IMG/VR virus record: IMGVR_UViG_2974508059_000001 | Span: 96,001 to 160,000 of that record | DNA: 64,000 bases | Reading direction: 5' to 3' (one strand) | DNA from: a virus | Taxonomy: Duplodnaviria; Caudoviricetes | Translations under genes and position numbers: made by a program | Shown here: piece after piece, positions 1-64,000 of the stretch | Numbering within the stretch: the stretch's first letter is position 1 | Layout: each line of letters begins with the position of its first letter | The notes under the pieces: model-generated | What the model saw: only the letters and a program-made list of their open reading frames with translations | Database searches by the model: none | Told to the model about the DNA's origin: nothing

Positions 1-53
1 CGCTCAACCGAGGGTCTTCTGGAGTACGTCCGCCAGTCTATCAAGGAGGGGCA

Positions 54-521
54 ATGATTATTAAAGTTGCCCTTTCGGTTACGTCACCACTTGGGAAGAA
101 GTACCAAGACCAGATACTCACGCAGTATCGAAGTCTGTTTGCGACGATGCAACCGTTGGTCAAAGAAATCAACGGGCGTCACGCATACCGCCAGTTCGGG
201 AGTCTCGCTGCAAAGTGGGGTCCCGGGGAATGCATGGCATTGGCGATTGATGAGTCAACGGAAACGTTGCTCGGTTTTCTACATTTCTCATACAGCACCT
301 CAGGGGATCGGTTCCTCTGGATTCACAACTTCTTCGTGTCTGAATCAGAACGGGGACGGGGGACAGGCAAGGCATTAATGGAGTGGACGCAAAACTACGG
401 CCGGACAAAAGGCTGTCAGTGGGCACAACTCTATGTGTTGGACAATAACACCTCCGCACAACGCCTGTATGAATCCATGGGCTTTCAAACCGAGAACCGG
501 GGTATGACTCTGGAGCTCTAA
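54..521 (+). CDS. GNAT family N-acetyltransferase
   Basis: Acetyl-CoA motif A FFVSESERGRGTGKALM and C-terminal LYVLDNNTSAQRLYESMGF; SD AGGAGG upstream. Confidence 0.9.
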   Translation: MIIKVALSVTSPLGKKYQDQILTQYRSLFATMQPLVKEINGRHAYRQFGSLAAKWGPGECMALAIDESTETLLGFLHFSYSTSGDRFLWIHNFFVSESERGRGTGKALMEWTQNYGRTKGCQWAQLYVLDNNTSAQRLYESMGFQTENRGMTLEL

Positions 522-522
522 C

Positions 523-1113
523 ATGACACAGTTTCGCACGGTACCGCACCACAGTGGTCAACGGTTTACGTTTGGTATCAAACGCTTTGCTATTCCCCAT
601 CGTCCGGGTTGGAAAACCGTTCGGGCCATGGGACAGTTCTGGCGTTTGCCACCGGGTCTTTCGCAGTACCTAACGGATGACGATGTACAACGGTTGGCCA
701 CCACCTGTGATGCACGACAGCGTGCGAGCTTTGAGGTCGTGTGCCAAGCAACAGAGATGCGCAAGACGTGTAATGCGTGTGAGCAGGGGATTTACTGGAC
801 GGGGCAGAAAGCGTTCCAAGTCGGGGCAGTCGATGACACCGCCAAGGTGACACCGTGGCACGGTGAAATCAACGGGGTTATCTTTACAGGCATTCGCATC
901 ACCACCGGTGAGCATGATTACCTGTTGGCCACCGACAAAGACGTTCCCATGGCCACGTTCTACAAATACCTGATGTTCTACTCCCACTACATTTCAAAGC
1001 GGTCTTTGACCACCACTGATGCGGGCTACTCAATTAGCAGACTGCCCTATCGATCGGACAAGAGGCTGGAGAAATGTTCTATCGAGACCTTGAGCGCTTT
1101 GCCGAAGCATTAA
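523..1113 (+). CDS. hypothetical phage protein
   Basis: 196 aa ORF directly after the GNAT gene, with GGAG SD. Confidence 0.7.
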   Translation: MTQFRTVPHHSGQRFTFGIKRFAIPHRPGWKTVRAMGQFWRLPPGLSQYLTDDDVQRLATTCDARQRASFEVVCQATEMRKTCNACEQGIYWTGQKAFQVGAVDDTAKVTPWHGEINGVIFTGIRITTGEHDYLLATDKDVPMATFYKYLMFYSHYISKRSLTTTDAGYSISRLPYRSDKRLEKCSIETLSALPKH

Positions 1114-1451
1114 ACCGGCAAGATTTAGCTAAGGACGGCAAATTGCACGATGTGATTTACGTCCTTGAACACGTTGACGATGCACCCCGGGTTGCGGTGT
1201 CCTGCGAACCGTGTGGGGCCGGTGTAAACCGGGTGTGTCTGAGTGTCCGTTCTGCCCACGGTGAGATTGTATTGAACTTTCGCGCTGACCACGAATATCT
1301 GTTGGTGCTGCGTTCTTATATCCGTCAGCCTGACCACGATAACAGTCTTATCGTGCGATGGTGTGATGACTACCAAGGGTTTGGCTTCCCACTCGAGGCC
1401 CACAAACGCACGGTATATGAGTTCGTCCGTGCTGTTGTTAACGGCTTTTAG
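1074..1451 (+). CDS. hypothetical phage protein
   Basis: 125 aa ORF, GGAGA SD, fills the operon gap. Confidence 0.65.
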   Translation: MFYRDLERFAEALNRQDLAKDGKLHDVIYVLEHVDDAPRVAVSCEPCGAGVNRVCLSVRSAHGEIVLNFRADHEYLLVLRSYIRQPDHDNSLIVRWCDDYQGFGFPLEAHKRTVYEFVRAVVNGF

Positions 1452-1459
1452 GAGGGAAG

Positions 1460-2050
1460 ATGATACTCGACTCGATTATTTTAATCGCCAACAAATCTGT
1501 AACGACCAAAAAAGAAATCCCTCCGACCGTTGCCGTTCATCGTGGACGCTATAAGCGACTCTACCACATCGCAACCGTTGTGGAGATTGCCTGCAAAGTT
1601 GCCAAAATGAAACGCCCACCGTCGTCAAGGGATTTCAACCGTGTTAAAGGTATCCTGCACAAAGCGATTTGTGTGATTCATCAAAAGCGTCACAAATCAC
1701 CTTACCGTGGTTTGCTGCGCACCCCACAGGAGGTTCCCATGACCCGTGAGGGAATTGTGGACTTGCGTGAGAAGACGTGTAACGTTGTTGGGTTAGCCCG
1801 TCAGCGTCTGACGTCGATTATCAACGAAACCAAAAGTCCAGCCAGTCTGCAAGAAGCCACCGCCGCCATCGAACTGATGAAAACCGCGGAGCTTGTGATT
1901 GTAGAGACCGACATCCAGTCGTATCGTCTGCAGCACTACCTTGCTGAACGCGGACTGCTCCCGTTAGTCATCACCAGTGAAAAGGCCGTCGGTCTTGACA
2001 TGCCCGCCACCGATGATGATTGGTCTGAGCCCACCGTTGATCTTCAGTAA
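1460..2050 (+). CDS. hypothetical phage protein
   Basis: 196 aa ORF, AGGAGG SD, followed by a terminator. Confidence 0.7.
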   Translation: MILDSIILIANKSVTTKKEIPPTVAVHRGRYKRLYHIATVVEIACKVAKMKRPPSSRDFNRVKGILHKAICVIHQKRHKSPYRGLLRTPQEVPMTREGIVDLREKTCNVVGLARQRLTSIINETKSPASLQEATAAIELMKTAELVIVETDIQSYRLQHYLAERGLLPLVITSEKAVGLDMPATDDDWSEPTVDLQ

Positions 2051-2055
2051 CAGTC

Positions 2056-2090
2056 TCCACCTCTTCGGAGGTGGAATTGTTATTTTCTTT
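2056..2090 (+). terminator. Rho-independent terminator
   Basis: TCCACCTC-TTCG-GAGGTGGA stem followed by a T-rich tract. Confidence 0.75.
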
Positions 2091-2141
2091 AGTCCCAACA
2101 TCAATTACAGATGTTGCCTATAATTTGACCAATCCGCAGCA

Positions 2142-2792
2142 GTGAATACGGAAATAAACAACGTGAGAAAAATAGTTTCTTGGGACGGGCCCGACTATGC
2201 AGGCAAAACGTTCCTGCGTAAGAAAGTGCAAGCCATGTTAGAAGTCTTGGGCTACACGGTGAAGGCTTACGGTAACCCCCGCACAGATTCTCCCACTGGG
2301 CAAGAGGCACGTCGTCTCCTGCTCCAGTCTGCCTCGAGTGAACGTGTCGCAGAAGCCATGGTTGCGGATTTTCAAGCAACCCTAAACGCGCCTGAAAATC
2401 AGGACGTGGACTTCTTGTTCATGGACCACTTCCTCGCGAGTACCACAGTCCATCAGGGTGAAGCCGGTAAGGTGGCTGCTTTCCGTTCAGGCATTATCGA
2501 ACAGATGGCACCGCCCCACGTATTCGTCTCGTTAGATGTAGACTACAACACAGCAATGAAGCGCGCTCGTCAGAGACGCGCACAAGAAGGTAAGCCGTGG
2601 GAGGACGATGTCCTGACCTACAAATACACTCAGAACGAGGAGTCATGGAATGGGTTGCGCGATAAGTTTCGCTTCGCCCTGCACATCCTGACCGAAGGGG
2701 GTAACCGGTGTAACCACATCGCGATGCCGTCCGGGGAAATCGGCCCGAGTGATATTGCAAAGTTAGTCCATGAGCTGACCCGAGATAAATAG
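2142..2792 (+). CDS. tmk: thymidylate (dTMP) kinase-like P-loop kinase
   Basis: VSWDGPDYAGKT P-loop, P..SPTGQEARRLL segment, LFMDHFLAST (cf. DR[FY]..S), LDVDYNTAMKR; start codon uncertain. Confidence 0.8.
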   Translation: MNTEINNVRKIVSWDGPDYAGKTFLRKKVQAMLEVLGYTVKAYGNPRTDSPTGQEARRLLLQSASSERVAEAMVADFQATLNAPENQDVDFLFMDHFLASTTVHQGEAGKVAAFRSGIIEQMAPPHVFVSLDVDYNTAMKRARQRRAQEGKPWEDDVLTYKYTQNEESWNGLRDKFRFALHILTEGGNRCNHIAMPSGEIGPSDIAKLVHELTRDK

Positions 2793-2796
2793 CAGC

Positions 2797-2831
2797 ACCC
2801 CCTACTCTTTGGAGTAGGGGTCTTTTCTTTT
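2797..2831 (+). terminator. Rho-independent terminator
   Basis: CCCCTACTC..GAGTAGGGG stem plus TCTTTTCTTTT. Confidence 0.8.
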
Positions 2832-2843
2832 CATCCTAAAAAT

Positions 2844-2869
2844 TTACAGGTAGATATTATCATTGTGAG
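2844..2869 (+). promoter_or_regulatory. putative phage early promoter (TTWCAGRTAGATATWAT motif)
   Basis: TTACAGGTAGATATTATCATTGTGAG; near-identical motifs at 4995, 13600 and 19989. Confidence 0.6.
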
Positions 2870-2943
2870 TATTAAGCAATCACTTGATTAATGCCGACAA
2901 AAAGGAAATAAAAAAGATGAGAACATAACAGAGGAGAAATATC

Positions 2944-3330
2944 ATGTTCTATTTAATGAAAGAAAGTGTTGTAGAGTTTATTGTAAAATTGCGCGTTGCG
3001 CATTGGGTAAGGAAACACGGTTGCAGTTTTCGTAATGTGGTAAGTTACCACAAAAACGGATATGTTCGTCCACTGGTTCCGCAGTTTCATCAGGGCCGTG
3101 TGAAGTTCGATGAAGAAGCGTATCAGAAGCTGTGTAAGATATTGCACCGCAAAGTTACTGTGGACACATGGGAAATTGATATACCGGACAGTGAAACTAA
3201 AACCAAAATCCATCCGGTTACAACCCCGTGTGTGGCTATCCCCGCTTGGCTGGTGACAGGTGAAGTGCGTGACTTCGGTCGCAAGCACCACGGCCAGATT
3301 TACATCCCGCTTTACAAAGACGTTATTTAA
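2944..3330 (+). CDS. hypothetical protein, paralog of 3389-3799
   Basis: Shared C-terminus TTPC[VI]AI..........GR.....IYIPLY; SD GAGGAG. Confidence 0.75.
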   Translation: MFYLMKESVVEFIVKLRVAHWVRKHGCSFRNVVSYHKNGYVRPLVPQFHQGRVKFDEEAYQKLCKILHRKVTVDTWEIDIPDSETKTKIHPVTTPCVAIPAWLVTGEVRDFGRKHHGQIYIPLYKDVI

Positions 3331-3336
3331 GCTGTG

Positions 3337-3367
3337 GGGAACATCCGTTTGGGTGTTCCCTTTTTTC
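3337..3367 (+). terminator. Rho-independent terminator
   Basis: GGGAACATCC..GGGTGTTCCC plus TTTTTT. Confidence 0.7.
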
Positions 3368-3388
3368 AATTAAAAGTAAGGAGTAATC

Positions 3389-3799
3389 ATGATAGCCACA
3401 TTTGTAAAAGAGACCTTCTCAGAAGGCCTGAGCGAAGCGATGCAAAACTACGCCATCAATCGTTTAGTCGTAAAGTATGCCCAACCCTTTCGTAACGACT
3501 GCGCACAAGGTGCGTGGTCAGAACTGACACGTGACGAATGGCCACACCTGACACACCGTGGTGGGGAATTCCATGCCCGCTTTAACATCGCCGCTTACGA
3601 GAAGTTTGAATCTGTATTAGGTCGCGGCATTCCGATTGTGTCGTGGGAGTGCGTTGGTAACGAGTGCGACGTGTTGAAAGAACCTAATGGTCGCACCACG
3701 CCGTGCATCGCGATAAACGCAGGGTACCTGACCGAAGCGAATCTGCGTCTGGGCCGCCAAGTGAAACACTATATCTACATCCCGCTGTATACCCGCTAA
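3389..3799 (+). CDS. hypothetical protein, paralog of 2944-3330
   Basis: AAGGAG SD; shared TTPCIAI...IYIPLY motif. Confidence 0.75.
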   Translation: MIATFVKETFSEGLSEAMQNYAINRLVVKYAQPFRNDCAQGAWSELTRDEWPHLTHRGGEFHARFNIAAYEKFESVLGRGIPIVSWECVGNECDVLKEPNGRTTPCIAINAGYLTEANLRLGRQVKHYIYIPLYTR

Positions 3800-3823
3800 C
3801 TGAAACTTGTAAGGAGTAATCTC

Positions 3824-4174
3824 ATGGCTAAACGTATCAAATGTGTTGACCTGAATCGCGCAAAGAACCAGTTCTTAAACCAGCTGTCTTTGGTGATTGC
3901 CCGCTTGAACTACAAACACACCCAGCGTGAAATCGCAGCGGTCTGTGGTGTTTCCACCTCCATCATCAGTAACATCAAGAACGACAAGAAAGACATGGTG
4001 TCGCTCGACGCGTTGATGACGGTTGCGAAGAAGCTTGGTTTAGACTTCGAAGTTGCCCTGCGCAACAAAGATAACCAAACCCAAGTGCGTGTGCATGTGG
4101 AGTCAGCTTTAGAATACCAGACCCGTATCAAAGGGGCAGGGTTCAAAGTCCACCACGAACTGCGTTTACACTAA
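3824..4174 (+). CDS. XRE/Cro-like helix-turn-helix DNA-binding protein
   Basis: TQREIAAVCGVSTSIISNIKND....SLDALMTVAKKLG fits the HTH_3 pattern. Confidence 0.85.
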   Translation: MAKRIKCVDLNRAKNQFLNQLSLVIARLNYKHTQREIAAVCGVSTSIISNIKNDKKDMVSLDALMTVAKKLGLDFEVALRNKDNQTQVRVHVESALEYQTRIKGAGFKVHHELRLH

Positions 4175-4183
4175 GGGCCAATC

Positions 4184-4474
4184 ATGGGATTGTCAGCAGA
4201 GACCAAACGGATAAAAATGGAAGGTATTCGCGTTGCCTTACAGAGAAGCCGGACAAAGTTGGATGAAGAGATGGCCAAGCTTCCTGCTACGGGCATTATT
4301 CCGTTTGATACGGTTCCGCACTTTAACGAAATCAACCGACTACTGGTGCGTATTCGTAATCTGAACATCGCCCTAGCGTATCTTGCGGGGATTCCAAATG
4401 GCGTTCAAGCGTTAGCGTATAAAGTCACTGCACCGCGTATCTCGCAAGTGGTGAAAGCTGTGTTAAAGATGTAG
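4184..4474 (+). CDS. hypothetical protein
   Basis: 96 aa ORF in operon, followed by a terminator. Confidence 0.65.
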   Translation: MGLSAETKRIKMEGIRVALQRSRTKLDEEMAKLPATGIIPFDTVPHFNEINRLLVRIRNLNIALAYLAGIPNGVQALAYKVTAPRISQVVKAVLKM

Positions 4475-4482
4475 TAGAAAAT

Positions 4483-4513
4483 GGGGGCCTAAACCGCCCC
4501 CGCTTCTTTTTTT
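4483..4513 (+). terminator. Rho-independent terminator
   Basis: GGGGGC..GCCCCC plus T tract. Confidence 0.65.
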
Positions 4514-4523
4514 ATTCTTTTTA

Positions 4524-4994
4524 ATGGAGTCCGTAATGGAAGACAATCTTGAATACAGATACCACGGTTTCGGTCATTCGCCGGAGTATAAAGTCTGGTG
4601 GTCCATGCGCGAACGGTGCACTAACCCAGAAGACCCGGCGTGGGATAAATATGGCGGGGCAGGTATCGGGTGCTCTGAAGGGTGGAAAAAGTCCGTTGCG
4701 TTATTCATGCACGACATGGGCCTTCGCCCCTCCGATAAACACACCCTAGAGAGAATCGACAACAGCAAAGGATACAGCAAGGAGAATTGTCGCTGGGCCA
4801 CGCGTAAAGAACAGGCGAGAAATAGACGCAGTAATGTCTTTGTTGAGTATAAAGGTGAGAAGTGGTATTTGACAGACGCCGCTAAAGACATGGGGATGTC
4901 TTATCAGAATCTACAGAAGCATTTAAGAAAGGGCAGGACAGCAGACGAAATAGCCGCCACATGGAAGAAAAAGTACAAGTGCGAACGAAAATGA
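4524..4994 (+). CDS. HNH (homing-type) endonuclease
   Basis: YKVWWSMRERC.NP....YGGAGI..W...F..DMGLRPS..HTLERIDNSKGYSKENCRWATRKEQARN is the typical phage HNH pattern. Confidence 0.85.
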   Translation: MESVMEDNLEYRYHGFGHSPEYKVWWSMRERCTNPEDPAWDKYGGAGIGCSEGWKKSVALFMHDMGLRPSDKHTLERIDNSKGYSKENCRWATRKEQARNRRSNVFVEYKGEKWYLTDAAKDMGMSYQNLQKHLRKGRTADEIAATWKKKYKCERK

Positions 4995-5020
4995 TTTCAG
5001 ATAGATATAATCATCATGAG
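4995..5020 (+). promoter_or_regulatory. putative phage early promoter
   Basis: TTTCAGATAGATATAATCATCATGAG, a repeat of the 2844/13600 motif. Confidence 0.6.
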
Positions 5021-5069
5021 AGAATACTAATACTCTCTTATAATCCACTTAAACAAAAGGAAATTTATC

Positions 5070-5375
5070 ATGGGCTTATTATCTAAACTGTTCGGCGAAG
5101 AAACCACCACCACTTCTGTTAAGAATCCACTGGACAACACTATCGTTGTTGACAAAGACCTTGGCTTCTTTGCTGAAGAAGTTGCACGTATCGGTGTTGC
5201 ATTATCTCATGCACACTCTCGTAGCGACAGCCGCAAAATGGCACGCTGCTTAGCGGCACTGCGCTTACTGCGCGAAATGAACGAAGACTCTGGTTTCCAG
5301 TTGGCAATGCCTAAGAACCTGAGCAAATATCGTATGCGTAAAGCACGCGGCGATTTCCCTTTCCTGAATGTATAA
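5070..5375 (+). CDS. hypothetical protein with N-terminal amphipathic helix
   Basis: MGLLSKLFG start, AAGGA SD, directly downstream of the promoter motif. Confidence 0.7.
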   Translation: MGLLSKLFGEETTTTSVKNPLDNTIVVDKDLGFFAEEVARIGVALSHAHSRSDSRKMARCLAALRLLREMNEDSGFQLAMPKNLSKYRMRKARGDFPFLNV

Positions 5376-5403
5376 ACTAATCATCCCCCTCAAGGAGTTC
5401 ACC

Positions 5404-5610
5404 ATGTTTAATGCAGTTCTGTCCATCGTCAGCCGTTTCACCACTAAAGAAGTAGTAGAAGTTGCTGCTCCCGTTGTGGAGCCGCGCCCGGAGAATTTCG
5501 GCGTGCGTCTGGCTGTGCTGTGCACAGACCTGCATCAAGCAATGGCTGATAACCGCTGGAAGGATGTCGAAGTTCTGCGCAAGCAGATTGACGCCCTTCT
5601 GGGTAAATAA
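5404..5610 (+). CDS. hypothetical protein (68 aa)
   Basis: Start moved to the ATG after AAGGAG; ends at a terminator. Confidence 0.65.
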   Translation: MFNAVLSIVSRFTTKEVVEVAAPVVEPRPENFGVRLAVLCTDLHQAMADNRWKDVEVLRKQIDALLGK

Positions 5611-5612
5611 AA

Positions 5613-5640
5613 GAGGCACCTTCGGGTGCCCTTATTTTTT
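5613..5640 (+). terminator. Rho-independent terminator
   Basis: GGCACC-TTCG-GGTGCC plus TTATTTTTT. Confidence 0.8.
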
Positions 5641-5665
5641 CTGTAAATTGTAAGGAGTAATCACA

Positions 5666-6298
5666 ATGGATAATAACCAAACCAAGCGTATAGGTAATCG
5701 TCGTAGCAACCTGCCGATTGTGGGAGAGGTGGTGTATATAAGGGGTCTTCTTACAGAAGATTCTTTTGACCCTGCGAAAATTGAAAAGCGTGGCGGTGTC
5801 GTTAAGATGCTGGACTACAAAACAGGCGTTCATCTCCGTTTGTACCGGAAAGCCGTGGACTACATGCTCTCTCTGGCAGAGTTCGCGGACGGCTATAAAG
5901 CTGTCGGCATGGAATCCACTGTGGCGGTATCGGATTACTCAGCTCACATCGAGCAGCTTTTCGAGGCACTCGAGGCTGTCGAAACTGTGTCCGAAGGCAT
6001 TCCAACCACCCTTGCGGAGTCTGCGCAAGAAAACGTCCCCGGGTCAGAAAAGCAGCCAGCATTAACGTTGGAACTGGCGGAGGTGATGGCGTGGCTGAAT
6101 AACCCTAATGCGGTTAACGGCTTAACCCTAGAACAGGTCTTGGAACTGACCCAAGCGCTCCAAATGCAACTTGGCTACATCGTCGGGAAAGTTGGACTGT
6201 TGCATAACGAAGCGACGCGTCCCGAGCGTACCAGTTCACTGCTCGGCGGTAGTTCCCTACTCAGCCCTTGCGGTAGTAGCCAATCTTTTAGACTCTAA
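5666..6298 (+). CDS. hypothetical protein
   Basis: 210 aa, AAGGAG SD. Confidence 0.7.
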   Translation: MDNNQTKRIGNRRSNLPIVGEVVYIRGLLTEDSFDPAKIEKRGGVVKMLDYKTGVHLRLYRKAVDYMLSLAEFADGYKAVGMESTVAVSDYSAHIEQLFEALEAVETVSEGIPTTLAESAQENVPGSEKQPALTLELAEVMAWLNNPNAVNGLTLEQVLELTQALQMQLGYIVGKVGLLHNEATRPERTSSLLGGSSLLSPCGSSQSFRL

Positions 6299-6334
6299 TA
6301 GACCCATCGACCTTTTATCCGTAAGGAGTAATCT

Positions 6335-6982
6335 ATGTTAACACCAGTCCAGTCTCTGTTAGATGTAACGTACGCCCCTGCCATCGCTGGCATGAAAGAT
6401 GGCGTAGAGCAATTTTTGACAACCGTCGAGAGCGTGCCTTTCGACCAGTTTGCGTATCTGAACGAAGACTTTGAAGTTGAGCAGCTCGCCATCTGCTTCT
6501 TGGATGCAGACGTTGTCAGTGTGGTTATCCAAGGGGGCTTAGATAAAGCGGCCATTAAGTCACTGACCAACTACTACACCAACGCCGTTGCGGTGCGTGT
6601 GTACTACAGCGATCAAGAAGATTTCCCGAAAGGCGATGACTGGTCTGTAGAGGGCCTGTCGTTCCTGATGGACAATCCACCGTTTGACGAATCCCTCCCA
6701 GCGTTCGAAGCGACGCAGGACGATGTGTTCGTTACCATCAAAGTCGGCGACAAGGCCATGCTCGGTACCCTGCTCAGCGACCTCAATACGTTCTCGGTCA
6801 TGGCAACCGGTGAATACCAGCCTGAGATGGAAAACGAACTGAAAGTGGCGATGGCTTATTGTAATGGGCAAGAGTGTCGCTTACTGGTACAAGCGTATCA
6901 CAACTCATGGATAAAGCCGATGCTGGACATGGGCTTTGAAGCAAACCGCTGGATTCTCAAGGCTGACTTCAACCACCTCTGA
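6335..6982 (+). CDS. hypothetical protein, possibly a degenerate GNAT fold
   Basis: 215 aa, AAGGAG SD; C-terminal LLVQAYHNSWIKPMLDMGF resembles GNAT motif B. Confidence 0.65.
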   Translation: MLTPVQSLLDVTYAPAIAGMKDGVEQFLTTVESVPFDQFAYLNEDFEVEQLAICFLDADVVSVVIQGGLDKAAIKSLTNYYTNAVAVRVYYSDQEDFPKGDDWSVEGLSFLMDNPPFDESLPAFEATQDDVFVTIKVGDKAMLGTLLSDLNTFSVMATGEYQPEMENELKVAMAYCNGQECRLLVQAYHNSWIKPMLDMGFEANRWILKADFNHL

Positions 6983-7062
6983 TAATTTACAGCACCTACC
7001 GATGTTATAGCCGCCGCTGTCCGGTTAAAGACAGCCCCAACCTTAATTGAGAGAAAATAGAA

Positions 7063-7824
7063 ATGGCTAAAGTATTTGCGACCTACCAAGAGATGCAGCA
7101 GACAGTTGATGTCATGGCAACGATGATTTCCATCAACCACAAACGTCGGCTGGTTTTTTATCGTGAGAAAGCAACCAACCATTCTGTGCGCACCATCCGT
7201 ACCGCAATTATTGATCTGACAACAGACGTGGTCACGCCATTGCAGGCCTCGTTTAAGATGGACGGTCCGACCAATGCTCCATTGACCCCAATGGCGAAAT
7301 GGAAAGGGTTTCGTCATGCCTTCTCTAGGTTCTTCTTTACGCGTATTGCTCGTAAACCGGAGTTGTTGTTACTGGCGAACAACCGTGACCTCAACTTACT
7401 GGTAACGGAGCTGCCTGAGTTAGCGTATCTGTTGGAATTCAACAAATACCTGAAACGGGCCTGCTTCACGCACATCGCAGCAGAAGACATGGAGAGCAAG
7501 GACGGTTGGCCGACCTACTTTACGTGGTCATCAACGCACCGCCATCAACACAGTGTCCGCCAGATACTCGTAGGGCGTACACTGAAATGGCGTGGCAATG
7601 GTGTCAGCAGCAGTCTGCCGCATGTCAACGTTGAGGTTAATATCTCAAAGTACGGCATCACGGCGAAAGACATCGGTAAGATTCAATACCTGAGTTTTGC
7701 CTTGACCTATCCGGTTGCAGATTGGCCAAAGATTGACGATTTACTGCAAGACCCGCAGATTGAGCCACTGGTTGACCTGTGGTTATGTCCGCGTATTACT
7801 ATCGAGCCGAAGCACGCCGGTTAA
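7063..7824 (+). CDS. hypothetical protein
   Basis: 253 aa ORF. Confidence 0.7.
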   Translation: MAKVFATYQEMQQTVDVMATMISINHKRRLVFYREKATNHSVRTIRTAIIDLTTDVVTPLQASFKMDGPTNAPLTPMAKWKGFRHAFSRFFFTRIARKPELLLLANNRDLNLLVTELPELAYLLEFNKYLKRACFTHIAAEDMESKDGWPTYFTWSSTHRHQHSVRQILVGRTLKWRGNGVSSSLPHVNVEVNISKYGITAKDIGKIQYLSFALTYPVADWPKIDDLLQDPQIEPLVDLWLCPRITIEPKHAG

Positions 7825-7855
7825 AGCGTGACCCTTACTCATTGGAGATAAAAGA

Positions 7856-8530
7856 ATGGCAACACTGGATTTCGTTAAGAAAGGTATGGCGATTGAAGAA
7901 CTGACAAAGAAGCCGAGCGTGGTAGAGCACCCTGAACTCCCAACGATTATGATGGCGGGACAGAAGCTGCTTCTGCTGAGCGACTCCGTTGCTAACATCC
8001 ACTTCATTGTGGCGGAAGCCGGCGGCTTTGTTACGCGTGTCTTCAACCGGGTAAAGCCTGTGGCTGATGGAAAGGCCACGCTCCTTATCTATCGTCAAAT
8101 CATTCGCGACGAACGCGGCATGTACTTCTTTAAAGTCTTGGCCAGTAAGCCTAAGGCGTTGGAAGCTTTCATGAAGCAAGACCAGCAGGGACTGATTGCA
8201 GCTTCACCGCTGTTCTACGGTCTGTGCCGGGCGTACGTGGAATCAGGACAACACCGCATCAGCGGTTTAGACACACGCGAACAGTGGTCTGCCCCGCAAT
8301 GGGTGGGTTCGCTGCGGGGTGAAGTGGCCGGGAAAGCCATTAACTTCAAACGCACCGTGGGTTATCGTCCTGCAACCAAAGATACACGTGTTGTCTATCG
8401 CTTCGAAGGCGCATTCGGAATGACCCTGACCTTAGCGCAGGACTTACCGGGTGTGTCGTGGAGCAAAGCTGCGGACTATTTAGCGTTGCCGAAAGTCACG
8501 GCAATTCTCAAAGAGTTCTACGAGCTGTAA
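7856..8530 (+). CDS. hypothetical protein
   Basis: 224 aa ORF, GGAG SD, ends at a terminator. Confidence 0.7.
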   Translation: MATLDFVKKGMAIEELTKKPSVVEHPELPTIMMAGQKLLLLSDSVANIHFIVAEAGGFVTRVFNRVKPVADGKATLLIYRQIIRDERGMYFFKVLASKPKALEAFMKQDQQGLIAASPLFYGLCRAYVESGQHRISGLDTREQWSAPQWVGSLRGEVAGKAINFKRTVGYRPATKDTRVVYRFEGAFGMTLTLAQDLPGVSWSKAADYLALPKVTAILKEFYEL

Positions 8531-8536
8531 TAAGCA

Positions 8537-8570
8537 GGCCACCTTCGGGTGGTCTTTTTCTTTTATTTTT
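8537..8570 (+). terminator. Rho-independent terminator
   Basis: GGCCACC-TTCG-GGTGGTC plus long T tract. Confidence 0.8.
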
Positions 8571-8593
8571 ACACTAACTCCCGAATGTATGTA
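8567..8593 (+). promoter_or_regulatory. putative middle/late promoter TTAC-N15-TATG
   Basis: TTTTACACT-N12-TATGTA, with identical spacing at 12875. Confidence 0.5.
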
Positions 8594-8623
8594 TCACGCT
8601 CATTATAATCTCAGGAGTCATTC

Positions 8624-9577
8624 ATGCCCATTATTCGACTGTCAGTCGGTGTGCTAAAAACCCAAGAGTTTGCACATCTGGCCGATAACCCCAAACTGTG
8701 GATGCGACTTAAGTCGCACGTTAAAGATGACGACATGCGCGTCTATGCCTTGGTTACCGCCGGTGGCATTCCCCAAGCTTACGCGGTGTGCAGTTACACC
8801 AGTGGGTCTACGTCGCTGCTGTGCAGTTACTTCGAAGACCTTATCCCGGCCAGCATTAACCGTCCGTTCTGGTTGGCGCTACTCGACTACACCGGCTTTG
8901 ACGTTCTGCGTATCGTTGCCCCGAACGACACCATCGGTGAAATCGTTAAGGGTTACGAGTTCAAACTGGTTGAAGAGATGTGGGTCGGTAACGTTACACC
9001 GTACCGTGGCTTCCCGGTCTCGGAGAACATCCACAGTGTCTCTGGTGATGCGTTCTATAAGCTCAGCACCGAAGATGTGGAAGACCTGCACAAACTCATC
9101 TGGGCGGCAACTGTCGCTGAAATTAATACCGATGTCTTGGAACGCCGTCTCACGCAGATGGTGCCCAACGGTATGGATGAAGTGCTGGGACGCACCGGGG
9201 ATTACCACTACGAAGTGTTTGTGCTGCGTGAACCCGAGCTGAAGAATAAAATCATTGGCTTTGCCTACTGCCACAAACTCGAACCGGGTTATATTGCGGT
9301 TGGGGGTCTAGGTGTTGCACAGGAGCACCAGAACAAACGTCACGGGCGTAAGCTTGCGGCGGCGGTATTGGCCCACGCCTCGGGGATGACCGATCAGGTG
9401 TACGCAACGGTGTTGTCGCAGAACCATGCGTCACGTCATCTGTTTGCGGATATCCTAAAGTTCAAACCGGTGATGTCCGTTTACGGCATCAGTCGCAACG
9501 AAGTGGATAAGCCTGTACCGCACGTAACCAAGGTCGCTGCTGAGAAGCGCGCCAAACAGATGCTGGGACTGTTATAG
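8624..9577 (+). CDS. GNAT family acetyltransferase (probably tandem GNAT domains)
   Basis: C-terminal GLGVAQEHQNKRHGRKL...VLSQNHASRHLF GNAT motifs; N-terminal half similar but degenerate. Confidence 0.8.
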   Translation: MPIIRLSVGVLKTQEFAHLADNPKLWMRLKSHVKDDDMRVYALVTAGGIPQAYAVCSYTSGSTSLLCSYFEDLIPASINRPFWLALLDYTGFDVLRIVAPNDTIGEIVKGYEFKLVEEMWVGNVTPYRGFPVSENIHSVSGDAFYKLSTEDVEDLHKLIWAATVAEINTDVLERRLTQMVPNGMDEVLGRTGDYHYEVFVLREPELKNKIIGFAYCHKLEPGYIAVGGLGVAQEHQNKRHGRKLAAAVLAHASGMTDQVYATVLSQNHASRHLFADILKFKPVMSVYGISRNEVDKPVPHVTKVAAEKRAKQMLGLL

Positions 9578-9656
9578 TCCGAAGGCACGGCTAACTATTA
9601 TAAAAGGGTGAGCGACGCTCTGGATAGCTTACAGGGCGTCTGACGAGGTATTTCGG

Positions 9657-10478
9657 ATGAAGCGATCGTTTATAAAATGGATGGGGGGTAAATCCCGTGT
9701 AATGGATGCGCTGAAGCACCATCTTCCCAAGGGGGACGTGTTCATTGAACCGTTCGTTGGCGGTGGGTCCGTGTTTCTGAACACCGACTATCCTGAATAC
9801 ATTTTGGCCGATTCAAATCCTGACCTTATTCAGTTAATGGAAGTTGCCGCATACCAGCCGGCGTTGTTAATTGAGCAAGCGAAGGTGTTGTTCGGCGGTG
9901 GTGAACGTGATGATTACATGGCGCACCGCAAGGCCTTTAATACCCGGGACGGGGAGCCGCACGTCAGGGCTGCCATGTTCCTGTATTTGAATCGCCATGG
10001 TTACAACGGTCTGTGCCGTTACAATAAATCTGGGGGGTATAACGTTCCGTACGGTCGCCACCCCAGTAAGCCGTATCTGCCCGAGAAGGAGATTCTCGAA
10101 TTTGCAGAGAAAGTGAAGAAAGGAAAGGTGACTTTCTTGTGTGCTGACTTTCAGCAGACGGTTGCACTCGCACAACAGCAGAATAAGCGTAAGGTCGTCA
10201 TCTATTGTGATCCGCCTTACGTACCCAGTAGCAAAACATCTTCCTTTGCGCAGTACCACAAAAACGAATTTGGTCAAGCCGAGCACCGTGCATTAGCCAA
10301 CGTGCTGATGGACGCCAGACGCTCGGGGGCCAAAGTGGTATTGTCAAACTCCGATACCGTTCTGACCCGCGATATCTATCACGGCTTTACCTTTCACACG
10401 GTAGAAGTCGGTAGACACATGGCGGCGAAGAAAGAGAAACGGGGTAAAGTAATTGAAGTGATTGCAACGCTATTCTGA
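9657..10478 (+). CDS. dam: DNA adenine methylase (Dam family)
   Basis: KWMGGKS, EPFVGGGSVF, LYLNRHGYNGLCRYN and catalytic DPPY motifs. Confidence 0.95.
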   Translation: MKRSFIKWMGGKSRVMDALKHHLPKGDVFIEPFVGGGSVFLNTDYPEYILADSNPDLIQLMEVAAYQPALLIEQAKVLFGGGERDDYMAHRKAFNTRDGEPHVRAAMFLYLNRHGYNGLCRYNKSGGYNVPYGRHPSKPYLPEKEILEFAEKVKKGKVTFLCADFQQTVALAQQQNKRKVVIYCDPPYVPSSKTSSFAQYHKNEFGQAEHRALANVLMDARRSGAKVVLSNSDTVLTRDIYHGFTFHTVEVGRHMAAKKEKRGKVIEVIATLF

Positions 10479-10487
10479 GAGGTGCCT

Positions 10488-11318
10488 ATGCGAGTTTATG
10501 ATTTACGCGACCAAACCACACACCGTGAGAAGGTGAACTTCAACGGAGCAACGACCATGATAGGCAGTGTCTATCGGGCCGTCCAACACTTACTGGCGGG
10601 CAAGCTGGTGAGTTCGGAAGTGTTCCTTGTGGTCACCCGGGGTAACAACGCACAGATGATGTTCACCTGTGACCGTGATAACCGCTGTCTGTATATCCAC
10701 GGTGTGACACCTTTGGCGGACACGCCTTTTACAAATTGGAAGACACTGCTGAAGCACCTTGAGTGTGAGGTCGTGGATGTGACGTGTAACCCGCACGATT
10801 ATGAACGGCACGACGATTGCAGGAAGATGGGGTTGGTCAATGTCAGTCAGCGCGTCAAGATAGCGGTGGCGCGTCAAGCACCCCTGCCGGAGATGGTGTA
10901 CTGGCGATTGGATGAAATCAACCTCACGCAATCTGTCGAGCTTGGGCGCATTGCGCTGAACCGTTCGGGTAAGTTTGGTCAGTCCCTGCTTGAGGGCTTA
11001 GCCCTTGGCAATACCACCGGCGTTGTGGTACCCAATGATGCAGGCGACATCGTTGGGGCGCTGTTGTATGTTGATGGCGAAAAGGAAATTCAATCGGAGG
11101 GCGTCATCATTAATGCGGCCGCAGGTACCCCTGTGTACGTGCAGTGGTTTATGTTATTGATGAATGCTTTTATACGTGAAGCTAAGCGGTTACGTAAACC
11201 GGCTATCGCCTCCTTTGCTCCGGCAATCGATGTGAAAGTACCGATACCGCATGTTGAGACTACAGTTGTCACCGTCCACTTCGGTTTGGCTGGACGGGAG
11301 GCAGGCGCAGTCTTTTAG
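10488..11318 (+). CDS. hypothetical protein, possibly a degenerate tandem GNAT fold
   Basis: About 276 aa, coupled to dam; VVPNDAGDIVGALLY resembles GNAT beta strands. Confidence 0.65.
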   Translation: MRVYDLRDQTTHREKVNFNGATTMIGSVYRAVQHLLAGKLVSSEVFLVVTRGNNAQMMFTCDRDNRCLYIHGVTPLADTPFTNWKTLLKHLECEVVDVTCNPHDYERHDDCRKMGLVNVSQRVKIAVARQAPLPEMVYWRLDEINLTQSVELGRIALNRSGKFGQSLLEGLALGNTTGVVVPNDAGDIVGALLYVDGEKEIQSEGVIINAAAGTPVYVQWFMLLMNAFIREAKRLRKPAIASFAPAIDVKVPIPHVETTVVTVHFGLAGREAGAVF

Positions 11319-11327
11319 GAGAGACTG

Positions 11328-12065
11328 ATGATTAATGATATCACCGAGCAGGTTCTGCGTGGTGAGGGCATCGACCCTCAGTACGTGGATATGGTCAACG
11401 CGTGGCTCGCGCTGCCCGTTGAGCAGAAGACTGAAAAGCGTGTCTTCATTATCGCCAAAAACCGTTTGATGTTTATGGTTATCGACCGGGAGTTCTTAGT
11501 GGGTACTGTACAACAGTACATTGCCCTTAATGACGGCCCGGCGGATATGACGATGCTACCGGCGTATTTAGGTTTGCGTGAGATTCACCTTTATACCCAA
11601 CAGCCGTCACTCTATGAACCAGACGGATGGCGATTAAGCCGGGTTATCATGACGAAAGAAACCGGGTTCTCTACCTCGTTTCCTGTTTCTGTTGAGACGA
11701 ACGCAGTGCTCAGTGAAAACGAGTTATGGGATTTCTTAGTGCTGATGCGAGAACAAGGTCAGACGGAAGTGCTAAGAATGCTCGGCGAAGGTACGGCGTG
11801 TATCCATGTTTACCGTGATGGGTTAGAACGTGGGTTCATTGTAACAAACGTTGAGGGGCCACTGGGTCTCTTGGCAATGGTAGGCGAAGGTATACCGGCG
11901 TTCGACGCACTTATTCGGGCGTTTGACTATATTGCGGGTCAGCGGGGCTTTGGCACCGTCGCAGGCACTTACGGCAACCCCTTACTGGGTGTCGCTGCAG
12001 AAATTGGGTATGTACCCACACTCACCACTGTCATCCTGACAGACCATTTAACAGAGAAGGAGTAA
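11328..12065 (+). CDS. hypothetical protein, possibly a degenerate GNAT fold
   Basis: 245 aa, AGGAG SD; HVYRDGLERGFIV..LIRAFDYIAGQRGF. Confidence 0.65.
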   Translation: MINDITEQVLRGEGIDPQYVDMVNAWLALPVEQKTEKRVFIIAKNRLMFMVIDREFLVGTVQQYIALNDGPADMTMLPAYLGLREIHLYTQQPSLYEPDGWRLSRVIMTKETGFSTSFPVSVETNAVLSENELWDFLVLMREQGQTEVLRMLGEGTACIHVYRDGLERGFIVTNVEGPLGLLAMVGEGIPAFDALIRAFDYIAGQRGFGTVAGTYGNPLLGVAAEIGYVPTLTTVILTDHLTEKE

Positions 12066-12067
12066 TA

Positions 12068-12346
12068 ATGCAGATCAATCGTCGTTTAGCAAAAAACAAA
12101 GACATCGTTTATGAAGTTAAAGACGGTAACGATGTCGCGTTCCACGGTTTAGTTGACGTCAACACGCGTCGCTTACACATCGTGGTACCCGAAACTGTGA
12201 CACGCGGTATTGAGCGCGCTGTGGTTAAGCTTGTTGCGAAAGCCAAGCATCGGGATGGGATTCTCAGTGAGTACACCACTCACGAGTTTTCTGAGTTTGT
12301 TGAAGAAGGCGGTGAAACGCTGATTAAGCAGGCAGTCGCTGTTTAA
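12068..12346 (+). CDS. hypothetical protein
   Basis: 92 aa, AAGGAG SD. Confidence 0.7.
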   Translation: MQINRRLAKNKDIVYEVKDGNDVAFHGLVDVNTRRLHIVVPETVTRGIERAVVKLVAKAKHRDGILSEYTTHEFSEFVEEGGETLIKQAVAV

Positions 12347-12379
12347 TTGTATGACCCTACAACTGTTCGAGGTTAGACC

Positions 12380-12838
12380 ATGAAAGTAATCGAACTTGAG
12401 CAGCTGCCACAGCATGACTTCGACCAAGGCCTCCGTGACCAAACGGGCGTCACTGGCGAACAATTCTGTTCGACCTATAACGAAGTCATCACCGGTGAAC
12501 CTCTGGACGACGAGCACATGTCGCGTTTTGAGAAATCACTGGTGGGGGCGCTGAACGAGCGTGCGGGTGCGGTTGCACTTCTGCACGAACTGGCCTTTTC
12601 GGATATCGATCCGTATAACGCAAGGCTGATTCTGGAAAAGGGTGTTGTCCCCGCGGATGAGATTCTTGACAAGGCAGCGGTATTGCGGGCCAACATCGAC
12701 GAGCTTATCGAGGACTATCTGCCTCAGTTAGCCGAGCTCGAGGTTACTGGCGAAGGCGACAATGTCCGTCAACGCTTAGCCCGTTATGTCATCGCATCGA
12801 TTCTGTTTGACGATCGCGAAGAAGAAAACGGCGACTGA
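12380..12838 (+). CDS. hypothetical acidic protein
   Basis: 152 aa, GAGG SD, ends at a terminator. Confidence 0.7.
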   Translation: MKVIELEQLPQHDFDQGLRDQTGVTGEQFCSTYNEVITGEPLDDEHMSRFEKSLVGALNERAGAVALLHELAFSDIDPYNARLILEKGVVPADEILDKAAVLRANIDELIEDYLPQLAELEVTGEGDNVRQRLARYVIASILFDDREEENGD

Positions 12839-12843
12839 GAATG

Positions 12844-12878
12844 ACCCCTTACCGCAAGGTAGGGGGTTTTCTTTTTTT
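12844..12878 (+). terminator. Rho-independent terminator
   Basis: ACCCCTTACC-GCAA-GGTAGGGGGT plus T tract. Confidence 0.8.
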
Positions 12879-12901
12879 ACACTGCACGTCCTCTTTATGT
12901 A
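12875..12901 (+). promoter_or_regulatory. putative middle/late promoter TTAC-N15-TATG
   Basis: TTTTACACT-N12-TATGTA as at 8567. Confidence 0.5.
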
Positions 12902-12928
12902 CAACAACTGAAACGGAGTAATAACCCC

Positions 12929-13255
12929 ATGTGGTTAAGCGCTATCAATCGTGACCTCACGAAATATAAGAACACCACCCTGTCTTCAACTGGCGACCAG
13001 GGTCAAGAAATCGAAGTTGGTCTGGGCTACGTCACTGGGATGGAAGAAGGCCAGTATGTGGTAGAAGACGACCAGCAGAACGAGTTTTTGCTGTTCCACC
13101 CTGAGGTGGACGTCTCTGAGATTAAGCCTCCGTGTGCGGTTGCGTCGTGGCAAGACCCGTCGAACAACGAATGGATGTGGGCGGTTGCAGAAGTCACCAG
13201 TCCGTCAACCTTCAAAATCGTGGGCAAGCACCATGTCGAACCTGAACCGCATTGA
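12929..13255 (+). CDS. hypothetical protein
   Basis: 108 aa, GGAG SD. Confidence 0.65.
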   Translation: MWLSAINRDLTKYKNTTLSSTGDQGQEIEVGLGYVTGMEEGQYVVEDDQQNEFLLFHPEVDVSEIKPPCAVASWQDPSNNEWMWAVAEVTSPSTFKIVGKHHVEPEPH

Positions 13256-13559
13256 GTTAGGGGCCGACTGCGATGCAACGCTTCGTGCACGTGTCGCAGC
13301 GTTTGGTCCGCCGTTAGGGCAATCGCTTGAGTGTCGTGGCTTCTACGCGGAGTGCATTGATTTTGACCGGGAGAACGTAACGTTCCGCCCGCGTGACAGC
13401 GGGGATGAGTTTACCCTGCCAACGTCGGTGTTCGCGTATATCCCCTGTGTTGGGGCCGTGACGTATATCGACCGGGTGCATCATCGGGTGCTGATTCATA
13501 TCCCGGACAGTCCGTCCATCGTCGATGGCATCTCCGGCTTTTCTCGCGAACGCACATAA
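13233..13559 (+). CDS. hypothetical protein
   Basis: Start moved to MSNLNRIELG; overlaps the upstream gene and ends at a terminator. Confidence 0.6.
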   Translation: MSNLNRIELGADCDATLRARVAAFGPPLGQSLECRGFYAECIDFDRENVTFRPRDSGDEFTLPTSVFAYIPCVGAVTYIDRVHHRVLIHIPDSPSIVDGISGFSRERT

Positions 13560-13562
13560 CCT

Positions 13563-13598
13563 GACTCCCTACCCGCAAAGGTAGGGAGTCTGTATTTC
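13563..13598 (+). terminator. Rho-independent terminator
   Basis: GACTCCCTACC..GGTAGGGAGTC stem. Confidence 0.7.
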
Positions 13599-13599
13599 A

Positions 13600-13625
13600 T
13601 TTCAGATAGATATTATTTTCACGAA
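13600..13625 (+). promoter_or_regulatory. putative phage early promoter
   Basis: TTTCAGATAGATATTATTTTCACGAA. Confidence 0.6.
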
Positions 13626-13652
13626 CCCATCCTTTCACTCTCAGGAGTCAGC

Positions 13653-13916
13653 ATGTTTACTCGTTACAATGTCGTGGGCAAGAAAGGCTCACACCTTAAA
13701 CTCGAAGAACGCTTAGGCGTTACTGAGAAACCGCGCGAATTAAAGACGCGGGAAATTGATATCCCCAACCACGCCTACAGCAAAGTGGCACTGGGTGATG
13801 TACTGGCACTTCCAACCGAACTCGACACCGGTTCTGAGGTGTGGGCAACCGCTGATATTCAGCACAGTCCCCACGCCATGACCCGTCAGTTCCCATTAAT
13901 GCGTCGGGGTATGTAA
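13653..13916 (+). CDS. hypothetical protein
   Basis: 87 aa, AGGAG SD. Confidence 0.7.
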   Translation: MFTRYNVVGKKGSHLKLEERLGVTEKPRELKTREIDIPNHAYSKVALGDVLALPTELDTGSEVWATADIQHSPHAMTRQFPLMRRGM

Positions 13917-14386
13917 TGGACTTTGCAGTTGTTAGTACCGACACTATCGTTCGGATGAAGAAAGCTGCAGCCATTACGTTGGCGACTGAACGACTCATCG
14001 ACAAGAACATCGCTGCGCACTGTGAACTGTTAAACAAAGTTTCAGGTGTGGCGACCGTCTACTCCTGCGAGGGCCATCTAACCCAAGAAGACGGCTTGCC
14101 ACGCCGGCCGTATATCATGATGGCCTGCACCCGTCAGGGTTTGCCTTTCGTGGAAGCTTTAATGAAAGCCGCGCTGGACGACCCTACCTACGCGGTCTGT
14201 CGTTGTGAAGTGACTTTGGCGGAACTGCCGTGGGTTGAAAACAGTCAGGGGTACGAGTATGAACCCCAAGACTTTTACTACGCGTGGATACTGCGGGGTG
14301 ACACGTCAGACCACCACATGTTAATGAGTCAGATTCGCGAGCACTGGCTTGTTGCCATTAACAACACCATCAAACAATTTTCATAA
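13916..14386 (+). CDS. hypothetical protein with ID..I....LN....VAT..SC.GH motif (TYW3/Taw3-like N-terminus)
   Basis: IDKNIAAHCELLNKVSGVATVYSCEGH; paralog of the next gene. Confidence 0.7.
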   Translation: MDFAVVSTDTIVRMKKAAAITLATERLIDKNIAAHCELLNKVSGVATVYSCEGHLTQEDGLPRRPYIMMACTRQGLPFVEALMKAALDDPTYAVCRCEVTLAELPWVENSQGYEYEPQDFYYAWILRGDTSDHHMLMSQIREHWLVAINNTIKQFS

Positions 14387-14395
14387 GGACCGACG

Positions 14396-14848
14396 ATGTT
14401 TGCCAATACCACAGTCAGTGATGAGATGCTGGCCTTCTTCTCTTCCCGCACACAAGCGCAGTTAACGACCGGTGGTGTCATTGATATCCCGATGGTGCCT
14501 GTGATTGAAAGTCTTAACCAGTTACCACATGTCGCCACTGTGCTCTGCTGTGGCGGGCACATCCGTGTGGAGAATGGCAAACGGCGTACACGAACGCCCC
14601 ACCACGTTATGCTCGTGGTGGATGCAGTGGGTTATGCAACCTTAGAGCGCATTTACCGTCTCTGGCAGGAGACCGAATACGCAGACAATATCCATCTCTG
14701 TGTCTCCCGGTTATTGCACATGCGGGAAAGTGGCTTTAAAGGGTATTACCCAGTGTGGAAGTTTCAACTTAACCTGCGCCCTGAACCTGAAGTTATTGAG
14801 GGAATGTGCAAGGCGTGGGTGCGTATCGCTAATGCCTGTAAGGAATAA
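14396..14848 (+). CDS. hypothetical protein, paralog of 13916-14386
   Basis: IDIPMVPVIESLNQLPHVATVLCCGGH. Confidence 0.7.
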   Translation: MFANTTVSDEMLAFFSSRTQAQLTTGGVIDIPMVPVIESLNQLPHVATVLCCGGHIRVENGKRRTRTPHHVMLVVDAVGYATLERIYRLWQETEYADNIHLCVSRLLHMRESGFKGYYPVWKFQLNLRPEPEVIEGMCKAWVRIANACKE

Positions 14849-14859
14849 TCCTCTGTATT

Positions 14860-14890
14860 GCTAGCCTCTGGGGCTAGCTTTCTTCTTTTT
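14860..14890 (+). terminator. Rho-independent terminator
   Basis: GCTAGCC..GGCTAGC plus TTTCTTCTTTT. Confidence 0.7.
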
Positions 14891-14956
14891 ATTCGCAAAA
14901 ATAATAGTCCCGTTTTTCACGTATTAGACGTTTCTAATGTAAGGAGAATATACGCA

Positions 14957-15580
14957 ATGGCAACCCCAAAGAAACGTAATAAAAAGTACAACCGTGTGAA
15001 GTCCATGGACAACATCGCACTCAGCGCTGCACAGAACGCCCTGAACCGTATCGCCTTCGTGGGCAGCTCTATCCGACCGCTTGCCCCTTATGGCGGGCGG
15101 TCTTTTCAATTAACATCAACCGGCAACATGCGCATCGCCGTGGCTGAGATTCTGACTTCGTCGCTGTTCGAAGAAGCACGGGATTGGCGGGCATGGATTC
15201 TGCATCTGTATCAGGACGGTGAAGCGATTACTGCTGAGAGCATGCGCTTGCTGCTGCCGGAATACACGTTGGCGGACTTCACTGAGCACGCTGACTTCCT
15301 TATCGAACAAACCCGCGATAAAGAACAGGTGCACTACGGCTATGCCGTCTTTGCCTCCCCGACCGACAAGTTCGATTTGGACGCCATGGATGAAGGCCTC
15401 ACGGAGAACTTCATGCACTCCGGTATCCTCGACAAGTCTCAGCACTTAACGCCTGAAGAGCACAAGGTGGATAAGGCTTTGATGCTGGCAAAGATTGTGG
15501 GTTATCAGACCAAGTTTGATCTCACCCGCAAGCACAAAGTGGAAGTGTCCGAAAGCTACGTTAAAACCCACGAAGAATAA
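14957..15580 (+). CDS. hypothetical protein with basic N-terminus
   Basis: Start moved to MATPKKRNKKYNR after AAGGAG. Confidence 0.75.
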   Translation: MATPKKRNKKYNRVKSMDNIALSAAQNALNRIAFVGSSIRPLAPYGGRSFQLTSTGNMRIAVAEILTSSLFEEARDWRAWILHLYQDGEAITAESMRLLLPEYTLADFTEHADFLIEQTRDKEQVHYGYAVFASPTDKFDLDAMDEGLTENFMHSGILDKSQHLTPEEHKVDKALMLAKIVGYQTKFDLTRKHKVEVSESYVKTHEE

Positions 15581-15621
15581 CGGTTCGTATTACAACTCAA
15601 TTACCCACAAGGATTAATCTC

Positions 15622-16059
15622 ATGGTCGCGAAAATTAAAGTAATCAAAACTGAAGAAGTAAAACATATCGCCAACGGTATTCTGTTGGAGCGTCCGCTGT
15701 CGGACTTCGCTAATCCCGACGATCTTCAATCCGCGTTCCGTCGTCTGGTGCGGGGGCTGCTCTACTGCGAAAAAGGTGTGCCGGATACCTCTGGCATGAA
15801 CGCCTTTGATGCACTGTTTCGAGTGAAAACCATCGAGCCCGATCGCGTCTGTGGTTCCATCGTTGATGCCACGGTCGACGTGGTGGATAACAAGGTTGTG
15901 GTGCGGGGTACCTTTGTCCCGGCCGGGCCATTGAAAGAGATGGCAAAGGTCGCGATGGATATCCTCGATGAGCTGCCACTGGTTCCGCGCTACGTGTTGA
16001 ACTACGACGGCAAAATTGCATCGGTTGAGACGTGGGACCTGCTGGACCTGCAGGGATGA
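15622..16059 (+). CDS. hypothetical protein
   Basis: 145 aa, AAGGA SD. Confidence 0.7.
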   Translation: MVAKIKVIKTEEVKHIANGILLERPLSDFANPDDLQSAFRRLVRGLLYCEKGVPDTSGMNAFDALFRVKTIEPDRVCGSIVDATVDVVDNKVVVRGTFVPAGPLKEMAKVAMDILDELPLVPRYVLNYDGKIASVETWDLLDLQG

Positions 16060-16259
16060 ATCCGCTTCAAATCTGGGGCGTAGTTGTCTACGCCATCTTC
16101 TCCTTTGTGATGGCGCTCGCACTGATGTCGCTTGCGCCACGCTATAAGCCGGGAAGACTACTCCCGATTGTTCTCTTCTACCTCGCCGTGATTGCTGTAT
16201 TAACTGCCGGCGGGTATCTTTTTGGTTGGTACGTCTTAAGTGGATTAAAGGTGGATTAA
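16056..16259 (+). CDS. small membrane protein (2 predicted TM helices)
   Basis: MNPLQIWGVVVYAIFSFVMALALMSLA..LLPIVLFYLAVIAVLTAGGYLFGW; ATGA overlap with the upstream gene. Confidence 0.65.
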   Translation: MNPLQIWGVVVYAIFSFVMALALMSLAPRYKPGRLLPIVLFYLAVIAVLTAGGYLFGWYVLSGLKVD

Positions 16260-17245
16260 TGCCGACGTATATTGCATTAACTGGCGGGTTGGATTCAACG
16301 TGGTGTTTGGTCAACGGTAAGAAGGCTGGAAACAGTCTGGAGCCTGTGGTGTTTAACATGGGCAACGGCATCAACGCGGTTATCATTGAGTATCTGTTGG
16401 GTCGTGAAATGGTACGTCGTCTCTGGAAGGATAAAAAAGGTGACGTGATGCCCCACCATGCGTGGGGTAAGCAAAAGCTCGGCGGGTACATTTTCACTAA
16501 CAACAATACGCCGACCATGCGCATGATTCAACAGGGGCGGGTGGTCAATGGTCTGGCACGGGTTGCCTGCGATGATAGCCGTATACGTGACCCGATTCAT
16601 TGTATCGTTGGCTGGCATCGGGATGACGCGTTCGAGAACAACGGTGAGTACGGTGATTGGTCACTGGACGACTACAGTAAGCTCAAGCAGTTGTTTGAAT
16701 TGCAATGCTACTTTGCAGACACGGGTCGCCGTATTCAGCCGCTGGCCACCCCGGCGTGGGATAAGCCGAAGATTGACATGTGGAGCGAGTTACCGGACGA
16801 CCTTCGCCCACTGGTCACGGTTCACTGGCATAACGCGTTAAGCATTGTCTATTCGGACAAACGCAAGGAGTTGCTGATTTGTGCCCAGCCGACGTATTTC
16901 TCACACAAGGTTAATGAGTACATCGCGTTGGGTATTGACCCAACCGCCGCGTGGATAATCAAAGCGGATAACAACCTTCTGCGTGAACTTGCTGCCCCGC
17001 TGTTTAAAGAGGATGTGTTACCGCTGGCTGTCAAGCACATGCTGAATGAAGTACCGGCGGGTGCTATCGCGAATATGGAAAAAGTCCATATCAGCGACAA
17101 CATCACTATCAACCAAACTTACCCACACACCCGCTGGAGCGTCGAAGGTGAATCAATCTTACGTGAGTTTAAAGAAGACATGGAAGCGGCTTATGACGCT
17201 GCTCTTCAAAAAGAAAAAGCCACAACAGCCCAAGCGGACGCTTGA
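16259..17245 (+). CDS. PP-loop (QueC/AANH-like) ATP pyrophosphatase family protein
   Basis: N-terminal IALTGGLDST PP-loop; VGWHRDD and TPAWDKPKIDM recall QueC G....D and P....K..I motifs. Confidence 0.7.
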   Translation: MPTYIALTGGLDSTWCLVNGKKAGNSLEPVVFNMGNGINAVIIEYLLGREMVRRLWKDKKGDVMPHHAWGKQKLGGYIFTNNNTPTMRMIQQGRVVNGLARVACDDSRIRDPIHCIVGWHRDDAFENNGEYGDWSLDDYSKLKQLFELQCYFADTGRRIQPLATPAWDKPKIDMWSELPDDLRPLVTVHWHNALSIVYSDKRKELLICAQPTYFSHKVNEYIALGIDPTAAWIIKADNNLLRELAAPLFKEDVLPLAVKHMLNEVPAGAIANMEKVHISDNITINQTYPHTRWSVEGESILREFKEDMEAAYDAALQKEKATTAQADA

Positions 17246-17681
17246 TGATATCGTTCGTGAGTTGTTCGATTCCGAAGACCGGGACATCCCGGCTTTTGCT
17301 TCCGCCATGGGCATGTCCGTGCCTGATTTGTACTTTGCCGTGAAAGACCCACATCTACGTGGGAACATCAAAGGCTTTGCAGGGCAGGAAGCAAAAATCA
17401 TTATCAACGAACGGAACGATCGCCTCATCTTTGGTCGCAACGCCGTCCTCGTCAGCATGCCCGATCGGGGCAACTTGCGTTTCGAGAACCTCGAAGAGGG
17501 GATTGACCACCTTCGCCGCATGGCAAAACCGGACACACCGATTAAGATGTTCCCACACGATGTCAAAGAGCACACTGTGATGTTCTCGCTGACTGACGTG
17601 AAGGGCGACGCGGCTTTGGGCGTAATCTCGCAGCTCTCTAAAGCGCAGTTCGAGAAAATACTGGAAAGGTTCAAGGGGTAG
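17193..17681 (+). CDS. hypothetical protein
   Basis: Start moved to MTLLFKKKK; coupled to hslU. Confidence 0.65.
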   Translation: MTLLFKKKKPQQPKRTLDDIVRELFDSEDRDIPAFASAMGMSVPDLYFAVKDPHLRGNIKGFAGQEAKIIINERNDRLIFGRNAVLVSMPDRGNLRFENLEEGIDHLRRMAKPDTPIKMFPHDVKEHTVMFSLTDVKGDAALGVISQLSKAQFEKILERFKG

Positions 17682-17683
17682 CA

Positions 17684-19426
17684 ATGAAAATACTGGTGAG
17701 CTTGCCGGAGATGACGCCATCAGATTTTGTGGCGTTGTTTGATAAGCACGTTTACGGGCAGGAACAGGCCAAGAAGATGCTGGCCATTGCCCTGCGTAAC
17801 CGCTACCGCACGTCGCTCTTACTCGGGCAAGACCGCTTTAGCGTGAACAAGCAGAACGTGTTATTGCACGGCCCGACGGGTACCGGTAAGACGGCCCTGA
17901 TTCGTGTGTTACGCAAAGACCTCGAATTGCCGGTGCTGGAGTTCGACATGACATCCTTTACGGAGTCGGGCTACGTCGGGCGTAGCATCGAAGAAATTGG
18001 CAAGGAGCTGAGGGAGCTGACCAAAGGCCTGAAGATTCCGAACTGGTATCTCGAAGCGCACGGTCAGCCCATTAACAAAGAGCCGGAAAGGAAGTACACC
18101 CGGGCGGAGTTAGAGGAACTGCAAAGGCAGGAGCTGCGCAACGACATGCAGGAGCGGGACGAACACCGTAAGCGTTTCAATGAAGCGTACAACGCCGCCT
18201 TGGACGAACTCAAGGCATCGGGTGTGCTGGATATCGAAAAGCACGGTACGTACCTCAGCGTCTACTATTACCGCTGCCTGTTGTTAGGACTTTACCGCTC
18301 TAACCACATTGAGGATGTATCGGGGCTGCAAGAACTCACCACGCTTAACATCGATGGTCTGGATTTCGGTGCTGTGTTTAAGGATACGGCCCGTTTGAAA
18401 GAGTTGTCCGATCTGGAGAACAGTGATGAAGAGCTCAGCGAAATGGGTGAGGCGGAACTCGAAGCGGAAGTGGCAGCCATCATGGCGCGGTTACTCAGGA
18501 CAATGGGTCCAATTGAGTCTGAGTTTATTGAGCTGGGTCGTCGTTACATGAACAGCTATCCGTCCATGGCAACGGCCCCTCACGAAACGTGGGCACAGTT
18601 CGCTGACCAGTTTGAGGAAAGTGATGATGCGTTGCGGCCCATCGGTTTCAGAGCGGTACGTGTGGAAGACCCTGAACTGCACGCCCTGACCTTGTTGCAT
18701 AGCGACATTGAGCTTGCAGAGAAACAGCTCACCACCTGTGACGATTTTTCACACTACGTTGACGACGACCTCTGGGTGCTGCCGAAGTTTGAGCAGTTAA
18801 GTAAGGAAGCCATTGAAGCGCAAGAAAAGAGCGACAGCCCGAAACGACGTATCGACCCCAAGTCGTTTGTGGAGAACTTCGCGGTGGTATTCTTAGATGA
18901 GATTGACAAACTCATTGAAGAAGACACGACCCGAACCCACGTCTCGCGTTCTGGGGTACAGCGCAGTTTATTGAAGATGGTCGAAGGCGGAACCTACCAC
19001 GGTATCGACACCACAAATATCTTGTTCGTGGCCGCGGGCGCGTTTGCCATTTCTCCTATCAGTAAACTGATGCCGGAGCTGCAAGGTCGTTTCCCACTGC
19101 GGGGCCGGCTGAACGCACTGGACGCCGATGCGTTTGTGCACATCTGTAAGATGACGGGCAGTGAGTTCCAAGGTCACATCGCGCTGATGCGTACTGAGAA
19201 TGTTCAGGTCAAGTACGACATGGACACGTATCAAGTGATTGCTGAACGCACCCTTGCCCAAAACATGGTGGACAATCTCGGTGCCCGACGTCTGGGTGCG
19301 GTGATTAATGCCATCTTCCAACCTGCTATGTACGAGCCGGAGAAATACCGTCAAAACGGTTTTGATATCCGCGGTGAAACCTTACGAGCCTTGAGTAAAA
19401 CAGATGACGGAAAACAAAAGCATTAG
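17684..19426 (+). CDS. hslU: HslU/ClpY-like AAA+ ATPase (protease ATPase subunit)
   Basis: GQEQAKKMLAIALRNR, Walker A GPTGTGKT, pore loop GYVG, Walker B VFLDEIDK, SRSGVQR, PELQGRFP, LGARRL. Confidence 0.93.
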   Translation: MKILVSLPEMTPSDFVALFDKHVYGQEQAKKMLAIALRNRYRTSLLLGQDRFSVNKQNVLLHGPTGTGKTALIRVLRKDLELPVLEFDMTSFTESGYVGRSIEEIGKELRELTKGLKIPNWYLEAHGQPINKEPERKYTRAELEELQRQELRNDMQERDEHRKRFNEAYNAALDELKASGVLDIEKHGTYLSVYYYRCLLLGLYRSNHIEDVSGLQELTTLNIDGLDFGAVFKDTARLKELSDLENSDEELSEMGEAELEAEVAAIMARLLRTMGPIESEFIELGRRYMNSYPSMATAPHETWAQFADQFEESDDALRPIGFRAVRVEDPELHALTLLHSDIELAEKQLTTCDDFSHYVDDDLWVLPKFEQLSKEAIEAQEKSDSPKRRIDPKSFVENFAVVFLDEIDKLIEEDTTRTHVSRSGVQRSLLKMVEGGTYHGIDTTNILFVAAGAFAISPISKLMPELQGRFPLRGRLNALDADAFVHICKMTGSEFQGHIALMRTENVQVKYDMDTYQVIAERTLAQNMVDNLGARRLGAVINAIFQPAMYEPEKYRQNGFDIRGETLRALSKTDDGKQKH

Positions 19427-19730
19427 TCAGGAAGAAGCTGTAATCGAGTTGCAAAGCAACTTCGACAGACTGAAGGAGCAGGCTAAGGATGGACACTCTC
19501 CGCTGTATCTCGTATACACCGGTGACGTGGGGGCCGTCGTCCATCCCAAGACGTGGGTAATGCGTGACGTGCTTGGCCAGCGGACGATTCTCGGCAAATC
19601 GATCGCCATGGTGCCAGCGCCCGAAGAACGGACGTTGTACATCTTGGAATACGAGACAGGAGCGAAGTTAGGTGAGATTACCAACCCACCTTTAGACCTG
19701 CTCAATGAACTCACTGGGCTTTCAACGTGA
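19404..19730 (+). CDS. hypothetical protein
   Basis: 108 aa, overlapping the end of hslU. Confidence 0.65.
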   Translation: MTENKSISQEEAVIELQSNFDRLKEQAKDGHSPLYLVYTGDVGAVVHPKTWVMRDVLGQRTILGKSIAMVPAPEERTLYILEYETGAKLGEITNPPLDLLNELTGLST

Positions 19731-19756
19731 GGAAACCTTAACCTTTAGGAGTGTGT

Positions 19757-20137
19757 ATGTCAGCCTTACGAGTATGGACAATTCAGATGGGCCAGTGGCG
19801 TAAAGCCGTGGAGAAAGACATACCCCTCCTGAATATTACAATCAAGTCCGGTGAAGCTATCTTTGCACCGGACTGGGATTTCTTGATGACGTATAAAGAT
19901 TCCGCCAAAACCCCCGAGGATGAACGCATTTACACTCGGGCGTATGCCGCGAAGATTAACCGTAAACTCAAAGAATTCCCGAATAAGTTTTCAGATATAT
20001 TTAATAACAGTGAGATAGCCTTAGCCTGTTATTGTCCGGCCGGTGAATTCTGTCATCGGCATTTGTTTGTCAAAGTCCTACAACAGCTCGGTAAGCAACT
20101 CGGTAGAGAAGTTATTTACATGGGCGAAATCACTTAA
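19757..20137 (+). CDS. DUF488/DUF4326-like protein
   Basis: FAPDWDFL...Y and LACYCPAGEFCHRH motifs; AGGAG SD. Confidence 0.65.
   Translation: MSALRVWTIQMGQWRKAVEKDIPLLNITIKSGEAIFAPDWDFLMTYKDSAKTPEDERIYTRAYAAKINRKLKEFPNKFSDIFNNSEIALACYCPAGEFCHRHLFVKVLQQLGKQLGREVIYMGEIT
19989..20014 (+). promoter_or_regulatory. possible intragenic early promoter
   Basis: TTTCAGATATATTTAATAACAGTGAG matches the 4995 motif; lies inside the 19757 ORF. Confidence 0.4.
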
Positions 20138-20163
20138 TTGCAACACCGTAAGGAGTAATAGAA

Positions 20164-20760
20164 ATGCGCGTTAAGAAAGTTATCCACGTGCCGATTGTTA
20201 ACATCGTCAATACCCCGGACACGCTGCACAAAGATGGTGAACGTAATGTCATGCTCACTAAACAACATTTTGAAAGGGTTGAACGCCTGAAAGCGGAAGG
20301 GCATCCCGTCGAGGGATACACCGTGCATTATGTTCCCGTGGCCGGAAGTGACATGGGCTTTGCGCTGACGGCGACATTAACGTTGCTGTGTCTTAAGCCC
20401 AACGATGCCGAAGCATTAATTCTTTATAAGGCGCTTGAAGAATCGTTTAAATACGCCGCGATTCGCGGTAACACGACTTCCATCTGGACCGGGCAAGCAG
20501 CGGCAATCCTTAACAAATACGCCACCCAAGTCAGCGGTACAATCATGAAGTCGCTGACCGACGAAAGGATGGTTGATAAGATTGCCAAACCGTGGATGGT
20601 GCGCGAACCGTCCGGCTTCGATCGTAAGCAACGTCGCCCGCAGTCGAACCTCCCCGTTCTGACCATTGAATTACCCATCGGTGAAGAGTCTACCGGTGCT
20701 CGTCACCATATCGCCCTGCACCTCGAGCAGATTGGCTACGCTGTTAAATTCAAAAACTAA
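20164..20760 (+). CDS. hypothetical protein
   Basis: 198 aa, AAGGAG SD. Confidence 0.7.
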   Translation: MRVKKVIHVPIVNIVNTPDTLHKDGERNVMLTKQHFERVERLKAEGHPVEGYTVHYVPVAGSDMGFALTATLTLLCLKPNDAEALILYKALEESFKYAAIRGNTTSIWTGQAAAILNKYATQVSGTIMKSLTDERMVDKIAKPWMVREPSGFDRKQRRPQSNLPVLTIELPIGEESTGARHHIALHLEQIGYAVKFKN

Positions 20761-20773
20761 GTAAGGATTAATC

Positions 20774-21088
20774 ATGAAAACTGAACAAGTAAGCAAAATT
20801 GAAGAAGTTATCGACACCGCGCTGGCAGATGCTAATAAGCCTATCACCGCTGTCGGTATTGTTGCCCGCCATTTTGGTGCGAGCATTGAAAAGCGTAAAG
20901 CACCGAAAATCTTTGTGCGCTCTGAGCTGCCGTTGACCCACGACGAAGCGGCCCGCGTAGCTGAAGCACTGGAGGCCGAAGGTTTCGAATGGGAAATCGC
21001 TGGCGCTACCCTTAACCCTATCGAAGTATCGGACAACGTCGTACGTCGTTCGAAGTCGGTTCCCCGCATTAAACGAGGTGCGAAATGA
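20774..21088 (+). CDS. hypothetical protein
   Basis: 104 aa, AAGGA SD. Confidence 0.7.
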   Translation: MKTEQVSKIEEVIDTALADANKPITAVGIVARHFGASIEKRKAPKIFVRSELPLTHDEAARVAEALEAEGFEWEIAGATLNPIEVSDNVVRRSKSVPRIKRGAK

Positions 21089-21612
21089 ACACCGCGCAAT
21101 TAAACTGTTTTACCAAACGTGAACGTACTGAACTGATTCGCATCACCCGCGGTCAGCAGGTTAACGACAGCTTCAATATCGACCCGAAGAAGCTTGCCAT
21201 CGCCAAGCACTTCCCGGAAGTGGAATGGGACATTGAGTTCTTCCGTCTGCAGGCCTTTACGAACGCCTTAACTCAGATGGCGAACTACAACAGCGCGAAA
21301 GTACCGGCGTGGACGTGGCATATTCGTCACACCCCGTCGTCCATCTGCGATCGTCAGTCCGGTGAGATGGTTAACGTCAAACCGATTGCCCATCCGCGCT
21401 ATATGGATCAGTTCATCGAGCTCATTGCCAAGACCCCTCTCTCCTCAATCGATGCCTATTGCGACATCATTAAAGAGATTGGCCACCCAAGCATCAAGTG
21501 CATCGGGTCGGACACCGCTGACAAGAACGGGCACTTTACGCGCCTGTCGTGGATTGCGGGTCCGTACAACAATGAGAACCTCCTTTATCTGGATCGGAAC
21601 CGTCACGCATGA
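21085..21612 (+). CDS. hypothetical protein
   Basis: 175 aa, ATGA overlap, GAGG SD. Confidence 0.7.
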   Translation: MNTAQLNCFTKRERTELIRITRGQQVNDSFNIDPKKLAIAKHFPEVEWDIEFFRLQAFTNALTQMANYNSAKVPAWTWHIRHTPSSICDRQSGEMVNVKPIAHPRYMDQFIELIAKTPLSSIDAYCDIIKEIGHPSIKCIGSDTADKNGHFTRLSWIAGPYNNENLLYLDRNRHA

Positions 21613-21908
21613 AACCGTTAGAGATGACGCAGAAGGAGCTTTTAGACCATCTGCTCTACGGCGGGAAAGTAGAAGACACGCGGGAGTGGGCTGATGCACT
21701 CCTGATGTCTCTTATTCCTGCGCGCAGTAATCACTACGAAATCGCGGTACTGGGAGAAGAGTATTGTTTTCGTACCAAAGACCGCGAATACGAAATCCAG
21801 CGCGTTCCCGCCACCGTCGGCGGGGTGTTGTTGTTGGCCGCTAACCAACTCACGTTCATCGAGGTGGCGTTGAACTATTACGCCACCGGTGGACAAAGGG
21901 GGTTCTAA
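21609..21908 (+). CDS. hypothetical protein
   Basis: 99 aa, ATGA overlap. Confidence 0.65.
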   Translation: MKPLEMTQKELLDHLLYGGKVEDTREWADALLMSLIPARSNHYEIAVLGEEYCFRTKDREYEIQRVPATVGGVLLLAANQLTFIEVALNYYATGGQRGF

Positions 21909-21928
21909 GGTAAACCCGGAGAGAAATT

Positions 21929-22267
21929 ATGTTCGGTTGGTTCCGACATTACAAACAGTTAAAGGAAGAGCACGCCGTGTTAACCGAGACCACGGAGTTT
22001 CAGGCTCAACTGATCGACGTGCTTCGTGAACAGGTAAAAGCAGCCACCGGTCTCGCGAACACACAGCGCAACACCATAGACCTGCTGAGCAAGAACCGCG
22101 ACATAAATGAGCGGACACTTGATCTGGTGTTGACCATACTCGCCACCGCAGTCTACGAGCGACGTGACCCACTTGACGCCATTGGTCGGGTGTTTAGAGC
22201 GATGTCACCAAAAACCTGTGCTCGGGTTGCAAAATTAATATTAGCTGAAAGGAGTAATAAATGTTAA
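21929..22267 (+). CDS. hypothetical coiled-coil protein
   Basis: 112 aa, GGAG SD. Confidence 0.65.
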   Translation: MFGWFRHYKQLKEEHAVLTETTEFQAQLIDVLREQVKAATGLANTQRNTIDLLSKNRDINERTLDLVLTILATAVYERRDPLDAIGRVFRAMSPKTCARVAKLILAERSNKC

Positions 22268-23436
22268 AACCACGCAAGACCCGTAAGAACCGTGCTCAAA
22301 TAACGTTCCGTGAAGACGGGGGAACTACTTACTACTCCCCGAACTGCAAACCCCTGAAGCACACTAAGGAACAAATTGATACCCTGGCGAAAATAGTCTT
22401 GCAACGTCCCGCCAGCATTTGGTACGGCTTGCGTGCGATACAAGGGCACAACAACCGACCGGACTATCCGTATCATGCTTTACGGGCAATGTCGGAGAAA
22501 GAATGGAACTTCCATTGGCAATGGAAAGCCTTATCGCGCGCCGCACATGTTGACCAAGTGGAACAGTGTGCTCTTCGTGACGAAGTTAACCCACTGGACT
22601 GGTCTTGGCAGCCTGAGTTCCTGCAAAACTTGGATTACCTCACCCGCAAGGCGTCGCTGACCGATTACCTAATTGGCTTCGACCCGGGCCGTCCTGAAGG
22701 TTCAGCGATGGCGATGGTGGTCAAAGGTCGTCAGCCGGGGCTGTTCTCCGCAGACGCTATTCGTACTGGTAAATCGGACTGGCAGTTACACGCTGCAATA
22801 GCGCAAGGGCCAGATGCGGTGAAGGAACTTATCGCACAGCGCCTTGCTAAGCTGCCTGACACGGAGATGCCTCTCAACCGTGAACGTTGGGCGGGACTGA
22901 TAGATGAGAACCAGCCCGTGGCAAAGGCATCGCGGATGCCACTACCAGCAGGCAGACTCAAGATGTCGCGTGAGTTTGTCGTCTCAGAGAACAGCCTCGA
23001 GCGCGGGGGTTTTGAACACACGGTGGGCGGCAACAAACCTATCGGTGTTCACCTCAAGCAGTCCGTGCCGGTCCTGAATAATCCTGAACTCGTAGGGGTT
23101 GACCCTTATTCCCCAGACTTAACGACTGAGCAGAAAGCGGCCATCGTTGCAGAAGCCAAAATTAACTCAGCTTACTTCTTCAGTATTCTAAGAAACCCAG
23201 CACCAGACGGGAGCAGAACCACGCCGTTCACGGACGTTGAGAAGCAAGAGATTCAACTGCATTACGAGTATCACCACCCCTACCACAACCTCGATGTCTC
23301 CACGAAGTATTACTTCCCGGTCATTCCATCGGATGAAGTGTTTGCATTTCCGGGTCGCGGCATGACGCCGTTCACGCCACAGCATGACCCTGACCATCTG
23401 AATCTGCCACTGGGTTCTAAACTCGAAGACGAATAA
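22261..23436 (+). CDS. hypothetical protein carrying a jumbo-phage terminase-N-terminus-like segment
   Basis: 391 aa; LNNPELVGVDPYSPDLTTEQKAAIVAEAKINSAYFF..R.P. Confidence 0.7.
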   Translation: MLKPRKTRKNRAQITFREDGGTTYYSPNCKPLKHTKEQIDTLAKIVLQRPASIWYGLRAIQGHNNRPDYPYHALRAMSEKEWNFHWQWKALSRAAHVDQVEQCALRDEVNPLDWSWQPEFLQNLDYLTRKASLTDYLIGFDPGRPEGSAMAMVVKGRQPGLFSADAIRTGKSDWQLHAAIAQGPDAVKELIAQRLAKLPDTEMPLNRERWAGLIDENQPVAKASRMPLPAGRLKMSREFVVSENSLERGGFEHTVGGNKPIGVHLKQSVPVLNNPELVGVDPYSPDLTTEQKAAIVAEAKINSAYFFSILRNPAPDGSRTTPFTDVEKQEIQLHYEYHHPYHNLDVSTKYYFPVIPSDEVFAFPGRGMTPFTPQHDPDHLNLPLGSKLEDE

Positions 23437-23445
23437 AAAAGAAGC

Positions 23446-23478
23446 GGTAGCCTTAGGGCTACCCTCTTTTATTTTTTG
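23446..23478 (+). terminator. Rho-independent terminator (A tract upstream, possibly bidirectional)
   Basis: GGTAGCC..GGCTACC plus CTCTTTTATTTTTT. Confidence 0.7.
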
Positions 23479-23636
23479 GCCCTAAATCAAATACGTTCAG
23501 CCGCCCTACTTTCTTTTTTTATTTCTGGTGAGGCCCCGTGTCAACCCGGTAATGGTTTACGCACACCCCTGTATATTTTTTTGCCTATGGCGAGAGTGCC
23601 ACCTACACCACACCAATGTAAAATGAGGACATCCCC

Positions 23637-25535
23637 ATGGCTGGACAATCTGTCCCTGCTCCAAAAGCGCTTGATTTAACCGCGTCCATTGTGGGCGGAA
23701 CCGTTCTCTTAAACAAAGATGGCTTTATCTACGAAATGCCACTGTCTGCCCTGTTGCAGAAATTCGATTTAGCAGCGGAAGATGGCCTGGGCCAAATTGG
23801 CCGTTGTGCAACCGTTGCCAACCTGCGCAAAATGGAACCCAAGACACCGGGTCAGCGCATTGACATTGCTGAATACGCACCGGGCAGCAAAAACGGTGGC
23901 GGTTACTTCTTCTACGATGCAGATGACAAAACGTCAAAAGACGATGGTGGCTTCTGTATCGTTACCCCAAAAGGCGCTCGTTGGAAGCGCGACATCGGAC
24001 ACATCGGTGCACTGAACGTCACCCACTTCGGGGCTATCCCGGATGGTAAGACTGACTGTATCGATGCCGTTAACAAGATGTGGGCGTTCTCCAAAGCAAA
24101 CTTGATTCAGTTGGGTATTCAGTTCCCGTCTGGCAAGTTCTTCCTGTCTAAGTTCGCACAGGCCAGTGAAGTGGGTTACTTCCGTGTTGTTGGCTTTAAC
24201 AGCACCAACGCGTTTGGTTACTTCAACACCACGACCATCTATTCCGATGACCAAGATGAGTTCGTGTTTGATGTGAATGCGCGCCGGACTGAAATCAGCG
24301 GAATCGAATTCAACGGTCAAATCGATTTGGGTAACAAGCAGTACCGTTGCTCGAAGAAAGGTTTCTTCCGTAACGTCGATCCGGGCGGCCAGTATATCCG
24401 TGTCTCGAACTTCATGAGCTCATGGGTTGGCGGCACAAGCTTTGACATGCTGGACAACCTCGACACCAAGTTCGATCAGTTCTACGCCTCTCGGTGTACG
24501 GGTACCGTCCTGAAAGGGCGTCCGTCGTTCCGTGATGCAGGCGGTTGGAACCACCTGACTGCTATCGAGCTGACCAACTTCAACATGCAGTATTGTACTG
24601 GCAACCTCGTGTTCGACCTGCCACGCGCAACCCAGTCCCTGATTCGTAACGGCTGGATTGAACACTGTGAGTTCCCGGGTAACCTGTCTGATGGCCAGTG
24701 GCAGATTGACTCGTTCTCCATGGAAGACTGTGACAACCCAATGCAGGTGCAGAATGCCCGCTTGGTGCGTTTCGCAACCAACCTGCAAGGCAAGTCTAAC
24801 TGGGATGCCAACAGCGGTGAAAGCGGCTGGAAGGAAATCTCTGCCTACGAGTACGGCATGACGGACATCCACAACCACGGTATCAAAACCGACGGTTCGG
24901 TGCAGGCCGGTTACTACGGCTCACTGGTGAAGATGGACAACAACACCGGTGCTGCGCAGTGGTTCCATGCCTGCTGGGTGAAACCGGTTTCCATTGGTGA
25001 CACTATCCAACTGCGGATGTTTGGTACACAGGCGTACAGCGGGAACAAAATTGATAACGATGTTATCAGTGGCGGCCGCCAGTCCGGTGGCTATGCAGAC
25101 GTGTTCATCAAAGTCCTGCAAGACTCGTCTCTGGCGATTCAGTGGGACGGGGTTGGTAGTTGTCCGATTCTGGATGTGCGTTCTGACAACAGCAAAGGTT
25201 CAACCAACATCTACGTGAAAGTGGCGGCATGGTCACGTAACGTCGGTGTGGAGTGCTACACCACCAGTAAGACCCGTTTCGAAGCGGGTATCCGTTTCCA
25301 GATTCAGCGCAAAGGCGTGAAGGTCGACGAAGCGGCAATTACCGGTGACGCATTCCCGACTGTCCCAACGGGCATGACCCTCGGTACCAAAAACGGCATC
25401 GGTTGGAACGGTCAGGGCGACCTGCTGATGAAGTTCGAACTGCAGAACGGGTATCTGCCTGTGAAGATTCAGTCTCCGTCTTCCGGTAAGATTACCCAAG
25501 GTTACATCAAGGTAGAGACCTCTTTACCTAAGTAA
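23637..25535 (+). CDS. amsF: AmsF/WceF-like tailspike-fold exopolysaccharide-modifying protein
   Basis: GGG.F..D....DDGG...W.R, FGAIPDGKTDC, IQFPSGKFF, FGYF, TAIELTNFN, LPRATQSLIRNGWIEHCEFPGNLSDGQW and GDLL match my recollection of Erwinia AmsF; no Tat signal. Confidence 0.85.
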   Translation: MAGQSVPAPKALDLTASIVGGTVLLNKDGFIYEMPLSALLQKFDLAAEDGLGQIGRCATVANLRKMEPKTPGQRIDIAEYAPGSKNGGGYFFYDADDKTSKDDGGFCIVTPKGARWKRDIGHIGALNVTHFGAIPDGKTDCIDAVNKMWAFSKANLIQLGIQFPSGKFFLSKFAQASEVGYFRVVGFNSTNAFGYFNTTTIYSDDQDEFVFDVNARRTEISGIEFNGQIDLGNKQYRCSKKGFFRNVDPGGQYIRVSNFMSSWVGGTSFDMLDNLDTKFDQFYASRCTGTVLKGRPSFRDAGGWNHLTAIELTNFNMQYCTGNLVFDLPRATQSLIRNGWIEHCEFPGNLSDGQWQIDSFSMEDCDNPMQVQNARLVRFATNLQGKSNWDANSGESGWKEISAYEYGMTDIHNHGIKTDGSVQAGYYGSLVKMDNNTGAAQWFHACWVKPVSIGDTIQLRMFGTQAYSGNKIDNDVISGGRQSGGYADVFIKVLQDSSLAIQWDGVGSCPILDVRSDNSKGSTNIYVKVAAWSRNVGVECYTTSKTRFEAGIRFQIQRKGVKVDEAAITGDAFPTVPTGMTLGTKNGIGWNGQGDLLMKFELQNGYLPVKIQSPSSGKITQGYIKVETSLPK

Positions 25536-25540
25536 TCTGG

Positions 25541-25574
25541 TGAGACCCCTTCGGGGGTCTCACTTTTCTTTTTT
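25541..25574 (+). terminator. Rho-independent terminator
   Basis: TGAGACCCC-TTCG-GGGGTCTCA plus T tract. Confidence 0.85.
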
Positions 25575-25695
25575 GTCTCTACGTTATCTTTCTGTTATAT
25601 GTCAAAGTATCAGTAGGGGCTTACCGATTTATTATGCTGGCAGGAGGGTTACGGCAGACGCTGTAGCCTTTGGAAACCTTAACCGAGTTAACGCG

Positions 25696-26496
25696 ATGTC
25701 TATTACCTCCAAAGAGAATCTGCTAAAACTCATCAACGAAGAATGTCAGATTAGCCCTGCGCTAACTTTCAACGACGTTGATATTTCTCTGCCGGAAGTG
25801 GTGTCCGTCGACGGTCGCGATTCGAGTGTGGTGTTAACGTCCAAGATAAAAGATGATGAGGGGTCTCAGGTTGAGGTCTTTTACCATCGCCGTCCCTTAC
25901 CGGACTATATCAAAAACAACAACACTTTTGGTGACGAAGATATTGCGTCTGCGCATGACATTCTCACTGCGATTAATGATCGTTTCGGCCTCAACATTCT
26001 TCCTGACGATGTGGAAGATACGCCGCGCTCCGGCAATGCAATAACGTTGACAGCAGAACCTCTCTCCCACGAGTGGCGAGGTGATGTTGTCATTCAACTT
26101 AAACCGGCGGTTCAACTGAACTCCGTGTTGACCAACACGCAACTGGATGGCTTGCAATACCCAGACCATCAGGATGCGTTAACCGTGGGCCAAGCCTACA
26201 TCTATTCTCGTGACACCGATTTTAGTCACATCAAGAAATTCCTTAACACCCTTGCGGTTGGGCTGGATTTAGATGACACCGCGATGGCAGAGCAGGTTAA
26301 CAAATGTGTGCCAGAACTGTGGGTGTCAGAAGATGCTCCAGCGGCGTACAACTTCCGTGATGCCACTGTGGTGTTTGTCGGTGAACCAAAAGACCGTGTT
26401 GGGGCGAACACCGCCTTTACCAACGTGGTATCGATTGCGCTCTCTGACAAGTGTACGAACTTCCAAGGCGTCCTTAACTTACACTTTAACAACTAG
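25696..26496 (+). CDS. virion structural protein, paralog family A
   Basis: Start moved to MSITSKENLL; family motifs L..LIN..N, Y.R..L, IN.R[FY]GL.L...D[IV], T.LDGL.YP, C-terminal G.L.LH[FY]N. Confidence 0.75.
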   Translation: MSITSKENLLKLINEECQISPALTFNDVDISLPEVVSVDGRDSSVVLTSKIKDDEGSQVEVFYHRRPLPDYIKNNNTFGDEDIASAHDILTAINDRFGLNILPDDVEDTPRSGNAITLTAEPLSHEWRGDVVIQLKPAVQLNSVLTNTQLDGLQYPDHQDALTVGQAYIYSRDTDFSHIKKFLNTLAVGLDLDDTAMAEQVNKCVPELWVSEDAPAAYNFRDATVVFVGEPKDRVGANTAFTNVVSIALSDKCTNFQGVLNLHFNN

Positions 26497-26506
26497 GAGG
26501 GTCTAG

Positions 26507-27340
26507 GTGTCTATTTACGATAAACCCTCGAAAGGGATGTTGTTAGAGGCCATCAACGTTCAGAACGGGACATCGTTAACGTGGAATCAGATTGCTGCGG
26601 GCTTCCCGGAGAAAATCAGTACCCCGTTAGCGCCCCGCGATACCCGTGTCTTAATCTACGGGTTGAACGGTGGTGGGTACAAGGGCAACGTCACCATTGA
26701 ATACAACCGCATTGACTTTGCGGTGCTGTTCCGTAATGTGATTCCGGTTGTCGTCACGAACCCCGTTGCGAAGCTCTCTGACCTGCTGCCTTTCTTAAAT
26801 AAGAAATACGGCCTGTCGTTAACCGCCGATGATATCGTTGACCGGTCTGTGGCGGATTTAGGAGAGAGCTGGATTCTGCCGGTGCAGATAAAGTCGGGTA
26901 ACCTTGCATGGCAAACCGATTTCAATCTGCGCTTTGCAAAGTTCTTCCCGAACCTGAAAGACGTTGTGACCGACGTGGACTTGACTGCCATCGTTGCCCC
27001 GTTTGAAGCCGGGCTTAAGCCCCATGCGGAATACGTGGCCTACGGCTATGACTACACCGAGATTGCCAGCACCTTTAATAATGATTGGACAACCAATCGG
27101 GTGCTGACACAGGCGGATGTGGATGTGCTGAATGGCGTGGTACCGTTGAAGTTTGCGTTGGTAACGGGTGCGAATGCACAGGCGGGTCAAATCGCCTTAG
27201 CCGGTGCCCGGTTAGCAGGCTCAGTGGGGATTACGCCCAACGACCGTTACGACCAAGGTTACTCGCGGGCGTTCTTGATTACCTTGGCCGCCGACAGTAA
27301 CTACACCGGTCAGTTAATCCTCCACTACACACCGAAGTAG
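26507..27340 (+). CDS. virion structural protein, paralog family A
   Basis: YNRIDF..LF, LNKKYGLSL..DDI, GQLILHY; AGGAGG SD. Confidence 0.75.
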   Translation: MSIYDKPSKGMLLEAINVQNGTSLTWNQIAAGFPEKISTPLAPRDTRVLIYGLNGGGYKGNVTIEYNRIDFAVLFRNVIPVVVTNPVAKLSDLLPFLNKKYGLSLTADDIVDRSVADLGESWILPVQIKSGNLAWQTDFNLRFAKFFPNLKDVVTDVDLTAIVAPFEAGLKPHAEYVAYGYDYTEIASTFNNDWTTNRVLTQADVDVLNGVVPLKFALVTGANAQAGQIALAGARLAGSVGITPNDRYDQGYSRAFLITLAADSNYTGQLILHYTPK

Positions 27341-27348
27341 GAACTATT

Positions 27349-28194
27349 ATGCCACTGTTAGCGACCGCTGAAGAGATTATCTTAGCCGAGCTGAACACCG
27401 AGAACCACCTCGACTTAAAAGTCGCTGACGTGCTTTACGGTGAGCCTCAGATTCCGACTTCGGCTGAGGACTTGGCACTCGCCAACGGGCACAACTCGAT
27501 GGTGCGTATCCAAGCGCTCGCCACTGCCAATGCGGTGGGTGCCACCACGGTGTTTTACGACCGTGTAGACTTTGGGGTCATGTTCACCGACCTTGATGGA
27601 CTACAGCCGTTGCGTGTCCCTGCTCGTCTGGACAGTGTCTTTACTTCTCACGATATCGTGAGTTTGATTAACCAGTATTACGGACTGCGTCTACGGCCCA
27701 CCGATGTGGAGATGACCTACATCGACCGCACGAACTGGACGGTACAGCTCACGGCCACCAATACCTCCTTAGGGTGGATTGGTACGCAAGAGGTACAGCT
27801 CCTGCCGGGTGATGCGTTACTGCCGGGTAACTTCGATGCTAAAGAAGTGGAACCGTTTTCGTATCCGTATTTCAACACCAGAGTCGGTCAGGGGGCGGTC
27901 TACTCCTATCCTTGGCGTTTTGATGATTACGCAGCCGAGTTTAAAGCCGGGGGACTCAACCTCACCCAAGCGCGACTCGCTGCTATTCTGAAAACGGTGA
28001 CTGGCGACAGTTGGTTAGTCTACCGCAGCCCGATAAACTACAACCTCAAAGAGGCCACGGTGGTTTATAACGGAAAGAACAGCGCAGACTTACCGACCAA
28101 TCCGTCAGTTGATAACGTCTTGGTTATCGAACTGTCTTTGTATTGCCTCAACCTTGGCGGACGTTTGTATCTCCACTACAACGACCCTGACTAA
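27349..28194 (+). CDS. virion structural protein, paralog family A
   Basis: YDRVDF, INQYYGL, GQGAVYSY, GRLYLHYN. Confidence 0.75.
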   Translation: MPLLATAEEIILAELNTENHLDLKVADVLYGEPQIPTSAEDLALANGHNSMVRIQALATANAVGATTVFYDRVDFGVMFTDLDGLQPLRVPARLDSVFTSHDIVSLINQYYGLRLRPTDVEMTYIDRTNWTVQLTATNTSLGWIGTQEVQLLPGDALLPGNFDAKEVEPFSYPYFNTRVGQGAVYSYPWRFDDYAAEFKAGGLNLTQARLAAILKTVTGDSWLVYRSPINYNLKEATVVYNGKNSADLPTNPSVDNVLVIELSLYCLNLGGRLYLHYNDPD

Positions 28195-28214
28195 TCCCGA
28201 TAAAGGAAGTTAGA

Positions 28215-29141
28215 ATGAAACCTTTAAACAAAACCTCCGACCTCTTGGTTCTGGACTTCATTAACGAAAAGAACGTCGATGCGGATTTGGAACTCTCCAA
28301 AGTCCTGCTGGGGACCCCAGTGGTCAACGACGGCGATGACTCAGCTGACCGTAACACCAAAATGGTGGTAACGGCACGTAAGAACTCTGGTCTGGTCGGT
28401 ACGCAGGGCGTGACCTATTCCCGTCTGGCCGGCGAAGCGCTGTTCCGTAACGTGACCGCGTACATCGATGTGAAAACACCGAAGACCACCGCTGACCTGC
28501 TGGATAAGCTGAATGCCCAATACGGCCTGAAGCTGACCGTGGACGACATCGTGCCAGCGAACATCCCGGACAACACCAACCCACCGGTGACTGACCCGGA
28601 TGCACCAGACCCAGCGCCGGTTGATCACACCCTGACCTTCAAAGATGACTGCTACGCGTTCCTTGGCACCATCCCACTGAAAATCGGTGCGAAGCCACAG
28701 GTCGGTGAGCGTCTGTCTCTGGTTATCACCCAAACCCAGCTCGACGGTCTGCAGTATCCGGATGAGAAGTCTGATACCAAAGGTCAGGCGTACATCTACT
28801 CGTACGGTATCGACGCTACCCCAATTGCGGCCTTCCTGAAAGCGCAAGCAGTGGCGACACTGGCTGATGACTCTGCGTTCGCGACCGAGCTGAACAAAGT
28901 GGTGCCTGAGCTGTGGGTTGATAAAGAGACCGCAGAAGACTACAACCTGCACAGTGCGGCAGTGACCTACAACGGCCCAACCGTTAACCAAGTGCCTGAT
29001 CCAAACAGCACCACGGGTGGCACGATTGACCAACCGGTCGAAGGTGCGAACACGGACTTCAACAGCATCCTGAAACTGGAACTGTCTGATACCCTGTGCT
29101 CTAACTTCCAAGGTGAGCTGTTCCTGCACTATAACGCCTAA
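28215..29141 (+). CDS. virion structural protein, paralog family A
   Basis: Closest to 25696 (TQLDGLQYPD..GQAYIYS, NKVVPELWV, C.NFQG.L.LHYN); Pro/Asp-rich insert. Confidence 0.75.
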   Translation: MKPLNKTSDLLVLDFINEKNVDADLELSKVLLGTPVVNDGDDSADRNTKMVVTARKNSGLVGTQGVTYSRLAGEALFRNVTAYIDVKTPKTTADLLDKLNAQYGLKLTVDDIVPANIPDNTNPPVTDPDAPDPAPVDHTLTFKDDCYAFLGTIPLKIGAKPQVGERLSLVITQTQLDGLQYPDEKSDTKGQAYIYSYGIDATPIAAFLKAQAVATLADDSAFATELNKVVPELWVDKETAEDYNLHSAAVTYNGPTVNQVPDPNSTTGGTIDQPVEGANTDFNSILKLELSDTLCSNFQGELFLHYNA

Positions 29142-29152
29142 TAGGTGTCTGA

Positions 29153-29194
29153 CTAGGGGGAGGGATTCCTCCTCCTAGTTTACCCTTCTTTTTT
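29153..29194 (+). terminator. Rho-independent terminator
   Basis: CTAGGGGGAGG..CCTCCTCCTAG plus T-rich tract. Confidence 0.6.
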
Positions 29195-29215
29195 AGACCT
29201 GCCGAGGAGGCTATT

Positions 29216-30052
29216 ATGGCGTTATATAGTCTGTCTCAGCGACAGTATTTGTACAACGCGATTAACGCGGAGAGTCCCGGCGCGATTGCACCGATGGGGC
29301 TGGACAATGCCTTGATTGGCACACCGAAGGCGATTCCAGCAACGGCCAGTGGTGCCAATACCGAGATTACCGTACGCGGTCGTCAAGGTCGTGGCTACGT
29401 TGGGGCACAAACCTTCCGCTATAAACGTCTGTCGCTGAACGACTTGTTCAAAAACATGACCCCGACGATCAACGCACCCGATGCGTACGGTCCCCTGTAC
29501 ACCGATGCGAAGAAACTCGCGTTCGCACAGAACCTCAATGGTCGTTACGGGCTGAATCTGGTGAAGGAAGACATTCCTGACCAGTACGTGTATTTGAACG
29601 TCAGCAACACCTTACAGGTAAAAGCAACCTGTATCCAGTACACCGGTTCGATTACGTTCATGTCCATCAAAGGCAAGAACAATCTCGAGGACTTGGTGGT
29701 TAACGACATTCTGGATGAACTGCACCACCCGTCCGATGTCAGTCTTGGGAAACTGTCAGCGTCGCTGCTCAGCTACGGCCACGACTTTACCAATGAACCG
29801 CAGGTGATGATGAACATGACCAACGGTCGACTCGACGTTGGGGTGAACGACACCTCGGGGGCCACGGCGAATCTGATGGCGGTGCTGGTAAATCACGGAT
29901 TGCCGGCGTTTGACACCACCGGGGCCTCCATCAAGCGTATGTTACCGACCGCGGATAAGCGGGGTAACACGATGTACGATAACCTGCTGGTGATAACCGG
30001 CGTGAATGACATCCATGTTGACGGCGACTGGCTGCTGCATTACAACAATTAG
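29216..30052 (+). CDS. virion structural protein, paralog family A
   Basis: YKRLSL..LF, LNGRYGLNL, LSYG.DFT, LLHYN. Confidence 0.75.
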   Translation: MALYSLSQRQYLYNAINAESPGAIAPMGLDNALIGTPKAIPATASGANTEITVRGRQGRGYVGAQTFRYKRLSLNDLFKNMTPTINAPDAYGPLYTDAKKLAFAQNLNGRYGLNLVKEDIPDQYVYLNVSNTLQVKATCIQYTGSITFMSIKGKNNLEDLVVNDILDELHHPSDVSLGKLSASLLSYGHDFTNEPQVMMNMTNGRLDVGVNDTSGATANLMAVLVNHGLPAFDTTGASIKRMLPTADKRGNTMYDNLLVITGVNDIHVDGDWLLHYNN

Positions 30053-30063
30053 GAATAACGCGA

Positions 30064-30951
30064 ATGGCAATCTATCAAGATTCAGCGACGGTGCTATTGG
30101 CAGCAATCAACAGCGCCAACTCGCTCACCATCAAAGCCACGGACTTTGTCTACAGTGCCCCGAAAGATATTCGTGGAACGGATAAAGGCGACAGTACGGG
30201 CAAAAACACCCAGATTAAAATCACCGCGGACGGTGTGGCTGGGTCAGCATGGTCTGGTAAGAAAAGTGTCTGCTATAACCGCCTGCGGATTGAAGACATC
30301 GCGGTGCTGTTGGGTAACACCTTAGCCATTGGGCCGAGCAACGACACCCTGTTTGCCGCCTTGGTGGGTTTAAACCAGCGCTACGGGTTTGTGTTTGCAC
30401 AGTCAGATTTGGTCGATGCACAAATCGAGTGGAACTCGGAGAAGACCAGCGGGAAAGTGCTGGTAAGGGCGAACGCATCTTCCATCGGCTGGATTGGTCA
30501 ATACCAGTTCAACGTGGTGAAAGGTGATGAGACCTTGGTGTCCTCGGTAACGACGACGGTACTGACCGGTCTGAAGTACCCGAACGGCCAGATGGGCTCC
30601 GAGTCGGTTACGGCGACGATGGCTCAAGTCTACTCTTACCCGTTCAACTTCTCAGCGTATCGCGACCAGTTGTTAGCCTTCCAGAAAGGCGTGTTGACCG
30701 GTACACCGCTGACCGACATGACCAACATCCTGAAAGCCATCACAGGCAACCCATGGGTGGCAACCAGCGCTTCCGCTTGGGGTCTGGCTGGGGCAGAAGT
30801 GCTCAGCACCGGTCTGAACGATGCGGTTACTCTGCCGACCAACAGCAAGTACAAATACGTGCTGGCGCTCAAACTCCCTGCCACGACGACGCACATTGCC
30901 GGTACGATGTATCTGCAGTTCAACGACGTGGACGACCCGAACGAGGTGTAA
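30064..30951 (+). CDS. virion structural protein, paralog family A
   Basis: YNRLRI, LNQRYGF, LTGLKYP, QVYSYPFNF, GTMYLQFND. Confidence 0.75.
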   Translation: MAIYQDSATVLLAAINSANSLTIKATDFVYSAPKDIRGTDKGDSTGKNTQIKITADGVAGSAWSGKKSVCYNRLRIEDIAVLLGNTLAIGPSNDTLFAALVGLNQRYGFVFAQSDLVDAQIEWNSEKTSGKVLVRANASSIGWIGQYQFNVVKGDETLVSSVTTTVLTGLKYPNGQMGSESVTATMAQVYSYPFNFSAYRDQLLAFQKGVLTGTPLTDMTNILKAITGNPWVATSASAWGLAGAEVLSTGLNDAVTLPTNSKYKYVLALKLPATTTHIAGTMYLQFNDVDDPNEV

Positions 30952-30954
30952 TCA

Positions 30955-31782
30955 ATGCTCAACTACGCGAAACCGTCGAACGAACTGGTGTTCGACCTTA
31001 TTAACCGCGACAACCCGGGGCTGCCGATTAAGGCATCCGTCGATAACTGCATTGTTGAGAAACTCACCACGGTCACCGCTAACGCTGCGAACAACTTCCG
31101 TAACACGAAGGCGCGTCTGCGGGGTGTGCAGGGGTCTGGGTTCCGTGACCAAATCACCGTGTACTACGACCGTGTTGATATCGGTCGGCTGTTACCGTGG
31201 TCGAACTCCACCTACGCCCAGTTTGTTACCTTCACGGCACCGAACATCCACAACGCCCTGTCGGTTATCTTCGACATGTACGGCATTAACTTCGGTACCA
31301 TGGACTTGGTTAACAACAGCATGGGTGGGGTGTCAACGCCGAGTTACAACGCCAACGTTTACTTCCAGACGTTGCCTAACTCCCCGGCGTATATCGGCAC
31401 CGTGCTGATGCGTTTCAGTCGCGGTTTACCGGTGTTGGATACCTCGGTAACAGTGGAGGTGATTCCTGCGCTGTCACAACCGGTTGACCCCGCGTTGAAT
31501 AAGAAGTGCGTGGATATGCTGACGTACGGTATCGACTTCACAGCGTATAAAAACCTGTTGACGGTCGATTCCTCAGGTCTGCCACAGTGGGGTGGCTTAC
31601 GTGCCATTCTGGACTCACTGGGTATCCCGGCGTACAGTGCGCCGGTGTCCAGTAACTTGGTGCAGGATGTCCCGACCAGCAGTGCGCAGTTTGCCAACAA
31701 GGACTACGACCGTGTGGTCATCCAAACCGGCATTGACGAAGCCGGTATAAAGGGTAACGCCTACTATCACTACAATAGTTAA
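30955..31782 (+). CDS. virion structural protein, paralog family A
   Basis: LINRDNPGLP, YYDRVDI, LTYGIDFT, YYHYN. Confidence 0.75.
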   Translation: MLNYAKPSNELVFDLINRDNPGLPIKASVDNCIVEKLTTVTANAANNFRNTKARLRGVQGSGFRDQITVYYDRVDIGRLLPWSNSTYAQFVTFTAPNIHNALSVIFDMYGINFGTMDLVNNSMGGVSTPSYNANVYFQTLPNSPAYIGTVLMRFSRGLPVLDTSVTVEVIPALSQPVDPALNKKCVDMLTYGIDFTAYKNLLTVDSSGLPQWGGLRAILDSLGIPAYSAPVSSNLVQDVPTSSAQFANKDYDRVVIQTGIDEAGIKGNAYYHYNS

Positions 31783-31786
31783 CACA

Positions 31787-31812
31787 AGGCCCTTCGGGGC
31801 CTTTTCTTTTTT
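31787..31812 (+). terminator. Rho-independent terminator
   Basis: AAGGCCC-TTCG-GGGCCTT plus T tract. Confidence 0.8.
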
Positions 31813-31832
31813 GATGGCGGGTAGGAGCCGAT

Positions 31833-33245
31833 ATGCAATTCTATTCGAAGGCAGCATTGCAGCTGGTCTACGATCAGGTGAATCGGGATAACCCCGGGTT
31901 GCCGGCAGTGCTGTCCCCCGATAACGCTGCTATCACGACCGGTCCAACTGCAGTGAGCGTTGGTCAGTTCGGACGTAACACCCGGGCGACGTTCACTGCG
32001 AAACCCGGAACAGGTGTGCAAGGTAATGCGGTTTTGTATTACGACCGTATTGACCTGACATCCATGTTTCCGTTTAACCCCGTGGTGTATTTAAAGTCCA
32101 GCATCACCACCGTGAAAGCCGCACTTCCGTACCTCAACGATGCGCTGGGCATCACCTTATCCGAGTCGGACATCGTCGGGCCAGATACAGCCATCACGCC
32201 CCCCAATGCTACAGTGCGTTCGCTGACACTGACCGTCACTGCGACGTCTCCGGCGTTTTTGGGTAAGCTTACGTTCAGCTACCAGATTAAGTCCTCGGGC
32301 TTTTATCCGAACTCGGGACCGGGACCCAAGAACCTGTTGCAGGGTAACACCGCAATGGGGTATTTCGGGACGGTGGATGCAAAGGACTTGTTCACGCACG
32401 CAGAACTGTCCGCGTTGGCCTTCTTAAAAGGAACGAAGCCGGTGTTGTTGGGCGACACCGAGGGTTGGTATAAGTTTTACTACAATGGCAAGATTATCTA
32501 CTTGCCGATTACACCCCTCGGCAATACGGTGTCGTGGAACACGTTGTACAGTGAAGGACTGGTGTACGGCACAGACGACAACGGCAAGTACCCGGCAGCA
32601 ACGCCTGTCAACCAGAGTCGGATAGTGACCCGTGATTCGGCGAGCGGCGGTCGGTCTTATTTCCGTATTCGCCTGCCGTCGGTAGGGGTTGACCCGATGC
32701 CGGCCGGTACGCCGCCTGATAGCAATATCAGCGGCAGTGAGCTGCAGATGTTTAACTATCTGCGTAACGGCACATGGGCATCACTGACCGGTTCGTGGTG
32801 GACGCAGTGGATGATTACCCAAAACACGGTTAGCACCGCGGTTGCGAATTCCAAAATTGTGACACTGTCGATCCAAAGCTGGACACAGGTACCGAAAACG
32901 GACACCTCTACCGGTTGGTATTGGTTCCCGGTGTTGGAGTTGGTTGATAAGTCCAATACGCTACTGGGTCTGGAGAGTGTGTTTGGAAAAATGGATAGCA
33001 CGCTAACACCAATCGTGTTTGACATTCAGAACAGTCTGCAGGTGCAGCCGTTAGTTCCGGGCATTCCGAAGACCATCGATTTCCTCCCAATCACGTTTGA
33101 TGTCGACCAGTCCTTGGCAGTGAAACCGTTGAACCCGGGCGCACCAAAAACCATTGACTTCCGACCCATTCCGTTCAAGACCGAAATTTACTCGCCAAGC
33201 AAAATTGACCTTGGGTCAACCAGCGGCGAACTTGACGATTTCTAA
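31833..33245 (+). CDS. virion/tail-associated protein (family A N-domain plus GPGP-GYFG domain), cassette 1 gene a
   Basis: QVNRDNPGLP..YDRIDL N-domain; GPGPKNLLQGNTAMGYFG; FPVLELV; about 25-aa C-terminal repeats (P.TIDF.PI.F). Confidence 0.75.
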   Translation: MQFYSKAALQLVYDQVNRDNPGLPAVLSPDNAAITTGPTAVSVGQFGRNTRATFTAKPGTGVQGNAVLYYDRIDLTSMFPFNPVVYLKSSITTVKAALPYLNDALGITLSESDIVGPDTAITPPNATVRSLTLTVTATSPAFLGKLTFSYQIKSSGFYPNSGPGPKNLLQGNTAMGYFGTVDAKDLFTHAELSALAFLKGTKPVLLGDTEGWYKFYYNGKIIYLPITPLGNTVSWNTLYSEGLVYGTDDNGKYPAATPVNQSRIVTRDSASGGRSYFRIRLPSVGVDPMPAGTPPDSNISGSELQMFNYLRNGTWASLTGSWWTQWMITQNTVSTAVANSKIVTLSIQSWTQVPKTDTSTGWYWFPVLELVDKSNTLLGLESVFGKMDSTLTPIVFDIQNSLQVQPLVPGIPKTIDFLPITFDVDQSLAVKPLNPGAPKTIDFRPIPFKTEIYSPSKIDLGSTSGELDDF

Positions 33246-33260
33246 TAGAGGCGTAACCGC

Positions 33261-34262
33261 ATGTCATTTACATTGCGCTGGAGCAATCCCAACACCATCG
33301 CGACGGTGGTTAACATCTATCGCGACACCAAGGACATCTCAGTAGCCGCCCTTCCTGCGCCACTGGCCACACTGAGTAATAATGAAACGTCGTACCGTGA
33401 TAACACGGTCGTTGCAGGACAGACGTATTACTATTTGATGACGGTAACGGCCAACGGTAAAACCGTGGCGACGGCCAGTCAGAAGTACACCGTGGCAGTA
33501 CGTCGGGGCATCGGTCCCAACACGCTTATCACCGGTGATGACCGCTTAGGCTACTACGGGGTGGTGCCACCAGAAGAGCAGTGGTATGGCAATCAATTAC
33601 CCGCAGGGTTTTTGGCCGCGTTTCCCACAGCCTTTGCAGCAACCGATCGTATCCCACTGTTGAAGTTTACCCGCAATGGTAAAATCTTCTACACGCTGGC
33701 CAGCTACTACGCCGGGTGGGCAACGTGGGCAACGCTGTATCAAAACGGCTTGGTGTACGGCACAGGGGATAACGGGCCGGCCAACGGTTACGGTACCCTT
33801 CCGCCAACGTTGCAAGATGCGAAAATCATCTCACAGAACGACACCTACCGGATGCGTCTACCGCGTGGTCTCTCCTCGGCGTCTGCCTCGCCTGTCTTCG
33901 CTTTTAACGACGCGTACAAAGACAAAACGCACGATGAGACTGACCTCATCACGTTCAACGAGTTCAATGACTTGTTGTACCCGCTGGTGATTGATGTGCC
34001 GAACAAGCAGCGCGTGCCGAACGTAATGCAAGCGCAGAGCGGGACACTCGGCTCCCCGGGCAATGCCGCGGGACAAGCGTTTCTCGGCGGGGGGACTATT
34101 TGCATGGAGCACGACAGCGCACAAGACCGTGTGTTGCACCGTGGGCTTTATACCAATGCTGCTGCCACTGTCGTTTCGAATCTGCAAGCAATGCAGCGCA
34201 TCACTTACGTGTCCCCGACACAACAGGGTCGTTATATCCCCCTCTTTGAATTGGTAGAATAA
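33261..34262 (+). CDS. virion/tail-associated protein (FN3-like N-domain plus GPGP-GYFG domain), cassette 1 gene b
   Basis: FTLRWSN..IYR..Y.DNTV..G.TYYY FN3/Ig-like; GIGPNTLITGDDRLGYYG; PLFELVE. Confidence 0.75.
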   Translation: MSFTLRWSNPNTIATVVNIYRDTKDISVAALPAPLATLSNNETSYRDNTVVAGQTYYYLMTVTANGKTVATASQKYTVAVRRGIGPNTLITGDDRLGYYGVVPPEEQWYGNQLPAGFLAAFPTAFAATDRIPLLKFTRNGKIFYTLASYYAGWATWATLYQNGLVYGTGDNGPANGYGTLPPTLQDAKIISQNDTYRMRLPRGLSSASASPVFAFNDAYKDKTHDETDLITFNEFNDLLYPLVIDVPNKQRVPNVMQAQSGTLGSPGNAAGQAFLGGGTICMEHDSAQDRVLHRGLYTNAAATVVSNLQAMQRITYVSPTQQGRYIPLFELVE

Positions 34263-34271
34263 GGAGCAGTC

Positions 34272-35213
34272 ATGACCATTCGTTTAAGCTGGCCTTCACA
34301 GGCAAGCAAGGCATTGACGTCCATTGAAATCTACCGCAAGGTGGGGCACAGTGCGACGCTTGACATCAACAACCCAGGCACCCCGACCGCAACGGTTGCA
34401 GGAGACGCGACTCAGTACGTGGAAGACGTGGCGAACCTCACCGAAAAGACCGTTTACACGTATTGGATTGCGGCGGTAAAAGGCACCGAGCGGTTGTTCA
34501 GTGCACCGATTGTTCAAGGTTTCTTCTTGGATACCGGCCCCGGTCCGCAGAAGCTGTTAATGGGCGACTGGTACGCAGGCTACTTTGGGGTTGTCTCAAA
34601 CCAAGAGCTCGCCGCCCGTGAGGACATCATCGGGACTGGGGGCGGATTAACGGCTGCGCAAGCGGCACAGTACAAGTACGCCCAGAACTGGTGGTACAAG
34701 TTCGTCTATAAAGGACGGATTGTGTATTACCCAAATGTTCGAACCGGGTATGCTGCGTACGCAGACACGTATAACGCAGGCATGGCGTACGGCGTTGACG
34801 GTGTGGGACCTATCATTCCTACGGGTGCGAATCCCACTGCTGGGGTTCCACAAACCGCGATGTTCACCAAAAACGGATATAAGTATCGCGTCCGGTTGCC
34901 GTATGGTTTGGATTACAGTGTTAGTGTTGCTTCAACGGACTATGACAACGGCGAGTTTCGTAATACCTTTGCGCGTTTGTTTGCGACCAACACCAGCTAC
35001 ACGGACCCGAAAGACCAAGGGAAGTTTGCCTCACTCGCGCTCCTGTCGAGCGGTACGACAACTACGGAGAATGGGACGACGGCAATGGTGCCCTTGTACA
35101 CCCCGGCAAACGCCTTGTACTGCTACGGCTATAACCCAACGGCCATCACCTACGCGGGCATAAGCGGTCAGACATTCAGCATGTTCTTTGTCCTTGAGTT
35201 GGTCTTACCATAA
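34272..35213 (+). CDS. virion/tail-associated protein, cassette 1 gene c
   Basis: I.L.WPSQ..K.L..IEIYR; DTGPGP..L..G.W.AGYFG; VLELVLP. Confidence 0.75.
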   Translation: MTIRLSWPSQASKALTSIEIYRKVGHSATLDINNPGTPTATVAGDATQYVEDVANLTEKTVYTYWIAAVKGTERLFSAPIVQGFFLDTGPGPQKLLMGDWYAGYFGVVSNQELAAREDIIGTGGGLTAAQAAQYKYAQNWWYKFVYKGRIVYYPNVRTGYAAYADTYNAGMAYGVDGVGPIIPTGANPTAGVPQTAMFTKNGYKYRVRLPYGLDYSVSVASTDYDNGEFRNTFARLFATNTSYTDPKDQGKFASLALLSSGTTTTENGTTAMVPLYTPANALYCYGYNPTAITYAGISGQTFSMFFVLELVLP

Positions 35214-35224
35214 CGGAGTGAATC

Positions 35225-36643
35225 ATGGGGTTTTATAATGGAACCGCGATGGAGTTACTCTGCCAACAGGTCATCCGTGACAATCCCAGTATGGCGGGGA
35301 GGCTTACTCCTGACGCTGTCACCGTCAATGGGACAGCGGTTGCCCGTAACAACAACGGGCGCAATACGCAGATCACGTTTGTTGGTATCCCGGGGAAAGG
35401 ATTCTTCGGCGAGTTAACCTTGTCTTACGACCGGATTAACTTACTTAACTTCACCGGGAACCTTTATTTCCCGGTGCAGATGTCCGATGGGGTCACCACC
35501 TACACAGAAGCGTTGCCGGACATTAATGACCAGCTCGGACTGAATCTCACCCGGGCGGATTTGGCCGCCCCGGATACGGTCTTGACGGGTGGGACGGTAG
35601 GCTTCACCAGTATCGATATCGCAATCGCTGCCAGTTCTGCGTTGTACAACGGCACGCTGCGGGTCAACTGGCGACGGACACCGGTGGGCAATTACACGGG
35701 CACCGGGCCGGGTCCTACTATGCTACTGGCAGGCGATGAGCAGTCTGGCTACTTTGGTGTTGTTCCTGCAGCAGAGATGTTTACTGCGCAAGAGCTGGTC
35801 AATGCCATTTTAGAAGGCACTGGACTGAGTGCGAACGTGGGCACGGCCTCGTACGACTGGATGAAGTTCTTCTACAAGGGCAAGGTGTTGTTCATTCCAA
35901 AACGCCCGTTGGTCGGTACTTCGTGGGATAACTACTATAAAGCCGGGTCAGCCTACGGTAGCGACGATCCGAATGGGCCGCTGTATCCGGGCAGTGACGG
36001 TGTGGCAGTCCAGCAAAACAAAATCATTGCAAAGCGCAGTGGGGATAAGTCGTACTACTTCCATCACCGACTGCCGCGTGGTGCAGAAAACATCATCGGT
36101 TCGTCAAGCCTGACCGGGGAAGACTACGGTTTGGTGAGAAAGATACTCGGGGGTGAATGGGGTAACGAGCCGGGCACGACCATTGGTCAGGCGGGCGTCT
36201 ACTACATGTCACAGCACATTGGTAATGCGTCACAGCCACAGCTCTTCTCTATCTACACCATGAAGGGTGAGTATTTCAACTCACAAATCTCCAAAACCCA
36301 GACTTACGGATACGTCCCGGTGTTGGAGTACGTGAACCCAGACGACACCGTGTTACCGGTGAGTGATTTCTCAGGCAAGTACAACATCACGGTGACGCCG
36401 CCGGTTGTGACGTACACCCCGCAGGTGAACGAGCTCAGTCCAATCGTACCGCTCGCAACCCGCACAACCCTGCTGACCCCGCCTGCGACCTCAGTAAGCG
36501 CGGATGACGGGTTAATGCCACTCACACCGCTCGCTGCAGCGACGCCGAAGTTGACCCCCGCGACTGTGACCGCCAGTACCCGGGTGCCGAATGCGAAAAC
36601 CTCGCTTAACACTACCAACGGTGTCCTTGGTGACTTTAAATAA
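35225..36643 (+). CDS. virion/tail-associated protein, cassette 2 gene a (paralog of 31833)
   Basis: QVIRDNP, YDRINL, GPGPTMLLAGDEQSGYFG, VPVLEYV, Pro/Thr-rich repeats. Confidence 0.75.
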   Translation: MGFYNGTAMELLCQQVIRDNPSMAGRLTPDAVTVNGTAVARNNNGRNTQITFVGIPGKGFFGELTLSYDRINLLNFTGNLYFPVQMSDGVTTYTEALPDINDQLGLNLTRADLAAPDTVLTGGTVGFTSIDIAIAASSALYNGTLRVNWRRTPVGNYTGTGPGPTMLLAGDEQSGYFGVVPAAEMFTAQELVNAILEGTGLSANVGTASYDWMKFFYKGKVLFIPKRPLVGTSWDNYYKAGSAYGSDDPNGPLYPGSDGVAVQQNKIIAKRSGDKSYYFHHRLPRGAENIIGSSSLTGEDYGLVRKILGGEWGNEPGTTIGQAGVYYMSQHIGNASQPQLFSIYTMKGEYFNSQISKTQTYGYVPVLEYVNPDDTVLPVSDFSGKYNITVTPPVVTYTPQVNELSPIVPLATRTTLLTPPATSVSADDGLMPLTPLAAATPKLTPATVTASTRVPNAKTSLNTTNGVLGDFK

Positions 36644-36662
36644 TGAATAGGAGAGTCGCGCG

Positions 36663-37652
36663 ATGAACTTTACTTTGCGCTGGCGCAATGACAACACCAA
36701 ACCGGTTGTCGTGCGTATTTACCGCAGCACCACGGTCATCGACCCCACCAAGCTACCGGCCGCAATCGCGACCCTCAGTAACGGGGAGACCGAGTGGGTA
36801 GACAACACTGCACTTTACGGTGTTACCTACTACTACTTCACCACTGTCACTAACCCCGCAACCGGCAAAACGGTGAACGGGGTTAACACGACGTACACGA
36901 TTGAGCAACGGCGTGGCGTGGGACCAAACACCCTGCTGTTCGGCAGTGAAACACTGGGCTTCTACGGGGATGTGATTTATGAAGATCAGTTCCCACTGAG
37001 TGCGTTCCAGCAAAAGGTGCAGGATGCCCTCGCCCTTAACAGCAGCACGTTCTCACCATCCTACCGGTTACCGGTGAGTAAGTATATCCGTAACGGTAAG
37101 ATTCTCTACATCCCGGTCTCGCCGCTCACGACACGTTTAACGTGGGCGCAGCTGTATGCCGCCGGCATGGTGTACGGCCGTGATGACAATGGTCCGGCAA
37201 ATGGGCGTGGGGATTTACCTGCAGCTATTCAGGATGCGGGCTGTACGTGGAAAGGGGACAAATACCGGATTCGTTTGATGCGCGGCTTAACGGATGCGCC
37301 AACAGAACCAGCACTGGCGTTCGATGCGAAATACGACGGTGTGTCCCACGACACATCCGATCTTACCGGCTTCAATGAATTCAACGACCTGTTTTACAGT
37401 GTGCAGAACTTGTTCCCGCTGAAACGCCGGTTGGAGGGTGTGCGTTACGCCAGTCCGCTCACAACAACCAACAGCGCGTATGCTGATGGGTATCTGACGA
37501 TGGAGCACGATACCGCATCTAATAAAGCGTTGTCACGTGGCCAAGTCACCTCGCCAATGACGGCAGATTTACTGACCACGATTCGTTATCGTTTACACAC
37601 CTCAACCGTAACTGCTTGGGTGCCGGTTATTGAATTAGTGGAGGACTACTAA
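36663..37652 (+). CDS. virion/tail-associated protein, cassette 2 gene b (paralog of 33261)
   Basis: FTLRWRN, ATLSNGET, RRGVGPNTL, FNEFNDL, MEHD, PVIELVE. Confidence 0.75.
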   Translation: MNFTLRWRNDNTKPVVVRIYRSTTVIDPTKLPAAIATLSNGETEWVDNTALYGVTYYYFTTVTNPATGKTVNGVNTTYTIEQRRGVGPNTLLFGSETLGFYGDVIYEDQFPLSAFQQKVQDALALNSSTFSPSYRLPVSKYIRNGKILYIPVSPLTTRLTWAQLYAAGMVYGRDDNGPANGRGDLPAAIQDAGCTWKGDKYRIRLMRGLTDAPTEPALAFDAKYDGVSHDTSDLTGFNEFNDLFYSVQNLFPLKRRLEGVRYASPLTTTNSAYADGYLTMEHDTASNKALSRGQVTSPMTADLLTTIRYRLHTSTVTAWVPVIELVEDY

Positions 37653-38551
37653 TGGGTATTAAATTGCAGTGGCCCTCCCAGAGCGCCAAAGGATTAAGTG
37701 CGATTGAGATTTATCGCACAACCGGTGTGACCCCGTCGCTTAACCGCAACAACTTGCCTGCCCCCTTGGCAACCCTTGCAGCGACAGCAACCGCGTACGA
37801 AGACACCACGGTGGTAGAAAAGACTGTCTACAACTATTGGGTCTGCAACGTGAAGAACGGTGAGCGTATCTTTACGGCCCCAATTCAACGGGGTTATTAT
37901 CTGGATACGGGTCCGGGGCCGACGGAGTTGAAGTACGGGAACTGGGATGCGGGTTACTTTGGCACCGTTGCCGTCAGTGACCTGTTTACCTTTCAGGAAA
38001 TGAACTCCCAACTGGGGATTTCTCTGTTCCAATACACGCCGGATTTCTATCACAAGTTTATCTTTAAAGGGCGCATTCTGTTCTACCCAAACATTCGGGT
38101 GATGGTTCAGACGTGGAGCAATGTCTACTTAGCGGGCTTAGCATGGGGCAGCAATGCGGTCGCCTACATTAAACCCAACGGTCCGGCAGACACCCCACAA
38201 GGTCGCACCGTCAGCAAGAATGGTCGAGCGTATAACGTCCGCTTGCCGTTCAGTGCGGAATACAGTGTGACCGGTGGCCCTACCCTCAGCCAAGATGCAA
38301 TTGCCAATTTGGGAGAGTGGCGAAACACGATGGAGCGGTTATTCCTCGTTCCTGGGACGATGTCGCGCTGGGGCAGTGCGCCGCCAGATTCCCCGAGTAA
38401 CACCTCGAGTCTCCAAACGACGATGTTTGCACAAGCCTACGGCACGGCTAATATCTGGGTGGAACTTGGGGGTGCGCCGCAGGCCATTACCACAAACACC
38501 CAAAACCAAGCGATGTCCACTATGCTGGTATTGGAATTGGTCTTACCGTAA
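37652..38551 (+). CDS. virion/tail-associated protein, cassette 2 gene c (paralog of 34272)
   Basis: WPSQSAKGLSAIEIYR, DTGPGP, AGYFG, GEWRNT, VLELVLP. Confidence 0.75.
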   Translation: MGIKLQWPSQSAKGLSAIEIYRTTGVTPSLNRNNLPAPLATLAATATAYEDTTVVEKTVYNYWVCNVKNGERIFTAPIQRGYYLDTGPGPTELKYGNWDAGYFGTVAVSDLFTFQEMNSQLGISLFQYTPDFYHKFIFKGRILFYPNIRVMVQTWSNVYLAGLAWGSNAVAYIKPNGPADTPQGRTVSKNGRAYNVRLPFSAEYSVTGGPTLSQDAIANLGEWRNTMERLFLVPGTMSRWGSAPPDSPSNTSSLQTTMFAQAYGTANIWVELGGAPQAITTNTQNQAMSTMLVLELVLP

Positions 38552-38556
38552 CACAA

Positions 38557-38606
38557 ATAAAAAGAACTACTCTCCCCAAAGGGAGAGTAGCCTTTATTTC
38601 TTTTTT
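38557..38606. terminator. bidirectional Rho-independent terminator
   Basis: A tract, CTACTCTCCC-CAAA-GGGAGAGTAG, T tract; lies between convergent genes. Confidence 0.8.
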
Positions 38607-38695
38607 CCACCACCGAGCAGACCGCCGACTGCGCCGACGACCGTCCCAACAGCAGAACCAACCCCACCCACGATGGCTGTGATGGGATCAGTCAC
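38594..38695 (-). CDS. putative 33-aa glycine-zipper hydrophobic peptide
   Basis: GTG start 4 nt after the 38700 stop; MTDPITAIVGGVGSAVGTVVGAVGGLLGGGKKK; no clear SD. Confidence 0.4.
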   Translation of the reverse strand: MTDPITAIVGGVGSAVGTVVGAVGGLLGGGKKK

Positions 38696-38699
38696 GGGC

Positions 38700-39209
38700 T
38701 TAGTTGAACCCGTTGAGTTCTCCGTTGGTGCCGGAGAGGTCGGTTTTGGCTTTGCTAATCGTCCACACCACAGCTTCACCGGGGAGAAATTTGGCGTGAC
38801 CGGCGTTGATAGCCACGGTCACGTCCGTTTTGGTTGCGTCTTCTGCGTTAGCATTAGAGGTGATGGTGATGTCAGACAGTGCCAGTGCATCGTCCGCGTG
38901 GTCTTGCTGGAGCATGGTGTTGAAATGCGCGAGCACTTCTTCATCCGTATCCCAGTTGGTCATTGAATCCTCAACCGGCATGTCGCCTTTGGCGTACGCC
39001 AGACGGTTGTAGGTCAGTTCTTTTGACCCAGCGAAGTTGGTGCTTGAACCTTTGGCTGTGATAGTCAGCTTGGTGTTCTTCGCATCTTCTTCAGCGGCTG
39101 CAACAACGGCAGCAAAGTCAACATCAGCCACGGTCAGTGGCGTCGGGAGGCTCGGGTTCGCTGCGTTAAACAGCTCAACCAACTGCTCCTGTGGGGTTTT
39201 AGTAGCCAT
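38700..39209 (-). CDS. virion structural protein (family A N-domain only)
   Basis: Start moved to MATKTPQEQLVELFNAANP; YNRL motif; ends KTDLSGTNGELNGF like 31833 and 35225. Confidence 0.7.
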   Translation of the reverse strand: MATKTPQEQLVELFNAANPSLPTPLTVADVDFAAVVAAAEEDAKNTKLTITAKGSSTNFAGSKELTYNRLAYAKGDMPVEDSMTNWDTDEEVLAHFNTMLQQDHADDALALSDITITSNANAEDATKTDVTVAINAGHAKFLPGEAVVWTISKAKTDLSGTNGELNGFN

Positions 39210-39345
39210 CTCTCTTCCCTTTATAAAGTTGACAACGGTTGTCATAAAAAAGCCCAGTGGGTCAAAATAACGCAAGGCCCACTATAGTATGACCCGTATT
39301 TCCCGGGCAAAAAATAATCGAAAAGCTCACACAGAGGACAGTCTC

Positions 39346-39882
39346 ATGTTACGTTTTATTGCTGCATTTTTCGTTGCAATGTTGTTAGGGGGTTGCGCAC
39401 TTACCACAACCAATGGCCAGTTCTCGACGGCACCTGTCGCCCCAACGGACTTTGTAACGTACACCTGCACCGGTGCACAGGAGACCTTTGTCAACTGGCG
39501 ACCTGATGTGGCACAAGTTAAACTTTACCCGGTTGCCGTGACTGTTATCGACAACGGCAGCAATTGGGTAGCCACCTTCCCCGGTGGGAAAGTGGAATCG
39601 CCTCAGCTCTATAAAGATTTGCTCGGCAAAGTGGACGGCAGTGTTGACCTGTTACAAGGTACACGCTACTACCGCTTGAACACGACCCCGCCCACCTACT
39701 CGTACTCCACGGTTGACATGAGTGGGAACGGTTCGGGAGCCACCTTCTTTCGCTGTCAGGTAGGTACCGGTGACGCTGCTACTGCTGCTGCAACCCCTGC
39801 TTCTTCTCTTACTCCATCTGATGCTGCGCAAGCACCCGCATCTGCCCCTGCGGCTGTCGTAGCCCCGGTGGCGAACAAATAA
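39346..39882 (+). CDS. putative lipoprotein
   Basis: MLRFIAAFFVAMLLGG-C lipobox; GAGGA SD; Ala/Pro-rich tail. Confidence 0.75.
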   Translation: MLRFIAAFFVAMLLGGCALTTTNGQFSTAPVAPTDFVTYTCTGAQETFVNWRPDVAQVKLYPVAVTVIDNGSNWVATFPGGKVESPQLYKDLLGKVDGSVDLLQGTRYYRLNTTPPTYSYSTVDMSGNGSGATFFRCQVGTGDAATAAATPASSLTPSDAAQAPASAPAAVVAPVANK

Positions 39883-39887
39883 AAGCA

Positions 39888-39925
39888 GTACCCCACTCCA
39901 ATGAGTGGGGTACCTTTCTTTTTTT
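39888..39925. terminator. Rho-independent terminator
   Basis: GTACCCCACTC-CAAT-GAGTGGGGTAC plus T tract. Confidence 0.8.
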
Positions 39926-39981
39926 ATTTGCACACAGAACGCCCTGTAAGCCATTCTAAGCGCTTTACCGTAATAACCGTA

Positions 39982-40668
39982 CTACGCGACCGATTCCAAG
40001 TTAGCGTTCTCGAGAGCGATGCCTGGGTCGGTTAAGAAGGCACGTTTGATGTTGCGGTACTTCACGTTGGTGGCTTCACCGGATTCTAACGCGTGGCGTT
40101 CCCCGATTGGGACTGCCGGTTCAATGTACGGACGAAAGAACAGGTAGTTACGGGCGTACTCCACGGTAGACTCTTTGAACTCGGTGTAGTGGCAATCGGA
40201 GTTGTCATCGTTGTACGCTGACTGGCCGAAGAGGTGCACGGCATCGTAGAACGACGCTGCAATCGCCTCGCCCACACCGGTGGCTTGCATGGTGCGCAAG
40301 AACATCAAGTCCGCAAAGTCTTTATCCACGGCCCCACTTAACCGTCCTGCTGGGGTGTCCGGGTAGGTGGCTACCGACGGGCACTTCTGGTACAGGAGGT
40401 CGTGCAGACATGCCGCCACCGCCCACGGGCCATTGGGTTTCAACACCGACTGAAGCATATCCGGGATACTCGCCATATCGGTGACAAACCCACGGGGTAC
40501 TGTGATGTAGAACAGGTCATCAGGCAGCACACCCGTGAGCGACACCATACGGTCTAGCCCCGGGGCATTACGGTAGATTGTGCGTAGCGTAAACGGGTAG
40601 TGGAAATCCTGCGTCAGGATAAACCATTTCCCCTCCAACACTTTATAAGTGAAATCCATCGGGCTCAT
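39982..40668 (-). CDS. DUF1353 domain protein
   Basis: ITVPRGFVTDMASIP......AACLHDLLY....ADLMF..M.........Y.AV..FG. Confidence 0.85.
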   Translation of the reverse strand: MSPMDFTYKVLEGKWFILTQDFHYPFTLRTIYRNAPGLDRMVSLTGVLPDDLFYITVPRGFVTDMASIPDMLQSVLKPNGPWAVAACLHDLLYQKCPSVATYPDTPAGRLSGAVDKDFADLMFLRTMQATGVGEAIAASFYDAVHLFGQSAYNDDNSDCHYTEFKESTVEYARNYLFFRPYIEPAVPIGERHALESGEATNVKYRNIKRAFLTDPGIALENANLESVA

Positions 40669-40778
40669 TCTTCCACCTTGCCGAACAGGCGACTAATGAA
40701 CAACACCAAAGCGACTGCGCCCAATCCTTGTTGAACTACCGCAGGTTTTTCTTGTACAGCTGCTTCGGTCTTTCGCAT
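40665..40778 (-). CDS. 37-aa single-TM peptide (not in ORF track), candidate lysis accessory
   Basis: MRKTEAAVQEKPAVVQQGLGAVALVLFISRLFGKVEE; GGGGGA SD after the endolysin stop; ATGA overlap with the DUF1353 gene. Confidence 0.6.
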   Translation of the reverse strand: MRKTEAAVQEKPAVVQQGLGAVALVLFISRLFGKVEE

Positions 40779-40786
40779 GTTTCCCC

Positions 40787-41371
40787 CTAGCCAAATAAGG
40801 CCTTCGCGTAAGTACGCATTTCACCCCAGATGCGACCCAACCAACCGTAGGTGAAGGTCTCGTTCGCTTTACGCTTCTCAGAGATATCCACGTAGTGGTA
40901 GGTCTGCATCCCGGTCAAACCAACCAGCAGGTAATTCATGCCCTCTGCACCGCGTTTTGCGAAGAACGCTTTCAGTGCAGTCAGGGTCTTCGTTCCCATG
41001 CCTTTGTCAACCACGAGATCAGCGTAATGGGTCTCTTGGTTGTTCAGCACGTTCAGAAGACGTTGCAGAGATTCCACAGCGTTTGCACGACCGGCATTGA
41101 TAGCATAGTCGAACAGACGGTCAGCCAGAAGCGGATTGAGGGCGAGGATATCATCCAGATAAAGCTTGTTCCACCAAAGTTTAACATAGATGTCTAACGC
41201 CGTTGACTGTGGCATCGAGACCATGGGGCCGGTGTAGCCATAATCCAGTGCCGTTGCTTTTGTGATGCCCCAGATGGTTTCACCACCGAGGTCGTTCTTG
41301 TTGTTGACATATCCCGCCTCGATATTCACTTTGGCGCGGATGATGCCTTCTCGACTGAAACGGTCTGCCAT
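40787..41371 (-). CDS. endolysin, glycoside hydrolase family 108 with C-terminal peptidoglycan-binding domain
   Basis: EAGYVNNKNDLGGETIWGIT (EGGY..D.GG.T..GI), FDYAINAG, LQRLLN, D..MG.KT, F.YGW..R. Confidence 0.9.
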   Translation of the reverse strand: MADRFSREGIIRAKVNIEAGYVNNKNDLGGETIWGITKATALDYGYTGPMVSMPQSTALDIYVKLWWNKLYLDDILALNPLLADRLFDYAINAGRANAVESLQRLLNVLNNQETHYADLVVDKGMGTKTLTALKAFFAKRGAEGMNYLLVGLTGMQTYHYVDISEKRKANETFTYGWLGRIWGEMRTYAKALFG

Positions 41372-41430
41372 TACTCTTTCCTCTTTCTCTTTGTGATTCG
41401 CACTGCGCGAAAGGTCATAACAAACCGCAA

Positions 41431-41463
41431 ATAAAAAGAAGAAAGGGTGCCCCGAAGGGCACC
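41431..41463 (-). terminator. Rho-independent terminator ending the radical SAM operon
   Basis: Minus strand GGTGCCC-TTCG-GGGCACC plus CTTTCTTCTTTTT. Confidence 0.8.
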
Positions 41464-41467
41464 ACTG

Positions 41468-42109
41468 TTATTCTACCGACGGATTAAACTCCGCCGCGTC
41501 GAGTGAGGCGTAATCGCCCTGCTCCGCAAATGCACGGATACGGGTTTTGTACGCGGTCAACTGAACGTGCAGCTGTGCGTTACGTGCGACAATCAGAGAG
41601 TACAGCATCTCTGTGTCTTTCGCTTCCCACTCTTCCAGCGCTTGGTTATCGGCAGTCACCCAATACTCCGGCACGGTGTTCGTTTGCACGAAGCCGGCCA
41701 GGGTGGTCAGGGTCTCACCTGCGGTCTGGAACATGTGGTCTTTGTACGCAATGTCAGCCGTGACCGCTTCACCGTACGCTGCATTAGTGGCCTGAAGTTT
41801 CTTGGCCAGCAGAGTATAGCAATACGCTTTGGTCGACTGCAACTCTTTGAGGTAATCCTTCACCTGAATCCCCAACACGTCTTTGATAAACGTTTTGGTT
41901 TGGCGTAGGGTGTAGTTGGCTTCGAACTGGGTCTGCCCCTGCTCTTGCAACTGACGCAGTGCATCTTTCTCACTGAGTCCCTCTAAGAGTGCGTAGTGTA
42001 AACGCTTGGCCAGCGTGACATCGCCGTTGGGGTCAAAGAACAACCCGTTGCGGTCAATCTGGCCATCGCCGTTTTCAAACCGCGCTTTTATCTCGTCAGC
42101 ACTAAGCAT
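41468..42109 (-). CDS. DUF4376-like tail fibre assembly protein
   Basis: C-terminal IAYKDHMFQT......YWVTADNQ..........LH......K..I pattern typical of DUF4376. Confidence 0.6.
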   Translation of the reverse strand: MLSADEIKARFENGDGQIDRNGLFFDPNGDVTLAKRLHYALLEGLSEKDALRQLQEQGQTQFEANYTLRQTKTFIKDVLGIQVKDYLKELQSTKAYCYTLLAKKLQATNAAYGEAVTADIAYKDHMFQTAGETLTTLAGFVQTNTVPEYWVTADNQALEEWEAKDTEMLYSLIVARNAQLHVQLTAYKTRIRAFAEQGDYASLDAAEFNPSVE

Positions 42110-42636
42110 TCTTTCTCTCCCACGAATCCAACTTTGGTCAACATGTCATAGGACATGATTTCAAAGTCGATACGAAGATCCAGACGGTACTGCAAGTTCG
42201 GCAACGGCTGGTCATTTTCTTGGAACGCCTGCATGAACATCATGTCATCGAAGTAATGACACGCGCTCTCGGGGTTGCGCACCATCCAGACCGGGACATC
42301 CGGGAAGGACAGACACAGTGCCACCAGAGAATCACCGCCACGATCGATAGTGCCGGTACGCAGGATGTTTACCTTTGAAGCAGGGGCCGCCAGAATACGC
42401 GCTTCGAAACCCGGGTTACGCTTTTCGATTTCTGCTAACGAGTCGTGGCCGTTCTCCACGCACTGAATCGGCAGGACAACGTTAAGAGCAAAACGGTTAA
42501 TCAAACGCAGCCAGTGATCGTTGAAATCATCGGCAGGCACGATAGCGTGAATGTTAAACAGCTTATAATGCTGTAAGAACGCTTCGATTTTGCGACTATC
42601 GTACTTCGTAAAATTCTGGAGAAGCAGGCTTTTCAT
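42088..42636 (-). CDS. hypothetical protein in the radical SAM operon
   Basis: 182 aa, overlapping both neighbours. Confidence 0.7.
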   Translation of the reverse strand: MKSLLLQNFTKYDSRKIEAFLQHYKLFNIHAIVPADDFNDHWLRLINRFALNVVLPIQCVENGHDSLAEIEKRNPGFEARILAAPASKVNILRTGTIDRGGDSLVALCLSFPDVPVWMVRNPESACHYFDDMMFMQAFQENDQPLPNLQYRLDLRIDFEIMSYDMLTKVGFVGEKECLVLTR

Positions 42637-43993
42637 TCTTGAATTGTTCCTTGCGGTCAGTTTGTTCCACAGCCATGGTCATCTCACGGATGGCGGTGAC
42701 GTGTAAAGGCTGTTCTGCAGCTTCGCGGGTGAGTTTCTCTTCAACAGCAAAGTTGCGCTTCTGTTGGCACTGGTAACAGTTACAAACAGACTTGTCGTAC
42801 TGCGATTCGTACGACCCGAAACGTTGTTTCCACCACTGCGCCACTAAGAGCTTCGCGGTAGTCCAACCACACTGGCGACGTTCGCCGTGATACTCTTTAC
42901 GAGCGTCTTCTTCACCGTCGCCATTTTCATACGCCGCCGCCACGCACGAGGCACACAGGTGCTTCGCTGGGCAACCGATACACTGGTCAGGATACGACTT
43001 CCACTGTTCCTGAACTTCGGCCAGCAGTTTACCGCCGTCGGTGTTCACGATGGTTTGACCTTCGAGCTTACCGATGGCCTGACGGGTGGTTACCGTGGAC
43101 ATGAAGCGGTTACAACCGAAGATGTTACGGTCGAAGCCGAGACAAGTCATGTACACCGTGGTGCCGCAGTGCGGACGCAGACGTTGTGGGTCGTAGCGTA
43201 CAGAGTCATCATGGATGAGCTTCTCACGCCAGTCCGGGTTCCACAGTTGGTCAACATCCAGACCGTCCGGCAGCACGTGACCGATTTCAGAGTTCTGGTC
43301 TAAGTGCAGACCTTTCTCAATGAAATACTCCGCCACTTCGATGAACTGGTTGGCAATCTCGAGTGCCATCTGGCGCGGTAACACGTCTTCGAAAACGACG
43401 TTACCGTACAGACGACCGCCCCCGGTCACATCAATCAGCGACTTCATCCCAGCACCGTACTGCATCAGCGTTTCTTTCGTGAAGGTGGCTTTCACCCCAA
43501 TCTCACGAACACCGATTTCTTGCAGAAGCTTATAGCCGGCGACCGCTGCTTGGTAAGACCCTTGACGGGACGTGGTGAAGATACGGTACTTATCGTGGGT
43601 CTCGGGCAGACCATCGATAGAGACACCGATCGACAGGTAATCTTTCCAGCGATTCAGAATCTCCAGCGCCAGCGGTTTGTCAAACAACGTGCCGTTGGTG
43701 GAGATAGAGAACACGTAAGGCAGATTGTGCTTTTTGCACAGCTCTTCTGCGGTTTCGAAGGCCGCTTTCAGCAGCTTCGGCTGCATGAAGGGTTCGCCAC
43801 CGATGATATCGATGATGATACCGTCGATACCTTGGTTCTTCGAGAAGAAGCGATGTTTATCGCGATTAAAGCAGGCGTGAATAAAATCAACGACATCAGC
43901 GACTTTGTTATTACGCGGATACTTACGCTCGTAGCAATACTCACAGTCGAGGTTGCACGATAGGTTGGTGACTATCTGGTAGGTTGCATCCAT
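42596..43993 (-). CDS. radical SAM/SPASM peptide maturase (CXXX-repeat target family-like)
   Basis: CNLDCEYC, IIGGEPF, ISTNGT, VSIDG..HD..R....GSY, NVVFED, SPASM cysteines (HCGT..GCNRF..CIGCPAKHLCASC..CGW), extra CNCYQC. Confidence 0.92.
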   Translation of the reverse strand: MDATYQIVTNLSCNLDCEYCYERKYPRNNKVADVVDFIHACFNRDKHRFFSKNQGIDGIIIDIIGGEPFMQPKLLKAAFETAEELCKKHNLPYVFSISTNGTLFDKPLALEILNRWKDYLSIGVSIDGLPETHDKYRIFTTSRQGSYQAAVAGYKLLQEIGVREIGVKATFTKETLMQYGAGMKSLIDVTGGGRLYGNVVFEDVLPRQMALEIANQFIEVAEYFIEKGLHLDQNSEIGHVLPDGLDVDQLWNPDWREKLIHDDSVRYDPQRLRPHCGTTVYMTCLGFDRNIFGCNRFMSTVTTRQAIGKLEGQTIVNTDGGKLLAEVQEQWKSYPDQCIGCPAKHLCASCVAAAYENGDGEEDARKEYHGERRQCGWTTAKLLVAQWWKQRFGSYESQYDKSVCNCYQCQQKRNFAVEEKLTREAAEQPLHVTAIREMTMAVEQTDRKEQFKNEKPASPEFYEVR

Positions 43994-44005
43994 CCCTATC
44001 TCCCC

Positions 44006-44890
44006 TTATTTTTTAATTGGATTAAGCCAGTTCATGATGTAACGGTAGCCGTGCTCACCGATGGCCAGTGCAATCTTGTTGCAGCCACGGTCCACGACCA
44101 TCTCAACGTTCTCAGGAACTTGCAGGTCGCCATTCGGTTGACTGACGATAATTTCACTACAGGCATTACACGCATCTTCTTCGAAGAACTTCTCGAGCTT
44201 GATGATGGTGTCACGCTTGTTAATGCGGTTGAGCTTACGCATGTTGTCTTGCAGACGCTCAAAGCCGTACACGAAGTTTAACACGTGGTCAGGCGACAGC
44301 ACTTTCTTCATCTGGTTATCGAACAGGTAGTTCATGCCGAGGAAACCAAGATGGTGAATGGCGTCTTGCATTTTCATCATGCCTTCGTGCCAGCGCATGT
44401 CCCCGATCTTCTCACGGGTTAACACTGACCAGAGGATAACGTTGTCCAGCTGGGCGATGACTTCAAACGCTTCGGTATCACCGGAACGAGCAAAGTCCAT
44501 TAAACCACGGGCATCATCTTCGTAACCGTCGATGGAGACCACAACACGATGGAAGGTTTTCAAAAACTCGACTTGCTCTAAACGTAACTTACGTCCGTTT
44601 GTGAAAAGATAGTGCACGGCAGAAGGACGTTCTACGCGCATCATCTCGACCGACTCGACGAGTTTACGGTAAGACAGTAACGGCTCACCCCCCGTCCAGA
44701 TGATCTCTTCCACACCGGGATTCTTTTTCAGTAACTCCATCATTGCCTCTTCATGGGTTTTACGAGACACGTCCCCTTTGACCATGTGAATCTCACCCGC
44801 ACAAAACGAACAATTGAGGTTACACTTCGACGTCAATGCTACGTTAATGGTCTTTGCAGGTGAGTAAACATCTTTACTTAACGTTCTCAT
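44006..44890 (-). CDS. radical SAM protein (short C-terminal Cys cluster)
   Basis: CNLNCSFC, WTGGEPLL, FTNG, VSIDG; CNAC...GC near the C-terminus. Confidence 0.9.
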   Translation of the reverse strand: MRTLSKDVYSPAKTINVALTSKCNLNCSFCAGEIHMVKGDVSRKTHEEAMMELLKKNPGVEEIIWTGGEPLLSYRKLVESVEMMRVERPSAVHYLFTNGRKLRLEQVEFLKTFHRVVVSIDGYEDDARGLMDFARSGDTEAFEVIAQLDNVILWSVLTREKIGDMRWHEGMMKMQDAIHHLGFLGMNYLFDNQMKKVLSPDHVLNFVYGFERLQDNMRKLNRINKRDTIIKLEKFFEEDACNACSEIIVSQPNGDLQVPENVEMVVDRGCNKIALAIGEHGYRYIMNWLNPIKK

Positions 44891-45800
44891 CCGTCATTCC
44901 GTACAGGCGACGTTGGAAAGAGAACAGTGGGTCGGTGTCTCGTACATCTTCACCCGCCTTTAACAGACGTGGTGAGCGATACGCATCGTACAGTGCGTTA
45001 AGAACGGATTGACGCTCACCCATGCGGATAAGGTCGTCCAGTTCAACCGGGGACGAAATAAACGGTTCCAGCGCAGCCTGTTGTTCGTCGGTGAACTCTT
45101 TCAGCTGTGACTGGAGCAGGAAGCGAATCAGTTTGCGATCATCCGCCGTGGAGTTCGGGACAGCGCCAAACTCAGTCTGACAGAGATAGGCCATCCACGG
45201 TTTACGGATGCGGAGTGTTTGCGCATGCGGGTCTGCGATGTAGACCCACTCTTGCTTCTCTGCATCCCATGCAAACTTATAACTAAACGCGAGTAAGTCT
45301 GCCAAGCAGTCGATATTCGCGGCTTCAAGGCCAGAGAACGGGTGATACATTTCACGGTCTTTCTCCACGCTTCCAGTGCCGGCTTCCACCAGTTTGAATA
45401 AGTGGGACCAGCTTCCGCAGTAATCGCTGCTGTAGCTACGCACGCACACCGGACGCATGCCGAGTTCTTTAAAGGACTCGAACATCAGTTCCAGTGGTGC
45501 ACTATAGTTCAGTACCGAATCTGTGAAAAAATACTTGTCGTTGACAAGCTTCCCGGTAAAACCAGAACCGCCTAAGGCGAACTGAATGGATTTCACGTTC
45601 AGCTTGCCCACCGTGGTCGCATCAATCACGGTGTACTCTTTTTTCGTAAAGTTGCGACCGCGAAGCTTAGGCCATTCAAACTGGTCCATGGCAATCAGCC
45701 GCAGCTCGTCGTTGATGTGTGCGTTAACACTGTCCGGTGACGAGATGTGAATTGGGTAATTCATGCTCGTGCGGTACGCAAGATGATCGTTACTCTTCAT
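44874..45800 (-). CDS. hypothetical protein in the radical SAM operon
   Basis: 308 aa, AGGGGA SD, overlaps the rSAM gene. Confidence 0.75.
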   Translation of the reverse strand: MKSNDHLAYRTSMNYPIHISSPDSVNAHINDELRLIAMDQFEWPKLRGRNFTKKEYTVIDATTVGKLNVKSIQFALGGSGFTGKLVNDKYFFTDSVLNYSAPLELMFESFKELGMRPVCVRSYSSDYCGSWSHLFKLVEAGTGSVEKDREMYHPFSGLEAANIDCLADLLAFSYKFAWDAEKQEWVYIADPHAQTLRIRKPWMAYLCQTEFGAVPNSTADDRKLIRFLLQSQLKEFTDEQQAALEPFISSPVELDDLIRMGERQSVLNALYDAYRSPRLLKAGEDVRDTDPLFSFQRRLYGMTDENVK

Positions 45801-45812
45801 TAGGTTCCCCTG

Positions 45813-46022
45813 TTAACTCGGGAAGGAGACTGATTTCGCACCGCCTGAGCTACTCCAGCTACAGGTTCCGCCGCAGTTGTACGCGCCAGCACGAATCCCA
45901 CCCAAGTTGTTGGTGTTGTTACACGTTCCACGGTTGGCGATATAATCAACCGCCTGTCCCGTGGTAATATAGCGTTCGATGCTCGCCACGCGGTTACCGA
46001 TGTCTTTCAAGCTTACTGCCAT
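45813..46022 (-). CDS. short paralog of the Cys-rich repeat peptides
   Basis: MAVSLK leader, NNTNNLGG, CGGTCSWS; GGAG SD. Confidence 0.75.
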   Translation of the reverse strand: MAVSLKDIGNRVASIERYITTGQAVDYIANRGTCNNTNNLGGIRAGAYNCGGTCSWSSSGGAKSVSFPS

Positions 46023-46031
46023 AGCCTACTC

Positions 46032-46460
46032 CTACGGTCCAGAACAGCCTGCTCCACAACTCCCGCCACAGCCACTACCGCAACTTCCCGAGCACCCGCC
46101 AGAACATTTGCCTGAACAGTTACCCGAGCATGTGCCAGAACAACCGCCGGAGCAGCCGCCGCCACAGTTACCGCCACAGCTGCCACTACAACCACCGGTG
46201 CAGCTAGATGAACAGTTGCCCGAACAGGATGACGAACACCCAGACGAGCAGTTACCCGTACAGCCACCAGAACAGCCGTTACCGCACGTCCAGCTACAAG
46301 AGCCGTTACAGTGCAGTGCCGCTGGGGTGAAACCGTTGAGTAAATCAGCATTATTAGTAGTGCGTCCACCGATGTAGTTTTGCACGCCTGCTTCAGTTTT
46401 TAGTGCGGTGTTCTCAATATTGACAACACGGTCACGCACCGATTTTAATGAAATCGCCAT
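46032..46460 (-). CDS. Cys-rich (CXXX)23 repeat peptide, putative radical SAM substrate
   Basis: 50-aa leader MAISLK.. then 23 perfectly phased Cxxx units (x mostly G/S/N/T); AGGAG SD. Confidence 0.85.
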   Translation of the reverse strand: MAISLKSVRDRVVNIENTALKTEAGVQNYIGGRTTNNADLLNGFTPAALHCNGSCSWTCGNGCSGGCTGNCSSGCSSSCSGNCSSSCTGGCSGSCGGNCGGGCSGGCSGTCSGNCSGKCSGGCSGSCGSGCGGSCGAGCSGP

Positions 46461-46468
46461 TTCCGCTC

Positions 46469-46858
46469 CTAAGGGCTGCTACAACCAGCACTGCAGTTAC
46501 TGCTACAGGTGCCAGAGCAACCGCTAGAGCAGCTGCTGCCACATGAACCTGAACAGCCGCTTGAACAGCCACCAGAACACGAGGATGAGCAACCTCCCCC
46601 GCAACCACCAGAACACGAGCCCGAACAGTTACCTGTACACACGCCGCTACAGCTTCCTGAGCAGCTCGAGCAACCGTGACTACAACCTGACGAACACGTC
46701 CAACTGCACGACCCGTTACAACGGGCCCACGTATCAGGTTGGCCTGCCAATAGATTCGCATTGTGAACTTTGCTGTTCACCTGCCCCTCTACGGACGCGC
46801 CGGTTGCTGCTTGGACTCGGTCAAGACGGGCACTTAGTTCTTTAAGTGATATCGCCAT
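46469..46858 (-). CDS. Cys-rich (CXXX)21 repeat peptide, putative radical SAM substrate
   Basis: 46-aa leader MAISLK.. then 21 Cys at 4-residue spacing (one 3-residue step); GGAAGG SD. Confidence 0.85.
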   Translation of the reverse strand: MAISLKELSARLDRVQAATGASVEGQVNSKVHNANLLAGQPDTWARCNGSCSWTCSSGCSHGCSSCSGSCSGVCTGNCSGSCSGGCGGGCSSSCSGGCSSGCSGSCGSSCSSGCSGTCSSNCSAGCSSP

Positions 46859-46878
46859 TACCTTCCCTTTTTAATAAG

Positions 46879-46916
46879 ACACGGGCACTCGCCATATAGA
46901 CGAGGCCCGTGTGTAA
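46879..46916 (-). promoter_or_regulatory. putative TTAC-N16-TATG promoter overlapping a hairpin, upstream of the precursor operon
   Basis: Minus strand AATTAC-ACACGGGCCTCGTCTA-TATG-GCGAGTGCCCGTGT. Confidence 0.45.
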
Positions 46917-46921
46917 TTATA

Positions 46922-48127
46922 TTAACGTGAACCGGCATCAGCCTGTACATCGTCACGTGTGGTCAAGTTGGCGTTGACGTGCACGTTTGCCTGAACCACG
47001 CCGCCATACTGCTTGTGCAGGTACTGGGTGTGTGGATCGGCGGCAGACAGGTGGTTAGCGAGCGTCTGGTTAACACTGGCGATGTTGCCCTCGGTCGTGG
47101 TGACACGACGGGTCAGTGCGGTCAGGTCAACACGCAGCTGGTCAATCTGCTGCTGTGCGTCACCGGCTCCGGACTTGAGGTCATCAATCTGGTCTTGCAA
47201 CCCAACGGCCGTTTGCTTCAACTCATTCACGGTTTTCTGTAACGTCAATACCAGTGAATTGAGGTTGGCCACAATCAACGTCATCTTCTGGTAGTTTTGG
47301 TCTACCGTGTTCAGTTGGTCGTTGAAGGTGGTCAGCGAACTGACGATGGCATCAATGCGCCCACCCAGTGCCGTATCAGCAGCCTTAAGGTCGCCAATCT
47401 GGACGAGGGTTGCATCGATAGCTGCCTGCACGCCGGCAATCAACGCACGGATTTCGGTTGCGGTCAAACCATCAATATCGTGGATATCAAGGTTGTGCAC
47501 GTTACCCGTGGCATTGATGTGGGCATTCAGCGCGTCCAAGAAGTTATTCTTGATGTCGCCGATGATGTCTTTGATTTTCTCAAGCTGAACGGCATCGCCT
47601 GAACCAATCGCATCCAGAATACCCGAGAGCAGGGTAATGACGTATTCAAAACCAAAGATATCGCCAACGTCTTTAAACGCCGGGGCACCCGGTAGCGTAT
47701 CCGGGAAATCGATTAAGTCGGCAAAGTTCACCTTCTTATTATCAATGCCCAGAATCGCAATCGCATTTTCAATCGCAGTCACGTTCGCAGACATTGGCCC
47801 ACCGACAACCTGAGCGGTCACGATGATGTCTGTTGGAATGCTGCTGTTGGTCACTACAACTGCCATCACGACTTCTTTGTTGCCCGAGAGCTTCATGTAG
47901 GCCGGATGAGCGAAAATCAGTTCGTAGTCGGTACCACGTTTATACGGCGTGGTGGGCGAGTTCGTGGCACGCAGTTTAAAACTGTCTGCGTAAAACGGAC
48001 CTGCCGGAAAAGCAAAAGACCGGTTAACTTTACCGGAACCCAAGACCACGGGGATACTTACCGCGTTCGATGTCAGAGTTCCTTTAAGGTCAAGCGGATA
48101 CTGGAAAATAATATCACTCATCTCCAA
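46922..48127 (-). CDS. tail fibre protein (coiled-coil)
   Basis: Shared fibre N-domain (DL.G....N, PFY, G.DY), long heptad coiled coil, HLSAADPHTQY fibre motif. Confidence 0.8.
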   Translation of the reverse strand: MEMSDIIFQYPLDLKGTLTSNAVSIPVVLGSGKVNRSFAFPAGPFYADSFKLRATNSPTTPYKRGTDYELIFAHPAYMKLSGNKEVVMAVVVTNSSIPTDIIVTAQVVGGPMSANVTAIENAIAILGIDNKKVNFADLIDFPDTLPGAPAFKDVGDIFGFEYVITLLSGILDAIGSGDAVQLEKIKDIIGDIKNNFLDALNAHINATGNVHNLDIHDIDGLTATEIRALIAGVQAAIDATLVQIGDLKAADTALGGRIDAIVSSLTTFNDQLNTVDQNYQKMTLIVANLNSLVLTLQKTVNELKQTAVGLQDQIDDLKSGAGDAQQQIDQLRVDLTALTRRVTTTEGNIASVNQTLANHLSAADPHTQYLHKQYGGVVQANVHVNANLTTRDDVQADAGSR

Positions 48128-48165
48128 GCTCCCTTACGAGAGGGCATCCCTGCCCTCACCAGTGG

Positions 48166-51100
48166 TTAAGACGACAAATTACTCGTTGGGATTAACATAA
48201 GATTGATGGTTACCTCACCCAGCGTGACCATCTTTCCGTCAGGCCCGAAGAACTTCGAGGCGACAACGACTTCCCGGTTCGACCCATTCGCGCGCTCCAA
48301 GAACGGCGGACAGTAGCTGATTTCCGGAGCCACCACACTCACCACCCCTGTGGTGTCTGCCACCGGAACATAGACATGGGAGACGGTCTCCAACACGTTG
48401 AGGTTACCGGACTGCGTACCTTGGTCTGAGGTGAATGCCACCACCGACGTCCCACTCGAGCGGATTAACTCGCGTTGGGTTGTCCCATTCCAATCGTAGG
48501 CAATAAAAGCAATGTGGCAGATGGTCCCACCGGCGGTACCTGCCTGAATGACTTCGATCCCAACCGTGTGCTGCCCGTTAGACACCGGGAAGTCCTGGGT
48601 GGCGAGCGCGTTTGACCCTTTCGAGGTAATGCCGGATGCCACACGCACGCCATCAATGTAGACGTGACACATGTCATCCACCGCAAACTTAAGTCGCAGC
48701 GTGCCCCCGGTGGTGGTCACTTTGAACTTGGTCGCATACGTACCGTAGCCCGGAATCGTCCGTGGGTTGATGTCAATCCAGATAAGCCCCAACGCATTTG
48801 CATCCGGGTTCTCCGCTGCTGTCACGGCCACTGCACGGGCAGGAGCCCAGAACAGCTCAGGCAACACTGCCCCGGAATACCACGGCTGGGAAGCCGGGAC
48901 ATAACGGTTAATCAGCGGACGAGACAACAATGATCCCACCGCCAGTGACAGTGCGGACTGACCCACGTACCCATCACCCGAGGTCGCAATCGGTAACGGT
49001 TCCAGCAGACCGAGCGGTGACTCTGCCCGTTCACGCACCACGTTCGAGCCGTGGCTGTACGCAACCCCCTCATGCTCCTCTAACTGACGTACCGCCCCCA
49101 GACGTTTCACCGGGGTAATGTTCTCCTCGATGATACGGCTGCTGTCGGTCTTGACGTAACCCACGTAAAGCAGGTTACTGCTGTCAGGGTAACGTTCGGT
49201 ACTGACCCGGTACCGCGCCTTCGTGGTGCCTTCGTCTGGGTAGACTTCAGCGTGGAAATAGAAGGTCTGGTTTCGGTAGTCACTGAACGCCGACGAGAAG
49301 TCAATGCTGTACTGGTCGAGCACGTACTCTTTCGAGTTAATGAACAGTCGCTCTGACTCGGTCAGGTAAAGAATCCACCCTTCCGCCGTCTTCACGCCCG
49401 CCAACACCACCGGTTGCGCATTCGCCGGGGAACCAAACGGACTGGCCATGAAGTCCGCAATCGGATACGCGTCGCCTGAGGAGAACACCGGGTCCAGTTT
49501 GAAATACGAATTCACCATCGCATTCAAATCTTTCACCCACACCCACGTGTTTGGGCTGTACGTTGGTCGGTCAAGCCCCAGTGCCCCGGTGGAGCTGGTC
49601 CACTGGTTACCGGTCAGGGTCAACACCGCACGGAAGTTCAATGCACCCCCATTCCCGACTTGGGCGATACGCAGCACGGACGGCAGATAGAGCACAAACT
49701 TCTGCCCATCGTTGGACACGAGTTGCGGCTGACCAAAGCGGCGGTCTTTTCCACCAAAGCTGAAATCCAATCCGACGTTGGCGATGTTCAAGTCAAGGTC
49801 GTTCTGGAACGTCAACAGTTGGAGGGTGCTGGAGCTAAACGCGAGAATCCCGTTGGAAACCGACGGGTACATCACAAAGTAGTAATGGTCGATTTTATTC
49901 ACACCGTCTACAAAGCGTTGTGCCGTGGCCTGTCCCAAGAAGAGCTGCTGCGGTGTCCCAATCGCAAAGCCCCACAGTGCGACATACAGTTTCCCGATTT
50001 GGTCAGCGGCCATCAGTCGCTCGGATGCGTAGCCGTTCGCTGCACCCGCTGGGGCGTTAGCCAACATGATACTGCGGACTTTCGCCCACTCGGTATCGTT
50101 CAGCGTCAGTTTGTCGGCGGTAAAGTTCGGGTTCCCGGTCACGTTCTTGTACTGCACCGTTTCAGGCTTAGTAAAGAAGCACCCGTTCAGCGTGCCTTTA
50201 TCTGCCGCATTCACTTTCACCATCGCCAGCTGGGACATCGCAGCGTAGGTTGCCGTGGTGATAACACGCCGGTTGTTGGTTGGACCAAAGCCCCCGTAAC
50301 CCGGTACGTCGTAATCCGTGTCGGTTGAATACAACACCTCAACGCACAACGCATCCTTGGTACCGGTGAGCCAGATGGCTTTAGAGTCCCCACCGAAGAA
50401 CAGCGGGTAGGCCATGCCAGAGGCGTACACAGACCCACGTCCTTGGTCGAGTTTGGTGGTGTTACCCACAACCGCACCTGTCGTCACATCGGCTGACAAC
50501 GAGTCGTAATGGTCACCCCCGCCCGGAACACCCATCGTGACTATCTGCACCGGGACATCACTGTCATTACCAACCGAAAGCACAGCGACCTTGTCATCGT
50601 GGTGTGCCACAAAGGCACGCTGGTTGGCTTGGGTCCCTGTCCACTTCAGTGGGTAGTTCGTGGTCAACAAATCCACGCCGGTTTTGTACTTCGCACCGGT
50701 ATCCAGTAACTGCAGTGGGAAGATTTCCGGGTGCTCCAGTGTCACCGTCAGGGTATCGAAGTCGAGCGTGAATGTCGTGTACCAGTTCTTGAAGCTCAAT
50801 GACTCGGTTGCTTTCGCCAGCCAAATCGTTGGCGTCATTGCCACCCGTAACACTTCATCCTCTTGCCCCAACACCCGGTTACACGTTGGCCCGTGCACCA
50901 GATTGCGCCCTACCGTGAAGGTACTGAGTGCGGCTGGGCTGATGTACGCTACCCGGTCGGTCTCGGTGTTGGCGGTGTCGTACCCCCCTTCGGCACGGAG
51001 CAGTAACCACGAACCTGCCACGCCCTTCATCCCGTTCAAGGTTTCAAGGGTAAAGGCCACGTCTTGTGCGCCGATGCTATTGAGTGAAACCGACGCCAAG

Positions 51101-53253
51101 GCCACACGGTAACTGTCGTTCGCCAGTCGGGTGCGCAGCAGATACACTTTACTGCCGTAGACCACGAGGTCATCCGTTTCCCCGGCGGGCACCATTGCCG
51201 CATTACTGCCTGCCACATCCATGATGGTCGGGAACGTCACTCGCACCACATTCAGGTGGCGATTGTGGTCGGCTGTCCCGGCGAGGTCAACGAGGTAATA
51301 CGCCCCGTCGCTGCCTAAACAGATAAGGGCATCCTGCCCCGGCACCACCACTGCACTGAGTGTCACCCCCGGGTACTTGGTGGTCATCCCGGCTGGCTGA
51401 TAGCGCTGTGAAGTTTGTTGGACGTTGCTGAGCGTGTTGTCGTCGTTAAAGGTACCGTAAGCGTAATAGATGTGGCGATCAGTCAGACCGTCCGTTCCGT
51501 TACGCAGAATATACAACCGGTCCCCTTCAAAACGCATCGCCCCGTAGAACTGGCTGTTGTTCTTGCCATACCCTTCGTAGTTACCCTGTGCCGGGATAGG
51601 CAGGAACCCGAGGTTGCCGTACGACGCCCCAATAACCGCCCACGTTGGAATCAGACCGTTGGCTTTGCTTTCCAAATCCGCCAAAGTCTTCTCAAAGAGA
51701 TACCCCTGTTTAGCCGTCACCACACGGTCTGTGCTGGCATCGATAATATCCCAGAGTAACACCAAGCCGGCTGCCGAAGAGCTGGCGTAGGGTACGTTGG
51801 TCACGTCTGCGAGGGTATGGGTGTGGTTGGTCAGGGATTTGTTGGCCACGGCGGCGGTTAACGCTTTGGTTACCGGCTTATCAAGCGGTGCGGTGTTCTG
51901 CATCTTCTCGACACCGACGTCCGCAGGCGTCAGGGTTAAGGTCTGGTCTGCATCAAAACCTTTGCCGTTGACGGTGTAAGTGTCATCGACGTAGTTCCCC
52001 AGCAAATCCCGCATCGCGGTAATACCCGCCTGTGAAATTGCATAACCGTCACTGAGTGAGGTACGGTTGGACGTGACCTTGATCAGACCCCGCACCCCCA
52101 CTGAGGCTTCGGGCAGGTTCGCTTCCAGACGGAACGGGGCGTAGGACTTGCCTGACCCGTAGACCTTCACGGTTTCCGTAGAGGACATGTACGCGTTAGC
52201 TGCTTTGAGTTTCACCTCGTGCAGGTACATCTCCACCATGTCGGGTGTAATCAAATACACCCCGTTGAAGACCGGAGCCAATGCATCAGGGCCCGAGTGC
52301 ACCATTAAGGTGTTCAGCCCCGCTGACATCTCCACCGCCACACCCGGGTTCGTGTTCGCACTGTCTGCGGTGAACCGTAAAGTCTTTTTGGTGGAGACCA
52401 ACACGTTCGGCCCTTTGAAGGTGATAACGTGGTCGTTGTTGGCGGTGGTGTACGTCAGGACATTGTTGTTGAGAACACGCAAGCGACCGAACACGTCATT
52501 AAACGCGGTGTCGTTACGCATCAGCAAATCAACGTGCTTTTGCTGCAAACCGGTTGTGGCCATCAGGGTCACGAGCTGGTCAATGGTGCGACCAAATGCC
52601 CGGGTGGCGTCCACGGCTTTATCCGTGACCTTCAAGGCCCCGATGTCATCCGCAGTGTACGAATGCCCGTGGGACTTCAGCAGGTGGTGCTGATACATCC
52701 CATCGTCGAACACTTTCTTGCCGGTTTGATAGATGAGCTCAGTGACTTCACTGTACGCGGCATCCATGTCCCCTGCCCGCTTAATCAGGCCCAAACGAAT
52801 GTCATTTAACGCGGAGACAATCTCATCGCGGGCAATGGCTTCGTCCAAGTCCTGTGGCGGGTCGATAGCTGGAATGGTCGGCGCATAGCGCATCAACGCA
52901 GACCAGTCTTCGTTACGGGGGTCTTTCAGGTCACTGCTGACCAGCCATTTGCCAATCTCGCTCTGCGGTACGCGGTAATCACGCCCCACAGCGTAGATGC
53001 TGTATTTGATGGCATCGTGGTTCAGCAGCATTATCCCGCCAAACACCGCGGCTTGGAATGCCTCAGCGGCTTCTTTGTAATAGTAGCCGAGGTAATAGTC
53101 CATGCCCTCGATAAGCGGGACATCATTTAAATCGGTGATAACCAGCCCGGTGCGGTAGAAAGGGCCTTCCGGCGGAATAACCGTATTGAAACGGTTTGGG
53201 AACGTCGAGACTTTCAACGTGCCTTCAAACTGGGCCGGGGTTTCCGTCGCCAT
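48166..53253 (-). CDS. large tail fibre/virion structural protein
   Basis: 1695 aa; GPFY..G.DYY N-domain, H.YTADDIGA, NTAPLDKP, HTHT fibre motifs; C-terminal VDD...VYIDG jelly-roll-like module. Confidence 0.8.
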   Translation of the reverse strand: MATETPAQFEGTLKVSTFPNRFNTVIPPEGPFYRTGLVITDLNDVPLIEGMDYYLGYYYKEAAEAFQAAVFGGIMLLNHDAIKYSIYAVGRDYRVPQSEIGKWLVSSDLKDPRNEDWSALMRYAPTIPAIDPPQDLDEAIARDEIVSALNDIRLGLIKRAGDMDAAYSEVTELIYQTGKKVFDDGMYQHHLLKSHGHSYTADDIGALKVTDKAVDATRAFGRTIDQLVTLMATTGLQQKHVDLLMRNDTAFNDVFGRLRVLNNNVLTYTTANNDHVITFKGPNVLVSTKKTLRFTADSANTNPGVAVEMSAGLNTLMVHSGPDALAPVFNGVYLITPDMVEMYLHEVKLKAANAYMSSTETVKVYGSGKSYAPFRLEANLPEASVGVRGLIKVTSNRTSLSDGYAISQAGITAMRDLLGNYVDDTYTVNGKGFDADQTLTLTPADVGVEKMQNTAPLDKPVTKALTAAVANKSLTNHTHTLADVTNVPYASSSAAGLVLLWDIIDASTDRVVTAKQGYLFEKTLADLESKANGLIPTWAVIGASYGNLGFLPIPAQGNYEGYGKNNSQFYGAMRFEGDRLYILRNGTDGLTDRHIYYAYGTFNDDNTLSNVQQTSQRYQPAGMTTKYPGVTLSAVVVPGQDALICLGSDGAYYLVDLAGTADHNRHLNVVRVTFPTIMDVAGSNAAMVPAGETDDLVVYGSKVYLLRTRLANDSYRVALASVSLNSIGAQDVAFTLETLNGMKGVAGSWLLLRAEGGYDTANTETDRVAYISPAALSTFTVGRNLVHGPTCNRVLGQEDEVLRVAMTPTIWLAKATESLSFKNWYTTFTLDFDTLTVTLEHPEIFPLQLLDTGAKYKTGVDLLTTNYPLKWTGTQANQRAFVAHHDDKVAVLSVGNDSDVPVQIVTMGVPGGGDHYDSLSADVTTGAVVGNTTKLDQGRGSVYASGMAYPLFFGGDSKAIWLTGTKDALCVEVLYSTDTDYDVPGYGGFGPTNNRRVITTATYAAMSQLAMVKVNAADKGTLNGCFFTKPETVQYKNVTGNPNFTADKLTLNDTEWAKVRSIMLANAPAGAANGYASERLMAADQIGKLYVALWGFAIGTPQQLFLGQATAQRFVDGVNKIDHYYFVMYPSVSNGILAFSSSTLQLLTFQNDLDLNIANVGLDFSFGGKDRRFGQPQLVSNDGQKFVLYLPSVLRIAQVGNGGALNFRAVLTLTGNQWTSSTGALGLDRPTYSPNTWVWVKDLNAMVNSYFKLDPVFSSGDAYPIADFMASPFGSPANAQPVVLAGVKTAEGWILYLTESERLFINSKEYVLDQYSIDFSSAFSDYRNQTFYFHAEVYPDEGTTKARYRVSTERYPDSSNLLYVGYVKTDSSRIIEENITPVKRLGAVRQLEEHEGVAYSHGSNVVRERAESPLGLLEPLPIATSGDGYVGQSALSLAVGSLLSRPLINRYVPASQPWYSGAVLPELFWAPARAVAVTAAENPDANALGLIWIDINPRTIPGYGTYATKFKVTTTGGTLRLKFAVDDMCHVYIDGVRVASGITSKGSNALATQDFPVSNGQHTVGIEVIQAGTAGGTICHIAFIAYDWNGTTQRELIRSSGTSVVAFTSDQGTQSGNLNVLETVSHVYVPVADTTGVVSVVAPEISYCPPFLERANGSNREVVVASKFFGPDGKMVTLGEVTINLMLIPTSNLSS

Positions 53254-53275
53254 GTGTAAACTCCCACTTCTTAAA

Positions 53276-53331
53276 GAAAACGGAAGCCGTCCCCCGAGAG
53301 GGACGGCGCTTACGGACGGGTTGTCCGTAAG
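53276..53331 (-). terminator. double hairpin/terminator between fibre genes
   Basis: CTTACGGAC..GTCCGTAAG and GCCGTCCC..GGGACGGC followed by TTCCGTTTTCTTT on the minus strand. Confidence 0.55.
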
Positions 53332-53340
53332 GACTTCCCG

Positions 53341-56300
53341 TTAGTTCCAAACACCGAGGTCGGTGCTGACCCCTTCTTCTGTTCGCATGATGCCCGTGAC
53401 CCAGTCCCACATTGCGGTGGTCAGGTTAAACGGATGGTATTTGCACAGGAAGAGGGTTGGGGCAGTGTCTTCCATCACCACAACCGCAGCATCGTCATTA
53501 AAGTCGATGGTGCCCACAGTCTGTGCCCCGCTCTTAAAGATAAGTGTGGACTCTAAGAAGAACGGGCTGGCAATGGCCAGTGGGACAAACTCAATGTACA
53601 ACAAATCACCGGCAAAGCCTGTGACCGTTGGCGTCAAACGACTGCTTGCCACGGCCCCGTTCTGCGGGCTGTTGTTGTGCACCGATTTCCCATTGACATA
53701 ACTGCGGAAGTTGTAATTGGCGTTTACCGTCCAATCCAGCGCATCGAAGTCCGCAGGGGCTTCCACGACCAAGGCAAAGCGTCGGCTGTACGCAGCGCCC
53801 CGATAAGGGTTGGCTGTGCTTGACCAGACTTTCGCCCGGGTAATCTCGGCACCCACACGCTGTTTCGACAGGATACGATCCGGATGTGCTACCAACGGAC
53901 TGTACTTACTGCGGGACGGCATAACCGCATTACCGGCAGTGGGCAGTCCGATAAACTCCGTTGCCCCCGACAGTGCTGCCCAGTTTGCAGGTATCCCACC
54001 ACTGAGTAACTTCTGAACCACTCCACGACCATTCCCCTGTACCGCGTAATCGTTGGCACGGGTGTAGGCTTCAAAGAGGCTACGGAAGTAACTGTAGTTG
54101 TGGTAATCGGCAGACGGGTAGATACCGGCATGCAGGATATGCTGACTTGTGGAGGCCAGCTCCTTACGGTTAAAGCCCACAAAGCCATTCATGCAATCCC
54201 GAACATCAAACGGCAGTTCGTACGTAACTTTGCGAATAATCGGTGTTGACCGGTTGTCCTCAAACCGCACCAGTTCCACACGCAAGGTGTTGGTCTTCGG
54301 TACGTAGCGGTAACGCACGATATAACGCGACGCTCCTGTCTCCTTGACTTCCTCACCCCAAACACTCGGGTCAGTTGCCTCCACCAAACTCATGTCGTAC
54401 GGGTGCACATCGAACGGCGTAACCGCCGGTGCTGCACGGTTAGCACTGTTGGCAGCGTTTACGGGCAACTCCGGCATGTACCCATATTCGGCCTCATTGG
54501 TGAACACGTTGATGTGGAAGAATTTGTGCTGACCGTTACGCGCTTTCTGTGCAAAGGTCAGCCACAAGTCCAACTGGGTGTTACCCAGCACACGACGAAT
54601 CGGAATATACAGCGCCAGTGAGCCCTCGTACGTGAGCAGGTTGTTCTCATACGGGTTCGCCGGGGTCATCCACTGCTGCGGACCACTGTACCGGGTATCC
54701 ATCCACATCGTCAGGGGGCCGGTACCGTCAACCGTCGGTTTGAGTGTGAGCACACTCGCTGCGAGGTTTGCTGTACCCGCCACACCCGCCACAATGTAGT
54801 CAGGTTTGTCGGAGGCAATGGGCAGACGTTTCATCCCCGGGTTATCCGAGAGATACCAGTCACTCGACTCAGGGACATGTGCCGGAATCAGATTCTGGTG
54901 CGTACCCATCTCTTGGAACTGACCAAAGTCTGCCACCGTGTCAAACTCAACCGTTGTCGTGGTCATTCCTGCCGGACCACAATCCACATACCCGACGTAG
55001 GTCTGGGTAATGCTGATGTCGTTGGAGGCAATCGGTTCAGCACGACCAAACAGTGAATTGGTGCTCATGTTGAGATACACAAAGTGGCGATTGTTACGCG
55101 GGTTGATAAACTCGCTTAACTGGGCCAGCTTCGTATCAGGCGATGATGCCACGATAGGATAGTTGTTATCCCAAATCTCAAATGCCAATGCTGCCGGTTT
55201 GGTGCTGTCGTTGCAATCCGCCCGTAAGGCGACCGTGTGCACCGGGGATGCCGTATCCACATCAAATACCCCGTCAACCGTCGGCGCACCGGAAGTCACG
55301 AGGGTGCCGTTGATGTAAACACTGATGTTTCCCCCGGCCGAGGCGATCACCCTCAGACGGCCTGAGGAGCACGCTACGCGCTCTTTAGCCAGAACTGAGA
55401 TAATGGACAGATCGCCCTGCTGCGAGGCGCTGAGGCCGATTGTGCGTGCGTATAAAGGAAGTGTGGTGGCACTGGAGGTTAAGGCCAACTGCGTATTGTG
55501 CAGAACACCCTTTGCCCAGTTACGCTCGATGACATTCGTCGGCTGGTACCAGTTGAACATCGGGGTGGTTTCCAAGTTCACTGACCCGGTTACCCGGCCT
55601 TCTTTGCGACCACCGTTGGCCATGTAGAAGTATTTCAAGTCCTGCACTGACAACGCCAGCTTGGAACTCGCTACCGACCACGTTGCCCCGCCAATCACCG
55701 CATAGTCCGTCACGGCTTTGGGGTTGGCCCCTTTGAGGTTCTCTGCCACGGCTGCCAGTTGCAGCTGCAGTTGATACAACACATTGGGTGCCACACCCCG
55801 ACCGTCTGCCAGCGAGGCTTCGGTTGGCGCAATACGAATCACCCCAAGGTCGGCTTCAGTAGCATTCGGGATATTGAGGGAGGCCCACGCATGTTTGTGG
55901 CCTTTGTCAGACTTGCCCGCGAGTGCGGTTTGCAAATCACCTGACAACGGTTTGTCCACATCCGCGGTGTTGTCCGCATCCCCTAACCCGATATCCGCTT
56001 TACTGAGGACACGGGCACCGTCGTCCATGGCCACCGAGTTCAGTCGGGTCGCTTTCGGGACGAACTGCCCAAGCGTCGTATCGTACGCTGCCACTGCACC
56101 CGGGGTGACTGCTTGTCCGGTTGCCACATCGCTCTTCGCAGTCACCAATGTCACCGCGCCGTCGGTTGTGGTCGTGGCATCCGGCAGGGTGACGTTCCAT
56201 TTCACCGGGTCGGCTTTAGAGCCTTTCCCACTCGGGGTCAAGCCTTGCGTTTCAGACTGGACGTAAAGCTTGGAGTCATCCGGGTCAGTTCCGCCCCCGT

Positions 56301-57375
56301 CATCTTCGGCTTGGTAGTCCATCAGCGTAGTGGTGGTCAGTAGGGTTACCCCATTCACCGAGAGCTTATCCATGCCGAGTGCGTTGCCTGAAGACTCGAT
56401 ACGCATGACGTTCGAACCCGCGACCCATTCGAAATACGCCACATCGCCTTTATAGCCTGCCCGCAGTGCAATCCCACCCGTGGTGGTCAGGTCAAAGCCG
56501 GTGTCCGTAAAGAGCACGCTGGACGCCCCGTTCTTGGATTTAAAGAGTGGACGGTTGGCCTGTACCAACTGCACAAACGTACCTTGGATGTCTTTAAACG
56601 CCCACGTCTCGATATACTTGTCGATATCGGACTGCTGCAAACCCAGTGCCCGAATCTCTGCGGTTAACTCCCGCAGGGTTTTCCCGTAGGCGAGGAAGGT
56701 ATCCGCCGCTTTCAGGGAAATCGGGTGTGCCCCCATTTGGGTGACATTGGTTCCGTGGGGGTTTTTGGCATTGACGTGTGACGGATAATCGAAGGCTTCA
56801 ATCTCTGTGTGCAGACTTTCGACGGTGACTTTCAGCTGGTCAAGTTTGGCTTTGATTTGATCGTTGGCCGAACCGGCATCGAGTTCCACGTCATGAATCG
56901 CAGACGCCACGTACTTCTTGTTCAGCAGGTCATGCCACGAGGTGGCTGCCGGCATCACGGGATACAAAGAAGGGCGGTTGTCCACATTCAGCCAGCGTGC
57001 ACTGGTTGGGTTGTTCAAATACTTCACTAACGTGTCGAAGGATTCCAACAGTCCGTCGTAATACGTCCCGCCCAAGTGCTGACCGGTGAAAATCAGTGAG
57101 CCCTTGATGGCCGGGTTAATCACGTTAACCCCGCAGAACACCGGACTGGCCACTGAGTCGTCCAGCTCTGTCAGCTGATAAGCCAACTCGTAATCGACGC
57201 CCTGAGTCAGAGGGTTAGAGGCAGTTGCCTGCCTCACGGAAAACCCAGACTGGAAGAACGGACGGTGCTGGAGTACCAGCACACGTTCCGAGGCGATGTC
57301 CGATTCGAGAATACGCTCCTCAGTAAACTGATTGGTCTTGGCGGTGCCTTTCCAATCGTAAGGAATCGCACTCAT
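53341..57375 (-). CDS. large tail fibre/virion structural protein
   Basis: 1344 aa; YDWKGTAKTN, PFF, QGVDY, HVNAKNPH, KADIGLGDADNTADVDKP, HKH. Confidence 0.8.
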   Translation of the reverse strand: MSAIPYDWKGTAKTNQFTEERILESDIASERVLVLQHRPFFQSGFSVRQATASNPLTQGVDYELAYQLTELDDSVASPVFCGVNVINPAIKGSLIFTGQHLGGTYYDGLLESFDTLVKYLNNPTSARWLNVDNRPSLYPVMPAATSWHDLLNKKYVASAIHDVELDAGSANDQIKAKLDQLKVTVESLHTEIEAFDYPSHVNAKNPHGTNVTQMGAHPISLKAADTFLAYGKTLRELTAEIRALGLQQSDIDKYIETWAFKDIQGTFVQLVQANRPLFKSKNGASSVLFTDTGFDLTTTGGIALRAGYKGDVAYFEWVAGSNVMRIESSGNALGMDKLSVNGVTLLTTTTLMDYQAEDDGGGTDPDDSKLYVQSETQGLTPSGKGSKADPVKWNVTLPDATTTTDGAVTLVTAKSDVATGQAVTPGAVAAYDTTLGQFVPKATRLNSVAMDDGARVLSKADIGLGDADNTADVDKPLSGDLQTALAGKSDKGHKHAWASLNIPNATEADLGVIRIAPTEASLADGRGVAPNVLYQLQLQLAAVAENLKGANPKAVTDYAVIGGATWSVASSKLALSVQDLKYFYMANGGRKEGRVTGSVNLETTPMFNWYQPTNVIERNWAKGVLHNTQLALTSSATTLPLYARTIGLSASQQGDLSIISVLAKERVACSSGRLRVIASAGGNISVYINGTLVTSGAPTVDGVFDVDTASPVHTVALRADCNDSTKPAALAFEIWDNNYPIVASSPDTKLAQLSEFINPRNNRHFVYLNMSTNSLFGRAEPIASNDISITQTYVGYVDCGPAGMTTTTVEFDTVADFGQFQEMGTHQNLIPAHVPESSDWYLSDNPGMKRLPIASDKPDYIVAGVAGTANLAASVLTLKPTVDGTGPLTMWMDTRYSGPQQWMTPANPYENNLLTYEGSLALYIPIRRVLGNTQLDLWLTFAQKARNGQHKFFHINVFTNEAEYGYMPELPVNAANSANRAAPAVTPFDVHPYDMSLVEATDPSVWGEEVKETGASRYIVRYRYVPKTNTLRVELVRFEDNRSTPIIRKVTYELPFDVRDCMNGFVGFNRKELASTSQHILHAGIYPSADYHNYSYFRSLFEAYTRANDYAVQGNGRGVVQKLLSGGIPANWAALSGATEFIGLPTAGNAVMPSRSKYSPLVAHPDRILSKQRVGAEITRAKVWSSTANPYRGAAYSRRFALVVEAPADFDALDWTVNANYNFRSYVNGKSVHNNSPQNGAVASSRLTPTVTGFAGDLLYIEFVPLAIASPFFLESTLIFKSGAQTVGTIDFNDDAAVVVMEDTAPTLFLCKYHPFNLTTAMWDWVTGIMRTEEGVSTDLGVWN

Positions 57376-57385
57376 TTAGTTCTCC

Positions 57386-60300
57386 TTAATCACGAAGCAC
57401 CACGCCGGTGTATCGTTTATTCACTTTGTCGGTGTAAAGGATGAGGTCAGCCGTGGAGATGAAGCGCGGAATGCCACTGTAGTGCGTGTCGGTGTTTGCT
57501 TTCACAATCGCCGTTCGCAGTTGGGTGTCAGTCATGGCCAGCATCTCGGTGGTCAGCACGCCTTCAATGTACCGTGCACGTTCCAGACCCGAGAAGTTTT
57601 CTACAAAAGAAACGAGGGTGTTGTAAACGTTGTTGTCCGACATTGCAGCCGGGGCGTCAACGCGACAACGGAACAGGCCACTAAAGCTCCCACCAACGCC
57701 GTAGTGACGTTTTAGGTTAACATTGGTAGCTTCGGCTAAGGTAATGCCTGCGGCGCTGAGACGGCTGTTCAGGTCGATTGTCTGCGTACCCATGGTGAGC
57801 ACACCGGTAGCGAGGTTTAAGGTCACCACCGCACTCGACGGTAACGACACCGTAAAGCGCAACGTCGCCGCATCCGCAAAGACTGCGACCGTGGCAAGCA
57901 GGCTGGCCCACGTGTTGGCATTGTTCACCGGGTAGTCAGACGCCCCGATGATAATCTGCTTGGGACTGCCGTAGTTAATGGCAAACCCTAAGTGGCACAG
58001 ATTACCGTTGACATCCGAGATGTAGTTCGAGCGACTCACCAACACCGAGAACCGGTTAAAGTTCCCGCGACTGTCAGTGAAGCCCAGCCCCATCACCTCG
58101 AACAGGGTGTCATCGTTTCCGGTGACATCGGTTGGGGTAAACGTGACGGACGCATCCTGCATCGCGTAGTAGGGGGTAATGCACTGCATGATAAGGTGGT
58201 CAGCAGCGTTGACACCGCCCGCACTGAAGACCAGACCCTCGTAGGCGGCGTTTAACGCACCCCAGCGCACGTTCTCACGGCTACGCCACCCATCCACACC
58301 ACGTGCCCGCCAATCGGCGTCACGACGCAGTGAACCCTTCATTCCGCCTACCCACTCTTCACCTTTGTTGTTAAAGGTAAAGCCGAACTCCGCCTGTGTC
58401 ATGGCCCGGTGACTATGGTCGTTTTTCGACGCCGCATGTTCGACCAGTTCACGGAACTCACCCAACCGCGTAACGTTGCTGATGGTTGAATCCAACACAC
58501 TGCTGTCATCCGTGGTAAAGCTGCCAATCTCCGTCAGCGTTGCCGACTCAGGAAGCTTGGTCAAACTCACCCGGTACAACCCGGCATTGTTCACAACGTC
58601 CACGTACACAAAGAACGTTTTGTTGCTGGGTGAAGACGTCAGCTGGGTCAGGTTAAAACTCCCCAGAGGCACATCGTAGCGCAGACGCACGAAATAGGTG
58701 TTGGCTTTGATGCTCACCATCCAACCCGATGCAGTTAACGCATTCGGAATGGCGGTTGCACCCGGGGTACCGTAACGGATGATGTCAATCACGGCACCGG
58801 AGTCAACACTGCCTGCGGTGGTGGCCAGAGTGTCGGTACGGGTCACCAACGGGGTCACGGCAGCAGCATCAAGTGCGGCCGTGTTATCGTCAACCAGCTT
58901 ACCGGTTTTCACCAACCCTTTAACCTTGTCCGTTCCCGCCACAATACCGAGCTGCGCCGGTGTGTGGGTATGGGTCGTGTCAGCGTACTTATCCAACTCC
59001 GTCTGCTGCGCGGTGGAAACCGGCAACAGGGTATCCGGGGTGTTGGACACGGCACTCAGGTTAAAGGTGAGCTTGTCGATGGTCACAGACGAGGAGAGCG
59101 CCATACCGTTGATATTGGCTTTGGCTAACAACAACTTACCGGTGAACAGGGCATCGAGCTTACTGAGCAGCGCCGGGGTCGCCAGCAAGTCATCGCTGGT
59201 ACCGAAGTCCACGGTCAGTTTACGCAGTGCCGAGGTATCCCGGTTCGCGTTGCTCGGTGCTTGCCACTGCACCTTAAACGGCACGGTTTGAATCCCGTTA
59301 CCGTTAATGGTAAAGGTCGCGGTATTCTCGCCGTAAAACAGCCCATCCCCACTGCCTGTGACGCCCGGCAAATACGGAATCACGGTCGTCGGGTCAAGCA
59401 GAGGCTTACCTTTCCACTGCAACTTACGGCTGTCGCTGTACAACACCAGTTCGTTGGTACCCGCTTTTGCCGAGGCATTTTGGGTGGTCACATGCCGTTG
59501 GAAGGTTTTTGACAGAAGACGAATCATCTTGTCATCAACGGTACCAATGGTTTCCACACCGGCCGTTTCATTGGCAGCCGACGTTGATGTGATTTGACCC
59601 AAGCCCGGTTGCAGGGTGAACGCCCCCGGTACCGGAGTGTTGTTCCCGATACGCAGAATGCGGTTGTTCAGATCCGTTGCTTTTGGTAACAGGTTATTGA
59701 TGTACACGGCCAGTGCCGCTTGTGTGCGACCAAACGCCAAGGCCGAGTCAAAGGCAATGTCGTTTAACGGCAGTGCACCAATTGAACCCGGGGTATCTTC
59801 GTGCGGGTCGTTCGTGTCCCCCACGTGGTCGTGTGCCGGCGCACCACGGTACAACTCGTTGACAATCTCGGCGTAGTCTTTCAGTAATGCTAAGACCGGC
59901 GCGTTATCATCTGCGCTATACCCGTATCCCGGGAAGTCATTAAACGAGAACGTATCGTTAACGCCGACATCGAACTGCAAACGCAAATCAGTTGTGCGGT
60001 CACTGAGTTTCGAACGGACATTAAACAACGTCCATTCCGCAGAAACCGACGCCGGTGGGTTTTGGATATCCACCGTGTAGTTAAGAACAGTTTGCCCTTC
60101 CTGCGTCACAACCACCGACACTGTGTCGTGCGTCTTGCTGTTAATGACGGTAACCGTAAAGGGCTTGTTAAAGATAGCCAAGCCCTTCCCTGCTGCCGCA
60201 ATTGGGTAATAGGTATACGTGTTGTCACCGGCGTAGAGCGCCAGTTTCAAATCACCATCCATGTACCGCAGATGCAGACCAGCAAAGCCACTGCCCCAAT

Positions 60301-61048
60301 AATTGCGCAAAAGCATCGCAAAAATAGGCGGGGTCACTTGACTATACAACGACTTCAGATTGAAATTAACAATCAGCCGGTAATCGCCCATCCCGTTTGA
60401 ATTATACCCGGTAATGGTATAAAACGGCCCGGTGGGTTTCTTCTTAACCAAATAACTGAGGTCGTTCTGGTAAACCACTTCGCCACGACTGAAAAAACCT
60501 TCGTGGTTGGTTGTGGGTACAGACGAGGTGGTGTAGGGGTCAGGCAGGGCGGGTTTTTCGGCAATCTTCTTACCGATGGCCGCGATGGCCTGCATCAGTT
60601 CTAACTCACCTTGCCAGTTGGCTTTGTCGAATTGGATATCGACCGGGGGGAAATAGACTTCACCAATCACTTCTTCCCACTGGCAATCAACCGGGTACTT
60701 GTCGGCGTTTGCCTGACGTTCCGCTGCGATTTGTGCTGGGGTGGCGATACCACTACCAACTGCATGGTAGTCCACGGCAAAGTTATTGACGTAGTCTTCG
60801 TTGGTTATCCAGATGCTGGCATGGATGTTTCTGCCGGTGCGTTGGATGCCGGTCATGAAGCGATGCCCAAACACGTAGTCACGACCGAATTTCAGTGTTT
60901 TACCGTTAGAGGTAACCACGACAGAGCCGGTGTAAAAAGGGGCGTTTGCAGGAATGAGCACTCGGTACTTCGAACCGATAGGCGTTACCGCCTCTTGGGG
61001 AATGAGATTCCCGCTTTCTTTCTGATGTGGGTCAAAGACGACTGCCAT
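57386..61048 (-). CDS. large tail fibre/virion structural protein
   Basis: 1220 aa; APFY..G.DY, HVGDTNDPH..IGA, NTPD..LPVS, HTHT; GAGGAG SD. Confidence 0.8.
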   Translation of the reverse strand: MAVVFDPHQKESGNLIPQEAVTPIGSKYRVLIPANAPFYTGSVVVTSNGKTLKFGRDYVFGHRFMTGIQRTGRNIHASIWITNEDYVNNFAVDYHAVGSGIATPAQIAAERQANADKYPVDCQWEEVIGEVYFPPVDIQFDKANWQGELELMQAIAAIGKKIAEKPALPDPYTTSSVPTTNHEGFFSRGEVVYQNDLSYLVKKKPTGPFYTITGYNSNGMGDYRLIVNFNLKSLYSQVTPPIFAMLLRNYWGSGFAGLHLRYMDGDLKLALYAGDNTYTYYPIAAAGKGLAIFNKPFTVTVINSKTHDTVSVVVTQEGQTVLNYTVDIQNPPASVSAEWTLFNVRSKLSDRTTDLRLQFDVGVNDTFSFNDFPGYGYSADDNAPVLALLKDYAEIVNELYRGAPAHDHVGDTNDPHEDTPGSIGALPLNDIAFDSALAFGRTQAALAVYINNLLPKATDLNNRILRIGNNTPVPGAFTLQPGLGQITSTSAANETAGVETIGTVDDKMIRLLSKTFQRHVTTQNASAKAGTNELVLYSDSRKLQWKGKPLLDPTTVIPYLPGVTGSGDGLFYGENTATFTINGNGIQTVPFKVQWQAPSNANRDTSALRKLTVDFGTSDDLLATPALLSKLDALFTGKLLLAKANINGMALSSSVTIDKLTFNLSAVSNTPDTLLPVSTAQQTELDKYADTTHTHTPAQLGIVAGTDKVKGLVKTGKLVDDNTAALDAAAVTPLVTRTDTLATTAGSVDSGAVIDIIRYGTPGATAIPNALTASGWMVSIKANTYFVRLRYDVPLGSFNLTQLTSSPSNKTFFVYVDVVNNAGLYRVSLTKLPESATLTEIGSFTTDDSSVLDSTISNVTRLGEFRELVEHAASKNDHSHRAMTQAEFGFTFNNKGEEWVGGMKGSLRRDADWRARGVDGWRSRENVRWGALNAAYEGLVFSAGGVNAADHLIMQCITPYYAMQDASVTFTPTDVTGNDDTLFEVMGLGFTDSRGNFNRFSVLVSRSNYISDVNGNLCHLGFAINYGSPKQIIIGASDYPVNNANTWASLLATVAVFADAATLRFTVSLPSSAVVTLNLATGVLTMGTQTIDLNSRLSAAGITLAEATNVNLKRHYGVGGSFSGLFRCRVDAPAAMSDNNVYNTLVSFVENFSGLERARYIEGVLTTEMLAMTDTQLRTAIVKANTDTHYSGIPRFISTADLILYTDKVNKRYTGVVLRD

Positions 61049-61080
61049 TATACACTCCTCTTATCACAAGGTCGTCGAGT

Positions 61081-61091
61081 TCATACTATGA
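61081..61091. promoter_or_regulatory. palindromic TCATA-C-TATGA, putative bidirectional late (TATG) promoter
   Basis: Sits in the 68-bp gap between divergent structural genes and gives TATG on both strands. Confidence 0.45.
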
Positions 61092-61116
61092 CCTTTACCC
61101 TTAGAGGAATTCGCCT

Positions 61117-62373
61117 GTGGCCGCTGTATATCAAGTGCAGGCTGACCGTGCGTACGGCTTTAATCGTTCTACCCGCAGATGGGAAGCCGTCGACGTTTCA
61201 CGCCCGCTCAATCAACTGGTGAGCGACTACCAAACCTTCGAAGTGGGTCTGGAGTCATTAGATCGCCAATACACGTTCTTCAGCCAGTACCATCTGGCTG
61301 CATTACAAAACCGAACTGACACCCTGCAAGACTGGTTGAACGAACAAGCCGGTGTTGCGATTCCGACGCTGAAAGAGGGCTACCCGGTTCTCGAGTATAA
61401 CTTCGCGCATTACCAATCCCTGTTCTGTGACTTCCAACCACAGCCGCACTTATGTCCGCCGGGGTATCACTTCACGCAGGACTTTGCCTTAGAAGATGCC
61501 ACCGATGTAGTGCTGGAGCTGCCGGACGAATACAAAGACCAGTATCGTCACAATGTGCTGTTTAATGTGGCAGGGCAATGGGTCTCGCACCAGAACGACA
61601 GTGTGGGGGTAAGACTTAACGGTGCGGGTCGGATTGTGCAGAAATGCCACGAACCGGGCATGGGCTGTTTGGTATTAAACGATGTGGGGGAGTTGCGTAC
61701 CTATCCACTGAGTGGCTTAACGGTCACGCGATTGGATGAGACCCGCGACTTCTACAGTCGACTGATGGTGTCGCTGCCAGAAGACCTGACGGGGAAAACG
61801 GTGGCGTACGTTATCGGGGGGATTTTGCATTGGCTGCCTGCGTCCATGTACTTCAGCCAAAAGGCGGTGATGTTATCACTCTCGAACCTGAGCGTGTTAA
61901 AGCTGATTCATGAAACCCGGGAGTATTACCACTGGGATGACATCGGTGTGGATGACTTGTCAGTACCGAGCTCCACCTACCGTATCCTGAACTCCTCAAC
62001 CCTGCAAGCGTTGCTTAAACACGAGTCCTCCTTTATGGTGGTGATTGACACCCCGTATCTGGAGATTGATGAAGTGGCACTCAACCTTGCCAGTTCTTAC
62101 GGCCGGTTCCATTTACGTGACCCGAATGACATTGACAGTAAACTTCCGCTAGGAATGATTGTCAACGATTTCGGTAAGTGCGTAAACTACTGGCCAACGT
62201 GGGAAGAGGGGGAGTGGACGTTTCACACCCAAGAGCTGGACCGTCCGAATCTGGTGGCGTCTCATGCCCGTTGGAAGCAGCAGTCTGTGGTGAACGATGC
62301 CCAGCCGATTGCAACGGAACGTGCGTGGCGAGACACCCAAGTCTGGATGCGTCGACTCAAGGCACGCAAATAA
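61117..62373 (+). CDS. putative virion structural protein
   Basis: 418 aa, GAGGA SD, GTG start, divergent from the fibre operon; function inferred from context only. Confidence 0.65.
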   Translation: MAAVYQVQADRAYGFNRSTRRWEAVDVSRPLNQLVSDYQTFEVGLESLDRQYTFFSQYHLAALQNRTDTLQDWLNEQAGVAIPTLKEGYPVLEYNFAHYQSLFCDFQPQPHLCPPGYHFTQDFALEDATDVVLELPDEYKDQYRHNVLFNVAGQWVSHQNDSVGVRLNGAGRIVQKCHEPGMGCLVLNDVGELRTYPLSGLTVTRLDETRDFYSRLMVSLPEDLTGKTVAYVIGGILHWLPASMYFSQKAVMLSLSNLSVLKLIHETREYYHWDDIGVDDLSVPSSTYRILNSSTLQALLKHESSFMVVIDTPYLEIDEVALNLASSYGRFHLRDPNDIDSKLPLGMIVNDFGKCVNYWPTWEEGEWTFHTQELDRPNLVASHARWKQQSVVNDAQPIATERAWRDTQVWMRRLKARK

Positions 62374-62409
62374 AAGAAAAAGCGCCCCACCCCTCGGAGG
62401 GTGGAGCTG
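62372..62409 (-). terminator. Rho-independent terminator (minus strand)
   Basis: GCTCCACCC-TCCGA-GGGTGGGGC plus GCTTTTTCTTTT. Confidence 0.7.
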
Positions 62410-62500
62410 TCCAATGGACAAAGTCGATACTCGTAACTGAACGCGTGTTATAGGGGGTAGGTCTAATTGGCGTCATCCAATGCAACTCATATCCCCACAT
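62372..62500 (-). ncRNA. candidate small structured RNA
   Basis: AAAAATTAC-N15-TATG motif at 62498-62525, own terminator, internal hairpins, no credible ORF. Confidence 0.3.
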
Positions 62501-62529
62501 AAAGACTCAAGTGTACGTAATTTTTGAGA

Positions 62530-62571
62530 CAAACAAAAGAAGGGTACCCCACTCCCGAAGGAGTGGGGACC
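62530..62571 (-). terminator. Rho-independent terminator
   Basis: CCCCACTCC-TTCG-GGAGTGGGG plus TACCCTTCTTTTGTTT. Confidence 0.8.
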
Positions 62572-62577
62572 TTTTAC

Positions 62578-63138
62578 TTATTTGGTATCTTGCTCTGAAT
62601 CCAGTGTAGTCTCTGGGGCTGCACCGGTATTCTGCTGTGGAGCAGTACCTTTTTCAACGTCGGCATCCTGCGCAACCGGATCAGGCTCTACAGCATGATG
62701 CTCGGTTTTACCCGCAGTTGGATCGGCACCTGTTGACGCTTGGTTAGCACGTGCGATGTCAGACTTGGCATTCGGGTCAATGTTGTCATTGCCCGGGAAC
62801 ACGGTCTGCGCGGTGTCACGTTCAACTAACGCTTCGCCACGGTTAACGTTTTCCATGCCCGCCACTTCTTCGCGTCGTAACGCGATAGCTGCGGCTGCGT
62901 CTTCCTTTGTCGCGTGTTCGTACTTTTTGGCACGGTCACGACGATACAGGATGGCTTCGCCAGCGATACGGTCTTTGCCGGTGTAACCGACAATTGCGTA
63001 TGCCTCAGCGCCGTTGTCTTCTGCCTGTTTCGCAAGCAGGTTCTCAACGCCGTCTGGGCTATCCGCTGCAGCCTGAACACGGTGGTACTCTTTCCACTCG
63101 TCCAGTTTAACGTCATCAGGTGATTTGAATACTTCCAT
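62578..63138 (-). CDS. DUF1471 (YdgH/BhsA/McbA-like) domain protein with acidic disordered tail
   Basis: SPDGVENLLAKQAEDNGAEAYAIVG......GEAILYR; GGAGG SD; no signal peptide. Confidence 0.7.
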   Translation of the reverse strand: MEVFKSPDDVKLDEWKEYHRVQAAADSPDGVENLLAKQAEDNGAEAYAIVGYTGKDRIAGEAILYRRDRAKKYEHATKEDAAAAIALRREEVAGMENVNRGEALVERDTAQTVFPGNDNIDPNAKSDIARANQASTGADPTAGKTEHHAVEPDPVAQDADVEKGTAPQQNTGAAPETTLDSEQDTK

Positions 63139-63202
63139 TTCGTCCTCCAGAACGTTTAGTTGAAAAACAACTTTCCCCGCCCAGAACGAGCGGGGTTAAG
63201 TT

Positions 63203-63436
63203 TTACTCAGATACAGCGTCTGAGTGTTTGTAGATGATGGCAGAACCGTGCTGCTTGTTGTTGCCGCCAGCAGAGATGACTTTGAAAGCGTCAGCACCTT
63301 TTTCTTCGGCCTTGCGAGACAGGGCTTCAGTAACTTCATCCAGCGTGCTTAAGCCAGAAACCGACACGTGGCCGATTTCTTCGTATTCTGCTGGAATGGT
63401 CTCAGATGATTGAAACTCTTTCATTTTACTCTCCAT
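63203..63436 (-). CDS. DUF1471 (YdgH/BhsA/McbA-like) protein
   Basis: IGHVSVSGLSTLDEVTEALSRKAEEKGADAFKVISAGGNNKQHGSAIIYK; no signal peptide; start may be the second Met (63424). Confidence 0.85.
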   Translation of the reverse strand: MESKMKEFQSSETIPAEYEEIGHVSVSGLSTLDEVTEALSRKAEEKGADAFKVISAGGNNKQHGSAIIYKHSDAVSE

Positions 63437-63495
63437 TATTGGTTGAACTACAGTGGGTAGCTAACATATCCTACATACAAATGCTCAGACCCTGT

Positions 63496-63533
63496 AAAAA
63501 AGAAGAGTCCCTACCCCGTAAGAGGTAGGGACG
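63496..63533 (-). terminator. Rho-independent terminator
   Basis: GTCCCTACC..GGTAGGGAC plus TCTTCTTTTTT on the minus strand. Confidence 0.75.
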
Positions 63534-63651
63534 CCTGCAATCTTTTTTTGCTGAAAAAAGTGGCTTTGCAAGCGACGGGTTGTGTGTAGTGCTACAAGTG
63601 TAGCCATCGACAGTATCGTCACAATACAGAGACCATCTGTATTTTTGTAGT

Positions 63652-63810
63652 CTATTGAACCATCGGCATTTCGCACGCACGAATCTGTCGCATAAGCTGC
63701 CAGTAACGTGTTGGGTTCTTTAATGCAATTTCAATACCCCGACGGGTACGGTGTGGCAGTTGCTTACACAACTTATCGACACGGGCCTTGTGTAGCGCCT
63801 TGGCGTCCAT
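63652..63810 (-). CDS. 52-aa basic hypothetical protein (not in ORF track)
   Basis: GGAGA SD; MDAKALHKARVDKLCKQLPHRTRRGIEIALKNPTRYWQLMRQIRACEMPMVQ. Confidence 0.55.
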   Translation of the reverse strand: MDAKALHKARVDKLCKQLPHRTRRGIEIALKNPTRYWQLMRQIRACEMPMVQ

Positions 63811-63827
63811 GAGCTGTTCTCCAGAGG

Positions 63828-64000
63828 TTAATGTGGTAGTCCGACATCATTACCGTCGCCCTGCTCTTTGTGCGAGTGTTTCGAGAACGTAATGTTTGCG
63901 ATGATGGCTTCGCTGACCGTAAACGTACCAACACCGGTACCTTTACCGCCGTACTTGAAGTCTTCGGTGACTTCGAGTGGGCCTTTGAACATCGACATCT
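63828..64000 (-). CDS. C-terminal fragment of a baseplate central spike (gpV-like), truncated by the window edge
   Basis: ...FTVSEAIIANITFSKHSHKEQGDGNDVGLPH*: HxH metal-binding apex motif of P2 gpV-type spikes. Confidence 0.65.
   Translation of the reverse strand, partial: MSMFKGPLEVTEDFKYGGKGTGVGTFTVSEAIIANITFSKHSHKEQGDGNDVGLPH

Follow-up and report, generated by a model that had tools for sequence, protein, structure and literature searches.

The CXXX-repeat system is known from entries of NCBIfam/TIGRFAMs (TIGR04114-04116 and TIGR04119). TIGR04114 is its target repeat, TIGR04115 its maturase, TIGR04116 a helper and TIGR04119 a domain. No experimental paper on the TIGR04114/04115 family was found in the literature.

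The architecture of a radical SAM domain followed by a SPASM domain is also that of PapB, the freyrasin enzyme, and of CteB (5WGG). Both use an RRE and a leader, and their products are free peptides. On repeated CX3D motifs PapB forms six rings (PMC12373016); it needs carboxylate acceptors (CX3D/E). QhpD and the Methanococcus enzyme CrpC are SPASM radical SAM enzymes that act on proteins and form several thioethers in a Cys-rich protein (PMC13692751). The proteins CrpA and CrpB have a common N-terminal segment of about 47 residues and repeated Cys motifs (PMC13692751).

The locus described here lies in a window (the whole analysed stretch) of 64,000 nucleotides from a 245-kb SPN3US/Wellington-like enterobacterial jumbo phage. 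Behind the tail gene gp167 it has an operon for three small proteins, two radical SAM enzymes, a 308-aa, a 182-aa and a DUF4376-family protein. The operon has in common with the CXXX-repeat system the Cys at every fourth residue, the small spacers and a SPASM radical SAM enzyme that has no RRE at its N-terminus. It adds the second enzyme, the 308-aa protein, the predicted 182-aa barrel and the DUF4376-family protein. Unlike the cellular example that we compared (locus L123), it has no exporter or peptidase and is placed in the tail module. Enzyme 1 is built like PapB and CteB, whereas the phage cores contain no Asp or Glu. The pairs QhpD/QhpC and CrpC/CrpA differ in being cellular and RRE-containing, in having another repeat and in not being virion parts.

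Layout and setting of the operon

The features of the locus are as follows.

46922..48127, minus strand: gp167 ortholog, fibre-like tail protein with a phiKZ gp135-type N-terminal anchor and a coiled shaft (phrog_2163, E 1e-101)
46879..46912, minus strand: conserved hairpin with a TATG loop (TATG at 46896-46893), putative late start site
46469..46858, minus strand: small protein 1, 129 aa; 46-aa heptad/junction segment and 21-Cys CXXX ladder
46032..46460, minus strand: small protein 2, 142 aa; 50-aa heptad/junction segment and 23-Cys CXXX ladder
45813..46022, minus strand: small protein 3, 69 aa; the N-terminal segment common to all three and the first CxGxCSW unit only
44874..45800, minus strand: 308-aa accessory protein without a known fold, which marks the subfamily
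44006..44890, minus strand: radical SAM enzyme 2, 294 aa; PF04055, CX3CX2C, without full SPASM
42596..43993, minus strand: radical SAM/SPASM enzyme 1, 465 aa; TIGR04115 is the best family, CX3CX2C at 13-20
42088..42636, minus strand: 182-aa accessory protein, predicted partial beta/alpha barrel
41468..42109, minus strand: 213-aa DUF4376-family protein; PF14301 matched by 11 of 12 orthologs
41446..41463, minus strand: intrinsic terminator with a UUCG loop that closes the operon

The initial annotation had described eight tightly coupled minus-strand ORFs, closed by a UUCG terminator and including no transporter or leader peptidase. All eight are present at the positions given there and on that strand, each with a purine-rich RBS; the intergenic gaps are 8-12 nt, or the genes overlap by 17-41 nt. 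The terminator was found as well. There is no peptidase or exporter in the operon, and no transmembrane segments are predicted in any of its proteins. With no export machinery in the operon, we rejected a secreted bacteriocin.

The upstream protein matches SPN3US gp167 at 64%, the latter being classed as Tail by mass spectrometry (PMC10052503), and its residues 11-211 match phiKZ gp135. It is a candidate attachment point for the small proteins. The fibre and baseplate proteins gp131-135 of phiKZ and gp167-170 of SPN3US occupy the same genomic slot, and the N-terminal region of gp167 is like that of gp135.

Between gp167 and small protein 1, the TATG of the hairpin is invariant (15 of 15 loci), and compensatory changes occur in three of ten pairs. 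This is the strongest TATG-loop hairpin genome-wide, and most relatives have a T-rich tract after it. The late-promoter consensus of phiKZ is TATG (PMC7598289). Judged by these features, the hairpin is a probable late start site.

The small proteins and their putative modifying enzymes

The claimed counts of 21 and 23 cysteines are correct, as is the presence of a third, short paralog. Every spacing between cysteines is 4 residues, except for a single spacing of 3 in small protein 1; small protein 3 has three cysteines. In shuffled windows the longest CX2-3 run was 3-4, against the 21 and 23 seen here. Differences from three orthologs fall mostly at the third codon positions of the Cys frames (176/250, 191/270 and 65/105), and therefore these frames are coding frames. 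Thus a low-complexity artefact or a wrong frame is ruled out. Both long proteins pass the TIGR04114 cut-off of 20 bits (23.7 bits for small protein 1 and 24.4 bits for small protein 2), in agreement with the claim that a lytic jumbo phage carries its own CXXX-directed radical SAM system. Small protein 1 also matches phrog_6085.

Judged by sequence, the three paralogs have a common heptad segment, an N/D-x-x-x-L-x-G-x7-C junction and then the Cys ladder. The junction Trp is nearly invariant. The ladder cores are 25% Cys, and no Asp or Glu was found in 24 cores. In two other phages the slot of small protein 3 is filled by longer versions (210 and 147 aa), whose C-terminal extensions (142 and 77 aa) are Cys-free and unrelated. 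In locus L208 a leader-like start (E 0.001) is joined to a tail-fibre domain in a Cys-free protein; the leader is joined to unrelated Cys-free domains in three phages.

All three small genes are missing from the GenBank annotation of SPN3US, and published virion proteomics of this phage was therefore probably blind to their products. In the SPN3US locus (L021) these genes lie at 9094-9486, 9497-9901 and 9917-10123. The virion tables have no entry between gp163 and gp167, which speaks against a virion location only if the search database of 273 entries included the three small ORFs. Each long chain would yield three Cys-free tryptic peptides. The SPN3US proteins gp161-163 are made yet are non-virion, gp161 being the DUF4376-family ortholog.

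The radical SAM motifs ascribed to both enzymes hold: the two CX3CX2C motifs are invariant in alignments. In enzyme 1 (33 sequences) C13, C17 and C20 are invariant together with the SPASM-type C276, C294, C338, C341, C347, C350 and C375. Of the two families that the initial annotation had named for bacterial CXXX-repeat systems, TIGR04114 is matched above its cut-off by the long substrates. TIGR04115 is the best family of enzyme 1, though sub-threshold (113.8 bits where 350 are required, over profile positions 7-341 of 359; the L123 enzyme, used as a control, scores 558). The PapB family gives 107.7 bits, far under its cut-off. The best solved relative of enzyme 1 is CteB (5WGG, E 5e-37), a thioether former. 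Enzyme 2 has three invariant C-terminal cysteines (C241, C244 and C270) besides its CX3CX2C motif and belongs to no clear family; it is duplicated in L008 and L015. There is no room for an N-terminal RRE on enzyme 1 (motif at residue 13) or enzyme 2 (motif at residue 23). No RRE was among the structure matches of the 308- and 182-aa models, where one may still be present.

TIGR04116 and TIGR04119 have no match among the operon proteins at E 0.1, and the same scan finds both in L123; genome-wide searches for the two were blank, with weak controls. Comparison rejects the 308-aa family as TIGR04116, and its likeness to a 213-aa protein of L054 is too weak to claim. The 308-aa model (pLDDT 86) has no PDB match with Z >= 5, which does not by itself prove a new fold. 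A substrate-presenting chaperone is a possible role for this protein. The model of the 182-aa protein (pLDDT 85) has radical SAM cores as its best natural matches (Z 8.9, 8.6 and 8.1) and Atlas matches with TM 0.66-0.69. This is suggestive of a radical-SAM-like barrel without the cluster motif, i.e., a pseudo-enzyme. Since the profile of its family gave no match to enzyme 1, to enzyme 2 or to the TIGR04119 region, this reading draws on the predicted fold. In ESM Atlas feature searches with the 308- and 182-aa proteins, all leads were below 0.9. As for the protein annotated as DUF4376-like, the 213-aa protein itself misses Pfam DUF4376 and the assignment comes from the 11 matching members of its family. 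From the context of that family, we presume it to be a fibre assembly helper.

Distribution and fusion to tail fibres

Every one of the 16 close loci examined has the complete cassette. It was not found in phiKZ-type phages: phiKZ, Goslar and Moabite have no such cassette in the gp167-type slot. Only the SPN3US-like clade and certain uncultured jumbo phages have the system, which is not general among phiKZ-like phages. A nuclear-shell search, run without a working control, was blank and does not place the phage in Chimalliviridae. The triad of two long chains and one short chain is kept in the 16 close loci and in five divergent ones, despite gene rearrangement. Of 78 more distant viral loci, 76 have both the ladder and the enzyme, as would be expected of a ladder-directed radical SAM system. 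The cassette lies in the tail module in most loci; those of L205 and L208 sit among fibre or gp167-like genes. A tail-family match at E 1e-14 was found for only four of ten upstream genes sampled from distant loci.

Enzyme 1 groups in a starred clade (99), all ten rows of which have the 308-aa family. In four members of the clade the ladder is the C-terminus of a longer tail-module protein. Three of these proteins match fibre families (L022, tail/collar fibre, E 1e-54; L023, tail fibre, E 3e-32; L024, tail fibre, 2e-9), and the fourth, in L025, has no fibre family match. Homologs of the 308-aa protein adjoin all four (E 2e-17 to 1e-4). A further fibre-fused ladder is found in L207. A profile of leader and junction matches L024 (3e-8) and L025 (5e-4), the junction being common to both. 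Among 1.84 billion proteins this profile found fused forms of 185-226 aa, encoded next to tail genes and to a gene for a radical SAM enzyme. A leader-only profile has no match to the fibres of the window itself, gp167-170; the long multi-repeat matches of the leader profile are unrelated surface proteins. As the ladder forms the distal end of tail fibres in other phages, the target of cross-linking here is probably a tail appendage and not a free peptide.

Proposed function and alternatives

We see an even chance that the small proteins are enzyme-modified, probably thioether-stapled, distal fibre segments. The operon would be expressed late and would supply both the parts and the chemical modification of a small element at the distal end of a tail fibre. 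The N-terminal segment would be retained as a fibre shaft and not cleaved, and two long chains and one short chain may form a trimer-like tip that is attached to gp167 or to a fibre next to it. Enzyme 1, with the 308-aa protein presumably helping where other such enzymes have an RRE, would take a hydrogen from a small residue nearby (Ser, Thr, Gly or Asn) and join that residue to the Cys sulfur; the product would be a series of thioether rings that withstand reduction. Enzyme 2 would carry out a modification of its own, probably on the CxGxCSW junction common to the three chains, and the 182-aa and DUF4376-family proteins would be non-virion helpers. Against this reading weigh the cassette of L206, which does not adjoin fibre genes, the lack of matches between the leader-only profile and the fibres of the window, the low TIGR04115 and PapB scores of enzyme 1, the missing PapB-type acceptors and the few tail-family matches of distant upstream genes. 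We advance more tentatively a wider proposal: tailed phages may staple a fibre tip through a dedicated two-enzyme radical SAM pathway with about 20 thioether rings per chain. The SPN3US-like tip would be a heterotrimer of three genes, whose short chain can display swappable domains. This would be a case of radical-mediated covalent maturation of a virus structural protein, of which we found no description.

The small proteins could be virion fibre parts that undergo mainly other chemistry, for example backbone epimerisation, oxidation of the cysteines, crosslinking at the junction (Cys-Trp or aromatic), or binding of metal or Fe-S along the ladder. We consider this somewhat unlikely. The lack of Asp and Glu acceptors in the cores and the nearly invariant junction Trp speak for it, and regular Cys arrays are able to bind metals. 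Two different enzymes and a possible pseudo-enzyme suggest more than one reaction, and enzyme 2 has only three auxiliary cysteines and no clear family. However, the best families and the best structure for enzyme 1 are known or predicted thioether formers, spacers of small residues are favourable to crosslinking, and the motifs on which CrpC forms its crosslinks are non-acidic.

The initial annotation had read the locus as a RiPP-like system whose peptides share a leader. A reading as a true RiPP, in which a host or phage protease removes the leader and the modified cores act in the infected cell or are released at lysis, would fit the leader-plus-core layout and the cellular TIGR04115 systems (L123), which have short peptides, a peptidase-like gene and ABC exporters. 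It would also suit L206, where the full cassette does not adjoin fibre genes and lies near an Acb2/Tad1-like gene. We judge it unlikely: the leader behaves as a fibre shaft or junction and is reused on Cys-free domains, and the closest ladders end true tail fibres. No RRE match, peptidase or exporter was found, enzyme 1 has no N-terminal RRE, and the operon has a DUF4376-family gene and, in most loci, a tail-module position. It is similarly unlikely that the small proteins are a non-virion Cys-rich sink for metal, sulfur or redox, or a scaffold for assembly, while the enzymes act on something else, for instance gp167 or gp168. The Cys content of the cores and the lack of reports of the small proteins in SPN3US virions would agree with this, but ladder and enzyme co-occur strictly across unrelated phages and the ladder is covalently fused to fibres.

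The system is directly testable because an orthologous cassette is present in SPN3US, which is grown aerobically and has amber genetics and virion mass spectrometry data; there the three small genes are simply mis-annotated. Our literature search on SPN3US radical SAM enzymes, TIGR04115 and phage fibre thioethers, with many subscription papers outside its coverage, found no description of such a system. If the favoured reading is true, the system would offer enzymes able to form about 20 rings in sequences rich in Ser, Gly and Thr. The long-catalogued TIGR04114/04115 family would gain a biological role, and phages would build part of their adsorption apparatus post-translationally by radical chemistry.

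The operon, its Cys ladders and their conservation

The feature described in the initial annotation is real. All eight ORFs listed there were found, tightly coupled, and the UUCG terminator was located at 41446-41463. The two long chains (chains 1 and 2) carry 21 and 23 Cys residues, as proposed, with a near-perfect period of four. Shuffled windows gave no Cys-ladder run longer than 3-4, and ortholog comparisons show substitutions concentrated at the third codon position of the Cys frame. Therefore the ladders are real protein features under selection. Some GenBank records misrepresent them. In SPN3US a wrong-frame gp166, probably not a genuine gene, overlaps chain 2, and chains 1 and 3 (the latter short) are missing. 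Similar small-gene errors occur in the records of CR5 and pEa_SNUABM_11.

Wrong-frame or antisense GenBank ORFs overlapping Cys-ladder genes, the true genes being omitted
9094-10123, SPN3US (loci L001/L021)
6151-6956, CR5 (locus L003)
6136-6962, compared locus L002

The virus record containing the window has 244,950 bases. The window's radical SAM enzyme shares 93% identity with the counterpart in Erwinia phage pEa_SNUABM_11 and 59-67% with the enzymes of SPN3US, CR5 and other related jumbo phages. Full-length gp167 (the fibre-like tail gene preceding the operon), the 308-aa protein and enzyme 1, the radical SAM/SPASM enzyme, each have matches in about 60 phage records in GenBank, all from this group. 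Each of the 16 loci built around the 308-aa gene encodes a pair of long ladders, a single short chain and two enzymes; two of these loci have a third radical SAM gene, a duplicated enzyme 2. The extra copy (L008, 4542-5453; L015, 4543-5454) lies between chains 1 and 2 and is 63% identical to the resident one. In phiKZ, Goslar and Moabite the likeness to gp167 is confined to its N-terminal part, and no such cassette was seen at that slot. Immediately past the operon terminator lies a glycoside hydrolase 108 endolysin-like gene (40787-41371, minus strand), relocated and inverted in SPN3US-type relatives.

A hairpin 5' of chain 1 bears TATG, invariant in 15 of 15 loci; TATG is the late start motif of phiKZ (PMC7598289). 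At 15070-15110 (plus strand) a further strong hairpin also has TATG in the loop and runs into a T-rich tract; it may be an element of the same type.

Enzymes and accessory proteins

The radical SAM motif of enzyme 1 starts at residue 13, so there is no N-terminal RRE. Its seven SPASM-type cysteines are invariant. The best family is TIGR04115 (114 bits against a cut-off of 350, so that formal membership failed), PapB is next, and CteB, which forms thioethers, is the best relative with a solved structure. Enzyme 2 has a radical SAM motif and three invariant C-terminal cysteines, with no clear family among those compared. A natural 686-aa enzyme 2-enzyme 1 fusion in a 284-kb phage (L023, 7134-9194) suggests that the two act together.

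We consider it very likely that the enzymes act on the Cys ladder. Ser, Cys, Gly and Thr make up about 89% of the ladder cores, which contain no Asp or Glu; PapB-type acceptors (PMC12373016) are therefore excluded. Enzymes of such type, QhpD and CrpC, crosslink proteins, and CrpC crosslinking extends to non-acidic motifs (PMC13692751). Thioether formation is a reasonably probable outcome.

The 213-aa protein, previously called DUF4376-like, can be placed in DUF4376 through its orthologs. The 308-aa protein has a confident predicted fold with no structural match; being the constant partner of the enzyme 1 clade, it may take over the role of an RRE in presenting the substrate. The 182-aa gene is restricted to the three-gene form of the system. 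Its product is modelled as a partial barrel (Atlas TM 0.66-0.69), and the natural structures that it matches best are radical SAM cores (Z 8.1-8.9; 144-160 residues superposed with an rmsd of 3.2-3.9 A). The cluster-binding strand is missing, a designed TIM barrel matches equally well, and no sequence support for this likeness was found.

A canonical cellular CXXX system, that of Clostridium sp. 19966 (L123, 5449-13898), has a 65-aa peptide. In place of the accessory genes of the window it carries TIGR04119, fused to TIGR04115, together with TIGR04116, ABC exporters and a gene resembling a peptidase.

Cys ladders and tail fibres

Of 78 more distant viral loci, 76 have a Cys ladder beside the enzyme. 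In a FastTree enzyme tree, for which direction of transfer is not claimed because it is midpoint-rooted, the window's enzyme falls within a starred clade of ten rows, whose defining feature is the 308-aa partner. In four clade members from unrelated phages and prophages (L022-L025) the ladder stands at the C-terminus of a longer protein of the tail module. L022 and L023 encode unambiguous tail fibres, the L024 protein has weaker fibre matches, and the L025 protein has none; L207 is a further case of fusion to a fibre. A junction, N/D-x-x-x-L-x-G-x7-C, precedes the first Cys and is followed by an SW unit, both of which the window's chains share with L024, L025 and four other fused proteins. Judged by this shared junction, the so-called leader is probably the end of a fibre shaft. 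In a prophage (L016, 4069-4543) two small CXX-repeat peptides of period 3 lie between a tail-fibre gene and a SPASM enzyme.

In two phages chain 3, in its usual slot, bears unrelated Cys-free extra domains (77 and 142 residues), and in the L208 locus a Cys-free protein combines a start resembling the leader with a tail-fibre domain. The L208 cassette (2492-10829) also has both types of radical SAM gene in two copies, four in all, and chains of 31 and 33 Cys. The two-long-one-short set is kept in five divergent phages despite shuffled gene order, which suggests that the three chains may form a heterotrimer.

Fibre or gp167-like genes surround the cassettes of L205 and L208. The main counter-example to a fibre location is L206, where the complete cassette (6278-10742) is away from tail genes, 3' of a nucleotidyltransferase and an Acb2/Tad1-like gene and 5' of GIY-YIG and GroEL genes. 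The gp167 protein of SPN3US belongs to the tail (880 virion spectra vs 5 from tailless heads), and its gp161, gp162 and gp163 were detected and classed as non-virion (PMC10052503). The same mass spectrometry list lacks the small chains, which its search database may not have included; three Cys-free tryptic peptides are expected per long chain. A location of the small proteins on the virion fibre is likely in our estimate. Fibre location, enzyme action on the ladder and thioether chemistry together have about an even chance of being correct, a figure that reflects that the three claims are not independent. The window's system is a phage tail-linked variant of a catalogued, uncharacterised CXXX-repeat radical SAM system.

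Follow-up and report, generated by a model that had tools for sequence, protein, structure and literature searches.

A radical SAM cassette in a jumbo phage tail operon: three cysteine-ladder peptides as a candidate enzyme-matured fibre tip

The CXXX-repeat system of NCBIfam, which was defined bioinformatically, couples a target repeat (TIGR04114, equivalent to PF27846) to a maturase (TIGR04115) and to targets described by TIGR04117. Gly, Ser, Thr and Asn are known acceptors of the links found in sacti- and ranthi-type products. To our knowledge, no known phage fibre carries a radical SAM (rSAM)-modified cysteine ladder or has its tip split into three small genes, and a search of the open-access literature found no description of a radical SAM-matured virion protein. 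A precedent for stapling within an assembly is the QhpD/QhpC pair, in which a radical SAM enzyme staples a small subunit of a larger complex (PMC5682303). Here, we analyse a phage tail operon that encodes two radical SAM proteins beside three small cysteine-containing peptides. The best reading of this locus, which we favour with moderate confidence, is that it produces an enzyme-matured, probably heterotrimeric tail-fibre tip.

The window analysed is a stretch of 64,000 nucleotides from an enterobacterial SPN3US/Wellingtonvirus-like jumbo phage, and all of the features described below lie on its minus strand. In minus-strand order, three large baseplate/fibre paralogs (48166–61048; orthologs of SPN3US gp170–168, of the phiKZ gp131 family) lie upstream and co-oriented, followed by a coiled-coil tail protein of ~400 aa (46922–48121; PHROG2163; 399 aa from the likely start ATG at 48121) that is the ortholog of SPN3US gp167. 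Next come peptides A (46469–46858; 129 aa, 21 Cys), B (46032–46460; 142 aa, 23 Cys) and C (45813–46022; 69 aa, 3 Cys), a 308-aa accessory protein (44874–45800; PHROG8030), a short radical SAM protein of 294 aa (44006–44890) and a radical SAM/SPASM maturase of 465 aa (42596–43993). The operon continues with a 182-aa protein (42088–42636; the SPN3US gp162 counterpart), which was found solely with the three-peptide form of the cassette, and a 213-aa protein (41468–42109; the SPN3US gp161 counterpart) composed of a cassette-specific N-terminal half and DUF4376. An intrinsic-terminator-like hairpin (41446–41463; a consensus match only) ends the operon ahead of the endolysin gene. The genes are closely packed, each peptide ORF has a good ribosome-binding site, and family-model searches of the operon ORFs found no protease, peptidase or transporter/exporter. 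The long radical SAM enzyme is 93% identical to the copy in Erwinia phage pEa_SNUABM_11 and 59–67% identical to the copies in SPN3US, CR5 and ~55 other records.

The initial annotation had placed the peptide genes between a coiled-coil gene and a DUF4376 gene, and this arrangement was borne out, with the DUF4376 gene lying five genes downstream and recognised through its orthologs. The 213-aa ORF itself gave no direct Pfam match; its orthologs (31% identity) match DUF4376 with E values of 5e-9 to 9e-12. DUF4376 proteins are annotated as tail-fibre chaperones in Alteromonas phages (PMC10579305).

Peptide A consists of a 46-aa N-terminus containing a helix and a motif, followed by a CXXX ladder of 21 Cys, and peptide B of a 50-aa N-terminus followed by a 23-Cys ladder with strict four-residue spacing. 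In both ladders the residues between the cysteines are Ser, Gly, Thr and Asn, and Asp and Glu are absent. Both peptides score above the TIGR04114 cutoff of 20 bits (23.7 for A, 24.4 for B). Peptide C has the same N-terminus and junction as A and B and only two ladder Cys; it has no TIGR04114 match and belongs with peptide A in PHROG6085 (E 7e-25). The trio is kept in all SPN3US-like loci examined.

The N-terminus had been described as beginning with a heptad-like helix, and this feature is present: hydrophobic positions recur every 3–4 residues in ortholog alignments, and a modest AlphaFold2 model of peptide B (pLDDT 59 overall) places a helix at residues 5–19 with a pLDDT of ~70. Downstream of the helix lies an N-A-x-x-L-x-G fibre-type motif (46332–46352 in B, with equivalents at 46742–46762 in A and 45897–45917 in C), corresponding to residues 33–39, 37–43 and 36–42 of peptides A, B and C; among 26 leaders compared, only its Gly is nearly invariant. 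The proposal that this motif resembles those of phage fibres held for the short repeat. A near-identical repeat, covering 13 residues of one junction, occurs in Stenotrophomonas phage Smp131 gp21, an ordinary P2-like fibre from a setting free of rSAM, whereas for the leader as a whole neither the tail-fibre PHROGs nor the PDB gave a match. When the leader alone was used to look for longer relatives, only family members came back. A further argument, that the leader motif is like motifs in the three resident large fibres, was dropped: the leader HMM matches none of them, and in a 14-column matrix their motifs score −3.5 to 0.7, near background (maximum 10.3), versus 13–24 for the true junctions ahead of the ladder in fused fibres. 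No virion-anchoring N-terminal domain was recognised in the peptides, and only 46–50 residues, matching no tail family, precede the ladder; attachment of a peptide to the virion would need a partner.

Orthologous cassettes show what the ladder is joined to elsewhere. Seven longer relatives (258–559 aa) end with this same junction followed by the ladder. In four such loci that were opened, the target is followed by the 308-aa ortholog, the short rSAM and the long rSAM in conserved order, with the two rSAMs fused into one protein in two of the four. All four lie in tail modules (a podovirus, a P2-like myovirus and two others), and the N-terminal parts of their targets match tail-fibre families; one fused target contains two copies of the motif, one internal and one at the junction. 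These loci (L033–L036) had been chosen for the junction motif and were excluded from an unbiased set, which comprises loci found with the maturase profile alone.

The unbiased set holds nine further distinct loci in the close maturase clade, whose enzymes are 32–38% identical to the maturase here versus 23–29% for other rSAMs. The accessory gene is present in all nine, and accessory orthologs match the accessory profile with E values of 1e-12 to 1e-33. The ladder is fused to a protein of 247–568 aa in seven loci; in the other two it is borne by a 76–79-aa peptide with a 14-residue N-terminus, encoded directly after a T7-type fibre gene. Among the seven fused targets, matches to tail-fibre families were obtained for three and a match to a virion structural family for one, and another is closely related to a fibre-matching target; the remaining two have no other match and are encoded behind a 1,200-aa gene, in a run of genes that looks tail-like. 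Over both sets, N-terminal matches to tail-fibre PHROG or Pfam families were found in 7/11 fused targets, among them the tail-collar family PF12571 (E 2e-40) and a T7-type anchor. Junctions in four of the seven unbiased fused targets score 13–20, above all 7,773 background windows, while the other three use a different fibre-like junction segment; when 1.09 million windows were ranked, junctions with the motif accounted for nine of the 13 best scores. The cassette, comprising a target, the accessory protein, the radical SAM/SPASM enzyme and usually the short rSAM, is thus found in unrelated phages (podo-, P2/Mu-like and others), and among the matches listed for a metagenome scan there were only distant rSAMs. 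Judged from these architectures, in most of this maturase clade the ladder module forms the end of a fibre.

Because enzymes of the clade serve targets with this junction, with another junction or with none, the 46–50-residue N-terminus is more likely a retained, fibre-derived piece than an enzyme-recognition leader. The initial annotation had suggested that it may be a trimerising or attachment module rather than a cleaved leader; the fibre origin is backed by the fused orthologs and by the leaderless and alternative-junction targets, and retention of the uncleaved N-terminus is what we would predict. Alternatively, the peptides could be conventional leader–core RiPPs from which the leader is removed, or transient fibre-assembly chaperones that leave. 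The N-terminus is of leader-like length (46–50 aa) with a conserved junction, and peptide C is almost devoid of a ladder, as expected of a helper. However, this segment lies internally in the fused fibres and is missing from other targets of the clade, neither enzyme has an RRE and the operon contains no peptidase, making this alternative very improbable. From homology and gene context, we consider it reasonably probable that each of the three peptides represents, as a free-standing protein, the module that ends tail fibres elsewhere, made of a short amphipathic helix, the fibre repeat motif and a Cys ladder.

The chemistry that would act on this module can be approached through the enzymes. 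The maturase contains a CxxxCxxC motif at residues 13–20 and eight conserved SPASM cysteines (276, 284, 294, 338, 341, 347, 350 and 375). Its nearest solved sequence is CteB (E 5e-29), and its best family is TIGR04115. The SAM motif begins at residue 13 in the long enzyme and at residue 23 in the short one (CxxxCxxC at 23–30), so that too few residues precede it for an N-terminal RRE in either. Eight SPASM cysteines is the pattern of anSME, in which both auxiliary clusters are fully ligated, whereas AlbA has seven (PMC5682303). Given the missing RRE and a cysteine count that is that of anSME and not of AlbA, thioether formation by the long enzyme appears likely but not assured. The same cysteine count, together with ladders lacking the Asp/Glu acceptors that QhpD uses, would suit another chemistry acting on peptides that are nonetheless in the tail: oxidation or desulfurisation of Cys, epimerisation, C–C links, or loading with metal or Fe-S. 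This alternative shares its tail location with the favoured explanation and differs in the chemistry; we regard it as improbable, as CteB, the nearest solved relative, forms thioethers, the named families with the best scores comprise PapB-type and CXXX maturases, and the ladder residues Gly, Ser, Thr and Asn are known acceptors of sacti- and ranthi-type links.

The short rSAM is absent, truncated, fused or relocated in some relatives, and is therefore probably auxiliary; fragmentary rSAM matches in several SPFM records were left out as evidence of dispensability, one opened record being without the expected gene set. The accessory protein is a constant partner, present in every close-clade locus. 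Its model, examined for a stand-alone RRE that the protein might supply, has a pLDDT of 88, with no Foldseek match, no Atlas match and a best VIA Z of 4.8 over 52 residues, so that no fold match was obtained. None of the 308-, 182- and 213-aa ORFs, nor the accessory orthologs, matched an NCBIfam partner model of the CXXX-repeat system.

A partner for attachment could be the adjacent coiled-coil protein. In SPN3US, gp167–170 are tail proteins, and by mass spectrometry gp167 gave 880 spectra in tailed versus 5 in tailless particles (PMC10052503 suppl.). In the 400-aa protein the chain stops just beyond a fibre-type His..Pro-His plus beta motif, without a tip domain. The homolog of this protein in Vibrio phage pVp-JHP1101, the genome of which gave no maturase or accessory match, is 515 aa long, its ~115 extra C-terminal residues forming an additional domain. 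The full-length maturase and accessory protein are found together in 58 records, and the full-length 400-aa protein in 60. A tipless 400-aa protein fits a role of the peptides in supplying the tip, the comparison being of one cassette clade with one counter-example, and we infer that this coiled-coil protein is the candidate carrier. PDB sequence searches with the 400-aa protein, a 1695-aa protein and one fused target returned generic coiled coils only.

Peptides A, B and C do not appear in the published SPN3US virion protein lists. However, the GenBank/RefSeq entries for SPN3US have no ORF for A or C and place gene 166 over B in the wrong frame, so that their absence is probably uninformative. 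The search database used in 2023 had 273 entries, and the databases searched probably did not contain the peptides; being mis-annotated, the SPN3US peptides have very probably never been searched for in spectra. The correct SPN3US ORFs lie at 17094–17486, 17497–17901 and 17917–18123 of locus L001, and digestion with trypsin would yield three unmodified N-terminal peptides of 7–13 residues from each of A and B and none from C. The neighbouring gp161–163 appear in the published proteomics as trace non-virion proteins only, a detection which shows that these proteins are made.

Not every three-peptide cassette lies in a tail operon. In L023/L024 the cassette is flanked by an Acb2/Tad1 gene on one side and GIY-YIG/GroEL genes on the other, and the surrounding 10 kb contains no tail gene; in L028 non-tail genes lie downstream while the contig edge lies upstream. 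The L023 and L028 cassettes keep the helix and motif but are without the DUF4376 half. Either tail genes are dispersed in the genomes of these phages, or the free form serves another purpose. All three-peptide cassettes, L023 and L028 included, form one clade (100/99), and descent of the free form from the fused one is not shown by the tree (AU p 0.53). These observations bear on a rival explanation in which the module is derived from fibres or held in common with them, but the modified peptides of the three-peptide lineage act off the virion, within the infected cell or after lysis, by binding metal or thiols, in counter-defence or against neighbouring cells. The L023/L024 setting amid non-tail genes and beside an anti-CBASS-like gene would suit such a role, as would a single clade (100/99) with its own extra gene, the TIGR04114 match to bacterial CXXX-repeat targets that are presumed to be free peptides, and the absence of the peptides from the reported virion proteins. 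Nevertheless, all SPN3US-like copies lie inside the tail operon with the DUF4376 gene, the helix and fibre motif are retained, the operon lacks an exporter, a protease and an immunity gene, and the missing mass-spectrometric detection carries little information for the reasons given above. We therefore judge an off-virion role to be unlikely.

Returning to the fibre-tip explanation, the following sequence of events is proposed. Late in infection, the rSAM/SPASM enzyme and the 308-aa accessory protein would modify the Cys ladder, most likely by forming Cys-based cross-links to neighbouring small residues. Peptides A, B and C would then bundle through their N-termini, plausibly at 1:1:1, taking the place of the presumed homotrimer of the fused fibres; a heterotrimer is suggested by the presence of three paralogs, one of them short, in each complete free-form cassette. 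The DUF4376 protein may help to load the bundle onto the tail, where the tipless 400-aa fibre is the most plausible site, and the product would be a stiff or resistant distal appendage taking part in host contact. More tentatively, with confidence falling somewhat short of even, the three peptides would each bear ~20 cross-links and form a heterotrimer on the tipless fibre, constituting a RiPP-made virion part whose modularity would let it be joined to, or separated from, numerous unrelated fibres.

If true, this explanation would add covalent RiPP-type chemistry to virion morphogenesis, indicate that phages used for biocontrol of Salmonella and Erwinia have an adsorption element that has gone unrecognised, and provide an enzyme that does without a classical leader when processing long Cys ladders. 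SPN3US offers amber genetics, tailless mutants and raw spectra of wild-type and tailless particles (PMC5694885, PMC10052503) as resources for testing it.

How this locus compares with the systems already described depends on which of its parts is considered. Trimeric fibres with D/N-A-D-x-L-D-G repeats and DUF4376 chaperones (Smp131 gp21; Alteromonas V22/A5) are matched here in the short repeat, in the chaperone domain encoded nearby and in the genomic slot. The HXS antiphage system (HxsA–D, PMC13128918) is similar in that two rSAMs and a small partner mature a repeat-bearing protein at the phage–host interface, but its effector is a host-encoded, periplasmic His-x-Ser protein with a peptidoglycan-binding domain, whereas here phage-encoded Cys ladders lack a signal peptide; scores of 65.9 bits for HxsB (cutoff 370) and 45.2 for HxsC (cutoff 267.9) place the enzymes outside that system. 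The links made by QhpD join Cys to Asp/Glu within a subunit of an enzyme; such acceptors are absent here, and the complex would be a virion. As in the CteB (PDB 5WGG), PapB and AlbA systems, an rSAM/SPASM enzyme adjoins small Cys-rich substrates; unlike them, the enzyme here lacks an N-terminal RRE and has eight SPASM Cys instead of seven, it is accompanied by neither a protease nor an exporter, the ladder has no Asp/Glu, and the product is apparently structural rather than secreted. Assignment to TIGR04115 or to a characterised ranthi- or sactipeptide family was rejected, as the maturase falls far below the cutoff, has no RRE and is not accompanied by a cleavable leader with a dedicated protease/exporter. 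With the CXXX-repeat system itself the locus shares peptides A and B above the TIGR04114 cutoff and a long rSAM whose best family is TIGR04115. It differs in a maturase score of 113.8 bits against the cutoff of 350, in a PHROG8030 partner without an NCBIfam match and a second, short rSAM, and in a cassette so far encountered only in phages and prophage-like contigs, with targets fused to or beside tail fibres. By analogy, the cassette would work like a CXXX-repeat RiPP maturation kit that has been redirected to a virion fibre.

Radical SAM (rSAM) kits other than that of the window are found in the fibre slot, the place beside the tail-fibre genes where the peptide-rSAM cassette sits. In Pseudomonas phage pPa_SNUABM_DT01 (L279:6986-14627; L-numbers are comparison loci in their own coordinates), next after a homolog of the 400-aa coiled-coil fibre come a cupin gene and then three rSAM genes differing in type from those of the window, such that a different rSAM kit occupies the same slot; no Cys ladder was detected among the ORFs read there. 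A second peptide-rSAM kit placed in the fibre slot is present in two unrelated prophage-like contigs (L016:3018-5686 and L017:6420-9083), where a tail gene precedes two CxxC-repeat peptides, a distant rSAM and then holin/amidase genes. At six loci from gut phages and prophages (L061, L065, L066, L070, L079 and L032), a more distant rSAM adjoins Cys-ladder proteins of 228-538 aa, several of which sit behind baseplate or fibre-like genes; an accessory protein of the PHROG8030 type was not found at these loci.

The short rSAM varies between relatives: it may be a truncated form lacking the SAM-binding motif, make up one protein with the long rSAM, or have shifted to another place in the cassette (L021:1156-1650; L033:11490-13499; L059:5505-6999; L056:8158-9012). 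A 93-aa ORF (L028:4606-4887) weakly resembles the N-terminal half of the DUF4376 protein (E 0.004), which suggests that the DUF4376 gene joins a domain belonging to the cassette to a fibre-chaperone domain. Immediately past the DUF4376 gene of another relative lies a 153-aa ORF (L021:4216-4677), which shares its first six residues with peptides A and B, continues into His-x-His fibre-type repeats and returned no match in a PHROG comparison. Separately, an insertion of ~1 kb divides the peptide A and B genes in some SPN3US-like phages (L008:4517-5516, L015:4518-5516).

Peptides A, B and C are absent or mis-framed in public annotations: SPN3US_0166 is annotated in the wrong reading frame (L001:17094-18123), CR5_157 on the wrong strand (L002:9151-9956), and peptide B is left out of pEa_SNUABM_11 (L003:9534-9962). 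The maturase and accessory genes were matched only in fragments in SPFM records, L281 (LR535911.1) among them; the one SPFM record inspected did not carry the gene set expected, which may be an artefact of the record.

Downstream of the cassette, SPN3US differs from the window in lacking an endolysin at the position where the latter encodes a GH108 endolysin with a peptidoglycan-binding domain (40787-41371), followed by a probable DUF1353-type gene (39982-40668).
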